A DNA stretch of 64,000 bases from Candidatus Obscuribacteraceae bacterium (GTDB lineage: Bacteria > Cyanobacteriota > Vampirovibrionia > Obscuribacterales > Obscuribacteraceae). The position numbers and the translations under genes were made by a program. How positions within the stretch are numbered: the stretch's first letter is position 1; every line of letters begins with the position of its first letter. Under the pieces are notes generated by a model. That model did not search any database. It was not told the origin of the DNA and saw nothing but the letters and a program-made list of their open reading frames with translations. Of the stretch, positions 1-64,000 are shown piece by piece. The DNA lies in contig JBGAHS010000001.1 of the NCBI GenBank assembly GCA_044226015.1, positions 1,280,001 through 1,344,000 of the forward strand, in the 5' to 3' direction.

Positions 1-1
1 C

Positions 2-787
2 GTGACCGCTCAATTCTTTGCACTGGGACAGACGATAGGCGGCAGCTCCTGCTATTACACAGTCCGGCACGACGGCTCCAAGTGCGAGATGACGAACAGC
101 ACCGGCACCATTGTCTGGCAGCAGAGCTTTGATCCTTATGGACTTCCGACGACAATAATCAACACCACCGCTGGTGACTTCGGTTATTGCGGTTACTACG
201 TGCATAGTCGTTCAGGGCTGAATTTAACACGCACAAGGGCCTATAGTGCCAGCCTTGGCAGATTCATCAACCGTGATCCGATTGAGGAAGCCGGGGGCGT
301 GAATCTTTATGCATACGTTGCAAATGACCCGGTGGAATGGTCAGATCCGTCCGGACATAACCCACTTGCAGGACTATTGGTGGGTCTCAGTCCGGAGGGT
401 GCAGCAGCATTGGCTGGTGCGTTAACGGCGCTTGGAATTGCTGGGAACTGGCTGCAGAACAATGCCCAGCAGTTAGGCAAGAATATCGGCGATTTTATGA
501 ATCAGATGGGTAAAAACCGCGCCGATAAAGACCAAGAGCGCGAGGAAAAGCGCGGCAAAGCGGCTAAGCCGAAAAAATGTGATCGAAAACCGAACTATCA
601 GAATACGCCTCAAGGGCAACAAGCGCAGAACGCACAAGCGGAGGCAGCCAAGCAAGCTGCGGAACAGGCAACCGGGCAGGAAATGACACCTGATCAAGAG
701 AGACAATTTCACGATAACATTAGTCATCAGGATCTCGGGTTCGAGGATCTGGTTGGTGAAGCGACGCGCATTCTAAACGGAAACTGA
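2..787 (+). CDS. Rhs repeat-associated core with C-terminal toxin tip (module 1; 5' end outside the window)
   Basis: Core motifs YYTVRHDGS, FDPYG, RAYSASLGRFINRDPIEEAGGVNLYAYVANDPVEWSDPSG (PxxxxDPxG), then a ~140-aa variable tip. Confidence 0.9.
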   Translation: MTAQFFALGQTIGGSSCYYTVRHDGSKCEMTNSTGTIVWQQSFDPYGLPTTIINTTAGDFGYCGYYVHSRSGLNLTRTRAYSASLGRFINRDPIEEAGGVNLYAYVANDPVEWSDPSGHNPLAGLLVGLSPEGAAALAGALTALGIAGNWLQNNAQQLGKNIGDFMNQMGKNRADKDQEREEKRGKAAKPKKCDRKPNYQNTPQGQQAQNAQAEAAKQAAEQATGQEMTPDQERQFHDNISHQDLGFEDLVGEATRILNGN

Positions 788-788
788 C

Positions 789-1262
789 ATGCCAAAAATC
801 GGTCCAGAATATTACGGCGCAGTCAGCCTGCTTTTCATGAGCGAGAGTTCCGATCCTAGTGAAATCACTAAGTTACTAGGGACTGCTCCTACCGAAAGCT
901 GGAGGAAGGGAGACCATCCAACTGGCAGCTTTAAGCGTAAGCAGTCGACCTGGCGATTGAAGAATCCAAAGGAAGACACCTACCGCCAATTAGAGAGCGA
1001 GATTATTTATTGGTTGGATTTTCTGCGTGATAGGCAGGAGCCCTTAACGCAGGCGAGGCTCCTCGGCTGGAGCTGCATCTTAGACTGCTTCATCTCAGCG
1101 CCAAGCACCATTACGCTGAACTTCACTGCCGATAAGTTGCGACTGTTAGCTGAGATCGGTGCCGATTTGTCAATCAACTGTTTTCGAACAACTCCAGAAC
1201 GATTTGAAAGGGGACTAAGGCAAAGTAAGCGATCTAGGCAAGTTGGTGGGAACAGTGATTAG
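789..1262 (+). CDS. Putative immunity protein, DUF4279-like
   Basis: Starts 1 bp after the toxin stop; DPSEITKLLGTAPTESWRKGD...STWRL and LRLLAEIGADLSI match the DUF4279 pattern. Confidence 0.7.
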   Translation: MPKIGPEYYGAVSLLFMSESSDPSEITKLLGTAPTESWRKGDHPTGSFKRKQSTWRLKNPKEDTYRQLESEIIYWLDFLRDRQEPLTQARLLGWSCILDCFISAPSTITLNFTADKLRLLAEIGADLSINCFRTTPERFERGLRQSKRSRQVGGNSD

Positions 1263-1779
1263 ATCTATAGCGATGGGCCGGGCCCGGCAACAATAGCCAG
1301 TTCTCATGGTCCTGAGAAGAAAAAGATTCGTTGTGCCGAGAAGGCGCTAGGATGTGTGCCTAGTAGACAAACTCGCGGCTGCGGCGACGATTGCTGCCGT
1401 TAAGGCTGGGAGGACGCGTGTCATGGGTTGGTATTCTTTGGCAAAAATAACCTCAACTTTTCCCACCGAGGCGGACATGCCATTTCCCCGTCTGGTCGAG
1501 GAAGCGATTGTCCTTGTTGAGGCCGCCAATCTGCCTGAGGCGCACACAAAGCTCCAACACAACTGAGTTTAGCAGTCGGTGAGACGTTAGAGGTTGTGTA
1601 CATTTCGGATTGGGGAGGTAAACCATTTTTTGCCGCCACTTAGCTTGAATTCTTTCCGTTTCGCATGCTTCCCAGATGGGATGTATAAAGTGACGCACCA
1701 TTGCTTTTATCGCCGCTAAATGTTGTTTGTTCATCAAAGGGCTAATACCTCCAACTGACATTGACAATTTTCTTTGTTC

Positions 1780-1787
1780 ACTTCTGA
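1780..1787. repeat. IS66 target-site duplication ACTTCTGA, left copy (right copy 4836-4843)
   Basis: Exact 8-bp direct repeat abutting both IS ends. Confidence 0.93.
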
Positions 1788-1883
1788 GTATCCGTCCGCC
1801 ACGGGACGTGGTTGTTAACCTCCGTGAAAATATGAGATCACTATTGTGTTAGTGATACTGAGTTTGTGATGATTGACAGTTTG

Positions 1884-3458
1884 CTAAGTGATGAAGCTCG
1901 TGGCTTTCTTCCAACGATCCGGAAGGAATTGATCAATCTCAGACAACTTTGTCTGATTGATCTTGGCGAAGACATCAGCCAAGTATTCAACGGGGTTCAA
2001 TCCATTCCGCTTTGCCGAGGCTATCAGTGTGAAGTGTATTGCAAGGGCTTTGGCTCCTGCTTCAGACCCCGCAAACAGGAAGTTCTTTCTAGACAAAACG
2101 AATTGTTTGATTTCGCGTTCCGAGGCATTGTTATCGACTTCGATCTCCGGATTTTTAAGAAAGCGCGTAAGAGCTCTCCAGTGATTCAAAGAATAGTTAG
2201 CAGCCTCGGCCAAAAGATGGCTGGGCGAAAACAATTTCTTGTTTTTAGAGTGAATGTGCCGAAGCTCTCTCATCAATGGCTTCGAGAATCTTCGGCGAAG
2301 CGCGAGTCTGGCATCCGGGCTCAGCTTCTTTCCCCGTTTCTCAATTTTGTAAATGCGCTCGTAAATGTCGAGCATCTTTCCCGCAATCTCCAATTCCATG
2401 ATTTGAGCGTTGAAGATTCTGCGCCTGGCGTGTGTGTTGCAGCCAGCTTCAGTGGCGCCATTACCGAGTTCATCCTTCTCGAACAGGGCATCGAAACCAC
2501 TGGCCGCATCAGCTTGAATGATGCCAAAGTAGCCTTTGAAGAAATCTTTGTTTACTTGGAAATTAAGTGACTTCGAATAGAGGAAAGCCACAAGCTTATG
2601 CGAGGTGTCGCCGCGGCACACAATCATTTTGCTTCTCCGAATCTTTTTCATGTTGCTGGGAGTTCGGTCTTGAACTTTGATTTGGGTTTCATCGGTTTGT
2701 ACTACTCTGGATTTCAGAATCTCGCGTTTGATCAATTCGTAGAGAGGTTCAACTGCCAGCGACAATGCGATGAACCAGTCGCACTGTGTAGAGCGAGGAA
2801 TCGGAATAGAATCCCGAGCAAACTTTTTCTCTTGTCTGAAGTTTGGCAAACCGTATTCAACCTTGTCGCTGACAATTTGCGCCAGAAGAGTAGGACCAGC
2901 GTAACTGCCAGGAATTGGCAGTTCGGGCTTATGGGCTTTACGAATATACTGTTTGCATTTTGGGCACGCTCTTGTTTCCTGCTGGTGCTCGATGTGCTTC
3001 AACGAACGAAGTATGGTTTCAAGTTCGTGGGTGACTTTGTTGCAAACGAATTTTGTTTCGACGTTACAGTTAGGGCAAATTCTCTCACTATCGGGAACCA
3101 GGTGCTGCGTGATTTCATCAACGGGAAGATCGGCCAACGCTGTGTCTCGAACCAGCTCGTCATCATTTCGTTGTCTACGGTCCGAAACTGTCGGCGCTGG
3201 TCTAGGATTTCTTCCTTCTGATTTGCTGCCGAATTGACTCCGATCTCTATTTTTCTTTTTTGCAATTAGCAAGTCTAGTTTCTCTTGGACCTGTGAAAGC
3301 TGGCGCAAGAGTTCTGCGTTGCCTTCGAGAGCAGTCTGCAGAGTTTTTTGCATCTCTGAAAGCTGTTTTTTTAGTAGCTCATTTTTTTCGCGCTCGGCTT
3401 GGAAGAGCTGTTTGAAGTCTGATTCGATTTCTGGTTCGGATTCTGGCAATGCGAGCAC
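1884..3458 (-). CDS. tnpC: IS66 DDE transposase TnpC
   Basis: Coiled-coil N-terminus, FGSKSE, CPNC/CPKC zinc finger, QTDET, QADA, GCNTHARR, DNNASEREIK, NGLNPVEYL C-terminal element. Confidence 0.95.
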   Translation of the reverse strand: MLALPESEPEIESDFKQLFQAEREKNELLKKQLSEMQKTLQTALEGNAELLRQLSQVQEKLDLLIAKKKNRDRSQFGSKSEGRNPRPAPTVSDRRQRNDDELVRDTALADLPVDEITQHLVPDSERICPNCNVETKFVCNKVTHELETILRSLKHIEHQQETRACPKCKQYIRKAHKPELPIPGSYAGPTLLAQIVSDKVEYGLPNFRQEKKFARDSIPIPRSTQCDWFIALSLAVEPLYELIKREILKSRVVQTDETQIKVQDRTPSNMKKIRRSKMIVCRGDTSHKLVAFLYSKSLNFQVNKDFFKGYFGIIQADAASGFDALFEKDELGNGATEAGCNTHARRRIFNAQIMELEIAGKMLDIYERIYKIEKRGKKLSPDARLALRRRFSKPLMRELRHIHSKNKKLFSPSHLLAEAANYSLNHWRALTRFLKNPEIEVDNNASEREIKQFVLSRKNFLFAGSEAGAKALAIHFTLIASAKRNGLNPVEYLADVFAKINQTKLSEIDQFLPDRWKKATSFIT

Positions 3459-3657
3459 CTTCGGCTGATTGCCTAATTATGATCCATGATGTATCTAAAG
3501 GACAGAGGAGGCAGCAATCAATTTGAGGAGATCAGCGAGATTTCATTTAGCCATCATATCTGGTGGCTAAAATATCGAGACGTTGCAATTCAGGTTCTGA
3601 TATCGTTATATTATGTTTCACTCCTCGTTTCGTCAAAAGCTTATGAATAGGCAATTT

Positions 3658-4074
3658 TCAGCGAGCCAGAGTTTTCACAAGTACTTTTGGGGTAGTCCCA
3701 GCCTTTCGATCCCGGTGAGGTTGGCGATATCGTTTTAGCCGTTTTACAGAGGCAGTGTCTATTCCTTCAAGAAGCATGATCAGATCCGCGCGCTCAATTT
3801 GAACTGGTTCGTACTCCCCATTGACGAACTTAACTTCTGGAAATTGGAAAGTTCCAGACTCAAGCCGCTTAGAATAAATAGCCCAGCCATCCAGGTCCCA
3901 CCACAATATCTTGATGAATTTGCTACGCCCTCCGTGAAAGATGAACAGGCTTCCGGAATATGGGTCTTCAGCGAAGTGATTGCGTGCAAGTTCAAGCAAC
4001 CCATCAAACGAACGCCTCATGTCGGCTGGTTTTGTGCAAACAAAAATGCGAGTGGCTGGAGTAAGTTGAAACAC
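3658..4074 (-). CDS. tnpB: IS66 accessory protein TnpB
   Basis: DMRRSFDGL, SGSLFIF, KILWWDLDGWAIYSKRLESGTF. Confidence 0.95.
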   Translation of the reverse strand: MFQLTPATRIFVCTKPADMRRSFDGLLELARNHFAEDPYSGSLFIFHGGRSKFIKILWWDLDGWAIYSKRLESGTFQFPEVKFVNGEYEPVQIERADLIMLLEGIDTASVKRLKRYRQPHRDRKAGTTPKVLVKTLAR

Positions 4075-4089
4075 TTTGAATTCTCCGTT

Positions 4090-4665
4090 CTATTTATGCT
4101 CGACAGGTTTGCTGTTACGTAATCCGTTAATTAGTCGCACGATTAGATCCACTGATGCGGTATTGCTACAAGAAATGCATGTGCCATCGATTAGTGTTAC
4201 TAGAATCGTTTCGTCGAGAGACTTTACTGGTTCCGAAGACGGTGGGGAGTTACCCGATATCTCCACTGGAATGAAGGCTGGGGGCTGAACTGCTTGCCCA
4301 GTTTGCGCCGGTCTTCGTCCGAGCTTGGTCTGCCAGTAGTGCAAGGAACCACTGGTAATCCCATGCTCTTTGCAGAAATCCCTAATGCTGCCACGATATT
4401 GCTCCAAGTCAGAAAAGATTTGAGTCCAATATTTGGTTCGGGATTTAAGTTGTGAGGGGCGGTTCTCCCCGATGCTTATTTCTGATTCGAGTCCTTTTTC
4501 TTCATCGCGCCTGCGGAGTTCTGCTCGCCAAAATTGAAATGTATTTGGCGATATGTTTTCAATTGCGCAAAACTTTTTGAATGGCAGTTGGCTCGCTTGA
4601 AATTTCTTCAATATCTCGCGCCAGTATCGCTCCCTTTCGGGATCCACCCTTCGTTTCTTTCTCAT
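4090..4665 (-). CDS. tnpA: IS66 accessory protein TnpA with two tandem HTH-like units (likely start ATG 4665; track ORF begins 4755)
   Basis: YWREILKKFQASQLPFKKFCAIENISPNTFQFWR and YWTQIFSDLEQYRGSIRDFCKEHGITSGSLHYWQ, followed by PAFIPVEI. Confidence 0.85.
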   Translation of the reverse strand: MRKKRRVDPERERYWREILKKFQASQLPFKKFCAIENISPNTFQFWRAELRRRDEEKGLESEISIGENRPSQLKSRTKYWTQIFSDLEQYRGSIRDFCKEHGITSGSLHYWQTKLGRRPAQTGQAVQPPAFIPVEISGNSPPSSEPVKSLDETILVTLIDGTCISCSNTASVDLIVRLINGLRNSKPVEHK

Positions 4666-4846
4666 CCCATTCCTTAACCAAACCAGAATCGCACGATTCC
4701 TGAACCGGCTTCGATTCTTTGCTAATGCTTGTTTGTTCCGACAACAGTCAATCACTTCGGTACTCTTGTCGCGAACTTCTTTATCAAATCATTTTTGCGC
4801 AGATGCCTCTACCACGCTCCACCTCGGACGGATACACTTCTGAAGC

Positions 4847-4880
4847 AAAGATAGCCGAAAAGGATTCGGCTATCTTTTCC
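4847..4880. terminator. Intrinsic (possibly bidirectional) terminator hairpin
   Basis: AAAGATAGCCGAA-aagga-TTCGGCTATCTTT, perfect 13-bp stem. Confidence 0.7.
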
Positions 4881-4973
4881 TTTGCACTGGTGTTTTCGCA
4901 TATTTCAAACCGCATATCTCTCCAAACACCATTTCGGCTAAGCTGAAATGGAAAATCGAGAAATTTGCCACCG

Positions 4974-5163
4974 ATGAAACAAAAAAACCTTGATCGAAGA
5001 GCTCTAGGAAGCTGAGGTAAAAGACCAGGCACTTGCAGCAATGAAACTTGGACGACAAGGCTTCAGAAATGTTTTGCTTATCACCGTTGCCTACCGACAT
5101 GCCATGCGTGTTTCCGAGGTTGCCGAATTGCGTCCTTCTCACCCGGCGGTTTGGCGTGAATAA
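4974..5163 (+). pseudogene. Truncated, frameshifted FimB/FimE-like tyrosine recombinase N-terminus
   Basis: MKQKNLDRRAL / frameshift near 5007 / EAEVKDQALAAMKLGRQGFRNVLLITVAYRHAMRVSEVAELR resembles Fim-type RD..LILLAYRHGxRxSE; stop TAA 5161-5163. Confidence 0.7.
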
Positions 5164-5206
5164 CTTCTTACTGCGCTGAAATCAAGACTTCTCCCACCGG
5201 AAACAT

Positions 5207-5300
5207 CACCCAATTTTCGTATGATGCACTTTCGCGCGCCACGAAAATCGAGGAGCGCACTGCTGGCAGTGTCACTTCGACGAAGCAACATGTATGGTGT
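5207..5300 (+). repeat. 94-bp direct repeat, copy 1 (Rhs core block TQFSYDALSRATKIEERxAGSVTSTKQHVWC)
   Basis: 92/94 identical to 7839-7932. Confidence 0.95.
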
Positions 5301-5339
5301 CGCTCTGAAAGAGTAGAGGAGAGAGACGCAACAGGGTCC

Positions 5340-6167
5340 TTGAGCACCGGAAAGCAATTCTTGGCTCTGGGACAAAGAAACTTCGTGAGTGGAGTTGGAA
5401 GTAACTACTTCTACACTTTGGATGCTTCACCCGGAAATGTAAGAGAAATGATTGACGCCGCTGGCAGCGTGATTGCGCAGTATAGCTATGATCCCTACGG
5501 AGTCAAAACAAAGATCCAAGGCTCCGGAGACTCAGATTTTCAATACGCCGGATATTACCTGAATTCAAGATCGGCTTTATACGCAACGGCCACACGATTT
5601 TACAATGCGAACGGAGCTAAGTTCATCAATCGAGATTCGATTGGCGAAAACGGCGGTGTAAACCTTTATGGGTACGTGGACAATAACCCAATTTCATCTA
5701 AAGACTCCAGCGGGATGGGCACAATAGCCATGCGGGTGCCACCGCTAATGATTCCTCGTCCCATGCCAGTTCCTAGGTCAAAACCACAAGAACCTCCAGC
5801 ACCAACAAATCCTCATCCAGGTAAGCACAATAACAGCGGGGACGACGAGGACAAAGACAAGGACGACGACAAAGGTGATTGCGATGACGGAGGAGGCGGC
5901 GGCGGTGGTGGTGGCGGCGGTGGTGAGCCAGGAGAGGGCAATCCAGGGTCTTCTGATGATGACGACGTTGTTCGAAAATGTATCTTAAGACAGATCGCCA
6001 AAGCTGCCGGTCAGAGAACCATCGTAAAAATGGTTTACCCCAATAACAAGGGACAACGATGGAACGATGTTAATCAAAATAAGGCTTTTTCGAAAATTGA
6101 TTACAAGCTTCAGGTAAACATTGGGCTATGTCTTCGTGGAATTAACCCTGACGCATTAGGGCAATGA
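5340..6167 (+). CDS. Orphan Rhs core + C-terminal tip (module 2); frame is open from 5160 without a convincing start
   Basis: YSYDPYG, FQYAGYY, NRDSIGENGGVNLYGYVDNNPISSKDSSG; Pro-, Asp- and Gly12-rich linker, then a ~65-aa tip. Confidence 0.85.
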   Translation: MSTGKQFLALGQRNFVSGVGSNYFYTLDASPGNVREMIDAAGSVIAQYSYDPYGVKTKIQGSGDSDFQYAGYYLNSRSALYATATRFYNANGAKFINRDSIGENGGVNLYGYVDNNPISSKDSSGMGTIAMRVPPLMIPRPMPVPRSKPQEPPAPTNPHPGKHNNSGDDEDKDKDDDKGDCDDGGGGGGGGGGGGEPGEGNPGSSDDDDVVRKCILRQIAKAAGQRTIVKMVYPNNKGQRWNDVNQNKAFSKIDYKLQVNIGLCLRGINPDALGQ

Positions 6168-6839
6168 ACTCTGTTCCGTCAATAGTGGGGTTATTCTAAA
6201 TTCCCATGCTCTCGATGCTTCGTCCGAACCAATGGAAAAGTCAACAAGGTCAACCTCATCACCGTATTTTCTAATTGCGGCAAGAGCCTCTTCTATGTTC
6301 GTTCTAGGAATGAAGTATCGAATTGTGGAAGCTCCAATCAAACAGCTCTCTGCATCCAGCACCAAATCTATCGTGCTTTCATTTGCTTCGCCTTTTACTT
6401 GTTCAAGTGTAGAACCGCACGGACTCATCACGTTTATCATTGAATACAGCTTGAGTAAGGAGCTATCTTCGTTTAGATATGGCGCGAGAAGCAATCGAGG
6501 AATTAATTCTGCTGCACCGCAGTGAACTCTTGCGTAGGATAGTGCTTGGTCAATTGGAACCATCACTTCTTCGACAGGGGTCCACAAGTGGCACCGCCCA
6601 TCTGCAAAGGATAGTTCCATAGCGCGCAAGTATTCTTTCTTTGTAGGACCTCGATACTCTTCATCAGAACTCTCCATTTTGAAGGAGATGCGATTTAGTT
6701 CTCTTTGAAAATTAATGACGTACTTGCTTTTTGTTTCTAGTCCTGCATGAAAGGAATGAACCAATCCTGATTCTTTGAATCTAAAAAAGGACGCGTAGTT
6801 CTTGACCAAGCTGTCGAAGATACCTTCTCTTAAGTGCAT
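6156..6839 (-). CDS. Hypothetical protein convergent on Rhs module 2; candidate immunity/partner (possibly LolA-like fold)
   Basis: 227-aa ORF overlapping the toxin 3' end by 12 bp; NYASFFRFKESG...FQRELNRISF...GAAELIPRLLL pattern. Confidence 0.6.
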   Translation of the reverse strand: MHLREGIFDSLVKNYASFFRFKESGLVHSFHAGLETKSKYVINFQRELNRISFKMESSDEEYRGPTKKEYLRAMELSFADGRCHLWTPVEEVMVPIDQALSYARVHCGAAELIPRLLLAPYLNEDSSLLKLYSMINVMSPCGSTLEQVKGEANESTIDLVLDAESCLIGASTIRYFIPRTNIEEALAAIRKYGDEVDLVDFSIGSDEASRAWEFRITPLLTEQSSLP

Positions 6840-7317
6840 GTTGTTTCACCGATTTCTGTAAGAAGTACATCGTCTGCGACCTTCAAACGACTCTTGTCTT
6901 TGGTTGAGCGTGTTGGCACTCTCTTGCATGCTTGTGTTATGCCCCGCATTCAATTTAGTTGAACGCTTGACTCGGGTGGAACTTATTTTGAGAGACTCAC
7001 CTGGCTCAAAAAGGCAAGGATAAAGCAATATTTTTGATCTTGTTTCTCTGGATCTGTTGACGCATGTTTGCCTGCGTGTGCTCTTCCGGCTATGCCCCTG
7101 TTGAGAGCTCTGTTCTCAGGCAACTACTATTGGGTAGTGTGTAAAAAGTAAAAGACTGCATGAAGACAAACAATTGTCCAAGTCTGCATTAGTGGGATAT
7201 GATTCAACTTTGACGCTCAGGTGATAAACATGTTTAAGATCAGGCGCTGGCAGTATTGGTGAGGGAGGACATGTTAATGTAAGTGTTCTGCTTACTCGAA
7301 GTCGGCAAAAAATCGTT

Positions 7318-7433
7318 GCGCCGAGTGATTGCACCGAGGAGGAAAAAGTCAAATTCAAAAGGCTGTAGATTCGATTACGCAATCAATCAAGCAACAGGTT
7401 CTTGATGAAATTTACTCACTTCATCCTCAATAA
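7318..7433 (+). pseudogene. Possible eroded immunity-type gene fragment
   Basis: With one frameshift reads APSDCTEEEKVKFK/KAVDSITQSIKQQVLDEIYSLHPQ, like small helical proteins seen in Rhs loci (recalled, unverified). Confidence 0.3.
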
Positions 7434-7700
7434 TATCCTCGGACTGCTCTAAGCGGCGGCTTAGCATTGCGACTTCCGCATTCAATCGCTTGATCTTTTT
7501 CGCTTCAGCACTCTCCTTCGGTCCACGCTTTCTCGGCTCCAGGGACCTCTGTGCTCGATCAGCTCGCCGCTTCTGCAAAGTGGCAGCGTAAGTTTTGGAG
7601 AGCGCGGAAAAGCTCAACCATCTCCTGTGTTGCTCCAAGATGCAACGGCATTCGAATTTCCTTTCTAAGCTTTAGAAGATTCTCCTTGAGTCTGGCTAAT
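7387..7700 (-). pseudogene. Degraded IS3-family transposase OrfA remnant
   Basis: LEPRKRGPKESAEAKKIKRLNAEVAMLSRRLEQSEDIIE matches the IS3 OrfA C-terminal KRGPK + leucine zipper; upstream part disrupted; no OrfB. Confidence 0.6.
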
Positions 7701-7838
7701 GGCGTCTCAAGTTTCTTACAGCCAAAATCGCAAAACGGAATTTAAAGAGCCTCAATTAATCGTCTAAAGAACTTCAGAATACTCTAGCCCAGAGTATTTA
7801 ACAACCTCTGAAATCCATTCAAATTGCACCGGGAAAAA

Positions 7839-7932
7839 CACCCAATTTTCGTATGATGCACTTTCGCGCGCCACGAAAATCGAAGAGCGCGCTGCTGGCA
7901 GTGTCACTTCGACGAAGCAACATGTATGGTGT
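7839..7932 (+). repeat. 94-bp direct repeat, copy 2
   Basis: 92/94 identical to 5207-5300. Confidence 0.95.
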
Positions 7933-7971
7933 GGAACGGCTAGATGTGAAGAAAGAGATGCGTCGGGAAGC

Positions 7972-8817
7972 TTGAGCAATGGCAAGCAATTCTTCTCAAC
8001 AGGACAAGCTAACTTAAGTGGTGGCACTCCGACAAAGTTCTATTACAACCGAGACCACCTCGGCTCCATACGGGAGCTAACTGATTCAACTGGAGCCATT
8101 AAGACAAGATACTCTTTTGACCCTTATGGTCAGGTTGCAGAGACATTTGTGGCAGGCAGCATCTCGGCTGACATGCAGTATGATGGGTATTATGTGCATG
8201 GAAGAAGTGGACTCAATATGCCGGTCTACAGGGCTTATAATGCTGCTCTTGGTAGATTCTTCAATAGAGATCCCATCGACGAAAAAGGCGGTTTGAACTT
8301 GTTTGCTTACACGCTGAGCAACCCTGTAGGATTTACAGACCCTTTGGGATTGGAATGCCCAAAAGGACCACTAGTAGACGCTATCGTCAAAAAATTCGAA
8401 ATGGCTAAAGCCTTGCAAAAGAAAACGTCCATGGGCGGACTTGAAACTGGTGGCATAGGTGTATGGAACAATGGCAAGTTTACTACCTTTAAATGGGGAA
8501 CACCAACAACCTCATCGTCTTTCATCCTGGATACGTTTCCCGGCATGACTGATGTAATTCAAAATCATTTAAAAGTGCCTCCTTTGACTGATGCTGATTT
8601 AGAGAACAACCCTTCCATGACCGCAATGGAAGATGTTCAAAAGTCCGTTGATAATTCGAGCCGTTTGTGGACATTAGGATCTGATGGCGATATTACGATG
8701 TACAATGGAACCACTCATACGGGACAATGTACTGTACAAACTTGTATTTACGATAGTGCAGGTAATTTTAAACGCGAGTGCAAAGCCGATTGCACTAAAA
8801 TGGGCAGTGCTCATTAG
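7972..8817 (+). CDS. Orphan Rhs core + C-terminal tip (module 3); frame is open from 7768
   Basis: YYNRDHLGSIRELTD, FDPYG, NRDPIDEKGGLNLFAYTLSNPVGFTDPLGL. Confidence 0.9.
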   Translation: MSNGKQFFSTGQANLSGGTPTKFYYNRDHLGSIRELTDSTGAIKTRYSFDPYGQVAETFVAGSISADMQYDGYYVHGRSGLNMPVYRAYNAALGRFFNRDPIDEKGGLNLFAYTLSNPVGFTDPLGLECPKGPLVDAIVKKFEMAKALQKKTSMGGLETGGIGVWNNGKFTTFKWGTPTTSSSFILDTFPGMTDVIQNHLKVPPLTDADLENNPSMTAMEDVQKSVDNSSRLWTLGSDGDITMYNGTTHTGQCTVQTCIYDSAGNFKRECKADCTKMGSAH

Positions 8818-9278
8818 ATTTGTCCGTCGTGAATAATCTCGATGCCCTTTATCCAATCATGTTTTCCTATAATTAGGACGCGCCTAAAGCCCAGCCTTTT
8901 CAGAAAATCAAGAATGCTTTCTTGATTCTGATTAAATAACTCCAGGGCAAAATTTACTTCGACAACAATGATGTTTCTCGAAGAAGAATTGTTTTCTATC
9001 AATTCAAGAATTTGCTGTCTGCGATAACAATTTACACTGTTGCCATTTTTCATAGGTCCTAGAGGGGTGCTGTTACCTAGTAATTCCCTATAGCAATCAA
9101 TTCCAAAAAAGCTAAAGCGGCGGTCTGCTACCGCTTGAACTCTAACCACCTCTTTTATTGATTTTTTGTCTTTGTGATAACCAACAGTAATTAAACTCTC
9201 TGGGCGAGAGGCAATTGCACTGTTTGGAAAAATAAATTGAGATATACAGTAGAACAATAAAATTACAAGCAATTTCAT
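8814..9278 (-). CDS. Exported hypothetical protein convergent on Rhs module 3; candidate immunity/partner
   Basis: Signal-peptide-like MKLLVILLFYCISQFIFPNSAIA; AT-rich; 4-bp overlap with the toxin stop. Confidence 0.6.
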   Translation of the reverse strand: MKLLVILLFYCISQFIFPNSAIASRPESLITVGYHKDKKSIKEVVRVQAVADRRFSFFGIDCYRELLGNSTPLGPMKNGNSVNCYRRQQILELIENNSSSRNIIVVEVNFALELFNQNQESILDFLKRLGFRRVLIIGKHDWIKGIEIIHDGQI

Positions 9279-9764
9279 TATTGAAAATTCCTACCAATTA
9301 CACTAATCCTCAACCAAAGAGCTCTGTCTGGTTCCACTAAATTTGGTCTCCTTATATTATAGAACCGAACCATCCTGTGTCCGTAAAATAGTGACGTATA
9401 TGATGGCAAAAACGAAAAACTTGGCTTGCTGAAGTTGGCTTGATTTGGTTTGTTGAAAGCGAATCTCCCTCTGTGCCAATAAAACTTGAGATACTTACCA
9501 CACAGAATTTTGAGTAGCGAAAAACTTGAAGAAGCACTTTAAATTGATTGAGGAAGAGAATTGTTCTTTGAATAACTATTCAAACCTAGCCGAACTGGTC
9601 AAGAACTTCTGTGAGTTGCTTTGTTCTCTCCATGATCCCTAAATAAAATTCGAAAATGGCGGTGCCACCGGAAGGCGTTGAGATGCTCAGCATGAGTTCT
9701 CTTTCCAGTTTTTTTTCAACCGTAAAAGGAATGTTCTTGAGCCACTGCCTTAGGAGGACATATT

Positions 9765-12700
9765 CTAGTCGAGTGAGTTTATCCAGAAATCGCGACCCCA
9801 GAGGCGCGTCATTTTAGCGTCTTTGCCTTCAAGGTCCTGAATGTATTTTTCGGATCGAAGCAGTTGCTTCTCATCACCCAGCACCATGTAAAAGCCGTTC
9901 TTTAGCTGTGAAGATTTTGTGCCGAGCCCAGGTAGAATTTTTCCGTACTCGATGGGCAAAGCTTCTTGCAATTGATTCAGGATGTCCGATTTCTTGCGCA
10001 AGTCGAGCAGCGACTGGCGGAATTTTCGAATAATCTCAGGCGTGATTCCATCAGCTATGTCATCAGACATCTTCTCGGCTCGCGTTTCGAATGACATGCA
10101 CGCTCGTGATCTCATGTTCTGTGAAATCGCAGTGTCTAGAAGTTTTCTGCTTATCTTTGCCTTCTTAACCTCATTTGCTGTGAACTTATAGAGGTCTGGA
10201 ACTGAAGGTATTTTGTCTGCGTGATACATTATGTTCTTTGCTGGTGACCATAGAGAACCATTGCTGTAGGCTAATCCTGCTGCCCATGTTCTGTTGAATA
10301 GACTTTCCGAACCGCTTCCACTTAGAGTGTTGATTGCCAGTCCATTCACCAGCGATTGTTCTCTGACATCTTCATAAGATGTGGTATCCGCGCAGTTCGC
10401 AACCATTCCTTGTTGCAGATTTGGGTAAACGAAGCCCACGAGTGTCGAGGAGCCTGCGAAGCCAGATCGCTCTTTTACTCGCTGTAGGATCAGGTCTTCC
10501 TTTGCATAGTTTTGTTTGGTGAAGGCATTAGAATTCAGGTGAAATACAAGATTGTCGATATCCTCTTTTAATGCGTCTTGTGTTTGATGTGAACCCACTA
10601 CCGAGAGTCGCGCTCCACTTCGGCAGAGAAGCAGCTGTCTCAATTCATGCAGTTTTCTCAAGGTGTCATCAGGATTTGCCTGCAAGTCTGCGCTCAGCTC
10701 TGCACAAAGAGTTTTTACGTCTTTAGTCAATGCTTCATCTGGAACATCATCAAGATCCATCATGAGGTCAAAGGCGGCGTCGCTGACGATATTTCTTGTT
10801 TGATTGTCTAGTGCGTCGAAAGCTTTTGCGAGCCGCTCGATTTTCTCGGGTTGACTCGCCTTATGTTCAATCTTCTTGTTGCTCAGGTCTGACACAATAG
10901 ATTTGATTTCTGCTCTGCTTAGGTCGTTGCAACTCTCGCCTAGCTGATTCATGAAATTTGAGAACGCTTCTTTTATCGATTTTGGTGCATAGCTCTTCAG
11001 TCGCCACTTCACGCGTTGAATGTTATGTGCGCAGGTCAGGAAGCATCTCGTGTTTAGATTTAGTGCTTGCTGATATCGATATGCTGCAGACACACCATAT
11101 TCCCAGCTGTTTTCGTGAGAACTGTTTCGGACTGCTCGGTAGCTTGAAACTTCTTGCTCTAACAAGTCTTGTATTCTGGCAAGATTTTTTGAACTCCAGT
11201 TTGGCTGATGCAGTAAGCGCTCGATCCACTTAACTGCGCTTTTCGATTCTTCAGCCGTTGTACCGCCAGCATTGAGCTTGAGCTCGTACCTGTTATCGTA
11301 GGGGTTGGTGTCGAGGTATGCACTCAAATAATAAATTTCATTCTTTCGAAGCTGCTCCGCCTCGTCTGCCGTATATGCGCGGTCGCCATCGATGAACCCT
11401 GTTTTCGTTAGCAAAGCTGGTAGCAGTGCTACATAGATGAGGTCTTCTTCTGGAATGGAGTCGAGCCTGAGCGCTAAAACCGTTGACCCCGAATTTACAT
11501 TGTCGAAGTACGAGCGCACAATTGGCACAGAATCTAATATGCGGTCGTTAGTAAATTTGAGTTGATCGTCTTTGCTTAACGGCGGCGCATCGACCAGTTT
11601 GATGTCGTCTGAATTTATTTGCGAACTGTCAAGGTCTTTTGTGACTCTGTCATAGTCGTCTTTGTACCGAGTCAGCGCGAGCTGCTCGTCCTCAGTTTTA
11701 TAGACTTGCATGAGGCGTTTGGTCTCGACTGCAATTCTCTCTTTGGTTTCACGTTCGATTTGAGGCGCTGCAGATGAGTCTGGCACCGTGCCGAACACGC
11801 AAGGGTTTGTGGAAAGTAGACCCCATTTCGAGAGGTAGTCTGTCCAAATGTTCTTGTCTAATTTTAGCTCTGCAGCAATGTCTGAAAATTCTTGCTTGGA
11901 AGTCAGATTGCGTTTAAAGCCACCACGTCTTTCCAGATCGATGAATTCATTCATGAGAGTCGCACTTATGTTGCGCTCACCGAAAGGCGGCGGAGTATTT
12001 ACCATTTTTCGGTAATATCGTTGATTCTCAATGAGGCTTGCTTTTACTCTATTGTTGAATGCAAGCAATTCTGCATCGCTCGGTTTCCAATTTGCTATTT
12101 TCAGGAACTCATCCTTAATCACATTTCTGTAGCGACTGAGATCTTCCCGGTTCATATGATATTGATCAATGTCGTAAATCGAAATGTAAATCGGGTTTCC
12201 AATTAGCGCATCGGTCCAGCCTCCACACCCGGTAGCGCCACTATTGACTCTTGCAGTTTTACTATCGACGAACATTTTGTAGAGAGGCGAGCCAGGACCA
12301 GACGCAAAAGCCGAGAGAAAGAGGTCGAGTAAGATGGCTTCTTTCTCGCTGAGATTCAACGTAGAGGGCCAGACAAATTCGATAAGTCCTGATTGTCTGT
12401 CATTCTTTTCGGGCCATTTGATGAATTCGATGTCGCCGTCTTTCCAGGTTTTTGCTGGCGGGAAGACTGGTATATCGTTGTTTGCATCCTTAGCTTGCAA
12501 GGCAAGATTGCTGCCCTTTTCCTGGTTCAGGCTGAGCAAAGATTTGTTTAGCTGAGAGAGGCATTCTGCCAGAGAAAGCTCTGATGGAACAGCTTCAATC
12601 ATTCCCATATTGCTGAGAAGGTAATGACTTTTATGAAAGGCTCTTATTTGTTCTACGCTAAGCTGCCTGATTCCTTCAGGAGAGCCTCCGGCAACCGCCG

Positions 12701-13658
12701 AAAGTGGGTGATTTGGACCGTATAGCACTTCTGTCATTCGTTCCCAGAGCACATTCATTTGCCGCTGAGAGGTGCTCATCATTTCGTTGTAAACCGTGCC
12801 GCCCTCTTCCAGTGACAGTTTTCCACTGCTGTCTTTTCTTACCTGGAAATTTCGGACTTCGCGACGAATCTCCTCGTCTTGATAGTCGGGGTTCAAGAGC
12901 AGATCCAAATATTCGTGCACTGTATTGTGGAAGGTACTCGGCTTTGCAGATGTGTTGAAGTGATAGTAAGTTCGCCACTGGTCAGTCGCTGCGCTTTCCC
13001 TGACCAGCATGAGGTCTGATTGGCTGCCATGTCGCCGCGCCTTATTTCCTTTTCCGAGCAATAGATGTTCTTGCGTGTGAGGTGCGCCACTCTTATCGGT
13101 GACGATTGTATTCACCCAGAAGAAAGCCTGTGGCGCTGTTTCGATGCGCAAAAAGTCCAGAGTAAAGCCAGTTTTGATGTGTCGAAATCGAGCACCGACA
13201 ACCTTTTCGGAGTCGTTCAAATAAACGGCTCGGGGTTGGAATCCGTTGAGGACTTGATTCTCTTGCAAATTTTGCAGCGTTTTATCATCGTCAGCTGTGT
13301 CTGACAATTCCGTTTTTGACGCACTTTCTTTTGCAGACTTTATCGCTTTCTTGTAACGGTGTTTGTAAGACTCCGCAACTCGCTGTTCCTTTGAATTGCC
13401 AGCACCTGTGTTGTTTTCATCCAGCGGTACAAATGTATCGCGTTTCGTTTCTGAGGCGATTACCTCGTGTTCAGCAGCGCTTTGTCCCCGGATTTGCGCT
13501 TCCTCTAGTTGAGCTGATGCGTCTTGTGCATATGTAGCTAGTTGGAGGCTCTGGCTTAAAAGCAGAGCGCTGTAAAACACCGAAAGTGCTTTTCGTTTTT
13601 GTCTTTCAATCACTATCACAACTCGCAGCTCGGTGGATCTAGTGCAGCAATCCAGCAA
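9765..13658 (-). CDS. M16 (insulinase/PreP-like) zinc metallopeptidase, probably exported; true start likely near 13613-13619
   Basis: Inverted zinc motif HTQEH, EIRRE and GTVYNEM; hydrophobic N-terminal segment. Confidence 0.85.
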   Translation of the reverse strand: MLDCCTRSTELRVVIVIERQKRKALSVFYSALLLSQSLQLATYAQDASAQLEEAQIRGQSAAEHEVIASETKRDTFVPLDENNTGAGNSKEQRVAESYKHRYKKAIKSAKESASKTELSDTADDDKTLQNLQENQVLNGFQPRAVYLNDSEKVVGARFRHIKTGFTLDFLRIETAPQAFFWVNTIVTDKSGAPHTQEHLLLGKGNKARRHGSQSDLMLVRESAATDQWRTYYHFNTSAKPSTFHNTVHEYLDLLLNPDYQDEEIRREVRNFQVRKDSSGKLSLEEGGTVYNEMMSTSQRQMNVLWERMTEVLYGPNHPLSAVAGGSPEGIRQLSVEQIRAFHKSHYLLSNMGMIEAVPSELSLAECLSQLNKSLLSLNQEKGSNLALQAKDANNDIPVFPPAKTWKDGDIEFIKWPEKNDRQSGLIEFVWPSTLNLSEKEAILLDLFLSAFASGPGSPLYKMFVDSKTARVNSGATGCGGWTDALIGNPIYISIYDIDQYHMNREDLSRYRNVIKDEFLKIANWKPSDAELLAFNNRVKASLIENQRYYRKMVNTPPPFGERNISATLMNEFIDLERRGGFKRNLTSKQEFSDIAAELKLDKNIWTDYLSKWGLLSTNPCVFGTVPDSSAAPQIERETKERIAVETKRLMQVYKTEDEQLALTRYKDDYDRVTKDLDSSQINSDDIKLVDAPPLSKDDQLKFTNDRILDSVPIVRSYFDNVNSGSTVLALRLDSIPEEDLIYVALLPALLTKTGFIDGDRAYTADEAEQLRKNEIYYLSAYLDTNPYDNRYELKLNAGGTTAEESKSAVKWIERLLHQPNWSSKNLARIQDLLEQEVSSYRAVRNSSHENSWEYGVSAAYRYQQALNLNTRCFLTCAHNIQRVKWRLKSYAPKSIKEAFSNFMNQLGESCNDLSRAEIKSIVSDLSNKKIEHKASQPEKIERLAKAFDALDNQTRNIVSDAAFDLMMDLDDVPDEALTKDVKTLCAELSADLQANPDDTLRKLHELRQLLLCRSGARLSVVGSHQTQDALKEDIDNLVFHLNSNAFTKQNYAKEDLILQRVKERSGFAGSSTLVGFVYPNLQQGMVANCADTTSYEDVREQSLVNGLAINTLSGSGSESLFNRTWAAGLAYSNGSLWSPAKNIMYHADKIPSVPDLYKFTANEVKKAKISRKLLDTAISQNMRSRACMSFETRAEKMSDDIADGITPEIIRKFRQSLLDLRKKSDILNQLQEALPIEYGKILPGLGTKSSQLKNGFYMVLGDEKQLLRSEKYIQDLEGKDAKMTRLWGRDFWINSLD

Positions 13659-14952
13659 TTGCTGCAGAGAGATAGCTGGCCATCGTGCCGCAGATGAGAG
13701 CCTTTACTCCCAATCGAGCCAGGTCGGCTCTTCTTGATGGTGCGATCTCCCCAATGCCACCAACCTGAATTGCAATAGAGCTGAGGTTAGCAAATCCACA
13801 AAGAGCAAAAGTCGCAATTGCTTCGGCTTGTGGACTCAATTTCGCTACACCGGTAGTTGCGGCATCTTTTATCATGGCTGAAAGGTCAGTGTAAGCAACA
13901 AATTCATTGAGCACAATCTTCTGACCCATTAGCTTTCCTACTATTGGTGCATCAGCCCATGGTACCCCGAGCATCCAGGCTATTGGTGCGAAGGCCAGAC
14001 CGAAAACGTCGAAAAGTTTCAAGTTGTCTAGATGTATTCCGATTGAAGTAAGATTTAACCCGGCTTTGAAAAGTAGTAAACCGAAAAAGCCCAGTACTTT
14101 GTCCGTTAGTGCAATTAACGCAATAAATGCAATTAGCATGGCCACTACGTTTAAGCCAATGCGTAATCCATCTGACGCACCATGGGCGGCGGCATCAATT
14201 AGATTTGCATTTGTCTTTTCTACGTGTACCTGAACTTTTCCTTTTGTCTGAGACTCTTCTGTTTCAGGATAAACAATTTTCGAAATGACGAGAGCGCCGG
14301 GCGCCGCCATGATACTCGCTGTGAGGAGGTAGGAAGCTTGAATGCCCATTCCTATGTATACTGCCAACACACCACCTGCAACACAAGCCATAGAGCCGGC
14401 CATGGATGCAAGCAATTCCGATTTTGTCATGGAAGGTACATAGGGTTTGATCAGTAGTTGAGCTTCTACCTGACCCACGAAAACTGATGCGGCGTTTGAG
14501 AGCGCTTCTGCTCCGCTGGCTCCCATAATAAAAGCGACGACCTTAGCAACAATTTGCACGACCTTCTGCATCAAGCCGAGATAGTAAGAGATGCTCACCA
14601 GGCTTGATACAAAGATGATTGTTGGAACGACGCGGAAAGCAAAGATGTAGTTGGCTCCGGGTCCGAAGAGTTCGACCAGTTTGTCTGGTTTTGTCACCAG
14701 AGGTCCAAAGACGAATCCTGCACCCTCATCAGAGAAGTGCAAAAGTTGCGTGATGAAGTCACCGACGTTTCTGAAAATTTCCTGCCCAATTGGTATTTTC
14801 AAAACGAAAATCGCAAGGCAAAGTTGAAGAACTATGCCACTTCCTACAAGGCGTAGATTGATAGCTTTGCGATTGTTCGACATCAAAAACGCAAGACCAA
14901 AAATCGCTGCAATACCGAGTAAACCGACGAGCCTTGACGGTTCGAAGTGCAT
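13639..14952 (-). CDS. nupC: CNT/NupC-family nucleoside transporter
   Basis: FAFRVVPTIIFVSSL, FVGQVEA, LNEFVAY, CGFANLSSIAIQVGG. Confidence 0.92.
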   Translation of the reverse strand: MHFEPSRLVGLLGIAAIFGLAFLMSNNRKAINLRLVGSGIVLQLCLAIFVLKIPIGQEIFRNVGDFITQLLHFSDEGAGFVFGPLVTKPDKLVELFGPGANYIFAFRVVPTIIFVSSLVSISYYLGLMQKVVQIVAKVVAFIMGASGAEALSNAASVFVGQVEAQLLIKPYVPSMTKSELLASMAGSMACVAGGVLAVYIGMGIQASYLLTASIMAAPGALVISKIVYPETEESQTKGKVQVHVEKTNANLIDAAAHGASDGLRIGLNVVAMLIAFIALIALTDKVLGFFGLLLFKAGLNLTSIGIHLDNLKLFDVFGLAFAPIAWMLGVPWADAPIVGKLMGQKIVLNEFVAYTDLSAMIKDAATTGVAKLSPQAEAIATFALCGFANLSSIAIQVGGIGEIAPSRRADLARLGVKALICGTMASYLSAAIAGLLH

Positions 14953-15052
14953 TAGCTATCTCCTTTTGGGTGACGGTCAAAAAATAAATAAGCAAGCCCA
15001 GGACAGTATTTGTCGTTGCTCTGGAAATGAATTTCTAAATTGCTGGCAATCA

Positions 15053-17200
15053 TTATTGACCCGGTGGAGGTGCCGATTGGGGTTGGGTCTGTTGCATCAT
15101 ATTCGGTGCAGCCGGAGGTGCACCAGGTTCGGGGGCTCCCTGAAAATCAGGTGCTGGCTGCGGAACCGGAGTGGCTCCTGGGCTTGCTTCTGGATTCTCT
15201 TCGCCGCTGTTTGGCTGCAATGGTACAAGTTTTGGAATGCCCGGACCGAGTGTGTCAGGGGTGTCACCACTCTTTTCGCCATCAGCGCTTCGGACTGCTC
15301 TGGGCGTCGGGTCCATGAAGGTGCCAGCAGGCGTTGGGTGCGATTTGTAATAAGCTTCCATGAACTGGCGCCAGATTTTCGCCATTACAGTCCCGCCAGT
15401 CACGTTGTGACCCGGTATGGGTTCGTTCTCGTCGTTTCCTCCCCAGACTACAGTTACTGTGTCTGGTGTGAAGCCCGAGAACCAAATGTCTTTTCCAGCA
15501 TCAGCAGTTCCTGTTTTACCTGCTACTGCGCGGTCAGCTAGCTTGGCTTGTGTCGCGGTTCCTACTCTTACGACGTCCTGGAGAATGCTGACCAATTCGG
15601 CTACAGCCTCTGACTCAAACGCCTTGTCGTAGCGTGATTCGAATGATTCGATTACTTGTCCTCTGGTATTCTCAATTTTTCGAATGACCTGAGGATGCAC
15701 CGCGATGCCACCACGAGCAAACGTTGAATAGGCGCCCGCTAGTTCAAGAGGTGAGACCGCTGAGCTGCCCAGAGCAAGCGAAAGATTCGGGTCGAGTTTG
15801 GAAGTTATGCCCGCCAATCTTGCTGTTTCAATTACGCTCTGTATGCCTACCGCCTGAGCGATTTTCACTGATGGAACGTTGCGCGATAGAGTTAGTGCTC
15901 GTCTTAGAGTGATTCTTCCCATAAATCTATGGTCGAAATTTTTCGGCTGCCAGAGTGGAAGTCCCCAGCCCTGTTTGATTGAGAATGGTGAGTCGTCGAT
16001 TGTGCTATCAGGCGTAAACATTCTCTTCTGGAATGCAGTTAAATACACAAACGGTTTGAAGCATGAGCCAGCTGTGTGTGGATTGGTCGCACGGTTCCAC
16101 TGGTTTTTCCAGTAGTTGCCGACACCACCTACGATGGCAACTACTGCGCAATCTTTGACTTGAATGCAGACTAACGCACCTTGCGTCACACCTTTGGGTG
16201 CCTTTGAGATGCCTTCGTTGAGCATCTTTTCGCCGAGTTCTTGAATGCCCGGGTCCAGGTTTGTGAAGACCCTCAAGCCCTGCTTTCTCAGTTCTGCCTG
16301 GCTAAATCTGCCTCTAAGCTGATCAAGAACATAACTTACATAATAAGGATACTTTTGCAGCGGATTGACGCCCTTCTTGAAAGCAAGCTTTTCTTTCATT
16401 GCGGCGTCAGCTTGTCCCTTTGTTATGTAGCCGTAGTCCACCATCTTGTTGATGATTTCATGCTGACGGTCGATCGCTGCCTTTCTGTTCTGTGGGTCTG
16501 CCAGCACCGATGGTGCCTGCACCAGACCTGCAAGATATGCTGATTGCGCCAGCGTGAGAGCGGCTGCCGAGCGATCAAAATAGCGAACTGCAGCGCGTTC
16601 GATGCCGTAGGCGCCGTTCCCGAAATAGACCTGGTTGAGGTACATTTCAAGGATTTTGTCTTTTGAATAGCGTTGCTCGATTTCAGCTGAAATGAATACT
16701 TCTTTGACTTTACGTCCCATTAGACGGCTTGTTTTCTCTTCATCGAAGAAGAGATTTTTCACAAGCTGCATGGTGATGGTTGAGCCACCTTCAACAACGT
16801 GCCCTGCTTGCATATTGACTAAAAATGCGCGCGCAAAACTCGTTGGGTTGAAGCCATGGTGCTCATAAAAATGGTGGTCTTCTGCAGCCAGCATTGCTTG
16901 CTGCATTTGTGGCGCCACCTGCGTAAGTGAAACTACTCTTCTGTCTTCGTCACCTTCTACGGTGCAGACAAGTTTGTCGTTGCGGTCGAAGACCTGAATT
17001 GCTTCAATCGGTTCATAACGTTCCAATATTGAAATATCAGGCAGGTCTTTGAGCTGTTGATAGACCATTGCGGCGCCGTAGCCTCCGCCCACCATGATCA
17101 CAAAGAAGAGCAGCAGCATCATTGTCTTTACGAAACGCCAGAAAGGACTCCGTTTTTTCGGAGTCCTCGTAACACGTTCTGGTTTGGTTCTTCTTGCCAC
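15053..17200 (-). CDS. Class A penicillin-binding protein (PBP1A family)
   Basis: TM anchor; GT51 motifs EDHHFYEHHG, GGSTITMQL, LEMYLN; transpeptidase motifs SCFK, SRN, KTG. Confidence 0.95.
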   Translation of the reverse strand: MARRTKPERVTRTPKKRSPFWRFVKTMMLLLFFVIMVGGGYGAAMVYQQLKDLPDISILERYEPIEAIQVFDRNDKLVCTVEGDEDRRVVSLTQVAPQMQQAMLAAEDHHFYEHHGFNPTSFARAFLVNMQAGHVVEGGSTITMQLVKNLFFDEEKTSRLMGRKVKEVFISAEIEQRYSKDKILEMYLNQVYFGNGAYGIERAAVRYFDRSAAALTLAQSAYLAGLVQAPSVLADPQNRKAAIDRQHEIINKMVDYGYITKGQADAAMKEKLAFKKGVNPLQKYPYYVSYVLDQLRGRFSQAELRKQGLRVFTNLDPGIQELGEKMLNEGISKAPKGVTQGALVCIQVKDCAVVAIVGGVGNYWKNQWNRATNPHTAGSCFKPFVYLTAFQKRMFTPDSTIDDSPFSIKQGWGLPLWQPKNFDHRFMGRITLRRALTLSRNVPSVKIAQAVGIQSVIETARLAGITSKLDPNLSLALGSSAVSPLELAGAYSTFARGGIAVHPQVIRKIENTRGQVIESFESRYDKAFESEAVAELVSILQDVVRVGTATQAKLADRAVAGKTGTADAGKDIWFSGFTPDTVTVVWGGNDENEPIPGHNVTGGTVMAKIWRQFMEAYYKSHPTPAGTFMDPTPRAVRSADGEKSGDTPDTLGPGIPKLVPLQPNSGEENPEASPGATPVPQPAPDFQGAPEPGAPPAAPNMMQQTQPQSAPPPGQ

Positions 17201-17302
17201 GTCTCTGCTCTTTTAAGTGCGCAACTGACCTGAGGTCGAATTCATAAATGAACTGTTGGTACTTATAATATCTTGACGAGGCTCATTATATCCTAAGCGG
17301 CA

Positions 17303-18274
17303 TTAAGCACGCGGATGGCTAGAGAGGTAGATTCTCCGCAATCTTTCCAGGCTTACATGAGTGTAAATCTGTGTTGTGCTTATGCTTGAGTGACCTAGAA
17401 GGTCTTGCACTACTCTTAAGTCGGCTCCGCCTTCAAGTAAATGAGTTGCGAAACTGTGTCTCAAGGTGTGCGGCGTGATTAGCTTTGTCAGTCCAGCAAG
17501 ACGAGCATACTTCAACACGATGCGGTGAACCGAGCGAGTTGAGAGTGGTGTCGCCTGACGGCTAACGAAAAGCGGTTCTTCTGGTGCCGGGTTTGGTGCA
17601 TCGGGAGCAATGCTGGTTTTCTCTGCCAGAGCTCTTGCGTCCAGATAGCGTTTAAGGCAATCTGTAGCACCCTGATTGAGAAGCACAACGCGCTCTCTGG
17701 AACCCTTGCCCAGAACTCGCATTTCCATGCTTTCCAGGTTGAGGTCACCAACGCGAGCCGCACTGAGTTCGCTTACACGCATGCCAGTGGCATACAGCGT
17801 TTCCAGAATTGCTCGGTCACGCAGACGGCTGAGTGATTCCGCTGTTTCGTCGCCTTGCGGTATTTGTGTCGCATCGAAAAGCTTTTGGATTTCGTCGCGA
17901 TCAAGACAGGAAGGCAATCTTCTAGATAATTTTGGTCCACGAACAAGCTTCGAAGGATCTTCTTCGATGAGCTGCTCGCGGCGCAAGTATCTGCAAAAGC
18001 TACGTATCGCAGATACCTTTCGCACAACAGTTTGTCGGCTGTAGCGATCTTGAATAGATTGAATATAGTCCTTGAGCTTCTCGGCCTCCAGAGTACCAGG
18101 GGTTTTGATTCCCTCGTTGCTGGGTGGTCCGGGAAGTTCTCCTTCAATCAGTTGCTTTAGGTCGTTTACATACGCCCGAATCGTGTTTGCGGAATAATTC
18201 CGCTCGAATTCAAGATATTGGGCGAATTGGTCGAGCCATTGCTGGGGAATTTGTTGAACCTGGGGAGTGTCCAA
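17303..18274 (-). CDS. xerC: XerC/XerD tyrosine recombinase
   Basis: SAM-like N-terminal domain; GMRVSE, GKGSRER, HTLRHSFATHLLEGGADLRVVQDLLGH, TTQIYTHV. XerC vs XerD cannot be resolved by eye. Confidence 0.88.
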   Translation of the reverse strand: MDTPQVQQIPQQWLDQFAQYLEFERNYSANTIRAYVNDLKQLIEGELPGPPSNEGIKTPGTLEAEKLKDYIQSIQDRYSRQTVVRKVSAIRSFCRYLRREQLIEEDPSKLVRGPKLSRRLPSCLDRDEIQKLFDATQIPQGDETAESLSRLRDRAILETLYATGMRVSELSAARVGDLNLESMEMRVLGKGSRERVVLLNQGATDCLKRYLDARALAEKTSIAPDAPNPAPEEPLFVSRQATPLSTRSVHRIVLKYARLAGLTKLITPHTLRHSFATHLLEGGADLRVVQDLLGHSSISTTQIYTHVSLERLRRIYLSSHPRA

Positions 18275-18442
18275 GAGATGACGCTTTCTAGGCCTTTTCG
18301 GCGTGTCGAGTCAAGATCATTATAAAGTGCTTAAATGCTTTGTAAAGTAGAATTCGCAAGAAAGTTTCTGATATTCGAATGATTATCACCCCTTGGCATT
18401 GGGAATATTAAGGGTGGCAGTGCTTATGGGGATTCCGTCAAA

Positions 18443-18865
18443 ATGGTTACGGAGCAAGAAAGAGAAGAGCTGGGACGCTTAACAAATCAAAAGATGAAGG
18501 CGTACTCGCATCAGCAGCCTGAAGAGCTGCATGGCAACCCTGGGCGAATGACAATTCAAAATATTGAGAGTCTGAAGCATTCTCAGAAAAAGCGAGATAC
18601 GCAAGAAGCAAAGGTGAAGTTGCTTTTGGATCGAATGATGCTTTCGGTCACTACAAGCATTTCTTCGCTGTTTTCTTTGCCTGGAACCCGCGGCAAAGAA
18701 AATCGGTGTGAAGTCTATGGTCACAACCTTCCCTTGGGATCGAAGTGGTCAGGACCCTATCCGAAATGCCACGACTGTGGCGTCAAAATTACGGATTCAT
18801 CGCAGTTGCGAGGTTCTTTGCCCAAAGCAGAGCGGGAGCGATTCCGCGGTTACAGCGAAAAGTAG
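18443..18865 (+). CDS. Hypothetical protein with a possible C/H zinc-ribbon
   Basis: 140 aa; CEVYGH...CHDC. Confidence 0.6.
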   Translation: MVTEQEREELGRLTNQKMKAYSHQQPEELHGNPGRMTIQNIESLKHSQKKRDTQEAKVKLLLDRMMLSVTTSISSLFSLPGTRGKENRCEVYGHNLPLGSKWSGPYPKCHDCGVKITDSSQLRGSLPKAERERFRGYSEK

Positions 18866-18880
18866 GAACCGAATCAGGTG

Positions 18881-19070
18881 AAAGCCGTAGCTGCTAAAAA
18901 CCGTAGGTGGCAACCTGTAGCTGACAAAAGCCGTAGCTGACAAAAACCGTAGCTGACAAAAACCGTGACTTGTTAAAACCGTTTCTGATAAAAACCGTGA
19001 CTTGTTATAACCGTAGCTGGCAAAAAATGGAGCTGACAAAAACCGTAACTTGTTAAAACCGTATCTGGTG
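18881..19070. repeat. Degenerate 16-bp tandem repeat, 12 units (consensus AAAACCGTAGCTGACA; variant AAAACCGTRACTTGTT)
   Basis: Units start at 18881, 18897, 18913 (14 bp), 18927, 18943, 18959, 18975, 18991, 19007, 19023, 19039, 19055. Confidence 0.92.
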
Positions 19071-19167
19071 TCATTGGTTTGTTGACAATTCTCTTGTTTG
19101 GGAATCGTCGAGCTGAAAAAGAGTTAACTCCGATTCAAAACTGGACGATGCAAATTTTTAAGGCTGG

Positions 19168-19206
19168 AGAGGGTGGTGTCATATAGGCACCACCCTCTGG
19201 GTTTTC
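19168..19206. terminator. Terminator hairpin between convergent genes
   Basis: AGAGGGTGGTGTC-atata-GGCACCACCCTCT, 13-bp stem. Confidence 0.7.
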
Positions 19207-19242
19207 ATGTGAATAGCTGCGATCCAAAATTCGCACTTGCAG

Positions 19243-19932
19243 TTAGTTCTTATCGGGAGTTTTCGCAGGCTGTTTTTCCGAAGCTCCCTCCACTGTGGCT
19301 TCCGGAGTCTTCCCTGCGGTTAGCACACAAGTTTTGAGAAACTGTAAAAACGACTCTTCTGCCTTTGGGAATTCGCTTGCAGGTCCCATGATGAAAAAGA
19401 TCCACATGGCTTTCTGGACTTTACTGGAGACTGCTAAGCCCTTAAATTCCCTATCCTTCATGATGCCAGAGAATCTCTTGCCGTTCTTAGTTTCTTTTCC
19501 AACTGAAATCTTCAAATCCGTTTCAGCATAATTAGTAAACGCTCCCTTCCACGTATCCAGCGTGTTTCTTACCGCTACCAGTTCGAGTTCAGGCTGTGGG
19601 TCTGGAGAGAGATTGTCGTCTGGCAAAATGGTTGCGGTCATGAGGGGACCTTTGCCCGTTGACGAAGGTTTTCCTTCAAAGGCATACATCATTCCTGGTG
19701 AGCCAGGGTTCGGCATCTCACGTAGAGTGCTGCCCGCTGGTGCTGTGAATTCAAAATCATATTGCTTAAAAACTAGCTTTTGACGCTCACTACTCAGTGG
19801 TGTCGGGACTGCTTTCTTGAAAGCCTCCGCTCCATCTTTCTCAACTGCTGCATCTTCTTCCGGCGTAGCTGCGAACGCACTGGGGAGAAGCATGAGCATT
19901 GAAACGAGCAGTGAAGTAAAAGGTTTAGGCAT
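19243..19932 (-). CDS. Exported hypothetical protein (possibly PsbP/DcrB-like fold)
   Basis: Signal peptide ending AFA; FEFTAPAG pattern. Confidence 0.65.
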   Translation of the reverse strand: MPKPFTSLLVSMLMLLPSAFAATPEEDAAVEKDGAEAFKKAVPTPLSSERQKLVFKQYDFEFTAPAGSTLREMPNPGSPGMMYAFEGKPSSTGKGPLMTATILPDDNLSPDPQPELELVAVRNTLDTWKGAFTNYAETDLKISVGKETKNGKRFSGIMKDREFKGLAVSSKVQKAMWIFFIMGPASEFPKAEESFLQFLKTCVLTAGKTPEATVEGASEKQPAKTPDKN

Positions 19933-20242
19933 GATTCACCATGTTTTGCGCTGGAAGTTAGAAGGAGCTTGCTGCTTGCTCTGTAGGTTTTCTTTTGCCG
20001 TAGATCATACACTGCAAAAGGTGTTGGAGGTCCACATCTTGCAGCTTACTGCTGTGCCTCGGCGGAGTTTCTCTTTTGCAACTCATTGAACTTGCAATGG
20101 AGATTCTATGCGAAGATTCAATTGGCTCGACTTGTAAAGTGAACCCTCTCTGAAGTCTCTGTTTACGACTGTGAACTGAAGCAAGCAAATGAAGTTTCCA
20201 ACTGAAAACAAATTCTTGTTGGAAGGCATAATAGTATGTGAT

Positions 20243-20341
20243 GGGGATGGAGCATCGCTGGTGTGGTGCACGGTCTTCAAAATCGTTGTGGGGCAGGTAA
20301 GAGCTGTCCTTGGTAGGTTCGATTCCTACGCGTCCCCGCCA
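20243..20341 (+). tRNA. selC: tRNA-Sec (anticodon TCA)
   Basis: Acceptor GGGGATGG/GCGTCCCC-GCCA; 6-bp D stem CATCGC-TGGT-GTGGTG; ACGGT-CTTCAAA-ATCGT anticodon arm; long variable arm; GTAGG-TTCGATT-CCTAC T arm. Confidence 0.93.
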
Positions 20342-20450
20342 TCTTATTCAACCTTGTTTTGAATCCTCTTGGACAGCCCGACTAGCTTTCGGATAGTGTC
20401 AATGTCGCTGTGCGCCTGACTTCTTCAAGCTGCTTGATTCAAATTTCAAT

Positions 20451-20514
20451 CGATACCGACTAATTCAATTTCGATCTTCAACCGATACCGACTAATTCAA
20501 TTTCGATCTTCAAC
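20451..20514. repeat. Two exact 32-bp tandem copies CGATACCGACTAATTCAATTTCGATCTTCAAC
   Basis: 20451-20482 and 20483-20514; shares its core with the adjacent 107-bp array. Confidence 0.9.
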
Positions 20515-20963
20515 CGATACCGGTTGGGTTTTTGAAAGAGATGGGAAGAACCTGTTGATATCCGGTTGCCAACTGGGCTGTAGCTGCTGCTCCTGACCTC
20601 AATCCGTTTCCGATCTTCAACCGATACCGGTTGGGTTTTTGAAAGAGATGAGAAGAACCTGTTGATATCCGGTTGTCAATTAGAGCTTTGGCTGCTGCTC
20701 CTGACCTCAATCCGTTTCCGATCTTCAACCGATACCGGTTGGTTTTTTGAAAGAGATGGGAAGAACTTGTTGATATCTGGTTGCCAACTGGGGCTCTAGC
20801 TGTTGCTTTTGACCTCAATGCGTTTTCGATCTTCAACCGATACCGGTTGGGTTTTTGAAAGAGATGGGAAGAACCTGTTGATATCTTGTTGCCAACAGGC
20901 TGCGCCTCGTGCGTTTGGTCAAAATTCGTTTTCGATCTTCAAGCGATACCGCTTGCGTTTTTT
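20502..20963. repeat. 106-108-bp tandem repeat array (4 full units + 1 partial) with a conserved hairpin CAACCG-ATAC-CGGTTG followed by a T tract
   Basis: Units start at 20502, 20609, 20717, 20825, 20931. Confidence 0.93.
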
Positions 20964-21317
20964 ATGAGGAAACTCCACCTTGTTCATTCTATGAAGTGCG
21001 AAACGGCGCGAGCTAATCCTACAGACAGTCGACAGCTGCCTTTGACATCGCGGTATTGGTGAAGCGCCGCTCAGGAAGCTAGAGTCAATACGTTAAGACT
21101 ATAAAGCTGTGTGAGCGGATTTTAAGCGAAAAGCTGCCTAGTAATAATGCGGTTTTGCGAACGATTATTAAAATTTCATGCTGCGATGCGGCAATATTGC
21201 CCCCAATATCTGAAGATTTGATTATTGACAATAGTTTGAAGTGATACGATAGACAACCATTCTTTAAATATAGAATGAGCTCACTTGCAGGCAAGAAGCA
21301 TATTTTCGAGGTAGTCA

Positions 21318-24300
21318 ATGGCTCTACAAGTTCCTGACCGCGTCAGTCTTTACGGCGTTGGTAATTCACGCTTTGCCAACCTTCCCGATCTCGCGGAAAT
21401 TCAGAAGGCGTCCTTTCAATGGTTCAAAAACGAAGGTCTAGGCGAAGAACTTCGTGCGTTCAGTCCAATCAAGGACTACACAGGAAGGCTTGAATTGCAC
21501 TTCTTGTCTAGTTACACCTTCGAGGACCACACGGAACCGAATAAGCCCAAGACGCCAGAGGAAGCTCGCGCATTAGACGCAAGCTATACGAAGAAGCTTC
21601 GCATCCAGATGCGTCTGGTTAACCGTGAACTCGGCGAAATCAAAGAGCAAGAAATTTATGTCGGTGATATTCCAATCATGACCGACCGCGGTACCTTCAT
21701 CATCAACGGTGCAGAGCGCGTTATCGTTTCGCAGATTGTTAGAAGCCCAGGCATCTACTACAAGCGCGAAGTTGACACCAACGGTAAACGTACTTTCAGT
21801 GCAACCTTGATTCCAAACCGTGGAGCATGGTTGAAGTTTGAAACTGACGTTAACGACGTTATTTACGTCAAAATCGACAAGAACCGTAAACTTCTTGCGA
21901 CAACTTTGATTCGCGCTCTTGGTTACAGCGATCTTGAAATGGAAACTTTGTTCCGCCACAAAGACTTCCTCAAGAAGACGCTTGATAAAGACACAACCAA
22001 GACTCGTGAAGAAGCATTGATCGAAGTCTACCGTAAGCTACGTCCTGGCGACCCGCCGTCAGTAGCCGGTGGACAATCTATTCTTGAAAGCAGATTCTTC
22101 GATGACAAGAGATACGACCTCGGCAAAGTTGGTCGCTATAAATTGAATAAGAAGTTGGCGTTGTCAGTTCCAGAAGCCAAGAGAACTCTGGGGCGTGAAG
22201 ATATCGTCGCTGCTGTTGACTACTTAATCGCATTGCACTACGACGAAGGTCAAGTTGATGACATCGACCACCTCGGAAATCGTCGTATTAGATCAGTAGG
22301 CGAATTGCTTCAAAACCAATTCCGCATCGGTCTATCTCGTTTGGAAAGAATCGTCAAAGAAAGAATGACATTGCAAGATGCAGATTCTTTGACACCGGCG
22401 AACTTGCTCAACACCAAGCCATTGGTTGCAGCGATTCGTGAATTCTTCGGTTCATCTCAGTTGTCTCAGTTCATGGACCAGACAAATCCTCTGGCAGAAT
22501 TGACGCACAAAAGAAGAATCTCCGCATTGGGTCCTGGTGGTTTGTCGAGAGAACGTGCTGGATTCGCCGTCCGCGACATTCACCCAAGCCACTACGGAAG
22601 AATTTGTCCGGTAGAAACTCCTGAAGGACCTAACGCAGGTCTTATCGGTTCGCTCGCTACACACGCTCGTGTAAATGAGTACGGATTCATTGAAACTCCA
22701 TATCACCAGGTCAAGAACGGTAATTTGACTCAAGAAGTTGTTTACCTGACCGCTGATGAAGAGGATCGCTACCGTGTTGCTCCTGGTGACGTGCCAGTAG
22801 ACGATAAAGGTAACTTCCTTATCGAAATGATTCCGGTTCGTTATAAAGCGGACTTCTTAACTACACATCCAGAACAAGTTGACTATGTTGGCGTAAGCCC
22901 AATTCAGATCATAAGTGTCGGAACCGCACTCATTCCTTTTATAGAACATGACGATGCTAACCGCGCACTGATGGGATCAAACATGCAACGTCAGGCTGTA
23001 CCACTGGTGCAGACTGAGCGCGCCTTGGTCACAACCGGAATTGAGAAGCACGCAGCGCGCGACTCAGGGATGGTTGTTTTGTCTGATGTCGAAGGTAAGG
23101 TCGAATACATTTCGGCTACCGAAATTCGCATTCGTACAAAAGATCGTCTGGCTAAGTACAAACTGGCTAAGTTCCAGCGTTCTAACCAGGACACTTGCTT
23201 GAACCAGCGTCCGCTAGTCAGACCTGGCGACGATGTTAAACCTGGTCAGATTATCGCTGACGGTGCTGCCACCAATGGTGGTGAACTTGCTGTAGGCCGT
23301 AACTTGCTTGTGGCGTTCATGCCATGGGAAGGCTACAACTTTGAGGATGCTATCCTCATCAGCCAGCGCCTTGTATATGACGATGTGATGACATCGATTC
23401 ACATTGAAAAATTGGAAATCGATGCTCGTTCGACCAAGTTGGGTCCTGAAGAAATCACTCGTGAAGTTCCAAACGTGTCTGAAGAATCGCTGCGTCACCT
23501 CGACGAAAGCGGCATCGTACGCGTAGGCTCACGTGTTTATCCAGATGACATTCTGGTCGGTAAGATTACTCCTAAAGGTGAATCTGAGCATCCGCCAGAA
23601 GAAAAATTGCTTCGCGCAATCTTCGGTGAAAAAGCACGTGACGTTCGCGACAACTCACTTCGTGTTCCACACGGTGAAGGCGGACGCGTCGTTGACGTTA
23701 AAGTATTCGATCGTGAAAAAGGCGACGAATTGCCACCAGTCGCTAACAAGGTTGTACGTGTCTACATCGCGCAGAAGCGTAAGATCTCTGTTGGAGACAA
23801 GGTTGCAGGACGCCACGGCAACAAGGGTATCGTAGCGAAGATTCTTCCAGTCGAAGATATGCCGTTCTGTCCAGATGGAACGCCAGTCGACATCGTGTTG
23901 AATCCACTGGGCGTACCTAGCCGTATGAACGTCGGACAAACATATGAAACCTTGCTGGGTCTTGCAGCCTACCTGACAGGACACAGATATGAAGTGCCAC
24001 CATTCGATGAAATGTTTGAACCAGAAGCATCCAATGCTCTTGTTCACCGTGAGATTCAGAGTGGCAAAGATGACTCCGGTTGGGAATGGGTTGGAAACGA
24101 CGGAAAGATCAAGATGTCCGATGGACGTACTGGTGATTTCTTCGACAACGCAGTTACCGTTGGAAAAATCTACATGATGAAACTCGTTCACCTTGTGGAC
24201 GACAAGATTCACGCACGTTCAACTGGACCGTACTCACTTGTTACCCAGCAGCCGTTGGGCGGTAAGGCGCAGTTCGGTGGACAGCGTCTGGGAGAGATGG

Positions 24301-24836
24301 AGTGTTGGGCACTCGAAGCGTTCGGCGCAGCATATTCATTGCAAGAAATGCTCACCATCAAGTCAGACGATGTGAACGGTCGTTCGAAAGCTTACGAAGC
24401 AATCGTTAAGGGCGAAAACTTGAAGAGACCAGGTATTCCTGAGTCATTCAAAGTTCTCGTACGAGAATTGCAATCGATCGGACTCGACGTATCTGTCGCG
24501 AAGAGAACCAAGGAAGGTGAGGTTGAAGTCGACCTCATGGCTGAGGTTGAAGAACCGAAACAACGCGGTCATAAGCGTGTTGGCGGCTTCGACATCGGAC
24601 TCGAAACTGCAATCGGTGAACTCACCGGTGGTGGTGGCGGTGTCTCCGCTGCGGTTGCTCTGAGCGAACGTGATGATATGCATGAAGATGAGGGTGACGT
24701 TGCTGACTCTGATACAGAGACGGAGACTGAAACCACTACCGCAAGAGACACAGTTGATTCTGCGGAATCAGTTGACTCTGACGAGTTCATGGACGATGCA
24801 GCCATCGACGATGAAGAGCCAAACATGGACATCTAG
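21318..24836 (+). CDS. rpoB: DNA-directed RNA polymerase subunit beta
   Basis: [57 protein letters not shown]. Confidence 0.99.
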
Positions 24837-24853
24837 TCCATTCAAGTTTTAGA

Positions 24854-26779
<1,926 letters not shown>

Positions 26780-26786
26780 GCGTCGA

Positions 26787-26815
26787 AAGGAAGCGGTGAT
26801 GCTCGCCGCTTCCTT
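26787..26815. other. Intergenic stem-loop between rpoC1 and rpoC2
   Basis: AAGGAAGCGGTGA-tgc-TCGCCGCTTCCTT. Confidence 0.55.
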
Positions 26816-26873
26816 CAACTAAGTTTTAATGGCATCGAATCAAACGTAACTTAAGTAAATTACTGAGGAAGCT

Positions 26874-29800
26874 ATGGCCAACGATAAAAAGGTACCTTTC
26901 GAGTTCATCAACACCACAGTCGATAAAAAGCGACTTGGTTCGTTGCTCTCGGAAATTTATGAGAAGTATGGAACATCCATCTCTTCTGAACTCGCTAACA
27001 ATCTGAAAGACCTGGGTTTCAAATTCGCCACCAAAGCTGGCGTTACGATTTCCATCGACGACCTTGATGTTCCCGCGACAAAGCGTGACCTCATCTCGAG
27101 CGCAGAAAGAGAAATCGATGAAGCTCACCGCAGATATGAACGCGGAGAAATTACAGAAGTAGAACGCTACAACAAGGTAATCGACACCTGGTCCGCTACT
27201 ACAGATGCGTTGACCAGAGAAGTAGTCGATAACTTTGACCGTTTGAACCCTGTATACATGATGGCGTTCTCTGGCGCTAGAGGTAACATCTCTCAGGTTC
27301 GTCAGTTGGTTGGTATGCGCGGACTCATGGCTGACTCTCAAGGTCAGATCATCGACTTGCCGATTAAAGCAAACTTCCGCGAAGGCTTGAGCGTTACTGA
27401 GTACATCATCTCCAGTTACGGAGCAAGAAAAGGTCTGGTAGACACAGCGCTTAAGACAGCTGACTCTGGATACCTCACCCGCCGTCTCGTAGACGTTGCT
27501 CAAGACGTAATCATTCGCGACCTCGATTGCGGCACCAAGCGCGGTATCATGATGCGCGCTATCGCAGAAGGCGAAAAGGTATTCGTTAAACTTGAAGAGC
27601 GCCTTCGTGGACGCTTCCTGACAGAAGACCTTGTTGATCCTGAAACAGGCGAACTGATTCATTCACACAAGGTGCTTATTGATCGTGCCTCAGGTGCGAA
27701 GATTGGTAAGACCGGGTTGAAAGAACTGAAGGTTCGTTCTCCATTGCAATGCGAAAGCCAATACGGCGTTTGCCAGAGATGCTACGGACACTCGCTGACC
27801 ACCAATAGACTCGTCGACACCGGCGAAGCTATCGGTATCATCGCAGCGCAATCAATCGGGGAACCCGGAACACAGCTAACCATGAGAACGTTCCACACCG
27901 GCGGCGCGGTTGCTGGCGGCGGTGGTCGTACTCAGGTTAAGGCACCATCTGCAGGTACAGTTTCCTTCAAGATTCAATCTCGTCAACACCGCACCAATTA
28001 CGGTGACGTTGTGGATCAGACAACTCGTGATGGTGTAATTACATTCTCAGGAAAGAAAGAAACATCCTTCAATGTTCCGGTAGGTACATTGTTGTACGTG
28101 AAGAACGGACAGGAAGTTGAAGCTGGTAAGGTTCTAGCTGAATTCGATCCACCAGGTCAGAAGAAAGCCCTCACAGAAAGAGCAACAAAAGATATCACCG
28201 CGAACATCTCAGGTCGTATCAGCTTCCAGGGCTTCCAGGCAGACGAAAAACGCGACCGTCAAGGTAACATCTCCAGAACGGCTAACCGTCCTGGTATCAT
28301 CTGGGTACTTGAAGGTGACGTATACAACTTGCCTTCAGGTTCGCACGTCGTAGTTAAAGACGGTCAGGAAGTGACCGCCGGCGACGTTCTGGCTGAAATC
28401 ACAATCACCACTGAGCACGGCGGGGAAGTTCGCTTCGGTGCTGACATGGAGACCGAGCAAGTTAAGAAGGGCAAGCATACCCTCACCAAACTTGTTAAAG
28501 GTAAGGAAGTAAACGTTGTAATCGCTTCAGTTGGTGCTGCCAACGCTAAGCTCGAAACTTCGAAGCAAGGCGCTTCGTGGAAAGTCGCGAAGAACAAAGA
28601 AGCTTACACCATCAAAGTGGTTAACGAAGAGCAAGTCGAAAACGGCAAAATCATCGCTGAACTCGTTGATGACGGTATCAACAGCGTCACCAGCGGTGGT
28701 GAAATCATTTATGATGGCGTCGAAACTGACGACCGTCGTGTGGTCACAAAAGCCGGTAAAGTTCTCTTCGTTCCTGAAGAAACACACTTCATCTCTAAAG
28801 ACGCAAGCTTGAAGATGAGTGAAACCGGTGAAGTCGTAAGTGCCGGTCAGGAAGTCGTCAAAGACGTATTCGCACACATGGAAGGTGTGATTGAAATCGT
28901 CGCTGATAACGACATCATTCATGAAGTCATCATTCGTCCAGCAGATGTGTTCACTCTCGAAAACATCGATGACCTCAAGGTTCGCGAAGGTGAATTGATT
29001 GAGCCAGGCACAGAAGTGTTGCCTAACGTCAAATTCGAAGACCGTCGCGTAGTTTCCTTGATGGAGAAAGAAGATGGTTCCACCCTGGTTCTTGTAAGAC
29101 CAGTTCAGGAATACTTCATCGAGCCACGCGAAGTGAAGTTCAAAGCCCGCAGCTCTGACGAGAAAATTGGTTTGCGTCCAGTAACACAGTTGCTCTTCCG
29201 TGACCGTGAAAAAGTCAGACATCTGCAAGGCGCTCAGCTGACCAGAACAAGTCTAGTTCTGCAGTTGATGGGTCAACTTCAGCAGCTCAAGGGACTTGTT
29301 GAAATCGGCGAAGAAGATATGAACATCGTTGTTCAAGAAAACATTCTGCTACGTCGTGACAGCGACCTTAACGTCACATTGCTCTCAGTAGTTCCTGGTG
29401 AAATCATTCCAGCTGGTGCACCTGTTGCCACCACGCAGGTACTGACCAAGGACGCTGCTCGTGTGCAGTTGTCCAAGGCTGACGAACGCCGCTTGCTGTT
29501 GATCACTGAAGAACAACAGTTCGTCCAGAAGATCAAGGGCGCTGCCTCGGTCAAGGAAGGAGATCTCGTTCGCGCCGGCGATCCGCTGTCGAAGTCGAGT
29601 GAGTCTGGATTGTCTGGACAGATCGTGAAGATCGAAACTGGCGAAGTCGTTGTTCGTCGTGGTCGCCCATACCTCATCGCTGCTAATACACAATTGCAGT
29701 GCGACGACGGCAATCTGGTACAGCGCGGTGACTTGCTAGCAACTCTGGTTTATGAACGTCAGAAAACCGGAGACATCGTACAGGGTCTTCCAAGGGTTGA

Positions 29801-30545
29801 AGAACTTCTCGAAGCTCGTAAACCGAAAGAAAACGCTGTGCTTGCTGAAAGAGGCGGCAGAGCCAAAGTCGTCACCGAAGACGATCAACATCGCCTTTAT
29901 ATGGTCTACAGCGAAAACATCGAAGAAGAAATCATCATTCCAGCTGGACTCAACATCATCGTTGAAGATGGCGAGGATATCGAGAAGGGCAAATCTCTTA
30001 CTGATGGACCACCGAACCCACACGACATCGTTCGCTTGATGGGCATCGGCGCAGTTCAGAAGTACCTCGTAGATGAAGTTCAGGCGGTTTACCGCTCACA
30101 AGGTGTGGAAATCGCTGACAAACACATCGAAGTAATCGTTCGTCAGATGACCAGAAAAGTTCGTGTTGATGATCCAGGCGATACAATTCTGCTTCCAGGT
30201 GAATTGCTTGAGCGTTACACCGCTGATAAGGAAAACGAAAAAGCAAATCAAGCCGGCATGCGCGCGTCACGATGTGATGATGTTCTGCTCGGTATCACCA
30301 AGGCAAGCTTGAACACCGAATCTTTCATCTCTGCTGCATCCTTCCAGGAAACAACAAGAATTCTCACGGAAGCTGCAGTCGAAGGAAAGAAAGACTGGTT
30401 GCGCGGCTTGAAGGAAAACGTGATCATCGGAAGATTGATTCCAGCTGGAACAGGTTTCCCTGGACACAGCTCGTTGCCTGAAGAAGAAGAGCAAGAAGAG
30501 GAAATCTATCCTCCAATCGGCGAAGGCAGTTTCACAACTCCTTAG
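26874..30545 (+). CDS. rpoC2: RNA polymerase subunit beta' C-terminal part (RpoC2)
   Basis: NPVYMMAFSGARGN, GARKGLVDTALKTADSGYLTRRLVDV, GEPGTQLTMRTFHTGG, ~620-aa SI3, DIVQGLPRVEELLEAR, SFISAASFQETT. Confidence 0.98.
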   Translation: MANDKKVPFEFINTTVDKKRLGSLLSEIYEKYGTSISSELANNLKDLGFKFATKAGVTISIDDLDVPATKRDLISSAEREIDEAHRRYERGEITEVERYNKVIDTWSATTDALTREVVDNFDRLNPVYMMAFSGARGNISQVRQLVGMRGLMADSQGQIIDLPIKANFREGLSVTEYIISSYGARKGLVDTALKTADSGYLTRRLVDVAQDVIIRDLDCGTKRGIMMRAIAEGEKVFVKLEERLRGRFLTEDLVDPETGELIHSHKVLIDRASGAKIGKTGLKELKVRSPLQCESQYGVCQRCYGHSLTTNRLVDTGEAIGIIAAQSIGEPGTQLTMRTFHTGGAVAGGGGRTQVKAPSAGTVSFKIQSRQHRTNYGDVVDQTTRDGVITFSGKKETSFNVPVGTLLYVKNGQEVEAGKVLAEFDPPGQKKALTERATKDITANISGRISFQGFQADEKRDRQGNISRTANRPGIIWVLEGDVYNLPSGSHVVVKDGQEVTAGDVLAEITITTEHGGEVRFGADMETEQVKKGKHTLTKLVKGKEVNVVIASVGAANAKLETSKQGASWKVAKNKEAYTIKVVNEEQVENGKIIAELVDDGINSVTSGGEIIYDGVETDDRRVVTKAGKVLFVPEETHFISKDASLKMSETGEVVSAGQEVVKDVFAHMEGVIEIVADNDIIHEVIIRPADVFTLENIDDLKVREGELIEPGTEVLPNVKFEDRRVVSLMEKEDGSTLVLVRPVQEYFIEPREVKFKARSSDEKIGLRPVTQLLFRDREKVRHLQGAQLTRTSLVLQLMGQLQQLKGLVEIGEEDMNIVVQENILLRRDSDLNVTLLSVVPGEIIPAGAPVATTQVLTKDAARVQLSKADERRLLLITEEQQFVQKIKGAASVKEGDLVRAGDPLSKSSESGLSGQIVKIETGEVVVRRGRPYLIAANTQLQCDDGNLVQRGDLLATLVYERQKTGDIVQGLPRVEELLEARKPKENAVLAERGGRAKVVTEDDQHRLYMVYSENIEEEIIIPAGLNIIVEDGEDIEKGKSLTDGPPNPHDIVRLMGIGAVQKYLVDEVQAVYRSQGVEIADKHIEVIVRQMTRKVRVDDPGDTILLPGELLERYTADKENEKANQAGMRASRCDDVLLGITKASLNTESFISAASFQETTRILTEAAVEGKKDWLRGLKENVIIGRLIPAGTGFPGHSSLPEEEEQEEEIYPPIGEGSFTTP

Positions 30546-30569
30546 TTCTATTCAAGTAAATAGACTTCT

Positions 30570-30601
30570 GAAAGCCCGCTGAAAAGCGGGCTTTCTCATT
30601 T
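30570..30601 (+). terminator. Intrinsic terminator of the rpo operon
   Basis: GAAAGCCCGCT-gaaa-AGCGGGCTTTC followed by a T-rich tail. Confidence 0.8.
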
Positions 30602-30721
30602 CCCCAAGTTTGCTTCTAAGCTTTCCAGATTTAGTTTGCTCTGGGACGATAGACATAGATTTGCCAGAGCGTTTCGTCTATCGCTTCTGCCCAAAATTGA
30701 AGACCTCGAGCGTGCCAAATA

Positions 30722-30940
30722 TCAAATAAGGGATTCCTGAATCTTCATGAGTAGTGTTCGAAGAGGCATATCTAGCATGGTGGCAAGTCTTCGTAGTGTT
30801 ATCTGCGGTGGCATGACTTTTCGAAGCAGAGCTGACCTCAACCTGGCGAAATCATGCGGATTCAGCCCGATTATGAACTCTAAGATGTCCGGATTTTGGT
30901 CTAGGACTGCGCTAAGCCTGGTATCACCGTTCATTTTCAA
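30722..30940 (-). CDS. Small DUF1858-like protein
   Basis: TRLSAVLDQNPDILEFII...F..LR..LLRKVM..QITL..LA pattern. Confidence 0.65.
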   Translation of the reverse strand: MKMNGDTRLSAVLDQNPDILEFIIGLNPHDFARLRSALLRKVMPPQITLRRLATMLDMPLRTLLMKIQESLI

Positions 30941-30949
30941 ATCTCCGTG

Positions 30950-31159
30950 CTATTGAGCTGCTACGTATTCACGCAGGTCGTTTATTAGAGAGTCGAGGTC
31001 ATCAATGTGGCACATGCTGTCGCAAACTGCTAGCTCTGTGTCTAGTATGCTCTCATCACACTCTTGTTCTATGTATACTCCGTGCTTTTCGAATATTTTC
31101 GGGGCGTCTGGAAACGCATCGAGAATGCTTTTCACGGTTGTTTCAATTGTTATGTCCAT
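30950..31159 (-). CDS. Small Cys-containing DUF1858/ScdA_N-like protein
   Basis: ITIETTVKSILDAFPDAPKIFEKHG...C...CDSMCHIDDLDSLINDL; AGGAG RBS. Confidence 0.65.
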   Translation of the reverse strand: MDITIETTVKSILDAFPDAPKIFEKHGVYIEQECDESILDTELAVCDSMCHIDDLDSLINDLREYVAAQ

Positions 31160-31227
31160 GATTTATCACTCCTTTGTTTTGTTGAGCACTGAACTTTGCT
31201 GATGGCTGTTTGAAGCCATGCTCTGCC

Positions 31228-31446
31228 TCATGCAGCTGTTGTAAAAGTAGACGAACTTAAGAACTTTGTTTTCTCGCAGATGGAGTCATATTTCACGCAG
31301 TTGCAGGGCTGAAAAAATGCCTTTTCTGCAGAACATGACGGACAGACCCAAGCTTCAGGCAACTCATCCAGTGAGTTCGAGGATGCTGATGGCCTCGCGG
31401 TTTTGGACTCATGAATGTAATTACACAATGTGCATATGTACCTCAT
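31228..31446 (-). CDS. Rubredoxin-like protein with extra C-terminal cysteines
   Basis: YICTLCNYI...LPEAWVCPSC..EK..F; AAAGGAGG RBS. Confidence 0.85.
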   Translation of the reverse strand: MRYICTLCNYIHESKTARPSASSNSLDELPEAWVCPSCSAEKAFFQPCNCVKYDSICEKTKFLSSSTFTTAA

Positions 31447-31472
31447 GGTAGACCTCCTTTTGAATTAACGAG

Positions 31473-31518
31473 TTATGGACCTATATATCCATAATACACC
31501 GGTTCTGAATTATGTCAA
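31473..31518 (-). promoter_or_regulatory. Sigma70-type promoter of the rubredoxin operon, overlapped by a palindromic operator (candidate Rrf2 site)
   Basis: Minus strand TTGACA (31518-31513), 16 bp, TATTAT (31496-31491); palindrome TTATGGA-N8-TCCATAA at 31473-31494. Confidence 0.7.
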
Positions 31519-31577
31519 TGCCGCAAAGCCTTATTTGATGGTATTCTGTATATAAAGGTAGATTTATTGGTAATTTT

Positions 31578-32021
31578 ATGTTGTCTCAAACAGCCGAATA
31601 TGCACTGCGGGCTATGGTTTATTTGTCTATGAAAGGTACGGCGGCAACCGGAAATGAAATTGCTGCGGCAACACGGGTTCCGGCAGGTTACCTACTCAAA
31701 CTTCTGAACTTGCTTGTAAGAGCCAAACTGCTCCAGTCTCAACGGGGCTTAGGTGGTGGTTTTGTCCTGGCCGTCCCAATGGAAGACGTTTCTCTGTTGG
31801 ACGTAATAGATGCGGTGGACCCTATCGAAGTGATTAAGACTTGCCCCCTGGGCATTGAGTCTCATGGATGCAATTTGTGCCCACTGCATCGGCGCTTATC
31901 AAAATCGATTTCAGACGTTAAAGAGAGCCTCGCCAGTGAGAAACTGAGTGAGCTTGTTAAAGAGGCAAAAAGCCCTGACTGCCAGAGTGTTCCTTTGACA
32001 CCGCGCAGCCTCGAAGCCTGA
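31578..32021 (+). CDS. Rrf2-family transcriptional regulator with Fe-S-type Cys ligands
   Basis: SQTAEYALRAM, SQRGLGGGFVLA, CPLGIESHGCNLCPLH. Confidence 0.92.
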   Translation: MLSQTAEYALRAMVYLSMKGTAATGNEIAAATRVPAGYLLKLLNLLVRAKLLQSQRGLGGGFVLAVPMEDVSLLDVIDAVDPIEVIKTCPLGIESHGCNLCPLHRRLSKSISDVKESLASEKLSELVKEAKSPDCQSVPLTPRSLEA

Positions 32022-32031
32022 GCTAATCAGC

Positions 32032-33336
32032 TTAGCAAAAATAACTGCCTGGAACTGGGCTGTCTGAAATGAATCGCCAGCGCTTGTTTCCGCCTAGCCG
32101 TCCGCCCTTCATATAAACCGAATTGTCTTTATAGAAGCTGAGTAAAGATGCAAACTTTTCTCCGAGGTCGGCAACAGGATAAGCAAACTCATTTGCTATC
32201 TCATCAATACTGCGGGTGTCTTCTTCGACTTCCATGCGTTGATTGGTTTCGGGGTCAATCAGCAAGCGCTCTTTAGACCAGGGCCAGGTGCAATACTGCG
32301 TCATGAGTCCACTTATGTCTGGTGTGTTTGGTCCTTGATTTAACCAATTATGATTGAAAGCAAAAACTGTTTGACCTTTCAAAACTCGCTCAAGAGGTGC
32401 CTCTGCGAGATTCCAATTGTTCGCCGCGATTAGCAAAGTGTCGTCTTGCGATGCATCACTTGTTTTGCTTACTATTTGCACTGGCAAATCGAGTATCTTT
32501 CCGGCCGCTGTCGCGATAATTGTAGAATCTCTGTCTGGCAGCCCGACGATTTGACGGGGAGTCTTTCCTAATTCGTTTAGCAAACGCTGCAGTTTGTTTA
32601 AAGTGGTGGCAAGTTGCTGGTAGGAAACTCCAACGTAAACCCATCGACCACCAGCGACTTTGAGCTGTTCTTCATCTTCATTGAAGTAATCTAGAATTGC
32701 TGCTCCGTACTGAATAAAGTGCCAATATTGAATTTCCAAAGGTGGCTTTTGCAGCACCGCGAGCCTGATACGAAGTTCGTCTAGCTTGTCTAGAGCATAC
32801 AAGGCGCCTCGAATTTCATGGCTTGCGGCCTGCGATAGGAATTGTCTGCGTGATTCCTTGCTGAATTGCTCGGCACCGTCGGTAATACCACATAAAAGTG
32901 ACGACCAGTAGAACTGATATCCTACCCAGAAGCTTGCGCTGAGGTCGCATTGCAGAAGAACTTCACGGGCTTGCGCCGGCTGAAACAGCGAGCAAAGCGC
33001 GATGGCTAACTCTAAACCAATATTGCTATTGCCCGGCTCAAGCTTCATGGCACGTTCCAGCATAGGAACGGCAAGTCTGTCATGACCCGCGTCGATAAAA
33101 TGGTAGCCAAGGTCGAAGAAAGCCTTCGAACTCTCGAAGTCGGAGACGACAAGCTCGAACATTCGGGCTTCTTCCTCGGCCCCCATTTGCTTCAGGCACA
33201 TACCTGCAAGAACATAGCTGTCTCTGTTGTCAGGGTCCTGATTAAAGGCGAATGTCAAAAGACGCAAGCATTCTTGATATTTACCTTGCGCAAAATTTTC
33301 TTTTGCAGACTCCAGCGGATCCGGTTGAGTAGTCAT
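32032..33336 (-). CDS. TPR-containing hypothetical protein
   Basis: N-terminal TPR-like helical repeats. Confidence 0.7.
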   Translation of the reverse strand: MTTQPDPLESAKENFAQGKYQECLRLLTFAFNQDPDNRDSYVLAGMCLKQMGAEEEARMFELVVSDFESSKAFFDLGYHFIDAGHDRLAVPMLERAMKLEPGNSNIGLELAIALCSLFQPAQAREVLLQCDLSASFWVGYQFYWSSLLCGITDGAEQFSKESRRQFLSQAASHEIRGALYALDKLDELRIRLAVLQKPPLEIQYWHFIQYGAAILDYFNEDEEQLKVAGGRWVYVGVSYQQLATTLNKLQRLLNELGKTPRQIVGLPDRDSTIIATAAGKILDLPVQIVSKTSDASQDDTLLIAANNWNLAEAPLERVLKGQTVFAFNHNWLNQGPNTPDISGLMTQYCTWPWSKERLLIDPETNQRMEVEEDTRSIDEIANEFAYPVADLGEKFASLLSFYKDNSVYMKGGRLGGNKRWRFISDSPVPGSYFC

Positions 33337-33432
33337 AAATGCTCCTGTTTCCGCATGATTATATCGCTTTAGCTTAGCTGTCTAGCATTGTCAGCTGCTT
33401 GGCGACTATGAAAGAATAGATTTAAACTGAGT

Positions 33433-34467
33433 TTGGCTAGCCTAATCTATGCTCGGGCGGAGTCATTAATTTTAGGTGTGACGAGATTTCTAGCAATGAG
33501 CAGAATTAGAACAAGCATTTTGGCATTTACTCTGGCACTTGGAATTAGCAACAGTGCCGACGCCCAGCTTATGCAAATGGAGCGCCATGATGTGGTGCGA
33601 ATCGATGTTTTTGATAAGCCTAAAAAGCCCAGCGAAGATGCCGTGATTCTTGACGCAACTCCGGTAATCTCATGGGTTGACGAGACGAAAAAACTTAAGG
33701 CGGTGCTGGTTTGCGTCCACGGTCTCGGTTTGCATAAAGAGAATTACAAAGACTTTGGTGAGCGAGTAGCTCGCGACGGCATCGGTGTTTATGCGATGGA
33801 TGTCCGTGGATTTGGTGAATTTCAGCAAATGCCCGGCGAGCGAAGGTGTGACTTCCATAAGTGCCTCGACGATGTTTGTCAGGCATTGAAGCTAGTCAGG
33901 GCAACGCATCCAGGTGTTCCTATTTTCGTGATGGGTGAGTCCATGGGTGGTGCTATTGCCATGAGAGTTACGGAAGAGCATCCGGAGTTGGTCAACGGCT
34001 TGATTTCTTCTGTTCCTGGTGCCAAGAGATATGGCCAGGGAAAGTCTAGTTTCGCAGTAGGAATGAAGCTACTGACCGGTGGCGCGCATGCAAAAGTCAA
34101 CGTTGCAGATACTGTGGTTAACCAATCGACCAGCAACGAAGAGCTCCGTGAAGAATGGATGAAGGACAAGATGGCCAGATTTGTCTTGACTCCAGCAGAG
34201 CTGATTCAGTTTCAGTCCTTCATGGAATCGAATGAGAAAAATGCCGGAAAAATTACGGCTACTCCAGTTTTGATGGTGCAAGGTGCTCAGGATAAGCTTG
34301 TTAAGCAGTCTGACAACAAATCAATACTCGACCATATTCCTTGCGATGACAAATTGCTGGTTTTTGTGGATGGCGGAGAACACCTTATTTTCGAAGAAGG
34401 ACAGTTCAAAGAAGACGCAATACAAATGCTTTACGCATGGATAAATGACCACACAGCCCGCGAATGA
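33433..34467 (+). CDS. Alpha/beta hydrolase (lysophospholipase-like), probably exported
   Basis: CVHGLG, DVRGFG, nucleophile elbow GESMGG, QGAQDKLV, EHLIFEE. Confidence 0.88.
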   Translation: MASLIYARAESLILGVTRFLAMSRIRTSILAFTLALGISNSADAQLMQMERHDVVRIDVFDKPKKPSEDAVILDATPVISWVDETKKLKAVLVCVHGLGLHKENYKDFGERVARDGIGVYAMDVRGFGEFQQMPGERRCDFHKCLDDVCQALKLVRATHPGVPIFVMGESMGGAIAMRVTEEHPELVNGLISSVPGAKRYGQGKSSFAVGMKLLTGGAHAKVNVADTVVNQSTSNEELREEWMKDKMARFVLTPAELIQFQSFMESNEKNAGKITATPVLMVQGAQDKLVKQSDNKSILDHIPCDDKLLVFVDGGEHLIFEEGQFKEDAIQMLYAWINDHTARE

Positions 34468-34716
34468 TCCATGAATTATGCCTAATCCTTTAGCTCAGGA
34501 GCGCCGGTTTCCACCTGCCTTCCTGATGGTAAATGCTGCCGGCAGCGCCCTGCGCTCAACAATTGAGAGCCGACAGACTTCTGCTGCTGTCATTCTAGTG
34601 CGGCGTTGTTGAAGATAACGGAATTCTCAAGGAAACAAATTGCTTTCGCTTCAGGTCTTAAGAGCTGTGCTTACGGTATCCTTAGGTCGTTGCACAGCTA
34701 GCTCAGGAGCCCGCAA

Positions 34717-35880
34717 ATGAAAGGCTTTGGCAAGAAATATCTAGTTTATATAGTGGCGTCAAGCGTAAGCATCGCATCGTTCAGCTTAAGTGATGGTGCG
34801 TTCGCTCAAGGCACCCCAGCCGCAAGCACGCCAGCTGGCGGAGCAAGCACCGCAGGCGGTACATACACGCCTAACCCCCGCGCCGTTAGCTTGTACATTT
34901 TGGGTTTGACTGCTCATAAGCAAAACAGCCCAGAGTCAGCAATTATTTTCTTCAAGAGAGCCTGTGATATCGACCCCAACCTGGCAGATGCGCAGTACAA
35001 CCTTGGTGTGCTTTACCAGATGCAAAAGCGCTTTAAGGATGCTCAACCCCGCTTCGAAGAAGTCTTGAGGATCAAACCAACAGACCCTGATGCTCATTAC
35101 CAGTTGGGCATTATCTTGCAGGATCAGGGACGTGCGGCCGAAGCACGCCAGCATTTTTCTGCTATCGCTCCTAACAATTCTCATTTTGCTGATGCTCAAC
35201 GCAGAATTGGTATGTTGAATAGCATGCCAGAAGGCGCTGCTCCGCAACAGCCAGTTGCTCAGGTTCCTGTTCAGACTCAGCCAGTGGCTCAAGCACCGAC
35301 ACAATACGCGGAGAATGCCACTACATCTGGTGTAGTTCCTGGATATGGAAGCATGACGCCAAGCCAGTCAGCCCCTCAACAGACTGCACAGGTGCAGGTT
35401 GAGAGGGCTCCTGCTACAACCTACATTCCTCCTAATGCTTCTGCACCTCCTCCCTCTTCATCAGGTCCTGTCCCGGTTATTCCTAATTCGCAATTGCGCA
35501 TCATAGCTACAGGTTTTTCGGCTCCGTCAGGATTGGCCTTTGACCGTCACGGAAGCTTGTACGTAGCGAATTACATGAGCAATAGCATCGACCGCATCGG
35601 ACCAGATGGTACACGTAATACTTTCTGCACCGGCGTCAACCTTCGCGGACCCATTGGTCTGGTCGTTGACGATGCAAATAACCTCTACGTAGCTAACTAC
35701 AGTAGTGGCACTATCGTGAGAGTCAGCCCCGCTGGCATCTCAGGCGTCATTGCCTCCGGCTTTCGCAAGCCGTATTACCTGACCCTGGATAAGGATGGCA
35801 ACCTGTACGTCAGCCAGCAAGAAGACAATTCAATTGTTCGAATTGTGCTTCCAAAGGTTGTCGGAGCCAAAACTCAGTAG
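34717..35880 (+). CDS. Exported TPR + NHL/beta-propeller protein
   Basis: Signal peptide ending AFA; AQYNLGVLY TPRs; PSGLAFDRHGSLYVANY-type NHL repeats. Confidence 0.85.
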   Translation: MKGFGKKYLVYIVASSVSIASFSLSDGAFAQGTPAASTPAGGASTAGGTYTPNPRAVSLYILGLTAHKQNSPESAIIFFKRACDIDPNLADAQYNLGVLYQMQKRFKDAQPRFEEVLRIKPTDPDAHYQLGIILQDQGRAAEARQHFSAIAPNNSHFADAQRRIGMLNSMPEGAAPQQPVAQVPVQTQPVAQAPTQYAENATTSGVVPGYGSMTPSQSAPQQTAQVQVERAPATTYIPPNASAPPPSSSGPVPVIPNSQLRIIATGFSAPSGLAFDRHGSLYVANYMSNSIDRIGPDGTRNTFCTGVNLRGPIGLVVDDANNLYVANYSSGTIVRVSPAGISGVIASGFRKPYYLTLDKDGNLYVSQQEDNSIVRIVLPKVVGAKTQ

Positions 35881-35929
35881 TACAGCGTAGAGCCAGCAGG
35901 CAGTTACTTAGCTAATTCAGTAGGTCAGA

Positions 35930-36601
35930 ATGGCTGTTGAATACGATCCCCATGCATTTTCCCCCTTTCGCACAGGCATTTATATTGCTACTGCAAGGTA
36001 TTTTTTTGGAACCATTTTTGCTATCCAAAACCATCTTGAATTTTCAGGACGTGAAAACATACCTCCTGGTCCTTGCGTTTTCGTAGGTAATCATCTTTCA
36101 AATTGGGATCCTCCCTTAATAAGCCGAGTAACAGATAGACCAGTCTCCTTCCTGGCAAAGAAAGAGCTTTTCTCGGACAAGTTTTTTCGGAATCTGGTTC
36201 TGGCCTATGGCGCTATTTCTATAGATCGAGAGAAGCCAGAAAAATCAACCTTCAAAGCAGTCAAAGAGATGCTAGCCAAAGGCTGGTGCCTTGGAATGTT
36301 CATCGAGGGAACTCGAAGTAAAACTCCCGGCATGCTTGGAACTCCCCAGATGGGCGCTGCGTATTTTGCCAAATTAAACAAGCTCCCGCTTGTACCAATC
36401 GGCATCGTTGGTACAAATGTAAAGCGTGGAAAAGTCTACGCCAAGATCGGAAAGCCGATTGCGCCCGAGGGGACCTTAGAAGAGATTAGCTGGAAGGTGA
36501 TGGAAGCTCTTTCTGACCTGACCGGTTTCAAGCTTCCTACTGCTATTGAAGATAAATCTGCAAAGAGTGCTGACGCGGATTCGGCGGACTCACAACGCTA
36601 A
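35930..36601 (+). CDS. plsC: 1-acyl-sn-glycerol-3-phosphate acyltransferase
   Basis: NHLSNWD, FLAKKELF, FIEGTRS. Confidence 0.9.
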   Translation: MAVEYDPHAFSPFRTGIYIATARYFFGTIFAIQNHLEFSGRENIPPGPCVFVGNHLSNWDPPLISRVTDRPVSFLAKKELFSDKFFRNLVLAYGAISIDREKPEKSTFKAVKEMLAKGWCLGMFIEGTRSKTPGMLGTPQMGAAYFAKLNKLPLVPIGIVGTNVKRGKVYAKIGKPIAPEGTLEEISWKVMEALSDLTGFKLPTAIEDKSAKSADADSADSQR

Positions 36602-37056
36602 GCCAAGCCTATAGCGGCGACCAAACCTAATTCCGCTGGGGTGAAGAGTTGTTCTTTATCAATTTCAGCTTTGAGCCTTTTTGGCGTTGTGGCTCTAAAG
36701 GTTATTGTGCTGTTTTCGTAGCGAAACGAAGTTGTTGCACCATCGCACAGAAAAGTGTATTCGCCGTCTGCGCTCTTGCCATTGTTGTATATTCTCGAGT
36801 GGAGAAATTTGATGCGTTTTGAGAAAGCTCGCGCTTTAGCATTGGCTACTTCCTCCACACTAGGTTTGTGAGCCTCGCCCATGTTGCGCATAAAGATGCC
36901 TCTGGCTACGCGAACAATCACACCTTTCCTGGCTAGCTCGCTCAAATTGCGGTCTATGCAGTTTCGTGGAGCTAGATGGGCAAAATCTCTCGATACGAAC
37001 AGTTTGCCATCTTCTGTGTTGCGAATTTTCGCCTTAATAGATGCGGAATAGTCCAT
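36598..37056 (-). CDS. DUF6088 / AbiEi-like winged-helix protein
   Basis: GKLFVSRDF...IDRNLSELARKGVIVRVARGIF...PSVEEVANAKAR. Confidence 0.7.
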   Translation of the reverse strand: MDYSASIKAKIRNTEDGKLFVSRDFAHLAPRNCIDRNLSELARKGVIVRVARGIFMRNMGEAHKPSVEEVANAKARAFSKRIKFLHSRIYNNGKSADGEYTFLCDGATTSFRYENSTITFRATTPKRLKAEIDKEQLFTPAELGLVAAIGLA

Positions 37057-37202
37057 GAGTAAACCTCCGAAATGAAAATATGCGTTCTAGTCTTTAAACG
37101 TAATTTGAGTGCAAAAAGTTCAGCCCTTGACAGACAATTTTAGAAAAATGTTTTCCAGAGATGTAAGTAGATGGCTTAGCAAGCTGCTTACAATCTCGCA
37201 TA

Positions 37203-40043
37203 TTAGACGATGGCGATTTTAGTCTTGTCTGGAAAAGGCAGGTTCTCTATAAACCACTTGTGGCGGACCTTTTGACTGGTTAAGACGATCAATTGACAGT
37301 GAGGTAGCACCTTGTGAATAAGCAAGTCCATGCATCCAGTAAATCTGCGGTCATCTAGATCACAAAAAGGTTCATCTAGCACTACTGGTAGTGGCAATCG
37401 ATTAACAATGTATCGGCAAAGCATCAGGCGCATGATCCAGCTAATCTGCTGGCGCAAACCACGCGAACATTTTGCATCGAGTTCGCTTTCATGCAGTGTC
37501 TGGTCCTGATCTCTGAGGGTCACGGTGATATCGAGGTTATCGTCCCAGTCAATCTTTGCCACATCAAGATCCATATCCTCTAGCATGTCTGTCGAGATGG
37601 CAGCGAGTTCTTGAGACCAGGATGTTTTGCTTTCTCTTGCAACTCGCATAAGTGTCTCTTTTGCCAGGTTAATAGATGCTCGATTTCTCCTAATCAGCTG
37701 CAGGTCTCTTTCTAAAATTTCCACCTCATGTTGAGTCTTTGGGTGAAACTCGTCGAAGTTCTTAATTGCTTCTCTGACGGAATTACGAAGGGCATTTATT
37801 CGTTCCTCACGTCCCTCGATTTGATCATGAAGTTTCTGCAAGTCACCGTGACCCATGCGACCTATTTCTTCATCTTCAATTGTTTCGCCAAGAATGTCCG
37901 GGTATTTTGCAATCAACTCTTGCATGAAGTTCCATGCATCTGCCCGGCGGTGTTGCAGTTTCGCCAGCATCTCAGTCAAGTCATTTTCAAAGACTTCTGA
38001 ATTGCTGATTTCGCTTTCCACGCGTTCTAATTCTTGTTTCAACGATTCCCAGTTTCGATAGACTTTGCACTGACCTTCGAATTCCTCGAAGGAGTCATCG
38101 ATGTTCTCTGGGTCGCGTAGATGTGCTCTTTCGAAGTAGTCAACGAGGACTGCATCAATCTCAGCTAGTTCGCCTTCAAGGAATTTTCTTTCAGACTTAC
38201 GGTGATTTACTACTGCGGTGCTTCTTTCTAATTTGCGCATACTCTCGCGATGCCAGAGTATTTCTGATGCAAGGACTGAGATAGCAGCTGCTGTGACGAT
38301 ACTCGAGCCTCGGTTCACCTTTTCCAGGTAGACCATACCTTCTTTGCTCAGGCTTTGCAGATTTTGCTCGCGACTTTCCAGCATTTGCTCCAGAATGTCG
38401 AGTTGTTTCAAACGTCCGGCAAACATTGCGTAGGTCTGCAATTTCTTAAAGAGTTCAGCGCCACTTTCCATTCCGTACTTTTGCGCTATTTGTTCTCCCT
38501 CACTCTGAATCTTCGCTATCAGATCGCTGAGGTTGATTTCTTTTTGATCGGAACTTCCTTGCTGTTGAATCAGACCTTCGACTTTGCTTTCAAATTGTTT
38601 GCGCACACCTGAAAGCAAGGGTGGTAAGAGCAGCAGACCAGCGACAGACAGCACAAAACTCGTTTGGAAGATTGTTCCTAGAACTTCTTGCTCTCCAGTT
38701 AGAGAAAATAGAACAATGAGTGCAGACGCCACCACGAGTGACAGCATTACGTTTCTAATTTTTCTGAACTTCAGGTCGAAACCTTTGATTTCCTCATGAA
38801 GGTCTTTTAGCTGAGCTCCGGCTCCCTGGCTGAGTTCAACCAGGTTCTGAAGCTTGTCTTTTTGTCTCTTAAGGTCATTTGCCAGCGTATTAGCTGTTTC
38901 AATGTCTGAAGGGCTCATACCCAAAACGGTTTTTCGAATCAGTGCAATGTCGTCGAATCTCACCCCAGCATCTTTGACACGACGCATCTCTTTATCACGC
39001 TCTTGTCGCAGCTGTTCAATTTCCGCCTGTGCGCCAGCTATAGTTTTCGACAATCCAAACAGTTGTTGAGAATCTTCAATTGTAAACTGCTCAAGCTCTT
39101 CATTGTGAGCGGTCAAAATATCTTCTTGTGCTTTGGTGTCTTGAATGCTCTTTAACAGCTCGTCGTCGTGCCGTTGCAAGTCAGCGAGTCGTGATTGGCG
39201 ATTGACCCACAACTCCTGCACTTTGCGTTCTCCAGCTACTGGAAAATTGGCGATGTGCTCAACTTGCTTGATTTGCTTATTCAAATCTTCAAGTTGATAC
39301 AGCTTTTGCTGAACCATCATTATTCTTGCATCTAGTTCTGCTGTCTCCAGGCAGAGGCTGAAATATTCTTCTCGCTTGAGTACGTCTTTGTCTAAAGCTT
39401 GCTCTGACTCCAATTGTTTTAATTCATCAATGAGAGTTCCTGCCTCAGCTCTTTCGCGCTCTAACTGTCCAAGCCTCTCTTCCAGTACTACCTTTCCACG
39501 GTTGAGTCCGGTAAGAAGATCATCTATTCGATAAGTTTTTCCTTTGAAGGGATACTTCTCTTGTTTCTCTTCAACCAGGCGAATAGCGCGTTCGATATTT
39601 CTGTTCTGTTCCGTTTTGCTTGCAAGCTGACCCAGCAAATTGAGACGAACTCCACGATCTGCAAGCATTGAACTGCTACCTTCATCTTGCCCAATTAATA
39701 GCAAGGTCTGGAACATTTCTTTGCTTACGCCAGCGAATTGGTCATTGGCGATTTTTGCCGCTTCAGGCGGACTGAAGTCGAGCTGCTTTTCTTGAAAGTT
39801 ACGTTTGAGAACTATTTGCTGATCATCTATTCTCAAATATAAACTGCCTTCTTTGAGGTCGGCGGCACCTGGGATGATCTCATCTTTGTTGCTAGAAATA
39901 ATATTCGATATGGTGGTGAACAAATCAGACTTGCTCTGCTCTTCTTCAGTGCATAGCAAATTCAAACGATCAGGTTTGAAGACAAATTCTTTAGGTTCGT
40001 CCTCAATTCTTTTGGTTGAATAGTAGGCTGATTCAATCTGCAT
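37203..40043 (-). CDS. YhaN/SbcC(Rad50)-like coiled-coil ABC-ATPase-fold protein with two central TM helices and degenerate Walker A and H-switch
   Basis: Walker A position CTEEEQSKS; Q-loop IGQDE; signature CSRG; Walker B VVLDEPFCDLDDRR; H-switch position LTSQ. Confidence 0.8.
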   Translation of the reverse strand: MQIESAYYSTKRIEDEPKEFVFKPDRLNLLCTEEEQSKSDLFTTISNIISSNKDEIIPGAADLKEGSLYLRIDDQQIVLKRNFQEKQLDFSPPEAAKIANDQFAGVSKEMFQTLLLIGQDEGSSSMLADRGVRLNLLGQLASKTEQNRNIERAIRLVEEKQEKYPFKGKTYRIDDLLTGLNRGKVVLEERLGQLERERAEAGTLIDELKQLESEQALDKDVLKREEYFSLCLETAELDARIMMVQQKLYQLEDLNKQIKQVEHIANFPVAGERKVQELWVNRQSRLADLQRHDDELLKSIQDTKAQEDILTAHNEELEQFTIEDSQQLFGLSKTIAGAQAEIEQLRQERDKEMRRVKDAGVRFDDIALIRKTVLGMSPSDIETANTLANDLKRQKDKLQNLVELSQGAGAQLKDLHEEIKGFDLKFRKIRNVMLSLVVASALIVLFSLTGEQEVLGTIFQTSFVLSVAGLLLLPPLLSGVRKQFESKVEGLIQQQGSSDQKEINLSDLIAKIQSEGEQIAQKYGMESGAELFKKLQTYAMFAGRLKQLDILEQMLESREQNLQSLSKEGMVYLEKVNRGSSIVTAAAISVLASEILWHRESMRKLERSTAVVNHRKSERKFLEGELAEIDAVLVDYFERAHLRDPENIDDSFEEFEGQCKVYRNWESLKQELERVESEISNSEVFENDLTEMLAKLQHRRADAWNFMQELIAKYPDILGETIEDEEIGRMGHGDLQKLHDQIEGREERINALRNSVREAIKNFDEFHPKTQHEVEILERDLQLIRRNRASINLAKETLMRVARESKTSWSQELAAISTDMLEDMDLDVAKIDWDDNLDITVTLRDQDQTLHESELDAKCSRGLRQQISWIMRLMLCRYIVNRLPLPVVLDEPFCDLDDRRFTGCMDLLIHKVLPHCQLIVLTSQKVRHKWFIENLPFPDKTKIAIV

Positions 40044-41256
40044 CTGGAGTCGTCACCGATCCTTCGCGAATGGCTTCCAATCCAAAATAAAGCGCATCAG
40101 TGATGATTGCTACTTTTTCAGAGTCTCTTTCCATGTTGGTATGAAGTTCGTTTCTCAAACCACCAAGAATGCAGGCGTACTTAGACTCAATCTGATTTTT
40201 CAAACTTATTGATTCTAGATAATTAGGACGAATGTTGACCTTTGATTTCAGATGGAAATAGTCGCTCTTCATCTGTTCAGTGATTAACTTCACATCTGCG
40301 CCCACAGGGTAGAGTCCGCTAGCATTAATGAGCAACACATCTATATTCTTTCGTGCACCACTTTCTTTTATTTCTTTTTCAAGGTCCATACTCAAAACAT
40401 TTGGGTCTCTGCCGCTTATATCAAAATCTATGTTTATGATGCGTCGCGGGTCAAACTCCTCTGTTTGCATGGTCATCTCGATTCCCGAGCTCATGCGGCG
40501 GTCGAGATTGGCGAAGATAGCCGTTCTTGGACCCAGTTCTTTGGCTGTCAGTCCTACAAAAGTGCCAGAGGCACCGGCAAAAATGACCTCATCTTCTTCT
40601 GATTTCAAAATCGACTGATTTTTGAAACCTGAAAATGCGATGTAAGAGTAACCTCTACTCTTGAACTTTTTGCTAAGTTCGTTCCTCGATTTTTCCGTAG
40701 CTGCGTCCGCTAAACCAAGTGGTAGCAGCAGAATGTTTATTGCTGCCTTTTCAGCTTTTTGCAGCTCTGGAATGTAAGGCATGCGTCCGCGATTATCTTT
40801 GGTGAGCGCAATGCCGCTAATCTTGATTGAATCTTTGCCGGGCAAATTGAAACTATGAACAGTGTTTGCCCCGAAAATGTGAACATTATCTGACCATGGT
40901 TCAAGTCCTCTGGCTCGCAGGACAGACTCATCATAAAGAGAGTCGCTGTGTAGAGGATCTGACGCTCCGGGAGCAATAAAAACGGGGATTTCCTGCAAGC
41001 GTGCAAATATTTTTTGAACGCTTGCAAGAGTGCTAGTACTCACGTTTTCAGCATCGAACAAATTGCCTGGAATCAGAACGGCGTTAACGTCATTGCTAAT
41101 TGCAACTTTAATAGCTGCAGCCAGTGCTTCGATTGATTCTTCGCTTCTTTGCTTTCGCTGCGACGGACTCAAATGAAGTGACATTGAAGCGCTAGAGTCC
41201 AGGTTCAGATCAGAAACCTGACAAAAGGAGAAGCTTACAAAATCACTCTGGCTCAT
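40033..41256 (-). CDS. YhaO/SbcD(Mre11)-like metallophosphoesterase-fold protein lacking metal ligands
   Basis: SDLNLD, PGNLFD, PGASDP, YIAFSGFK in place of DxH, GDxxD, GNHD, GHxH; C-terminal ALYFGLEA. Confidence 0.8.
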   Translation of the reverse strand: MSQSDFVSFSFCQVSDLNLDSSASMSLHLSPSQRKQRSEESIEALAAAIKVAISNDVNAVLIPGNLFDAENVSTSTLASVQKIFARLQEIPVFIAPGASDPLHSDSLYDESVLRARGLEPWSDNVHIFGANTVHSFNLPGKDSIKISGIALTKDNRGRMPYIPELQKAEKAAINILLLPLGLADAATEKSRNELSKKFKSRGYSYIAFSGFKNQSILKSEEDEVIFAGASGTFVGLTAKELGPRTAIFANLDRRMSSGIEMTMQTEEFDPRRIINIDFDISGRDPNVLSMDLEKEIKESGARKNIDVLLINASGLYPVGADVKLITEQMKSDYFHLKSKVNIRPNYLESISLKNQIESKYACILGGLRNELHTNMERDSEKVAIITDALYFGLEAIREGSVTTPDAD

Positions 41257-41267
41257 TCAATTCTTCC

Positions 41268-42470
41268 CTACAGCAGCTCGAGTATTGTTGCCATGCCTTG
41301 CCCTACACCTATGCACATAGTAGCTAATCCGTACCGTGCTTTCTGTCTCTGCATCTGACGAGCCAGAGTACAGATAAGTCTGGCGCCACTCATGCCTAGA
41401 GGGTGCCCCAGTGCTATGGCACCACCATTGACGTTGACCTTGTCCATATCTAACTTAAGTTCATCAGCGCTTGCTAAGACTTGTGCTGCAAAAGCCTCGT
41501 TCAATTCGAATACGTCGATATCATTTACGGTTAGATTTGCTCTGTGCAGAACTTTTTGTGTTGCGGGCACGGGGCCTATGCCCATGCATGATGGGTCGAC
41601 TCCTGCGGCTGCAGCGCCTACCCAGCGAGCAATAGGCTTCAATCCGAGGTGGTTTGCTCTTCCTTCAGACATCATCAGCACAGCGCAGGCACCGTCATTG
41701 ATACCGCTTGAGTTTCCTGCTGTTACTGTTCCGCCATCTCTGAATGCTGCTTTCAGTTTTTGCAGGTCGGCTAGCGTAGTCTCTGGTCTCGGATGTTCGT
41801 CCCTGTCTACTATTTTGGGGTCACCCTTTTTCTGGGGAATGCTTACTGGAATAATCTCTTCGGCAAATATGCCAGCTTCTTGAGCCTTGCCGCATTTTTG
41901 CTGACTGCTTAGGGCAAAGGCATCTTGCCTTTCTCTGCTGATTTTATATTTCTCGGCAACATTCTCTGCTGTCTCACCCATGCTAAAAGGATGGTGCATT
42001 GCTGCCAGTTTGGGGTTAGTGAATCGCCAACCTAATGTCGTGTCGAACATTTTCAGGTCGCCTCGGGGAAAAGCAGCCTCAGGCTTCGCCATGACGAAGG
42101 GAGCTCTAGTCATAGATTCGACTCCGCCTGCTATGAATACTTCTCCTGCGCCAGTTTGAATTGATCTTGCTGCCTGAGCCACAGCCTCCATACTCGATGC
42201 ACACAGACGATTGACCGTAACACCACCGATATTGATGGGTAGTCCTGCTAGCAAGAGCGACATGCGAGCAACATTTCGATTGTCCTCGCCTGACTGGTTG
42301 GCGCAGCCAAGAATAAGATCCTCGATTTCCGCTGGGTCAACCTGGCTGTTTCTTTTCATGAGTTCAGCGATAACATGAGCCGCCAGATCGTCTGGACGAA
42401 CATCCTTTAATGTTCCACCATATCTCCCGATTGGAGTTCTGATTGCATCAACGATAACGACTTCTTTCAT
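41268..42470 (-). CDS. Acetyl-CoA C-acyltransferase (thiolase; PcaF/PaaJ-like)
   Basis: [39 protein letters not shown]. Confidence 0.93.
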
Positions 42471-42504
42471 TTTTGCTCCTGTTTAAGTTCGTGCTCTAAT
42501 TTTT

Positions 42505-44499
42505 CTACATTGCCAATCGAGGAGTGGCTATCCATAGCTCTTCATCTTTGCTCAGTGTGTCCAGTACATCCGCCTGAGTCTTGGGATTGCTGGCGACGGC
42601 TCTTCTAACTACTGGATTTTTGTCTTTTGACAAATTCGCAAGCACTGCTGCTGGACAATTTTTGTTTTCTGCAACAGTCATGCGCACCCAGCTTTCACTG
42701 TCAGCAGAGAGCTTCTCAAGGATGCTTGCGTCCGCCTTCGTACTTCGAGCCACTGCCGTTCTCACTTCCTGGCTAGGGTCCGCCTGTAACTGCAAGAGCA
42801 AGTCGGGAGGTGATTTCGCTTTATCAACGGATTCTGCTCGAAGATCAGCGTCGTGAGATTTTGCATACTCCTGCAACAAATCAGCCGGACAGTTTGCGTG
42901 TGAGGCAATCTGTAATTTGAGAGAGTCACCAGAAATTTTGGATAGAACGCGAATTGCATCTTCCGGCAGATCCGCCCGCGATAAGAGGAGTCTTCTGAGA
43001 ACGCCATCTTTGTCATCTGAGATTGCCACAAGTGCTTCTGCGCTCGTAGAAGGGTTTTGTGCAAGCGCTATGCGTACGTTGTCGCTATCATCTTTGCTCA
43101 AAATTGCGAAGGTGGCTGCGTCGATTCCTTTGTTTTCAGCTAGATGTTGACGGACTCGTTCCACTGAATCTTTTGTCAATACAGAAATTATGCTGCCTGG
43201 AACCTTCTCGTTGCGTGCCAGTTCTCCTCTAACTACCGACGAACTGTCCTTTACCAAAATGCTAGCGGAATTGGAGCGGATTTTAGGGTTGCTAGCTAAC
43301 AAGCGTCTCACCAGTGGTGAAGTGCTGTTTGCAATTTTTTCTTCCAGCTCTGGGCTCAAGTCTGCACGAGACGCAAGCCCTTGTAAAACAGCCAGAACCT
43401 TATCATTTACCAGGCTTGAAGCTGTCTTCGCGTCCAAGCTCGGATTTAGTGAGACTGCGGTGCGTACCAGAGGATCTTTGTCTGCGGCTAAAATTGTGAG
43501 AGTCTCCACAGAAGTGCTCTTGTTGTGAGCCACTGCTTCCCTGACGCCAGGATTTGAGTCCTTCGCCAGCAGCTGTAGCACTGTCAGTGGTGCGCCAGGG
43601 TTCACTGCGAGGTCCATCCGGACCTCATAATCGGAGTCTTTGTCCAGCTTGTCGAACACCTCTTTGGGAGTCGCTTTGTTACAGGCAATTGCTTGTCTGA
43701 CAATGAGATTATTGTCCGCGGACAAATTAATCAGTGCTTGTGATGGAGTATTTGGGTTTGCTGCACAAAATGCCTTAACACCCAAATCACCATCGTTTGA
43801 TAGGGTCAACAAAACGTTTGAGTGAGCATTGTTTTGCTTGGCTAGGAATGTGCGCAACATTCTGTCGCCAGTTTTCGCCAGACGTTCCTGGACATCAATT
43901 GGTGTGTTGGGATTGCGTGCCAGTGCAAGTAAAAGATATTCAGTTATCACAGGACTGACCACCAACTTTCGCAGTAGGTCCGCTGGCGTTTTGCGGTGCG
44001 ACGCTAAGAGTTCGTATGTTGAAGGGGGCTGTCCGCTCGTCAATTTCTCAAGAATTTCGCGAGAGGGGAAATTAGGTCCTCGAAGGAGTGCTTCTCTTAC
44101 GCGCTCGTCTTCATCGTTTACTAGCTGAGCCTGCAGAGCGGTGGAACAAGATGGATTTGCGATGACAGCCATCTTTACCAGCGCTGATTCATCTTTGGCG
44201 AGATTCTGCAGTGTTGAGGAGGACGTTGACGGATTTTGTGCAACCGCCATTTTGATGTGCTGTGCTGGAATCGTTATTCCGGCTGGAAGCAAGGATTGTC
44301 GGGCAGTGCTTTGCAGCGGATTATCAGCAGTCTGAGAGCCCTGTTCCGCTTGACTGATGAGGACATGGTCCACATTTCGGGATGCGTTTGCGTTTAGTTC
44401 TGTTGCAGCAAGTGTTTGACCTTGCGTCGTTGCCATAAAGCTGAACGATAAGGCAATCAACAGTTTTGCCCTGTCCGTGGACATTTCGAGCCTCCTCAA
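42505..44499 (-). CDS. Exported leucine-rich-variant (LRV)/HEAT repeat protein
   Basis: Many ~24-aa repeats of type VRxAVAxNPxTPxxxLxxLAxD; signal-like N-terminus. Confidence 0.85.
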   Translation of the reverse strand: MRRLEMSTDRAKLLIALSFSFMATTQGQTLAATELNANASRNVDHVLISQAEQGSQTADNPLQSTARQSLLPAGITIPAQHIKMAVAQNPSTSSSTLQNLAKDESALVKMAVIANPSCSTALQAQLVNDEDERVREALLRGPNFPSREILEKLTSGQPPSTYELLASHRKTPADLLRKLVVSPVITEYLLLALARNPNTPIDVQERLAKTGDRMLRTFLAKQNNAHSNVLLTLSNDGDLGVKAFCAANPNTPSQALINLSADNNLIVRQAIACNKATPKEVFDKLDKDSDYEVRMDLAVNPGAPLTVLQLLAKDSNPGVREAVAHNKSTSVETLTILAADKDPLVRTAVSLNPSLDAKTASSLVNDKVLAVLQGLASRADLSPELEEKIANSTSPLVRRLLASNPKIRSNSASILVKDSSSVVRGELARNEKVPGSIISVLTKDSVERVRQHLAENKGIDAATFAILSKDDSDNVRIALAQNPSTSAEALVAISDDKDGVLRRLLLSRADLPEDAIRVLSKISGDSLKLQIASHANCPADLLQEYAKSHDADLRAESVDKAKSPPDLLLQLQADPSQEVRTAVARSTKADASILEKLSADSESWVRMTVAENKNCPAAVLANLSKDKNPVVRRAVASNPKTQADVLDTLSKDEELWIATPRLAM

Positions 44500-44613
44500 T
44501 CTGAGCTGCGGTAGGCTGCTAATTATAGACTAGTACAGCGTTTTCCATATTATTGATGGCTGTTTACAACGCTCTGCCTTGCTCGATTTTCAAGAAGCTT
44601 TAAGCTCTTGCAA

Positions 44614-47067
44614 CTACTGCCTTTCTGGCTTTTTGGACGGCGGCATTTTGTTTTGTGTATTTTGATTAGAGTTGTTTGGCTTTTGTGGAAGGGGAGGCAT
44701 TTTTGGAGGTCTTGGCATGGATGGTTCGCTAGGAGCTGCCGGACTTGGCACCGTATTCGGTGGCGGTTGAGTTTCTCCGGCGCCTGGCTTCTTCGGAGGC
44801 GAGTTGTGATTAGCGGTTGATTTAGTGGTCGGCATGCTGCGGTTTAAGCTTGAAGCTTCAGACTGCATACTTGCTGATGGTAAATTTTGATTTGCGCTTT
44901 GTGGCTTAACTGGGGGCATGTTTTGATTTGAACTTGCAGGCTTAGCTGGGGGCATGTTTTGATTTGAAGTCGCTGGACTTAATGCATGTATGTTTCGATG
45001 CGAATTTTTCGGGCTCGCTTCAGGCGTGTTCTGATTTGAATTTGCAGAATTGGAATTGACTGAAGGTAGATTCTGGCTAGAACTGCTTCCATTGTTCATT
45101 CTGGGCAGCTGTGGGCTATGTCTGCTTTCGGTTGCTTTGATCGCTTTCAAGCCCGTGTTCGAATCATTTGGAGCGAGCGGAATTTCTGAATGCGAATCGC
45201 TAGGAAAGCGATAATGCCGCCCGATAAGTTGCTTCAGTTCTGAAAGCTCTAGCTCTTGTGCTGCATGCTCAACATACTTTGCTTGCCAACCGTCGAGCGC
45301 TTTTCCGAGATTTGAAAGTGATAAAGCTGAAGCTTTAGCTGCGGCGAGGTTCACTCCGACCTCGCAGTGGTTAAGCGTAAGGGCCCGTGAGATAGCCGAG
45401 TAGCCCTGGCTTTCTCTTAGCGCGATTTTCAACAAAGCTTCGGAATGTTCTGAGCCTATGCGCGAACTGACTATAGATATGATCTTGCGAAAGTTTGCTA
45501 GCGGTTGAGACAGGTCTTGAGATACGACTCGCATTAACTCGTAATGTATTAATCTAGAAATAGCAAATGCGACCTGGCATGATGTAACGTTTCCGATCTG
45601 TCTGATGATATCAGATACGGTGCTCAGCCCATCTGCGGCGCGCCACACAGACCGCATCGCCTCCATTTCATCGGGACTTAATTCATATGCTTCCTGAGGG
45701 TCGGACAGTGTCTGTGCCAGCAGCCCCTGTCTATCGGGAAGTTTCTCCAGTACGCTCTTATCTCTTAGAGCCATTTTTTTCCAAACAGACTCGATGTTGT
45801 CGCTTGCTAGAGCTGAATCTAGCAGTAATTTGTCGAGCGGTCGGGTTATTTTGCAATCTTCAGTTGAAATATCGGGAGGCGCTGGACGTTCCATGTAAAC
45901 AAAAACGCCTTCTTTCCATACAGAAACAAACTCTGTGACGGCGTTGTTTGCCCGAAGTTTATTTAGCTTGGCGAATGTTAATCGTCCCTGGTCGAAAACA
46001 GCTTTAAATGACTGATCTTTGTAATCAACGACAACCACCCCACTAGCTCTGTTGCTGGCAAGGTTTTGCAATACGCCTGCAGCGTCTGTGGTTCCAAGAT
46101 TACCTATAAGGGACTGTACGTGTCCTTCGTCATACTCGACTCTGACTTTTTCATTTTCTGTGTCTCGAATTTGCCCAAAGAATGATAGGTCTTGCAACGC
46201 TAACTCAAGCTGTCTTGCGCTCATGAATCCCTTTGCTACAGCCATAGAGCCTATTGACAGACGAGTCTTTTTCGTCTGCAGCATTGCGCTTTGCACTTCG
46301 TCTAATTGATCGCGCGTTAGCAATTGAGATTCGATCAAGTAATCTTTCAACTTGAACTGCCTTCCGTTTTGGAAGTTCTGAACTAGAAAAGGAATCTTCG
46401 CAAATATGGGGTAGATGGCTCGCATCTTTTCCAATTTCTTCAGCTCTTTCTGCAGTGACTCGAAGTCATATTCAGAAACAAATCGTTGCGCCAGTGTATG
46501 GAGGGGCGTGTAATTGTCGATTGCCAGAAGCACAGCCTTATTGTGATTGCGTTTTTCAGAACCTGTCTTGAGCTTGATACCGTATGTGGTTAGAACTGGA
46601 ATTGACGTGAGTAATATTTGCTCTGCTAAATTTGTGCTTTCTCTGCGGACCTCAATTGATTGACCCATGGCTTGTTGAATACTTTTAGCAATCAAGCTGG
46701 AGTAGTCATAGACTGCGGAAAAAGATTCAAAGACATGAAATGATAAGAACCCCGTTTGCTTCTCTTTTATAAACGCGGCGGCTCTGTCCTTCGTAATGAA
46801 AACGAGTGCTCCTTGAACTGCCAGGAAAATTTTTGCGAAAGCGGATGCGTTTACCAGAAACTCTGCGGGGAAAAGCAGCCCGGACTCAATTGTTTTCACT
46901 ATGACAATGTCAAAGAGTCTTCTTGATTGCGTTAGTGCCTCGAGTTCTTCCAAGGTTCGAGGACCGAACTGCATAACCGCAATGTTCTCATCGGAGACCG
47001 CCCGTAGACGCATGGTTATGTCGTCTACATCGCATGAATCAAGCCAGCTTCCGGGATCATTTGACAT
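44614..47067 (-). CDS. Multidomain protein: MshEN-like repeat + DUF4388 (PATAN-like) + low-complexity tail
   Basis: KLKDYLIESQLLTRDQLDEV...SIGSMAVAKGFMSARQLELAL; GNLGTTDAAGVLQNLASNRASG...VFDQGRLTFA...WKEGVF. Confidence 0.7.
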   Translation of the reverse strand: MSNDPGSWLDSCDVDDITMRLRAVSDENIAVMQFGPRTLEELEALTQSRRLFDIVIVKTIESGLLFPAEFLVNASAFAKIFLAVQGALVFITKDRAAAFIKEKQTGFLSFHVFESFSAVYDYSSLIAKSIQQAMGQSIEVRRESTNLAEQILLTSIPVLTTYGIKLKTGSEKRNHNKAVLLAIDNYTPLHTLAQRFVSEYDFESLQKELKKLEKMRAIYPIFAKIPFLVQNFQNGRQFKLKDYLIESQLLTRDQLDEVQSAMLQTKKTRLSIGSMAVAKGFMSARQLELALQDLSFFGQIRDTENEKVRVEYDEGHVQSLIGNLGTTDAAGVLQNLASNRASGVVVVDYKDQSFKAVFDQGRLTFAKLNKLRANNAVTEFVSVWKEGVFVYMERPAPPDISTEDCKITRPLDKLLLDSALASDNIESVWKKMALRDKSVLEKLPDRQGLLAQTLSDPQEAYELSPDEMEAMRSVWRAADGLSTVSDIIRQIGNVTSCQVAFAISRLIHYELMRVVSQDLSQPLANFRKIISIVSSRIGSEHSEALLKIALRESQGYSAISRALTLNHCEVGVNLAAAKASALSLSNLGKALDGWQAKYVEHAAQELELSELKQLIGRHYRFPSDSHSEIPLAPNDSNTGLKAIKATESRHSPQLPRMNNGSSSSQNLPSVNSNSANSNQNTPEASPKNSHRNIHALSPATSNQNMPPAKPASSNQNMPPVKPQSANQNLPSASMQSEASSLNRSMPTTKSTANHNSPPKKPGAGETQPPPNTVPSPAAPSEPSMPRPPKMPPLPQKPNNSNQNTQNKMPPSKKPERQ

Positions 47068-47330
47068 GCAAAAAAAATCTCTGAGACTTATGATGAAGTT
47101 ATTCCCGATATCTCATTTCTGTCGCTGAGTTTTCCGACATCCCTCTCTAATATTTGTTAATGCTGAGGCCGGCTTTCGGAATCTCTTCGTAGCGTTGGGG
47201 TTGGGGGATTCGCTATGTTTGCCCAACTGGGCCAGACATTCTTAATTATCAGCAGTTCGCTTGGGCTGGGTATATTTACTAGCATTGATTGGTTCTATAA
47301 TCTAAACGTCAGTCCCCCCTTAAAGTAGTC

Positions 47331-48023
47331 ATGGCAAAGATTCTCCTCGTTGAAGATGATAAAACCATCGGCAAGTTGGTTGCTCTCCAGCTTGAAAGAG
47401 AGCATCATCTCGTAGAACGTGTTGATACGGGGAAGGACGCGCTATTTAATCTTCGCGTTCATGATTTTGACCTTGTAATTCTTGACTGGATGTTGCCTGA
47501 TCTGAGCGGCTTGGAAGTATGCAAGGGATATCGTGATGGTGGCGGAAAGAGTCCTATCCTCATGTTGACTGCCCGAGGGGAAGCCCAGGATAAAGTCAGT
47601 GCGCTTGACACTGGCGCTGATGACTACCTTGTGAAACCTTTTGTGCCAGAAGAACTTCTGGCTCGTGTCAGAGCTCTATTACGTCGTCCCAACTTGATGA
47701 CTGGCAAGCAAATTTCTGTGCAGGACATTGTCCTAGACACAGCCAGCCGCCAAATAACTCGCTCTGGCAATCATGTTGAATTAACGGCAAAGGAATTTGC
47801 GCTTTTAGAATTGTTGATGAGGCATCCTAACCAGAGTTTCAGTGTGGAAGCTATTCTTGATAGGCTCTGGAAGTCAGAGACAACTGCATCGTTGGAAACA
47901 GTTCGTACACATGTCAAAACCTTGAGACGCAAGTTGGGCGATAGCGAAGAGAGCCCAATTATCAGAACTAAGCGAGGACTGGGATATCGCATAGTCAGCG
48001 ATGAGGCAAATGCCAGGGATTAA
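47331..48023 (+). CDS. OmpR/PhoB-family response regulator (no adjacent kinase)
   Basis: LLVEDD, ILDWMLP, GADDYLVKPF, LTAKEF, RGLGY. Confidence 0.95.
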   Translation: MAKILLVEDDKTIGKLVALQLEREHHLVERVDTGKDALFNLRVHDFDLVILDWMLPDLSGLEVCKGYRDGGGKSPILMLTARGEAQDKVSALDTGADDYLVKPFVPEELLARVRALLRRPNLMTGKQISVQDIVLDTASRQITRSGNHVELTAKEFALLELLMRHPNQSFSVEAILDRLWKSETTASLETVRTHVKTLRRKLGDSEESPIIRTKRGLGYRIVSDEANARD

Positions 48024-48859
48024 GGCGTTCTGTTACGAACTTCTCTAGCTTCGGTTTCTGCCGCATCGGCATCGCCACTGCGATTCTGACTCTTGTAAAA
48101 CGCCGCGAGATTGTTAAGTGCTTCTGAGAGTTCTTGAGAGTTGCCTTTGTGCTTGCGCACTGTGTTTACGTAAGTTTTGAACATTGATTCTGCTTCAACG
48201 ACATTGCCTTCCTTATATAACACCTGAGCGAGGCTTCTTTGACTTTCCGCAAGCACGCTTGATGAATCTGGACTGTAGCTGAGCAGGTTGCCAGCATTGG
48301 CGCCACCGTTTTCGTTTATCTGAACGACCCGTTTCAAAATTCGCTCAGCATCGGAATATCGACCCTGCCTGGTGTACAAGGTGGCAAGACTGCTGAGTGT
48401 GTTGGAGACTTCAATTGAGCCAGGCAAGCTCGTCGGATTTTGCAAAACGTTTGAAACAAACGTCCTGGTATTCAAAAATTCGCCGTTGGAGTCACTTAGG
48501 GCGCCGGAGTATCCGCTGGTGATTATGAGTGAGCGAATGAGGAAGTGCTCGGCGTCGCTGAGTCTGTTGTTATTCATATAAAACGTGCCAAGCAGGCGCG
48601 CCGTCTTTCCGGAGACGGAGGACATAGCTCCTGCGCCTCGGACAGATAAGGTTAATGCCTGATTCAGCTTAGTTTCTGCTGTTGAGATATCGCCTTCGCC
48701 GTTAGCCTTTTGTGATTCTTCAATCAGGTTGTTAACGTCGGAGATTGTGTCAGCAAGCGAGGCTGGTGGAACTGTTAGCATGATAATTAGCAAGCCCACT
48801 GCAAAAAAGCAGGACTTAGTCCATGAGCGCCCGGTGAAGTTGTTTGCCAGTCCAAGCAT
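48020..48859 (-). CDS. Exported TPR protein
   Basis: Signal-like N-terminus; TLSSLATLYTRQGRYSDAE and ALNNLAAFYKSQNR repeats. Confidence 0.8.
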   Translation of the reverse strand: MLGLANNFTGRSWTKSCFFAVGLLIIMLTVPPASLADTISDVNNLIEESQKANGEGDISTAETKLNQALTLSVRGAGAMSSVSGKTARLLGTFYMNNNRLSDAEHFLIRSLIITSGYSGALSDSNGEFLNTRTFVSNVLQNPTSLPGSIEVSNTLSSLATLYTRQGRYSDAERILKRVVQINENGGANAGNLLSYSPDSSSVLAESQRSLAQVLYKEGNVVEAESMFKTYVNTVRKHKGNSQELSEALNNLAAFYKSQNRSGDADAAETEAREVRNRTP

Positions 48860-51659
48860 GTTTTTCCAGTTTTGAATCGAGCTCTTTGAAGATGGGCAGT
48901 TCCAATTCGCTCAATCTATGAGTCTCGCTTTTATTATAGAGGAGTCTTCTCAGTCTCTGGTTGCAAACTATAACAATCTTGTTAGGAGCATTTTGTCTGC
49001 ATAAGAACTGAGGGGAGTTAGCGAAGAGTTTCTGCTGTGTTTTGTTGAGTTTGGTAGAAAGGTAGTTGCTGAGTGAGGTTTCTAATTCAGTTTCCAGCCA
49101 GTTTTGTAGAGCTTCTCTCATTTCGGGAAAAGGGCGTTCAAGTTCGAGTTCTTTAATCGCATTTTCCTGCTGGCGAAGAAATTCTCTAATCACAAGTTCA
49201 GCAAATTCTCTTTTGTTTTGAACGAAAAGCCTTGTTTTTTGTTTTGCGCTTTGTTTCTCGATGATAAGGCTTTCCAAAATGGAAAATTCACTAGCAGAGC
49301 ATTGGAAGCTCTCTTTTATAGAATTCAAAATAAGAGCGTCAAGCTGCTGCTCAAGGCTTTCCAATTGGCTTGCTGCTTTGTTCTGTTCTCTGATAATTTC
49401 GTCGCAAATTTTTTCCGCGTCGTCGTTTTTGGAGAGCTGGATGATTCTTTTGTCTGCGGAGTAGTGCAGGCGAGTTTCATCAAAGAATTGAATTGTTTCT
49501 TTTGCCTGCAGCGCCTGGCCTGCGATCTTCTCTAATTCTTTTCTGCCGTCATTGCCAATTTGCAGTAAGGGAATCTGTTTGATATCGCCCACCTGGCAAT
49601 TGAAGGTAGGGTTAAGCAGTGCCATGCAAAGTCCAGCGAAACTTGAGTTTAGATAGGAGAGCATGTATGCGAGATCCGCCTGGTTCGCGAAGAAAAGGGC
49701 TGAGCCTCCGACATCGAATATTGCTCTTTCCGTCATTTTTCTAACCGCAAAAGCGCCGGTTGAGACGAATGAAAAAGTCAGTCCTTCTCTAAAATAGTAT
49801 TGTTCGTTTTTTACTACCCAGGACGTTTTTCCTTTGAGATAGGGATAATTTGTCTCGACAGCTGCTTTAATATCGCTACCGTCTTTGCCCCAATCTACCA
49901 CTGTTTGGCAGGCGGCCTGCCATCTTTCGCTGCCGGCACCTTTAATGTAGGGATGCCAGCGAACACTAATTTCTTCAGGCAAGACGTCCCACCAAAATCT
50001 GACAAAACGGTCATTATCACTGGTGGCTAGTCCTTGTTTGACCTCTGCTATTTCGCCAAGCTTTGCGGCATCATTCATGATGCGCTGGAGGATTGATGGA
50101 CATTTGTAGTTAAAGGCGTAGGCGCGATTTTCAGAGAGCGTTTCATAACTTAGGGTTTGGAATTTCTGTTCTGAATTATCGTCACAAGCGAGTTGCAGTG
50201 CCTGCTGTTTGTCGCTGCATTTACTGATGTCTAGAAACTCTGCCGAGCTTCTGTCTGATGAATTAAGAGAGTCAGTTTCGTCTGGCTCATTTGGTTTTCG
50301 TGCGGATTTTGCAGGTGTTGATTTGCTCGTTTTCGCGTCGGCGATTTGTGCTTTGGCTTCGAGCTGGGGCGCCGCCTGGGGAGCTGCCTGGGGAGCCGCA
50401 GTTTGCTCAAGCACAATCAGCATGCTATTTATTTTCTCTCCTGCCACGAGTGGAAATACACCAGTGCCTAATTCCACTACGGAGAGTAAGTGGTTCCTGT
50501 TGAGCAATTCTTTTCTGAGTTCACCATAACTGGGAAGAAACAGTAAGGATGATTGTGTAATGAATGACACTCGCCCGGATGGCTTGCAAAGCTCGAGTGC
50601 GCGAACAAGAAATGCTGCGCTTATATCATTGTGAGCTGTTGGGTATTCTGCTTTCAAAAATTGTTTGAGTCGGCGGTCGAGTAGTCGTCTACCAATGTAT
50701 GGGGGATTGCTAATTACAGCATCATATTTTTTTGAAAGAGTGTGATTGCTATGCCATTCTCGGTTTAATGAGCCTGTTTCTACATCTGAGTGGTTCTTAC
50801 TTGCGATGGAAACATCAGTTAGATTTAGCGATAACGAGAGGAGAAACTTCTCGCCTTGCTCTTCAGTTAAATGGCTCAGAGCTTTTAGCGCCAAAGCGAA
50901 GCCGCAAACCCAAAGAGCCTGAGAATCTAAATCGCTGCCATGAATGCAATTATTCAAAATGTTGCTTGTCGAAAACTCTGGGGATAATCCTTCAAGCTGA
51001 TGCAACTCATACAAAAGATCGAATGCTGCTAGAAGGAGGTGTCCTGAGCCTGCCGCGGGGTCTATGACTCTCAAGTTCGCGGCAGGGGAGGTTTCCGACG
51101 ACAGTTCTCTCCTATATATACTTTTGAAGTTCGTTTGTTTCTCCCTTGCAAATTGCCAGCGTGGCAAGATTGAGTTTGCTGCAAGATAGGCAGCAATCCA
51201 TCGTGGTGTGTAGAGTTGCGTAAAGTGGATGAGATCTTCTTTTTCACTTTTCTTGTCTGCGCTCTGAATTCTATCAAGGGCTTTTCTTCGAGCTGATTCG
51301 CAACTGAACTGATAAAAGTAGCCCGCAAAGTTTTCGTCGAATTGATCAAGTGTTTCGGATTTCTTTCGAAGTTGCCTCGCAAGTTCATGCAAGTTCGCCT
51401 CTCTAACGTTGTGTTCCGCTGGGATTTTGCTTTTGAAGTTTTCATCCAGAGAAGCTACAAGTTTCAAAATCTGTGTAGTACTAACTTTGTTTGCAATGCC
51501 CTGCTTCTCTCGTCTGCGAATTGCTTCTGCGATCAGCAGTTCTTCAAGCGAAAACTCGCTACTGCTCTCGCTTCCGCCAGCAGACTTCTGCAAATTGAAA
51601 TAGAACTTTCGCAATGACGAGAGAAACTTTTTGGCATCGTCCAATGAAGTCGTTGGCAT
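48816..51659 (-). CDS. BREX PglX(BrxX)-like N6-adenine DNA methyltransferase; likely start ATG 51659 (track ORF starts 51707)
   Basis: FTQLYTPRWI, DPAAGSGH, NPPY, QGLATSDNDRFVRFWW, NEQYYFREGLTFS, IFDVGG; TAATG coupling to the upstream gene. Confidence 0.85.
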   Translation of the reverse strand: MPTTSLDDAKKFLSSLRKFYFNLQKSAGGSESSSEFSLEELLIAEAIRRREKQGIANKVSTTQILKLVASLDENFKSKIPAEHNVREANLHELARQLRKKSETLDQFDENFAGYFYQFSCESARRKALDRIQSADKKSEKEDLIHFTQLYTPRWIAAYLAANSILPRWQFAREKQTNFKSIYRRELSSETSPAANLRVIDPAAGSGHLLLAAFDLLYELHQLEGLSPEFSTSNILNNCIHGSDLDSQALWVCGFALALKALSHLTEEQGEKFLLSLSLNLTDVSIASKNHSDVETGSLNREWHSNHTLSKKYDAVISNPPYIGRRLLDRRLKQFLKAEYPTAHNDISAAFLVRALELCKPSGRVSFITQSSLLFLPSYGELRKELLNRNHLLSVVELGTGVFPLVAGEKINSMLIVLEQTAAPQAAPQAAPQLEAKAQIADAKTSKSTPAKSARKPNEPDETDSLNSSDRSSAEFLDISKCSDKQQALQLACDDNSEQKFQTLSYETLSENRAYAFNYKCPSILQRIMNDAAKLGEIAEVKQGLATSDNDRFVRFWWDVLPEEISVRWHPYIKGAGSERWQAACQTVVDWGKDGSDIKAAVETNYPYLKGKTSWVVKNEQYYFREGLTFSFVSTGAFAVRKMTERAIFDVGGSALFFANQADLAYMLSYLNSSFAGLCMALLNPTFNCQVGDIKQIPLLQIGNDGRKELEKIAGQALQAKETIQFFDETRLHYSADKRIIQLSKNDDAEKICDEIIREQNKAASQLESLEQQLDALILNSIKESFQCSASEFSILESLIIEKQSAKQKTRLFVQNKREFAELVIREFLRQQENAIKELELERPFPEMREALQNWLETELETSLSNYLSTKLNKTQQKLFANSPQFLCRQNAPNKIVIVCNQRLRRLLYNKSETHRLSELELPIFKELDSKLEKHAWTGKQLHRALMD

Positions 51660-52423
51660 TAGCTCTTCTGCGAGTTTGCTTCCATGAAGGCTAGAGTCAG
51701 TTGCCATGCGTCAGTTGCGGCTTCACGATGGTAGAACTCTCTTGTGTCATTAAAGAATGCGTGTTTTGCGTTAGGATAGATTTTGATATGCGTTTTCTTT
51801 CCGAGATCGAGCTGCTTTTTCTCTAACTCATTGATGTGCACAATTGGAATCAAATCGTCGATGCCACTGAAAAGTCCAAGGAAAGGACAATTGAGTCCGC
51901 CGGTGTAAGAAATTGGGTGGCGAGGCTTTTCTGTGGTGATGTCCTGGTAGTAAATTCGTCCGTAGTAGTCGATGGCATAAGCGAGTAGGGGTGTTCTTGC
52001 TGCAAATAAGTATGCGATAGCGCCGCCCATGCAGTAACCCAGCGTCCCGATGGCTTTGGGGTTAACTCTTGCGAATTTGCGGGCGTGGTCGAAAACTGAC
52101 TGGAGATCGCTTATCAGCTGCTCGTCAGGGATGCTTGCCCAGACGGCTCTCATCGCTGCCAGATCGTTACGGTCGTAAGGCAAATTTGGATGGTATGCAA
52201 AAAGGTCGGGTGCAAAAACTATGTAGCCTTCCTGGGCGAATCTCCTGGCAACTTCTCGGATGTGTTCATTTACGCCAAAAATCTCGTGAATGAGAATCAG
52301 TGCCGGATAGACTTTGTTGTCATCAGGAGCTGCACAATAGACTGGAAGGCTGCCCCCGCTTCTTTTAATGCTGAATTCCTCTTCGAAAAGGCCAGAATTC
52401 GAATTGGGATGGCGGTCATGCAT
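51659..52423 (-). CDS. Dienelactone hydrolase family protein
   Basis: HEIFGVNEHIREVARRFA, GYCMGG, YPNAKHAFFND. Confidence 0.93.
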   Translation of the reverse strand: MHDRHPNSNSGLFEEEFSIKRSGGSLPVYCAAPDDNKVYPALILIHEIFGVNEHIREVARRFAQEGYIVFAPDLFAYHPNLPYDRNDLAAMRAVWASIPDEQLISDLQSVFDHARKFARVNPKAIGTLGYCMGGAIAYLFAARTPLLAYAIDYYGRIYYQDITTEKPRHPISYTGGLNCPFLGLFSGIDDLIPIVHINELEKKQLDLGKKTHIKIYPNAKHAFFNDTREFYHREAATDAWQLTLAFMEANSQKS

Positions 52424-52540
52424 TGCAAATTTCCTGTGATTCTATGTTCTAAAGATGAGAAATGTCGGTTTCAAATGTGGAATAGTCTGATTGTAACCAA
52501 GCAACGATTCGGACAGGCATTTCAGGGACTGAATTATTAA

Positions 52541-54439
52541 GTGCTGATAAAACGAGTTATTAGTTTAGCGTTCTTGAGCGGATTATTTCTTGGACTTGCG
52601 CCGCTTGATTTCGTTGTGTCTGAGGCGAAGGCCGAGTCCCTTTCCGTGACAAACGGCAGCAAGGGTGCCAGCACTGTTCCAGTTTCGCAATCTTCTCAAA
52701 TCGTTATTTTGCCGATGTTGATAGTTGGTAGGCAGTGTACCTTCAGTGTGGTCGACGGAAATGGTAGACCACTTTCAAATGCTGGAGTGAATCTGGGTGA
52801 GCAATTATTTGTGACCGATTCCATGGGTACCGTCACTTTCAATGTTCCTGATCAGGATGCTTTTGAGCTGACTTTGCAGGGTGATGGGCGCAAAAAGATT
52901 GGCAAACGCAAGTTTAAGCGTGTCACTGACAAAGTTCTTGCAGAGAGTGATTCGCTAGCTGAGGCTGCAAGCAGTATTTTGAATCTCGATAGCACTACAT
53001 CTGGTGCACCAGCTGTCTTGTACTCGCCTTCAGTCATTTCTCCGGGCGAAGTGTTTGTTGTTTTAGGGAAGAATTTTTCCGAGAAAATTTCCGACAACGT
53101 CATCGATATTGATGGGTTAAATGCAACGGTCCTTTCAGCGAGTAAAGATGGACTTCTGGCGCTTGCGCCAGTTCGCTTGCGGATGGGGCCGCAAAAGGAA
53201 ATTTTTGTCACAGTGAATAATCAAGCCTCAAATATCTGTGAGCTTGATGTGGCTACACCGTTTTTCAATCATTCGAAAACTGATGACAATGATGCCTCTC
53301 CTGAGCACGGAAAGTTGGGAATGAATGGAACGAACGTGCCTTGTCTTTTGAGAGTTGTAAACGAAGACACTGATGCTGTCACGCTCTGGTCACCAAAGCA
53401 GGAGCCGATGGGGAAGACAAATATTCTTCTTACTCCTGGTGGTGATCAAAATTTTCTAGATATAGACATGCGAGTTCTAGCTCGATCGAAAAAAGAAAAC
53501 CCGGTCAGTTTAAGTCTTGAACAAGCAATGGGTTCTCTGAATGGCAGTGGCACTATTCCTCCGCAATTACTCAGTGCGATTTGCAAGGCTGAGATTATTC
53601 GTTTGGAAAGACGCAAGGTTGCAACGGAATATCGTTTGGATGCCTTGCGAAAGATGAGTGGACCTGAACTTTCCGGACAAACAATTGATGCTGACAAAAT
53701 GGAGACGGAGAGCAAAGCGCTTTCTCTAAGACTGCAAAGAATCAGGAAGAGTCTCAGTGCTCGTCAAGCCATTTTTGAAAGTCTTGGTTACACAGATGCA
53801 CAGTACAGGCAAGTTTTGGATGATGCTACAGGTGGTGCATTATTGACGCTGGACCAGTCGGTGAAACCAATTGTCATAGTTTCAGATGGTGGCGTTGCTT
53901 ATGCCTCCAGCGACTCGGATAACAAGCCAGCGCCGAAGACTAAGAAAAAGGCTATTTCACAGAGGATGATGGAGCCGGTAATACGACTTCTTCCACCGAT
54001 GACAAAAGAAGAGCAAGCCATATTTGATGCGATGCAATCAAAAACTCCGACGGGAAACCTTGGGGACTCAACTACTTCTGGTCGATCAGGTGGTGACAAC
54101 GTCGTCACCAATGCAGAGGGGGTTCAGCTAAGAGGGCAGAATTTTGTCGAACCAGAGCCGGGGTTTTCGGAAGAATCTCGCGCTGGTTTGGGTAAACCGG
54201 GAGATTCTGTTAAATCCCTGAAGAGTTCGGCAGGTTCCAAGCCTGCCGCTTCTGTAAATTCCAAGCCAGCTCCCGTGCATTCCAAGCCTGCAGCTGAGAA
54301 AACAAATTTGGTGAAAGATTCGAATGCAAAAAGCTTAGCTGTGAAAAAGTCCAAGCGTGGCAAGCCTGCGATTTCCTCCAAGACTGCTAAGCGTTCAATT
54401 AGTTCTGTGGTGCTTAAGAAGCGCAGGCGTCGTCGCTAA
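52541..54439 (+). CDS. Exported hypothetical protein with an IPT/TIG-like domain and a basic C-terminal tail
   Basis: Signal peptide; SPSVISPGEVFVVLGKNFS; ends KKRRRRR. Confidence 0.7.
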   Translation: MLIKRVISLAFLSGLFLGLAPLDFVVSEAKAESLSVTNGSKGASTVPVSQSSQIVILPMLIVGRQCTFSVVDGNGRPLSNAGVNLGEQLFVTDSMGTVTFNVPDQDAFELTLQGDGRKKIGKRKFKRVTDKVLAESDSLAEAASSILNLDSTTSGAPAVLYSPSVISPGEVFVVLGKNFSEKISDNVIDIDGLNATVLSASKDGLLALAPVRLRMGPQKEIFVTVNNQASNICELDVATPFFNHSKTDDNDASPEHGKLGMNGTNVPCLLRVVNEDTDAVTLWSPKQEPMGKTNILLTPGGDQNFLDIDMRVLARSKKENPVSLSLEQAMGSLNGSGTIPPQLLSAICKAEIIRLERRKVATEYRLDALRKMSGPELSGQTIDADKMETESKALSLRLQRIRKSLSARQAIFESLGYTDAQYRQVLDDATGGALLTLDQSVKPIVIVSDGGVAYASSDSDNKPAPKTKKKAISQRMMEPVIRLLPPMTKEEQAIFDAMQSKTPTGNLGDSTTSGRSGGDNVVTNAEGVQLRGQNFVEPEPGFSEESRAGLGKPGDSVKSLKSSAGSKPAASVNSKPAPVHSKPAAEKTNLVKDSNAKSLAVKKSKRGKPAISSKTAKRSISSVVLKKRRRRR

Positions 54440-55041
54440 GTCTGTTCAAGAAAGATTCAAGCTCTGAATGCCGAACCCAATTTGCTAGCGTGCGGTTTAG
54501 TGCCAGTGCCTCAAAAGATTAAAGCAAAATAGGTACATGAAAATTCGATTTGTTCGTCCATACAGATCCTGAAATGTTGCCTGAACAACAAAACAAAGCT
54601 GGTTCTTAGGACAGTCTATCGGAAAGTTCCAGCTTAGCTCGTAATTGTAATGCAGCTAACATTACAGCGAAGCTAAGAAACATCAATTCAGGGCTTGGAA
54701 GCCACACCCCCTTGCTGACACCTGAAAACCAGCATGTTTGCTTTCCAGTTTCTCGACCGTGTTGGCGAATCTGAGCTTCTGTTAGCTGCAAGGACAATTT
54801 CTAGTATCAGAAGCGGTGTCAGGAAATGAAAGTCCAGCCATGGTCGCAGATTAATTCTGGAATTGCAGAATGCTGTTTCTATCGTAATACCAACGATGTG
54901 GCAGGCTAGCGTATACGTTAAATTGGGGGACAGATGTACCCGGACCGTGCGTTGTGGCGTAAACTGGTCTTATGTGCAGATAGAGACGTCAGGTTTTATG
55001 TAGCCTGACGTATGTTTCGAACTCCATCCGAGGGCTCTTGA

Positions 55042-58000
55042 ATGACTTCACCAAGCAGAACTTCCTGGAAGCCGCTTTTGTCTTTGTTTTGCTTGCTTTC
55101 TGGGCAAGTTGCGTATGGGCAAAATGTGCCGATTCCAAGTTCAAGTTCCAACACTGCTTCTCAAGCAGGTCGGGGCATGAGACCAGGGATGGTCAATACT
55201 TCAGGAGCCACGGCGATCGTCTCGGGGCATCGACCTGTCAATCTTGACTTGAGCTCGTCCTCAGCAACGATTTCGGCGGCAGGGCTTGTGCCGAATGGCA
55301 ATGTCAGCATAAATGTCGGTAATTCGACTCAGATAGTCACCCCTATGTCGATGTTGACTCCAGCGGAGATGCTGGCTGTTTATCAGGTGGTTAATAGCGG
55401 CGCTCAATCTATCCTTGTTGGCTCGACAGGTACGGCGGTCGGTGGTTCTCTGGACATAGGGGCTCAATTGAGCCACAACATTAACAGCCTTGTAATTCCC
55501 AAAGGGGTTTCGGCCGTTACTAATGTTGCTAACAGTTCCGGACTCTCGATAAGCGGCAATTTGGTTAATGCAGGCAGTTTGCTAGCAGTGTCTGATAATG
55601 CGGCGGTGAAGACTGCTCAAATTTCCGCTAACAACATCTATAACAATCCAAATGCGCTCATTTCGACTGTCGTTCCGCAAGGTGGAGTTGCGGGATACAA
55701 CAATCTGGTCAGCAATTTGAACTTGAATTTGAATGCCGCAAATAACGTCGTTAATAATGGCACCATATCTAGTGCTGGCAATTTGTCCATTAGTGCTGCT
55801 GGAACGATATCAAATACGGTGGCACTGGACAGTTCTATTGCTGTAAGTACCACAACTCCGTCCTTGTTAGCTGTTGGCGATATCTCTCTTGTAAGCGGCT
55901 CTGGAAACCTGCTCAACTCTGGGCTGATTCAAGCCGGTGGTTCTGTAAATGTAGCTACGAAGGACCCTTCGACTAATCTAGCAATTAACAACACCGGTGG
56001 ATTGATTCAGGCTTTAGGTACTACCGCAGGTGATCTCTCGGGCATGATCAATATTCGCGAGCACGATTACAGTGCAAGTGCGAGTACGTTGTTGGTTGGA
56101 GGCGATTGGGACTCGAAGCAGCTTAATGTTAATGGCGGGCAGGGCGAAGTATTTGCGAATGTGGAGAATGTCAGCGGTAAGTTGAATACAAATGCCGGCA
56201 TTGCTCACGTATATGCAGAAACCCCTAATCTCACCATTGGCGAATGCACCATTAGTGGTGACCCGACCTATGTGAATTCCGGGGGGAACGTAACCATCAG
56301 CGGTACCCTGGCGGAAGCAGAATCTCTTGCAATCATAGCTTCCGGCAACATTTTAGCTGCTTCTGGCGTGGCGTCTAAGATTGTAAACTCCGATGGTGTT
56401 CGAGGCTATGACGTTTACTTGATTGCTGGTGCCAAAGTCACGATCACCAACTGCACGGGATGTTCTAACAGCGCTGGTGGAATCACAGTGCCAACTGGCA
56501 AGGTGACTGCGGGATTTGTTCAAGTCGCTACTGGTGGTACTGGCGGGAAGATTGACCTCACCACCGGCAATACCTTGTCTTCGGGTTCTATCATCGACAC
56601 CAGTGGCACCACTGCGCGAGGTGGCGACGTATACTTGATCGCTCTAGGCGGCACGTCCGGCACGATCAGTTATCCGACAGGCACTAGTATCAACACTGGG
56701 GCGGGCGTTGACAAATCCACTGATGGCAAGGTCTTCATTTTCGCTGGGAGCACAGCCGGCACTAGCAACCTTGGTGGTATCGTCACCACGTCGGGGGTTG
56801 GTCCGAACACCCTCCAGGGCGGAATCGACATCCGCACTGCAGCTCCAGTTTTCTCGGGTGGTGCGGGCGCTTGCGGCACTTGCATCAGCTTCGACTCAAC
56901 AGGTGTTCAGTCAGGATCTATAGGCAATGGAACAGCGTCAAACGGCAATATTAATCTCAATGGAAACGTCGTCACTCGAAATGGAGCTAGTATTTTGGCG
57001 ACGATCGGGACCGGCACTCTCACCACTATTGGCACATTGACCACCGGGCTGAATCAGCTCGGGGCTGGTGGGTTGGTCGTCACTGGTCCTGTGACCGGTG
57101 GTATCACCTACAGCGGTAGCGGGTCTCCCAGCATACTCGCAAATGTGAATGGGGCTGTAGACCTGACGACAAGTGCGGGCAGCGTGACAATTGGTGATGC
57201 TACCCATCCTGTAACGATTACTGGCAATCTCTCCGTGAACTCTGCTAATGCTACTACACTTGGCAAGAGTGCAAGCATACAGAGTACCAATGTTTCAATC
57301 ATTTCAAAGAGTCTGTCAGTGGATGCGAGCGCCAGCATTTCTGGTACTAATAGTGTCTACTTCAAAGGCGCCTCAGTCAGTATCGGTAGTGGTACTGGAC
57401 TGCTTATTACAAGCGCCGTGTTAGGACAAATAACCACCAACAATCTGATGGTCGACTCAAACACTAGCATCACAGTAAATGCAAATCTTAATACCAGTGG
57501 AACTGGTGCTGGAGCTTACAATCTGTACTTTAATGCCTTGTCTACCACCTTCACTACCGGCACCAATACGGTGACATTGGGCAACAAGACTCTTGACGTG
57601 AACTCTGTGGGAGCTTTAACTATTGGAAATATCACCGCTGGTGATACCACGATAAACCTCACTTCTTCTGGTGGCGCTGTAAACCCGTCTACGATAACTG
57701 CGGGAAAGTCGACCGTCACAATCACTGCTGCTACAACGGTGCCCTTGAAGGGGGTTTCGCTTGATACCACTTCAGGTTCTCTAGCTGTGCACTCTAGTGC
57801 AGCTGGTGTCCAGGCTATCTCGCAAAGTGCTGGTAATTTGTCTGCCGGCTTCATTGATCTGCAGGTCCACAACAGCACTGCTGGGAGCAATATCGGGACA
57901 GCTGCGGCTCCTATCCTGATTTCCTCTGCTAATTCCTTTGTCAGTTCAAATGTTGCAGGAGCCTCCTCCTCTGCCTTTATTCGAAACACCAGTGGTGGTG

Positions 58001-61000
58001 TGATGAACTTCCAGTCCTCGGGAGGTCTCAATTCTGGAAGCACCACTTTGACGGTGACCGGAGCGGGCAGTATCAATTTTTCAGGCGACGTGCTTGGAGC
58101 TGCTTTGAAAGCCACCACTGGGTCTGGAACAATCACCGCTAGCAACAGCACGCTGATTGTAGCTGGTACAACTGTGACGTTGACTTCAACCAGCGCGGAC
58201 ATAGGCTCAGTCGGTACACCGATCAATGTTCGCACGACGGGCTCAGGAAACACCATCACCGCGGATACGACAGGATCTGTTTTCCTCAACGTTACCAATA
58301 GTGTTTTGCCAAAATTTGCTAGTACAAGCACTTTTGCAAATCTAACTTTGACTACGGACGGTTTTATTGAGACTAGTACTGCGCTGGCTGCGACTAATGC
58401 GCTCAGCATCAGCACTCTTGGCGGCAACATAAACATGGACCTTTCGCTGAGTGCAAAAACAGTCTTTCTGTCCACCGGCGGCGGCAATCTAAATCAGGCC
58501 GCCGGAACTGTAACTGGTTCGACAAGCGTTGCGATTGAAGGCAATAGTATAGTTCAGGTCAAGACTGCCACTCCAAGCTTACTGTTGCGAGGCGTTTCGG
58601 GTGACATTAATGTTGTCAATACTGGAGTCGTTACAGTGTCTTCCAGTGGCTCTGGGGCGAACGATGGGGTCTCAGTTAGCAATAACAACAACATTACTGT
58701 CTCTGGCAGTTTGATTGGCAATACAGGTTCGAATGCTCAGCCTTTTGCTTTCCAAACAACTGCTAACAACGGAAATATCATTTTCAACGCGGATGTTAAG
58801 GGGGCTCCTGGCATAACTGCTCTGACCAACGGCACCGGCACTGTCACTGTAGCGACTGGTGTCACACTGCAATCGCCTGGTAAAATATCGCTCGGAGCGG
58901 CGTCTGTGAATCTCAACGGAACTGCGAAAGTAGATTCCGCCACTTCTGTGCAAGTTTACCCAAATGTGGCGGGCACTTCTATTGGTATCAATGGTGGTGC
59001 CGGCACCTTTGCTGTTCCTGCCAGTTTGATTAGCAAGTTTACAACTCCTCAACTAATAATTGGAAGTCAGTCCGTGGGTTCGGGCGCGGTTACACAGTCC
59101 GGTTCGTTGACCATCGACAAGAGTGGCTACAGCACTTACGAGCTGCAGATTGTCACTAATGGCACTTACAACGGGGTCGGTAGCACCACAACGCTGACGG
59201 GCGATCACGATACATTTACAGTGAACTCCGTGCAGAAAGCAGATATCGGCACTATAAATGGAACGGGAACTGCTGGCGGTGTCGTTAACATAACAGCTTC
59301 CGGAGTGACCATCCAGGCACTTGGTTTCTCACTTCTTGGAACAGCCAGTGCGACTATAACAGCAAACGGACTTAGTGGAAACATTGCCAAGAGCGCAACT
59401 ACTCCTGGTATTTTAACCGTCCCCTTCTTGACTCTTGCCGCCACTGGTACGACAAGCAACATCACGGGATTATCGATATCAACAACAAGTTTAACAACTT
59501 CGACATCGTCAGGTAATGTAAGCCTTACAAACACTTCCTCTGGGACTACACTTGGAATAGCGAACACAAATGTCACAGGCACATTTAGTGTAACTAGTGA
59601 CGGACCTGTCTTCCTTTCGTTCAACCAGCAGGCGTCGGTAAGCTATAGTTTGACCACAACAGGAGCGATAACAGCTAATTCAATTGGTGCGAAAATTGTT
59701 TCGCCAAATATTAGTCTTACAACAACCACAAAAAGTCCCATCACAATAAACAATGCGGCTAATCAATTGTTGCAGGCTTCCACTTCGCTCAATTTGAGCA
59801 GTGCTGGCGGTGATATTGATGTTTTGAGTGCAACTCCTTCGGTAAAGGTTGATACTTCAGGCAATGCGAACGTATCCAATGCAACTGCTGGAACTCTCAC
59901 GCTGACATCTGGTGGAGCCACCTTCAATAAGCTTACAGTGGCTGCCGATCACGGGCTCACTATCGGTAGCGCGCTTACTGCTGCGGGAGACATTACATTT
60001 ACCACTGCCAACAATGGCGGTGTTGTGGTCAATGGTGGCAATGTCACATCGAATCTCGGCAATGTTTTTATCACTGCAAATGGGACTGGGACGATCAATC
60101 TTTCGAAGGTCGTGAGTTCGTTGACGAAGGATGTGACGCTCACTTCAGGAACGCTGACCGCCTTCACGGGGACCGGTGCTGTATCGGCCGCAGCCGGCAC
60201 CGTGTTCTATATTCCGACTGCCGGCACTACCGTTGGAGTGGCTGGAGGGGCTGGAACCTATGCGGTACTTGCAGCTCAGCTCTCTGCTAGCACTGCCAAA
60301 ACTGTGCAAATAGGTGATAATGCATCAGGAAACATCAACTCCGGGTCATTCACCCTGAATACTTCAGGGGCAGGTTCTTTTGATATCAAACTCAAGACTG
60401 CTGGAACGTTCACAGCAGCTGCTGCAACTACAATAAATTTGCAGTCTCATAATATGAATATTGATGCAAAAGGTGCCTTGTCTATAGGAACAGTTTCTGG
60501 CACAGGTTCAGCGCTTACGATGAATGCTGATAGCATCACTATGACAAAGAATATTGGGCTGGGAACATCGAGTTCTGCAACTTTGTCGGCAAATTCAGGG
60601 GCGATAGCGAACACAGGTTTCACGCTTACGGCAGCGTCTGTGAGCGTAACTGCCGGAACAAATATTGGTGCTGGATCTGGCAGTCCACTGACGATATCTT
60701 CAAGCAGCCTTTCCTATTTTGCTGCCGGAAATTCGGACATAAACAATACTAGTGGCAGCACGTTAACCGTATCTGGCATAGCGTCGGCAAATAACTCAAC
60801 ATTGAAGTCTAATAGTTCTATAGTCACCACGACTGACCTTTCAGCAAACAGTTTGTCTGTTGTGAGCACCAGTGGTGGTATCAGCTTCGGCGGGAACATA
60901 ACTGGCGCCGACGTGGTTCTGACGGCGAGTGCTGCTAACTCAATTAGCAAGACCGGAGCGTTCACCATTACTGGTACCAATACCATTTCTCTGACCAGCG

Positions 61001-64000
61001 GCTCGGGAGATATCGGTGCGATTACGACGGATACTCCTTCGTTGACGCTTACAAGCACAGGCAAAGTTGACATTACGAACAATTCCGCATCACTTAACCT
61101 CGTGACTAGCGGCAATTACGCAAGTTTCAGTGTTTCGACGGCGGGCAATCTGTCAACAAGCACCACTATTAGTTCGCTTGGAAACTTGAGTTTGACTACT
61201 CAAAATGCTGGTAACATCAGTTTCAGCAACAGCCTGAGTGCGGGTGGCTTGCTCAGCCTTGTGGCTGACACAACTGGAAAGATTACGCAAAGCGGTTCAG
61301 GACTTGTTTCCGGCTCAAGTTCGATATCTGCAACGAGTGGCTCTGGCGACATTACCTTCACTGCTATCAATGGTTCTGTGTCTGCCAAAACGACTGGCTC
61401 GCTCTCCATGACCGCAGTCAGTGGAGCCTTGAGCTTGAGTTCCGGTGGCGCAACATTCACGAATGTAAGCCTCACGGACAGTTTTGGATTGGGTATTTCA
61501 ACTGCAAATGTAATCACCGCTTCCGGCAGTTTCAACATTTCTGGCGCTGGTATGGTCTCTATCGCAGACAGTGTCGATGCTGGAACCATCACCCTCAACG
61601 CAGGCACGCTGTCTCTGGCGTCGTTGACTTCTCCGAAGGCTCTTAAGGCTAGCACAGTGAGTTTAACGAGCAATTCTTCTCTCACTGTGGATGGCTCAAT
61701 GATCAATTCGCCGAGCTTGACGTTGAGCAGTTTGTCTGGCGGCATCACTTTGACGAACAGCAACTCGACTACGCTCAGCGCCACTGCATCTGGCGCCGTC
61801 TCGCTGACATCTACTGCCACCGGTGGAACCGTGACTCTTGGTTCTGGAAGTTCCAGTGCTTCTACCTTCAAGCTTACTCTGTCCGGTACTAATGAGTCGC
61901 TCATCATTGCCGGACCAGTGGGCGGTACCTTTGTAGATATGACTGTGAACTCAGGCAGCATAACTCAACAAGCTGGCGCCGATATTACTGGCATTAACAG
62001 TGTCACTCTAAAAGCGCCATCCGGTGGTATTAGCTTTGGGGCTTCTGTGAAAGCTACTTCAGGAACCGGAACGGTGTCAATTACAGCCAAGAACTCATTG
62101 ACGGATGCTTCTGTTTCGGCCTTAAGTGCTAATACTTTGAGTCTCACATCAACGAGCGGCAACATTAGTTTGACCAGTTCTGGCTTGACTGGGAAGGGTG
62201 GCTTAACTCTCGATGGAGCAACCGGCGTCCTCTCGACTGGTGGTTTGCTCGACACAGCTGTACTGACACTCAAAGGGGGCTCAGGCTCTGTCACCGTATC
62301 CGACACTAATGCTAGTTTAATAACCGCCACCGCCTCTGGTGACATCAGTGTCAGCGATTCTGTAAGTGGGACGGTGAATATTTCCGACTCTTCTTCCACC
62401 AGTGGCAATCTGTCAGTGACCGCCACCGGGGTAGCTGATATCCAAGTTCTTACAAATCTGAGTGCTGGCAAAGATCTCACATTGCAGGCAATGAACGGTT
62501 CTACCAGCGGTTTTGGAGACCTGACTGCTGGGGCTAACGTAAATTTGATTGCTGGAAATGGCACGGTTTTCGTCGGAACAAAAGCCAGCGGCGTCGGTGT
62601 ATTCATTACCGCATCTGGCCAGTTGACTGATGTCGCACTTTCTAACATCGTTGCTTCGCAGTCAATCGGTCTTACATCCACCGGTGCTGACATCTTGTTG
62701 ACTGGTCCGTTATCAGCGGCTACATCGATTACTTTGAGTGGAGCCACAGGTGTCAGCACTTCGAGCACCATAAGTACTGGCACTCTAAACTTGGCTGGGG
62801 GAGGTGTGATTACCATACCACAGACTACCGCCAGCACCATAACTGTCAGTGGTACTGCTAGCGTGATTGTAACGGATCAAAATGCTTCGTCTGTCACTTT
62901 AGGCGCAGTCAGCGCCGGTTCATTTACTTTGACATTGCCAAACGCAAAAACTTTCGATCTGAACGGTGCCATTTCAGCTGGCACAGTTTCGCTCACATTC
63001 AACAACGCGAATCTTACGCAAAGTTCCGGGTCTCTTGGCGCGACAAGCAGCTTAAGCCTGATCTCTAGCTCCGGAAATGTGGGCACTGTAGGCGCATCTA
63101 TAAATACTTCCTCTCCAATTATCAACTTGAATGTTCCTAATACGGTGAACATTTCTAATAAGACTGCAGGAACTTTGATTGTAAACTCCTCCGCTACGCT
63201 GGCAAATTTGTTGGTTTCTACGGACCATACACTCGATATGGGCACAAACCTCACGTCCACAGGCGTTCTGACGCTCACTAGTACAGCTAACGGTGGCTCG
63301 ATTGCAATATCTAAGGACGTATCAGGTGCTGTAGTCACAATTTCAGCAAATGGCGCAGGCACCATCAGTGGAGCCGGAACTATTAGTGCAAGCACCAATT
63401 TAACGCTGAGTTCTGGTTCGGGTGATATCGGTACTGTTGGTACCCCACTCAAGACCAGTACGAACCAGATTCTCGGTCTGGGAACAACTGGGTCGGCCTA
63501 TCTGAGTAACAGCATTGGGTCTGGCTCGTTTTTTGTGAGCTTCTCTGTGCCGACTTTGATGAATCTGACAATGGTGAGTGATCGAGACATCACGACAGGC
63601 TCGGCCATAACAGTAACGAATGCGCTATCAGTTAGTACCACTGCTAACAACGCTGGCATTTTAATTGGAGCAAATACGAGTGCGGCGACGGCAACCCTTT
63701 CAGCTAATGGTTCGGGAACAGTCATAGTAGCTTCCGGTAGCACTCTTAGCGGAAGCACTTCGATCGATTTGAAATCATCTTCCGGCGACATTAGAGGTAC
63801 AGCAGCCCTGGCGGCGGCTGGTCTTGCAACTCCGTCTCTCTCTCTTGATACTACAGGGAACGTGATCATATCGAACACCTTTGCCGGTAATTTTCAGCTA
63901 TTTAATTCTGCTGCTACTTTCACATCTTTCAGTGTTGCTACCTCTCAGTCATTGACCACGCAGAATGCCATCAAGGCTGGTGGCGGCATAACTTTGTCAT
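55042..64000 (+). CDS. Giant exported S/T/G/A/N-rich filamentous-haemagglutinin/adhesin-like beta-helical protein (>2980 aa; 3' end outside the window; absent from the ORF track)
   Basis: GAGGG RBS; MTSPSRTSWKPLLSLFCLLSGQVAYGQ signal peptide; same frame reads QNAIKAGGGITLS at the window end and the track lists no stop-terminated ORF in it; repeats such as SGDIGTVGTPL; many antisense shadow ORFs. Confidence 0.9.
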   Translation, partial: MTSPSRTSWKPLLSLFCLLSGQVAYGQNVPIPSSSSNTASQAGRGMRPGMVNTSGATAIVSGHRPVNLDLSSSSATISAAGLVPNGNVSINVGNSTQIVTPMSMLTPAEMLAVYQVVNSGAQSILVGSTGTAVGGSLDIGAQLSHNINSLVIPKGVSAVTNVANSSGLSISGNLVNAGSLLAVSDNAAVKTAQISANNIYNNPNALISTVVPQGGVAGYNNLVSNLNLNLNAANNVVNNGTISSAGNLSISAAGTISNTVALDSSIAVSTTTPSLLAVGDISLVSGSGNLLNSGLIQAGGSVNVATKDPSTNLAINNTGGLIQALGTTAGDLSGMINIREHDYSASASTLLVGGDWDSKQLNVNGGQGEVFANVENVSGKLNTNAGIAHVYAETPNLTIGECTISGDPTYVNSGGNVTISGTLAEAESLAIIASGNILAASGVASKIVNSDGVRGYDVYLIAGAKVTITNCTGCSNSAGGITVPTGKVTAGFVQVATGGTGGKIDLTTGNTLSSGSIIDTSGTTARGGDVYLIALGGTSGTISYPTGTSINTGAGVDKSTDGKVFIFAGSTAGTSNLGGIVTTSGVGPNTLQGGIDIRTAAPVFSGGAGACGTCISFDSTGVQSGSIGNGTASNGNINLNGNVVTRNGASILATIGTGTLTTIGTLTTGLNQLGAGGLVVTGPVTGGITYSGSGSPSILANVNGAVDLTTSAGSVTIGDATHPVTITGNLSVNSANATTLGKSASIQSTNVSIISKSLSVDASASISGTNSVYFKGASVSIGSGTGLLITSAVLGQITTNNLMVDSNTSITVNANLNTSGTGAGAYNLYFNALSTTFTTGTNTVTLGNKTLDVNSVGALTIGNITAGDTTINLTSSGGAVNPSTITAGKSTVTITAATTVPLKGVSLDTTSGSLAVHSSAAGVQAISQSAGNLSAGFIDLQVHNSTAGSNIGTAAAPILISSANSFVSSNVAGASSSAFIRNTSGGVMNFQSSGGLNSGSTTLTVTGAGSINFSGDVLGAALKATTGSGTITASNSTLIVAGTTVTLTSTSADIGSVGTPINVRTTGSGNTITADTTGSVFLNVTNSVLPKFASTSTFANLTLTTDGFIETSTALAATNALSISTLGGNINMDLSLSAKTVFLSTGGGNLNQAAGTVTGSTSVAIEGNSIVQVKTATPSLLLRGVSGDINVVNTGVVTVSSSGSGANDGVSVSNNNNITVSGSLIGNTGSNAQPFAFQTTANNGNIIFNADVKGAPGITALTNGTGTVTVATGVTLQSPGKISLGAASVNLNGTAKVDSATSVQVYPNVAGTSIGINGGAGTFAVPASLISKFTTPQLIIGSQSVGSGAVTQSGSLTIDKSGYSTYELQIVTNGTYNGVGSTTTLTGDHDTFTVNSVQKADIGTINGTGTAGGVVNITASGVTIQALGFSLLGTASATITANGLSGNIAKSATTPGILTVPFLTLAATGTTSNITGLSISTTSLTTSTSSGNVSLTNTSSGTTLGIANTNVTGTFSVTSDGPVFLSFNQQASVSYSLTTTGAITANSIGAKIVSPNISLTTTTKSPITINNAANQLLQASTSLNLSSAGGDIDVLSATPSVKVDTSGNANVSNATAGTLTLTSGGATFNKLTVAADHGLTIGSALTAAGDITFTTANNGGVVVNGGNVTSNLGNVFITANGTGTINLSKVVSSLTKDVTLTSGTLTAFTGTGAVSAAAGTVFYIPTAGTTVGVAGGAGTYAVLAAQLSASTAKTVQIGDNASGNINSGSFTLNTSGAGSFDIKLKTAGTFTAAAATTINLQSHNMNIDAKGALSIGTVSGTGSALTMNADSITMTKNIGLGTSSSATLSANSGAIANTGFTLTAASVSVTAGTNIGAGSGSPLTISSSSLSYFAAGNSDINNTSGSTLTVSGIASANNSTLKSNSSIVTTTDLSANSLSVVSTSGGISFGGNITGADVVLTASAANSISKTGAFTITGTNTISLTSGSGDIGAITTDTPSLTLTSTGKVDITNNSASLNLVTSGNYASFSVSTAGNLSTSTTISSLGNLSLTTQNAGNISFSNSLSAGGLLSLVADTTGKITQSGSGLVSGSSSISATSGSGDITFTAINGSVSAKTTGSLSMTAVSGALSLSSGGATFTNVSLTDSFGLGISTANVITASGSFNISGAGMVSIADSVDAGTITLNAGTLSLASLTSPKALKASTVSLTSNSSLTVDGSMINSPSLTLSSLSGGITLTNSNSTTLSATASGAVSLTSTATGGTVTLGSGSSSASTFKLTLSGTNESLIIAGPVGGTFVDMTVNSGSITQQAGADITGINSVTLKAPSGGISFGASVKATSGTGTVSITAKNSLTDASVSALSANTLSLTSTSGNISLTSSGLTGKGGLTLDGATGVLSTGGLLDTAVLTLKGGSGSVTVSDTNASLITATASGDISVSDSVSGTVNISDSSSTSGNLSVTATGVADIQVLTNLSAGKDLTLQAMNGSTSGFGDLTAGANVNLIAGNGTVFVGTKASGVGVFITASGQLTDVALSNIVASQSIGLTSTGADILLTGPLSAATSITLSGATGVSTSSTISTGTLNLAGGGVITIPQTTASTITVSGTASVIVTDQNASSVTLGAVSAGSFTLTLPNAKTFDLNGAISAGTVSLTFNNANLTQSSGSLGATSSLSLISSSGNVGTVGASINTSSPIINLNVPNTVNISNKTAGTLIVNSSATLANLLVSTDHTLDMGTNLTSTGVLTLTSTANGGSIAISKDVSGAVVTISANGAGTISGAGTISASTNLTLSSGSGDIGTVGTPLKTSTNQILGLGTTGSAYLSNSIGSGSFFVSFSVPTLMNLTMVSDRDITTGSAITVTNALSVSTTANNAGILIGANTSAATATLSANGSGTVIVASGSTLSGSTSIDLKSSSGDIRGTAALAAAGLATPSLSLDTTGNVIISNTFAGNFQLFNSAATFTSFSVATSQSLTTQNAIKAGGGITLS

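Follow-up and report, generated by a model that had tools for sequence, protein, structure and literature searches.

The closest described relative of the locus studied here is the SbcE/SbcF (YhaN/YhaO) pair of B. subtilis, in which SbcE acts in DSB repair and competence. In the accessible part of that report (PMC2811018), an sbcD-like gene lies directly upstream of a similar-sized SMC-like gene, whose product has a split head, two long coils, a hydrophobic central domain and no CxxC hook; the same arrangement is found in our locus. The Mre11-Rad50/SbcCD complexes, as far as their accessible descriptions go (PMC7752040, PMC3258140, PMC6265447), have the same nuclease, capping and helix-loop-helix layout and a Rad50-like head and coil as were found here by modelling and fold search, and the C-terminal helix-loop-helix of Mre11 is the Rad50-binding element (PMC7752040, PMC3258140). 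No description of an enzyme-dead pair was found in the literature searched; a 2020 classification of ABC ATPases outside that literature may already mention inactive members.

The gene pair and its fold

The window is the whole stretch of 64,000 nucleotides that was analysed, and the pair occupies the following positions in it.

37203..40043, (-) strand: P0002, a Rad50/SMC-fold YhaN-type protein of 946 aa (model, fold search, alignment)
40033..41256, (-) strand: P0001, an Mre11/SbcD/YhaO-fold pseudo-nuclease of 407 aa (profile matches, structure model, motif alignment)
40033..40043, (-) strand: stop/start overlap of P0001 and P0002, 11 nt
40036..40200, (-) strand: helix-loop-helix of P0001 (residues 353-407, with helices at 355-373 and 379-398), the counterpart of the Rad50-binding element in Mre11
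39927..39950, (-) strand: degenerate Walker A of P0002, residues 32-39, without the Asn and the Gly that precedes Lys but with K38-S39
37272..37274, (-) strand: H-switch position of P0002, where Gln924 replaces His
38604..38750, (-) strand: two hydrophobic segments of P0002, a predicted membrane hairpin at the coil apex (residues 432-480; hydropathy 2.37 and 1.97)

The two overlapping reading frames of the preliminary description are both present, and its assignment of the pair to the Mre11/Rad50-like (YhaO/YhaN) proteins is borne out by profile and fold matches. P0001 consists of a nuclease domain, a capping domain and the helix-loop-helix; it matches the Metallophos (E 9e-5) and Mre11 (E 9e-7) profiles, and its AlphaFold model (pLDDT 89) has Mre11 as best fold match (E 1.5e-12). 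P0002 has a split ABC head and a long antiparallel coiled coil without a CxxC hook, a motif that is present in the SbcC of the same genome, and its model (pLDDT 81, pTM 0.40) matches Rad50 and Smc6 (E 7e-16). P0002 itself has no match to the YhaN-type profile AAA_27, which 10 of 21 aligned orthologues do match, and its top Atlas clusters are AAA_27/YhaN (0.99). The locus is of the YhaO/YhaN (SbcF/SbcE) type. The 11-nt overlap is common to 86 of 92 loci and probably reflects translational coupling. When P0002 (residues 1-944) was folded together with residues 345-400 of P0001, the score was 0.30 against a mark of 0.32, with controls not folded, a result that weighs neither way. Indirect signs that the two subunits may bind each other are the coupled genes and the 64-aa remnant in G001.

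Several differences from the known systems were observed. Compared with SbcE/SbcF as described in the accessible text, the phosphoesterase ligands of P0001 and the P-loop glycine of P0002 are lost, and there is no yhaM downstream of P0002, the neighbours being DUF4388, LRV and thiolase genes; the likeness of the SbcE hydrophobic central domain to residues 432-480 comes from hydropathy and not from direct homology. Compared with the Mre11-Rad50/SbcCD proteins in the same partial sources, the pair has neither a di-metal site nor a zinc hook, a predicted membrane hairpin is present instead, and the P-loop is degenerate. The two central transmembrane helices reported earlier correspond to this hairpin. 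Of 92 SMC-like sequences, 81 have two central hydrophobic segments; g7, g35, g8 and g102 lack the hairpin, which is therefore not always needed.

The ABC/SMC fold is also shared with Lamassu LmuB, Wadjet, Gabija and Septu, which intact orthologues match weakly (best LmuB, E 6e-11), and SMC-like anti-phage ATPases were lower-ranked fold matches of P0002. A role as a defence system was rejected, as PADLOC 2.0 profiles gave no family for P0001 or P0002 at E 0.01 and the locus occupies a constant place near rpoBC as a single copy, unlike a patchy defence island. Promoter and terminator scans gave results at or below chance. One metatranscriptome contig (222 nt) falls within P0002; it belongs to a small-share run and does not show transcription.

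Active-site residues

Compared with orthologues that have all motifs, P0001 keeps only D16 of the seven metal ligands. The other six are changed (H>N18, D>N65, N>A98, H>P179, H>G210 and H>K212) and the catalytic His position is S99. The earlier claim that the metallophosphoesterase motifs are altered is thus confirmed, and by its motifs the nuclease is clearly dead. A sequencing artefact was ruled out as the source of the dead motifs since proteins of 96% and 91% identity share them.

The ATPase of P0002 is less clearly dead, so the proposed loss of both active sites holds firmly for the nuclease only. Eight of ten scored key residues are kept: K38-S39, Q119, both the Ser and the Gly of the signature, the DE of Walker B and the Asp of the D-loop. 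The only two that differ are the Gly that precedes Lys and the His of the H-switch, which is Q924. Walker A reads SKS rather than GK[ST]. The statement that its glycines are gone applies to the Gly before Lys, but the first Gly is already absent from intact-looking orthologues (E/V-x-N-E-Y-G-K-S), so that the losses specific to the lineage come down to the Asn and the Gly before Lys. The reported His to Gln change at the H-switch was found as described. In the accessible part of a study on T. maritima Rad50, a His-switch and D-loop double Cys mutant kept ~66% of its ATPase activity (PMC3258140), and His>Gln alone is therefore no proof of loss. As for the motifs described as retained, this is true of the Q-loop and Walker B and only partly of the signature (CSRG for LSxG) and the D-loop (CDLD for SEAD/SESD).

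The other four g1 genomes keep 2 to 6 of the ten ATPase residues and, judged from these motifs, the ATPase of the studied genome is less clearly dead than in its congeners G003, G004 and G005. The Walker A Lys is kept in five of seven members of the genus, the P-loop is acidic and varies freely among them, and the SMC-like proteins of G003 and G005 have lost Walker A and the Walker B Asp yet are strongly conserved. Dead and intact proteins cannot be told apart by the net charge of the head (means -8.6 and -10.0, respectively). The ATP cycle of the pair is most likely lost, and some ATP binding may persist.

Distribution and nested losses across Obscuribacterales

The pair was found as a single-copy locus in 92 of 107 Obscuribacterales genomes (split over two contigs in G195), with no internal stop in any of 93 matches. 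The order DUF4388-LRV-thiolase-nuclease-SMC is conserved, the locus is fixed near rpoBC across the order, and it is inherited vertically. In a metagenome scan for close relatives the only homologues were distant ones, at 22-38% identity.

The losses are nested. Among 89 scored pairs, Walker A is intact in every one of the 39 that keep at least five metal ligands, and 14 of the 15 pairs whose Walker A is broken have one ligand or none; this count leaves aside G012, G181 and G195, where the nuclease N-terminus is missing from the extraction or contig, and G185, which has no SMC gene on the contig. On RpoC2 trees (LG+G4 quick and FastTree; g8, g102, g40 and g12 had no match and are not on the tree) loss of the ATPase maps to five changes, at least four of which are forced by starred branches, and the ATPase motifs were hence lost at least four times across the order. 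The outgroup G098 has all motifs and, among long representatives from outside the order, GK[ST] is present in 91 of 97 and the two central hydrophobic segments in 82 of 97; the ancestral state is therefore taken to be active. All seven full pairs of the studied genus are degenerate, at 40-67% identity of the nuclease subunit, and the pair of the studied genome is one stage of this order-wide nested loss series.

In five relatives (G001, G019, G199, G057 and G189) the nuclease domain is deleted and the SMC-like gene is kept. G001 has a 64-aa ORF consisting only of the helix-loop-helix (E 3e-8) followed by a 964-aa SMC-like gene, and in the other four the nuclease gene is absent. ATPase motifs are broken in all five, and the four of them that were scanned have the hairpin. 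A search for further clamp-only proteins of 64 aa recovered nothing beyond the query, so this form is known from one genome. The locus lacks the pair in G016 and G011, and no copy turned up in G188 or G196, which indicates that it is dispensable in some lineages.

Neighbouring genes and other pairs

The upstream genes of the cluster are as follows.

41268..42470, (-) strand: thiolase, an upstream gene with conserved synteny that remains even after loss of the pair
42505..44499, (-) strand: LRV/HEAT-repeat protein whose N-terminus resembles a signal peptide; lost together with the nuclease-like gene
44614..47067, (-) strand: DUF4388 (PATAN-like) protein, which opens the conserved cluster and persists at loci that have lost the pair

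Among 80 genomes at least 85% complete, 71 have both the LRV and nuclease genes, seven have neither and one each has a single gene. This co-occurrence makes the LRV protein a candidate functional partner of the pair; speaking against it, the LRV gene is kept without the nuclease gene in G189 and G196. The thiolase is still present in six fetched loci of the seven with neither gene and is probably not part of the machine. Co-loss of the pair with competence was not seen: ComEC is present in 74 of the 80 genomes and is kept in G016, G011 and G188.

The studied genome also encodes an SbcD (C6) with SbcC (C12) and a second Mre11/SMC pair with canonical motifs (C9). These are distant (profile E 7e-15 or weaker), unlinked and without the membrane hairpin. 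A separate SbcD lies over the family cut-off in 38 of 39 high-quality genomes of the order and some congeners carry a canonical YhaO/YhaN pair, with a strong YhaN-type AAA_27 match in only two of five other both-dead genomes tested.

Selection and the location of conservation

Within-genus pairwise dN/dS is unusable since silent sites are saturated (pS 0.71-0.89), and strain variants and LRV-normalised rates were used instead. Among the 40 listed of 55 strain variants, 32 are silent and eight are replacements (pN/pS ~0.07, from contigs at depth 2-5), which argues against recent decay; only one listed variant falls in P0001, so current selection is directly shown for P0002 only. Recent decay would have left close orthologues with canonical motifs and a dN/dS near 1, and the pairs of the genus were instead all found to be degenerate. 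The SMC-like proteins of G003 and G005 are 85% identical at saturated silent sites and lack Walker A. In nuclease-degenerate, ATPase-intact genera omega on the pseudo-nuclease is 0.02-0.08. Constraint is nevertheless relaxed: the nuclease dN relative to LRV is 1.23 in the studied genus versus 0.28-0.83 elsewhere, and in g19, the other both-dead lineage, omega is 0.22 and 0.18 (one pair, without a control gene).

Segment conservation was compared at matched LRV divergence between the studied genus and nuclease-dead/ATPase-intact pairs. Relaxation within P0002 is strongest in the two halves of the head (N-head 0.34 vs 0.58, C-head 0.50 vs 0.65), whereas the coil segments are more conserved in the studied genus (0.62/0.48/0.49 vs 0.45/0.39/0.37). 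Nuclease residues 1-130 are unchanged (0.57 vs 0.59) and the helix-loop-helix shows no special conservation (0.43 vs 0.69). Conservation has therefore moved from the heads to the coiled coil in this genus.

Proposed role and alternative explanations

On balance we lean, at slightly better than even chances, towards the pair being YhaO/YhaN descendants that have lost the nuclease site and most likely the ATP cycle, are under purifying selection and act as a static coiled-coil scaffold with a predicted inner-membrane anchor. The non-enzymatic, membrane-anchored scaffold suggested in the preliminary description gains support from the uniformly degenerate pairs of the genus and the low strain pN/pS. 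By analogy with the Mre11-Rad50 architecture, the apex hairpin would insert in the inner membrane. With coil arms of ~270-340 residues and a coil rise of 0.15 nm per residue, the arms would measure roughly 40 nm and keep the heads in the cytoplasm. The pseudo-nuclease may grip the coil base via its helix-loop-helix and join two rods through its dimer surface. Lacking ATP-driven head engagement, the pair would not clamp dsDNA in the manner of Rad50; in the accessible part of the T. maritima study dsDNA was bound by the head module solely in its ATP-dimerised form (PMC3258140). Selection would then act on the rod, serving as a spacer or tether and probably in concert with the exported LRV-repeat protein, and DNA processing would presumably be left to the separate SbcCD. 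Any connection of this scaffold with the pilus or with DNA-uptake machinery is guesswork and quite unlikely.

An unlikely though reasonable alternative is that only the nuclease subunit is dead and that the SMC-like head still binds or slowly hydrolyses nucleotide, the pair being a membrane-tethered DNA-holding clamp or sensor. The ATPase-intact genera probably work in such a way, and the residues kept in P0002 and the Walker A Lys of most genus members are consistent with it, as are two partial accounts in which nuclease-deficient E. coli SbcCD-H84Q binds DNA and loses only ~15% of its ATPase (PMC6265447) and SbcE functions despite a deviant Walker A (PMC2811018). The freely varying acidic P-loop, the strong conservation of G003 and G005 without Walker A and the Walker B Asp, the relaxed head halves and the complete deletion of the nuclease domain in several relatives argue against it.

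We consider it improbable that the pair is redundant to SbcCD and decaying slowly, its frames staying open only because a truncated membrane coiled coil or a polar effect would do mild harm. The loss series does end in complete loss in G016, g5 and probably G196, both-dead lineages show raised rates, and a canonical SbcD is found order-wide; however, no match has an internal stop, present-day replacement changes are rare, the coil is at least as conserved as in ATPase-intact lineages, the both-dead frames have outlasted silent-site saturation, and a clean deletion, of the kind that neighbours at this locus have undergone, would end any cost. Very improbable is a mixing of the dead proteins, as regulatory pseudo-subunits, with an active paralogue (SbcCD or the C9 pair), close to the pseudo-enzyme subunit proposed earlier. 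Canonical paralogues are indeed encoded in this genome and in some congeners, but they are too distant, unlinked, patchy and hairpin-free to favour it, and the pair retains its own coupled partner with the overlap.

Implications

SbcE/SbcF has been assumed so far to be a backup DNA-repair nuclease. The Obscuribacterales form a natural deletion series in which catalysis is lost and the rod is kept, with at least four repeats for the ATPase, and this series names the LRV protein as a candidate partner. It also provides matched natural sets (active, nuclease-dead, both-dead, clamp-only and hairpin-less) for structural studies of an SMC-like complex anchored in the membrane. We tentatively raise the possibility, somewhat doubtful at present, that YhaN/SbcE-type proteins have a second, non-enzymatic job as a membrane-anchored coiled-coil strut which has repeatedly outlived the repair chemistry in this order, the nuclease being lost before the ATPase and the Mre11 partner pared to a helical clamp or deleted; with the exported LRV protein it would make up a novel component of the cell envelope or cytoskeleton, derived from an Mre11-Rad50 machine, that possibly positions the pilus or the apparatus for DNA uptake. 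The series suggests that the conserved function of the family needs no cutting and, in some lineages, no ATP turnover either.

The nuclease-like and SMC-like genes

The window corresponds to G000:C11:1280001-1344000. Two overlapping ORFs of 407 and 946 aa had been claimed in the preliminary description and both are present, with an overlap of 11 nt:

40033-41256, minus strand, ORF of P0001 (407 aa, Mre11/SbcD/YhaO fold)
37203-40043, minus strand, ORF of P0002 (946 aa, Rad50/SMC fold, YhaN type)
36598-37056, minus strand, DUF6088/AbiEi-antitoxin-like gene directly after the P0002 gene

P0001 matches the Metallophos and Mre11 profiles weakly and its predicted model (pLDDT 89) was observed to match Mre11 structures. 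P0002 gave no Pfam match; its predicted model (pLDDT 81, pTM 0.40) matched Rad50 and Smc6, and AAA_27/YhaN proteins form its nearest Atlas clusters. ORFs similar by eye to the DUF6088/AbiEi-antitoxin-like gene lie downstream of the pair in G006 and G004 and are not order-wide.

A profile of P0001 relatives found one copy, free of internal stops, in 92 of the 107 genomes of the order Obscuribacterales; in G195 it spans two contigs. The gene order DUF4388-LRV-thiolase-nuclease-SMC is maintained across the order, the 11-nt overlap was observed in 86 of the 92 loci and the locus often shares a contig with rpoC2. In G197 (L265, G197:C3:121292-125200) DUF4388 and LRV no longer precede the thiolase; they have been relocated immediately behind the SMC-like gene and remain linked to the pair. 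The predicted membrane hairpin, two central hydrophobic segments at the coil apex, was found in 81 of the 92 SMC-like sequences; it is missing in lineages g7, g35, g8 and g102 and in one truncated sequence, while another truncated sequence has a single segment. Loci L034 (g7) and L185-L193 (g35) have an intact ATPase but no hairpin, the mirror image of the genus of P0001/P0002. Beyond the order the motifs suggest an active family: all are present in the outgroup G098, and among the 97 long representatives GK[ST] was found in 91 and the two hydrophobic segments in 82.

Loss of the nuclease and ATPase motifs

Comparison with intact orthologues bears out the altered phosphoesterase motifs reported for P0001, where D16 is the only one of seven metal ligands left and the catalytic histidine position is serine. 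Judged from the alignment, the genus has no conserved alternative metal site, because the residues replacing the ligands differ from member to member. D16 and N65, though, are invariant in the nine sequences of the both-dead state (nuclease and ATPase motifs lost).

In P0002 the glycine preceding the Walker A lysine and the H-switch histidine are gone, with eight of ten scored ATPase residues kept. The proposed loss of the Walker A glycines thus holds for the glycine before the lysine; the first is missing throughout the local family and its lack is therefore no sign of a dead P0002. The H-switch change is also real but weak as sole evidence of a dead ATPase, since a His-switch/D-loop double mutant of T. 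maritima Rad50 retained about 66% activity (PMC3258140). The case for a dead ATPase instead rests on the whole genus, because the P-loop drifts freely across it, and in G003 and G005 Walker A is missing along with the aspartate of Walker B.

Nested order of the losses

Motifs were scored in 89 pairs (88 from the order and one outgroup), after dropping G012, G181 and G195, where the extracted sequence or the contig did not include the nuclease N-terminus, and G185, with no SMC on the contig. All seven ligands were found in 24 pairs, ten with GNHD and 14 with GNRD; GNRD may be active in the phosphoesterase fold. In a further 50 pairs Walker A is intact and one to five ligands remain; in the other 15 it is broken. 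Walker A is intact in all 39 pairs with at least five ligands, and 14 of the 15 broken-Walker A pairs keep at most one ligand. On the RpoC2 tree (38 rows) the ATPase-dead label requires five changes, at least four of them forced by well-supported branches; G019 was scored dead on Walker B, signature, Q-loop and H-switch, with GKST retained.

Within the same genus as P0001, G001 has a 64-aa ORF matching the C-terminal helix-loop-helix only (profile positions 359-426, E 3e-8), which still overlaps an SMC-like gene of 964 aa. In G019, G199, G057 and G189 the SMC-like gene directly follows the thiolase without a nuclease match, and both genes are gone from the locus in G016 and G011.

Some of these loci carry other features. 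An inserted block common to G199 and G019 (L248 and L249, ~4000-9700) separates the orphan SMC-like gene from plsC and encodes, by eye, SurE-like, short-chain dehydrogenase, phosphotransferase-like and acyl-CoA-dehydrogenase-like proteins. At L250 (G016:C5, ~7500-15300), where the pair is missing, membrane-protein genes adjoin the thiolase in what we take by eye to be a hydrogenase/NADH-dehydrogenase-type operon. A frame change near residue 280, probably an assembly error, interrupts the rpoC2 of G016 (L239/L245, G016:C5:619922-623592).

Selection and the location of conservation

P0001 and P0002 are a real pseudo-enzyme pair under selection. The SMC-like proteins of G003-G005 share 85% identity despite saturated silent sites between congeners. 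Contigs from close strains show 55 differences, 40 of which were listed; these 40 comprise 32 silent and 8 replacement changes, 39 of them in P0002, and pN/pS is ~0.07 at low depth. Constraint is weaker in the both-dead state: omega on the nuclease-like gene is 0.02-0.08 in nuclease-only-dead lineages, one both-dead g19 pair gave 0.22/0.18, and the nuclease-to-LRV dN ratio is 1.23 in the genus of P0001/P0002 versus 0.28-0.83 elsewhere.

At matched LRV divergence, 14 pairs from the genus were compared with 246 nuclease-dead/ATPase-intact pairs, the pairs being non-independent. The SMC heads and the second nuclease half, including the helix-loop-helix, are relaxed in the genus. Coil segments are equally or more conserved there (0.62, 0.48 and 0.49 versus 0.45, 0.39 and 0.37), the C-terminal coil base stands at 0.51 versus 0.56 and conservation of nuclease residues 1-130 is unchanged.

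Genomic context

In 71 of the 80 genomes with a completeness of 85% or more, the LRV and the nuclease gene occur together; seven have neither, G196 has LRV only and G162 nuclease only; LRV without the nuclease gene also occurs in G189 (66% complete). The seven belong to about four lineages. The intervening thiolase is still there in the six of these loci that were retrieved, so each such loss takes two separate deletions. LRV proteins have signal-peptide-like N-termini by eye.

DUF4388 corresponds to the PATAN domain, reported in Synechocystis to bind the pilus motor PilB1 (bioRxiv 10.1101/2021.06.11.447907), and SbcE is reported at the DNA-uptake pole (PMC2811018). A link of the pair to the pilus or DNA uptake by analogy would be only a guess, because DUF4388 and ComEC are both still present where the pair is gone.

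Further features were observed in the window:

1884-3458, minus strand, IS66 transposase
9765-13658, minus strand, 1297-aa protein with a weak Peptidase_M16_C match as its sole Pfam match; its gene overlaps a nucleoside transporter gene
17303-18274, minus strand, tyrosine recombinase adjoining a penicillin-binding protein gene
44614-47067, minus strand, DUF4388 gene
48816-51707, minus strand, Eco57I/N6-methyltransferase-like gene (963 aa)

The DUF4388 protein has 817 aa versus about 620-700 in complete orthologues, with an additional C-terminal stretch rich in Ser, Asn, Pro and Gln. Nuclease or BREX neighbours were not evident among the ORFs flanking the methyltransferase-like gene. At ~55000-64000 several minus-strand ORFs resemble the antisense reading of a single, very long repetitive gene on the plus strand, which continues past the window end with GC up to about 0.50.

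Proposed role

In Mre11-Rad50 the helix-loop-helix attaches to the coil of Rad50, and dimerisation is through the nuclease domains (PMC7752040); dsDNA binding by the head module requires ATP-driven dimerisation (PMC3258140). Without the metal and the ATP cycle, what remains would be a long rod with its membrane hairpin, plus a clamp able to join two rods. We therefore lean, by a little, towards a static scaffold with a predicted membrane anchor, because the rod is the part longest kept by selection. A nucleotide-binding DNA clamp that does not cut is an unlikely alternative. Slow decay of the pair seems more doubtful still. That P0001/P0002 serve as a pseudo-subunit of a paralogue is very improbable. 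Besides the pair, G000 encodes SbcD (C6), SbcC with its CxxC hook (C12) and, on C9, another Mre11/SMC pair whose motifs are canonical and which lacks the hairpin; of 39 high-quality genomes of the order, 38 have an SbcD above cut-off.

The pair shares the architecture of SbcE/SbcF (YhaN/YhaO of Bacillus subtilis) and descended from that type, but fails two of its defining features, the metal ligands and Walker A, and is therefore not classed as a working member. A literature search for YhaN/YhaO/SbcE/SbcF as inactive or transmembrane proteins found only the 2009 SbcE paper pertinent, and none of the titles listed for the order with SbcC/SbcD/Mre11/Rad50, or for pseudoenzyme SMC-like proteins, concerned the pair. 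What the locus adds is an ordered and repeated series of losses with clamp-only and orphan end states, together with conservation shifted to the coil and co-loss with LRV.
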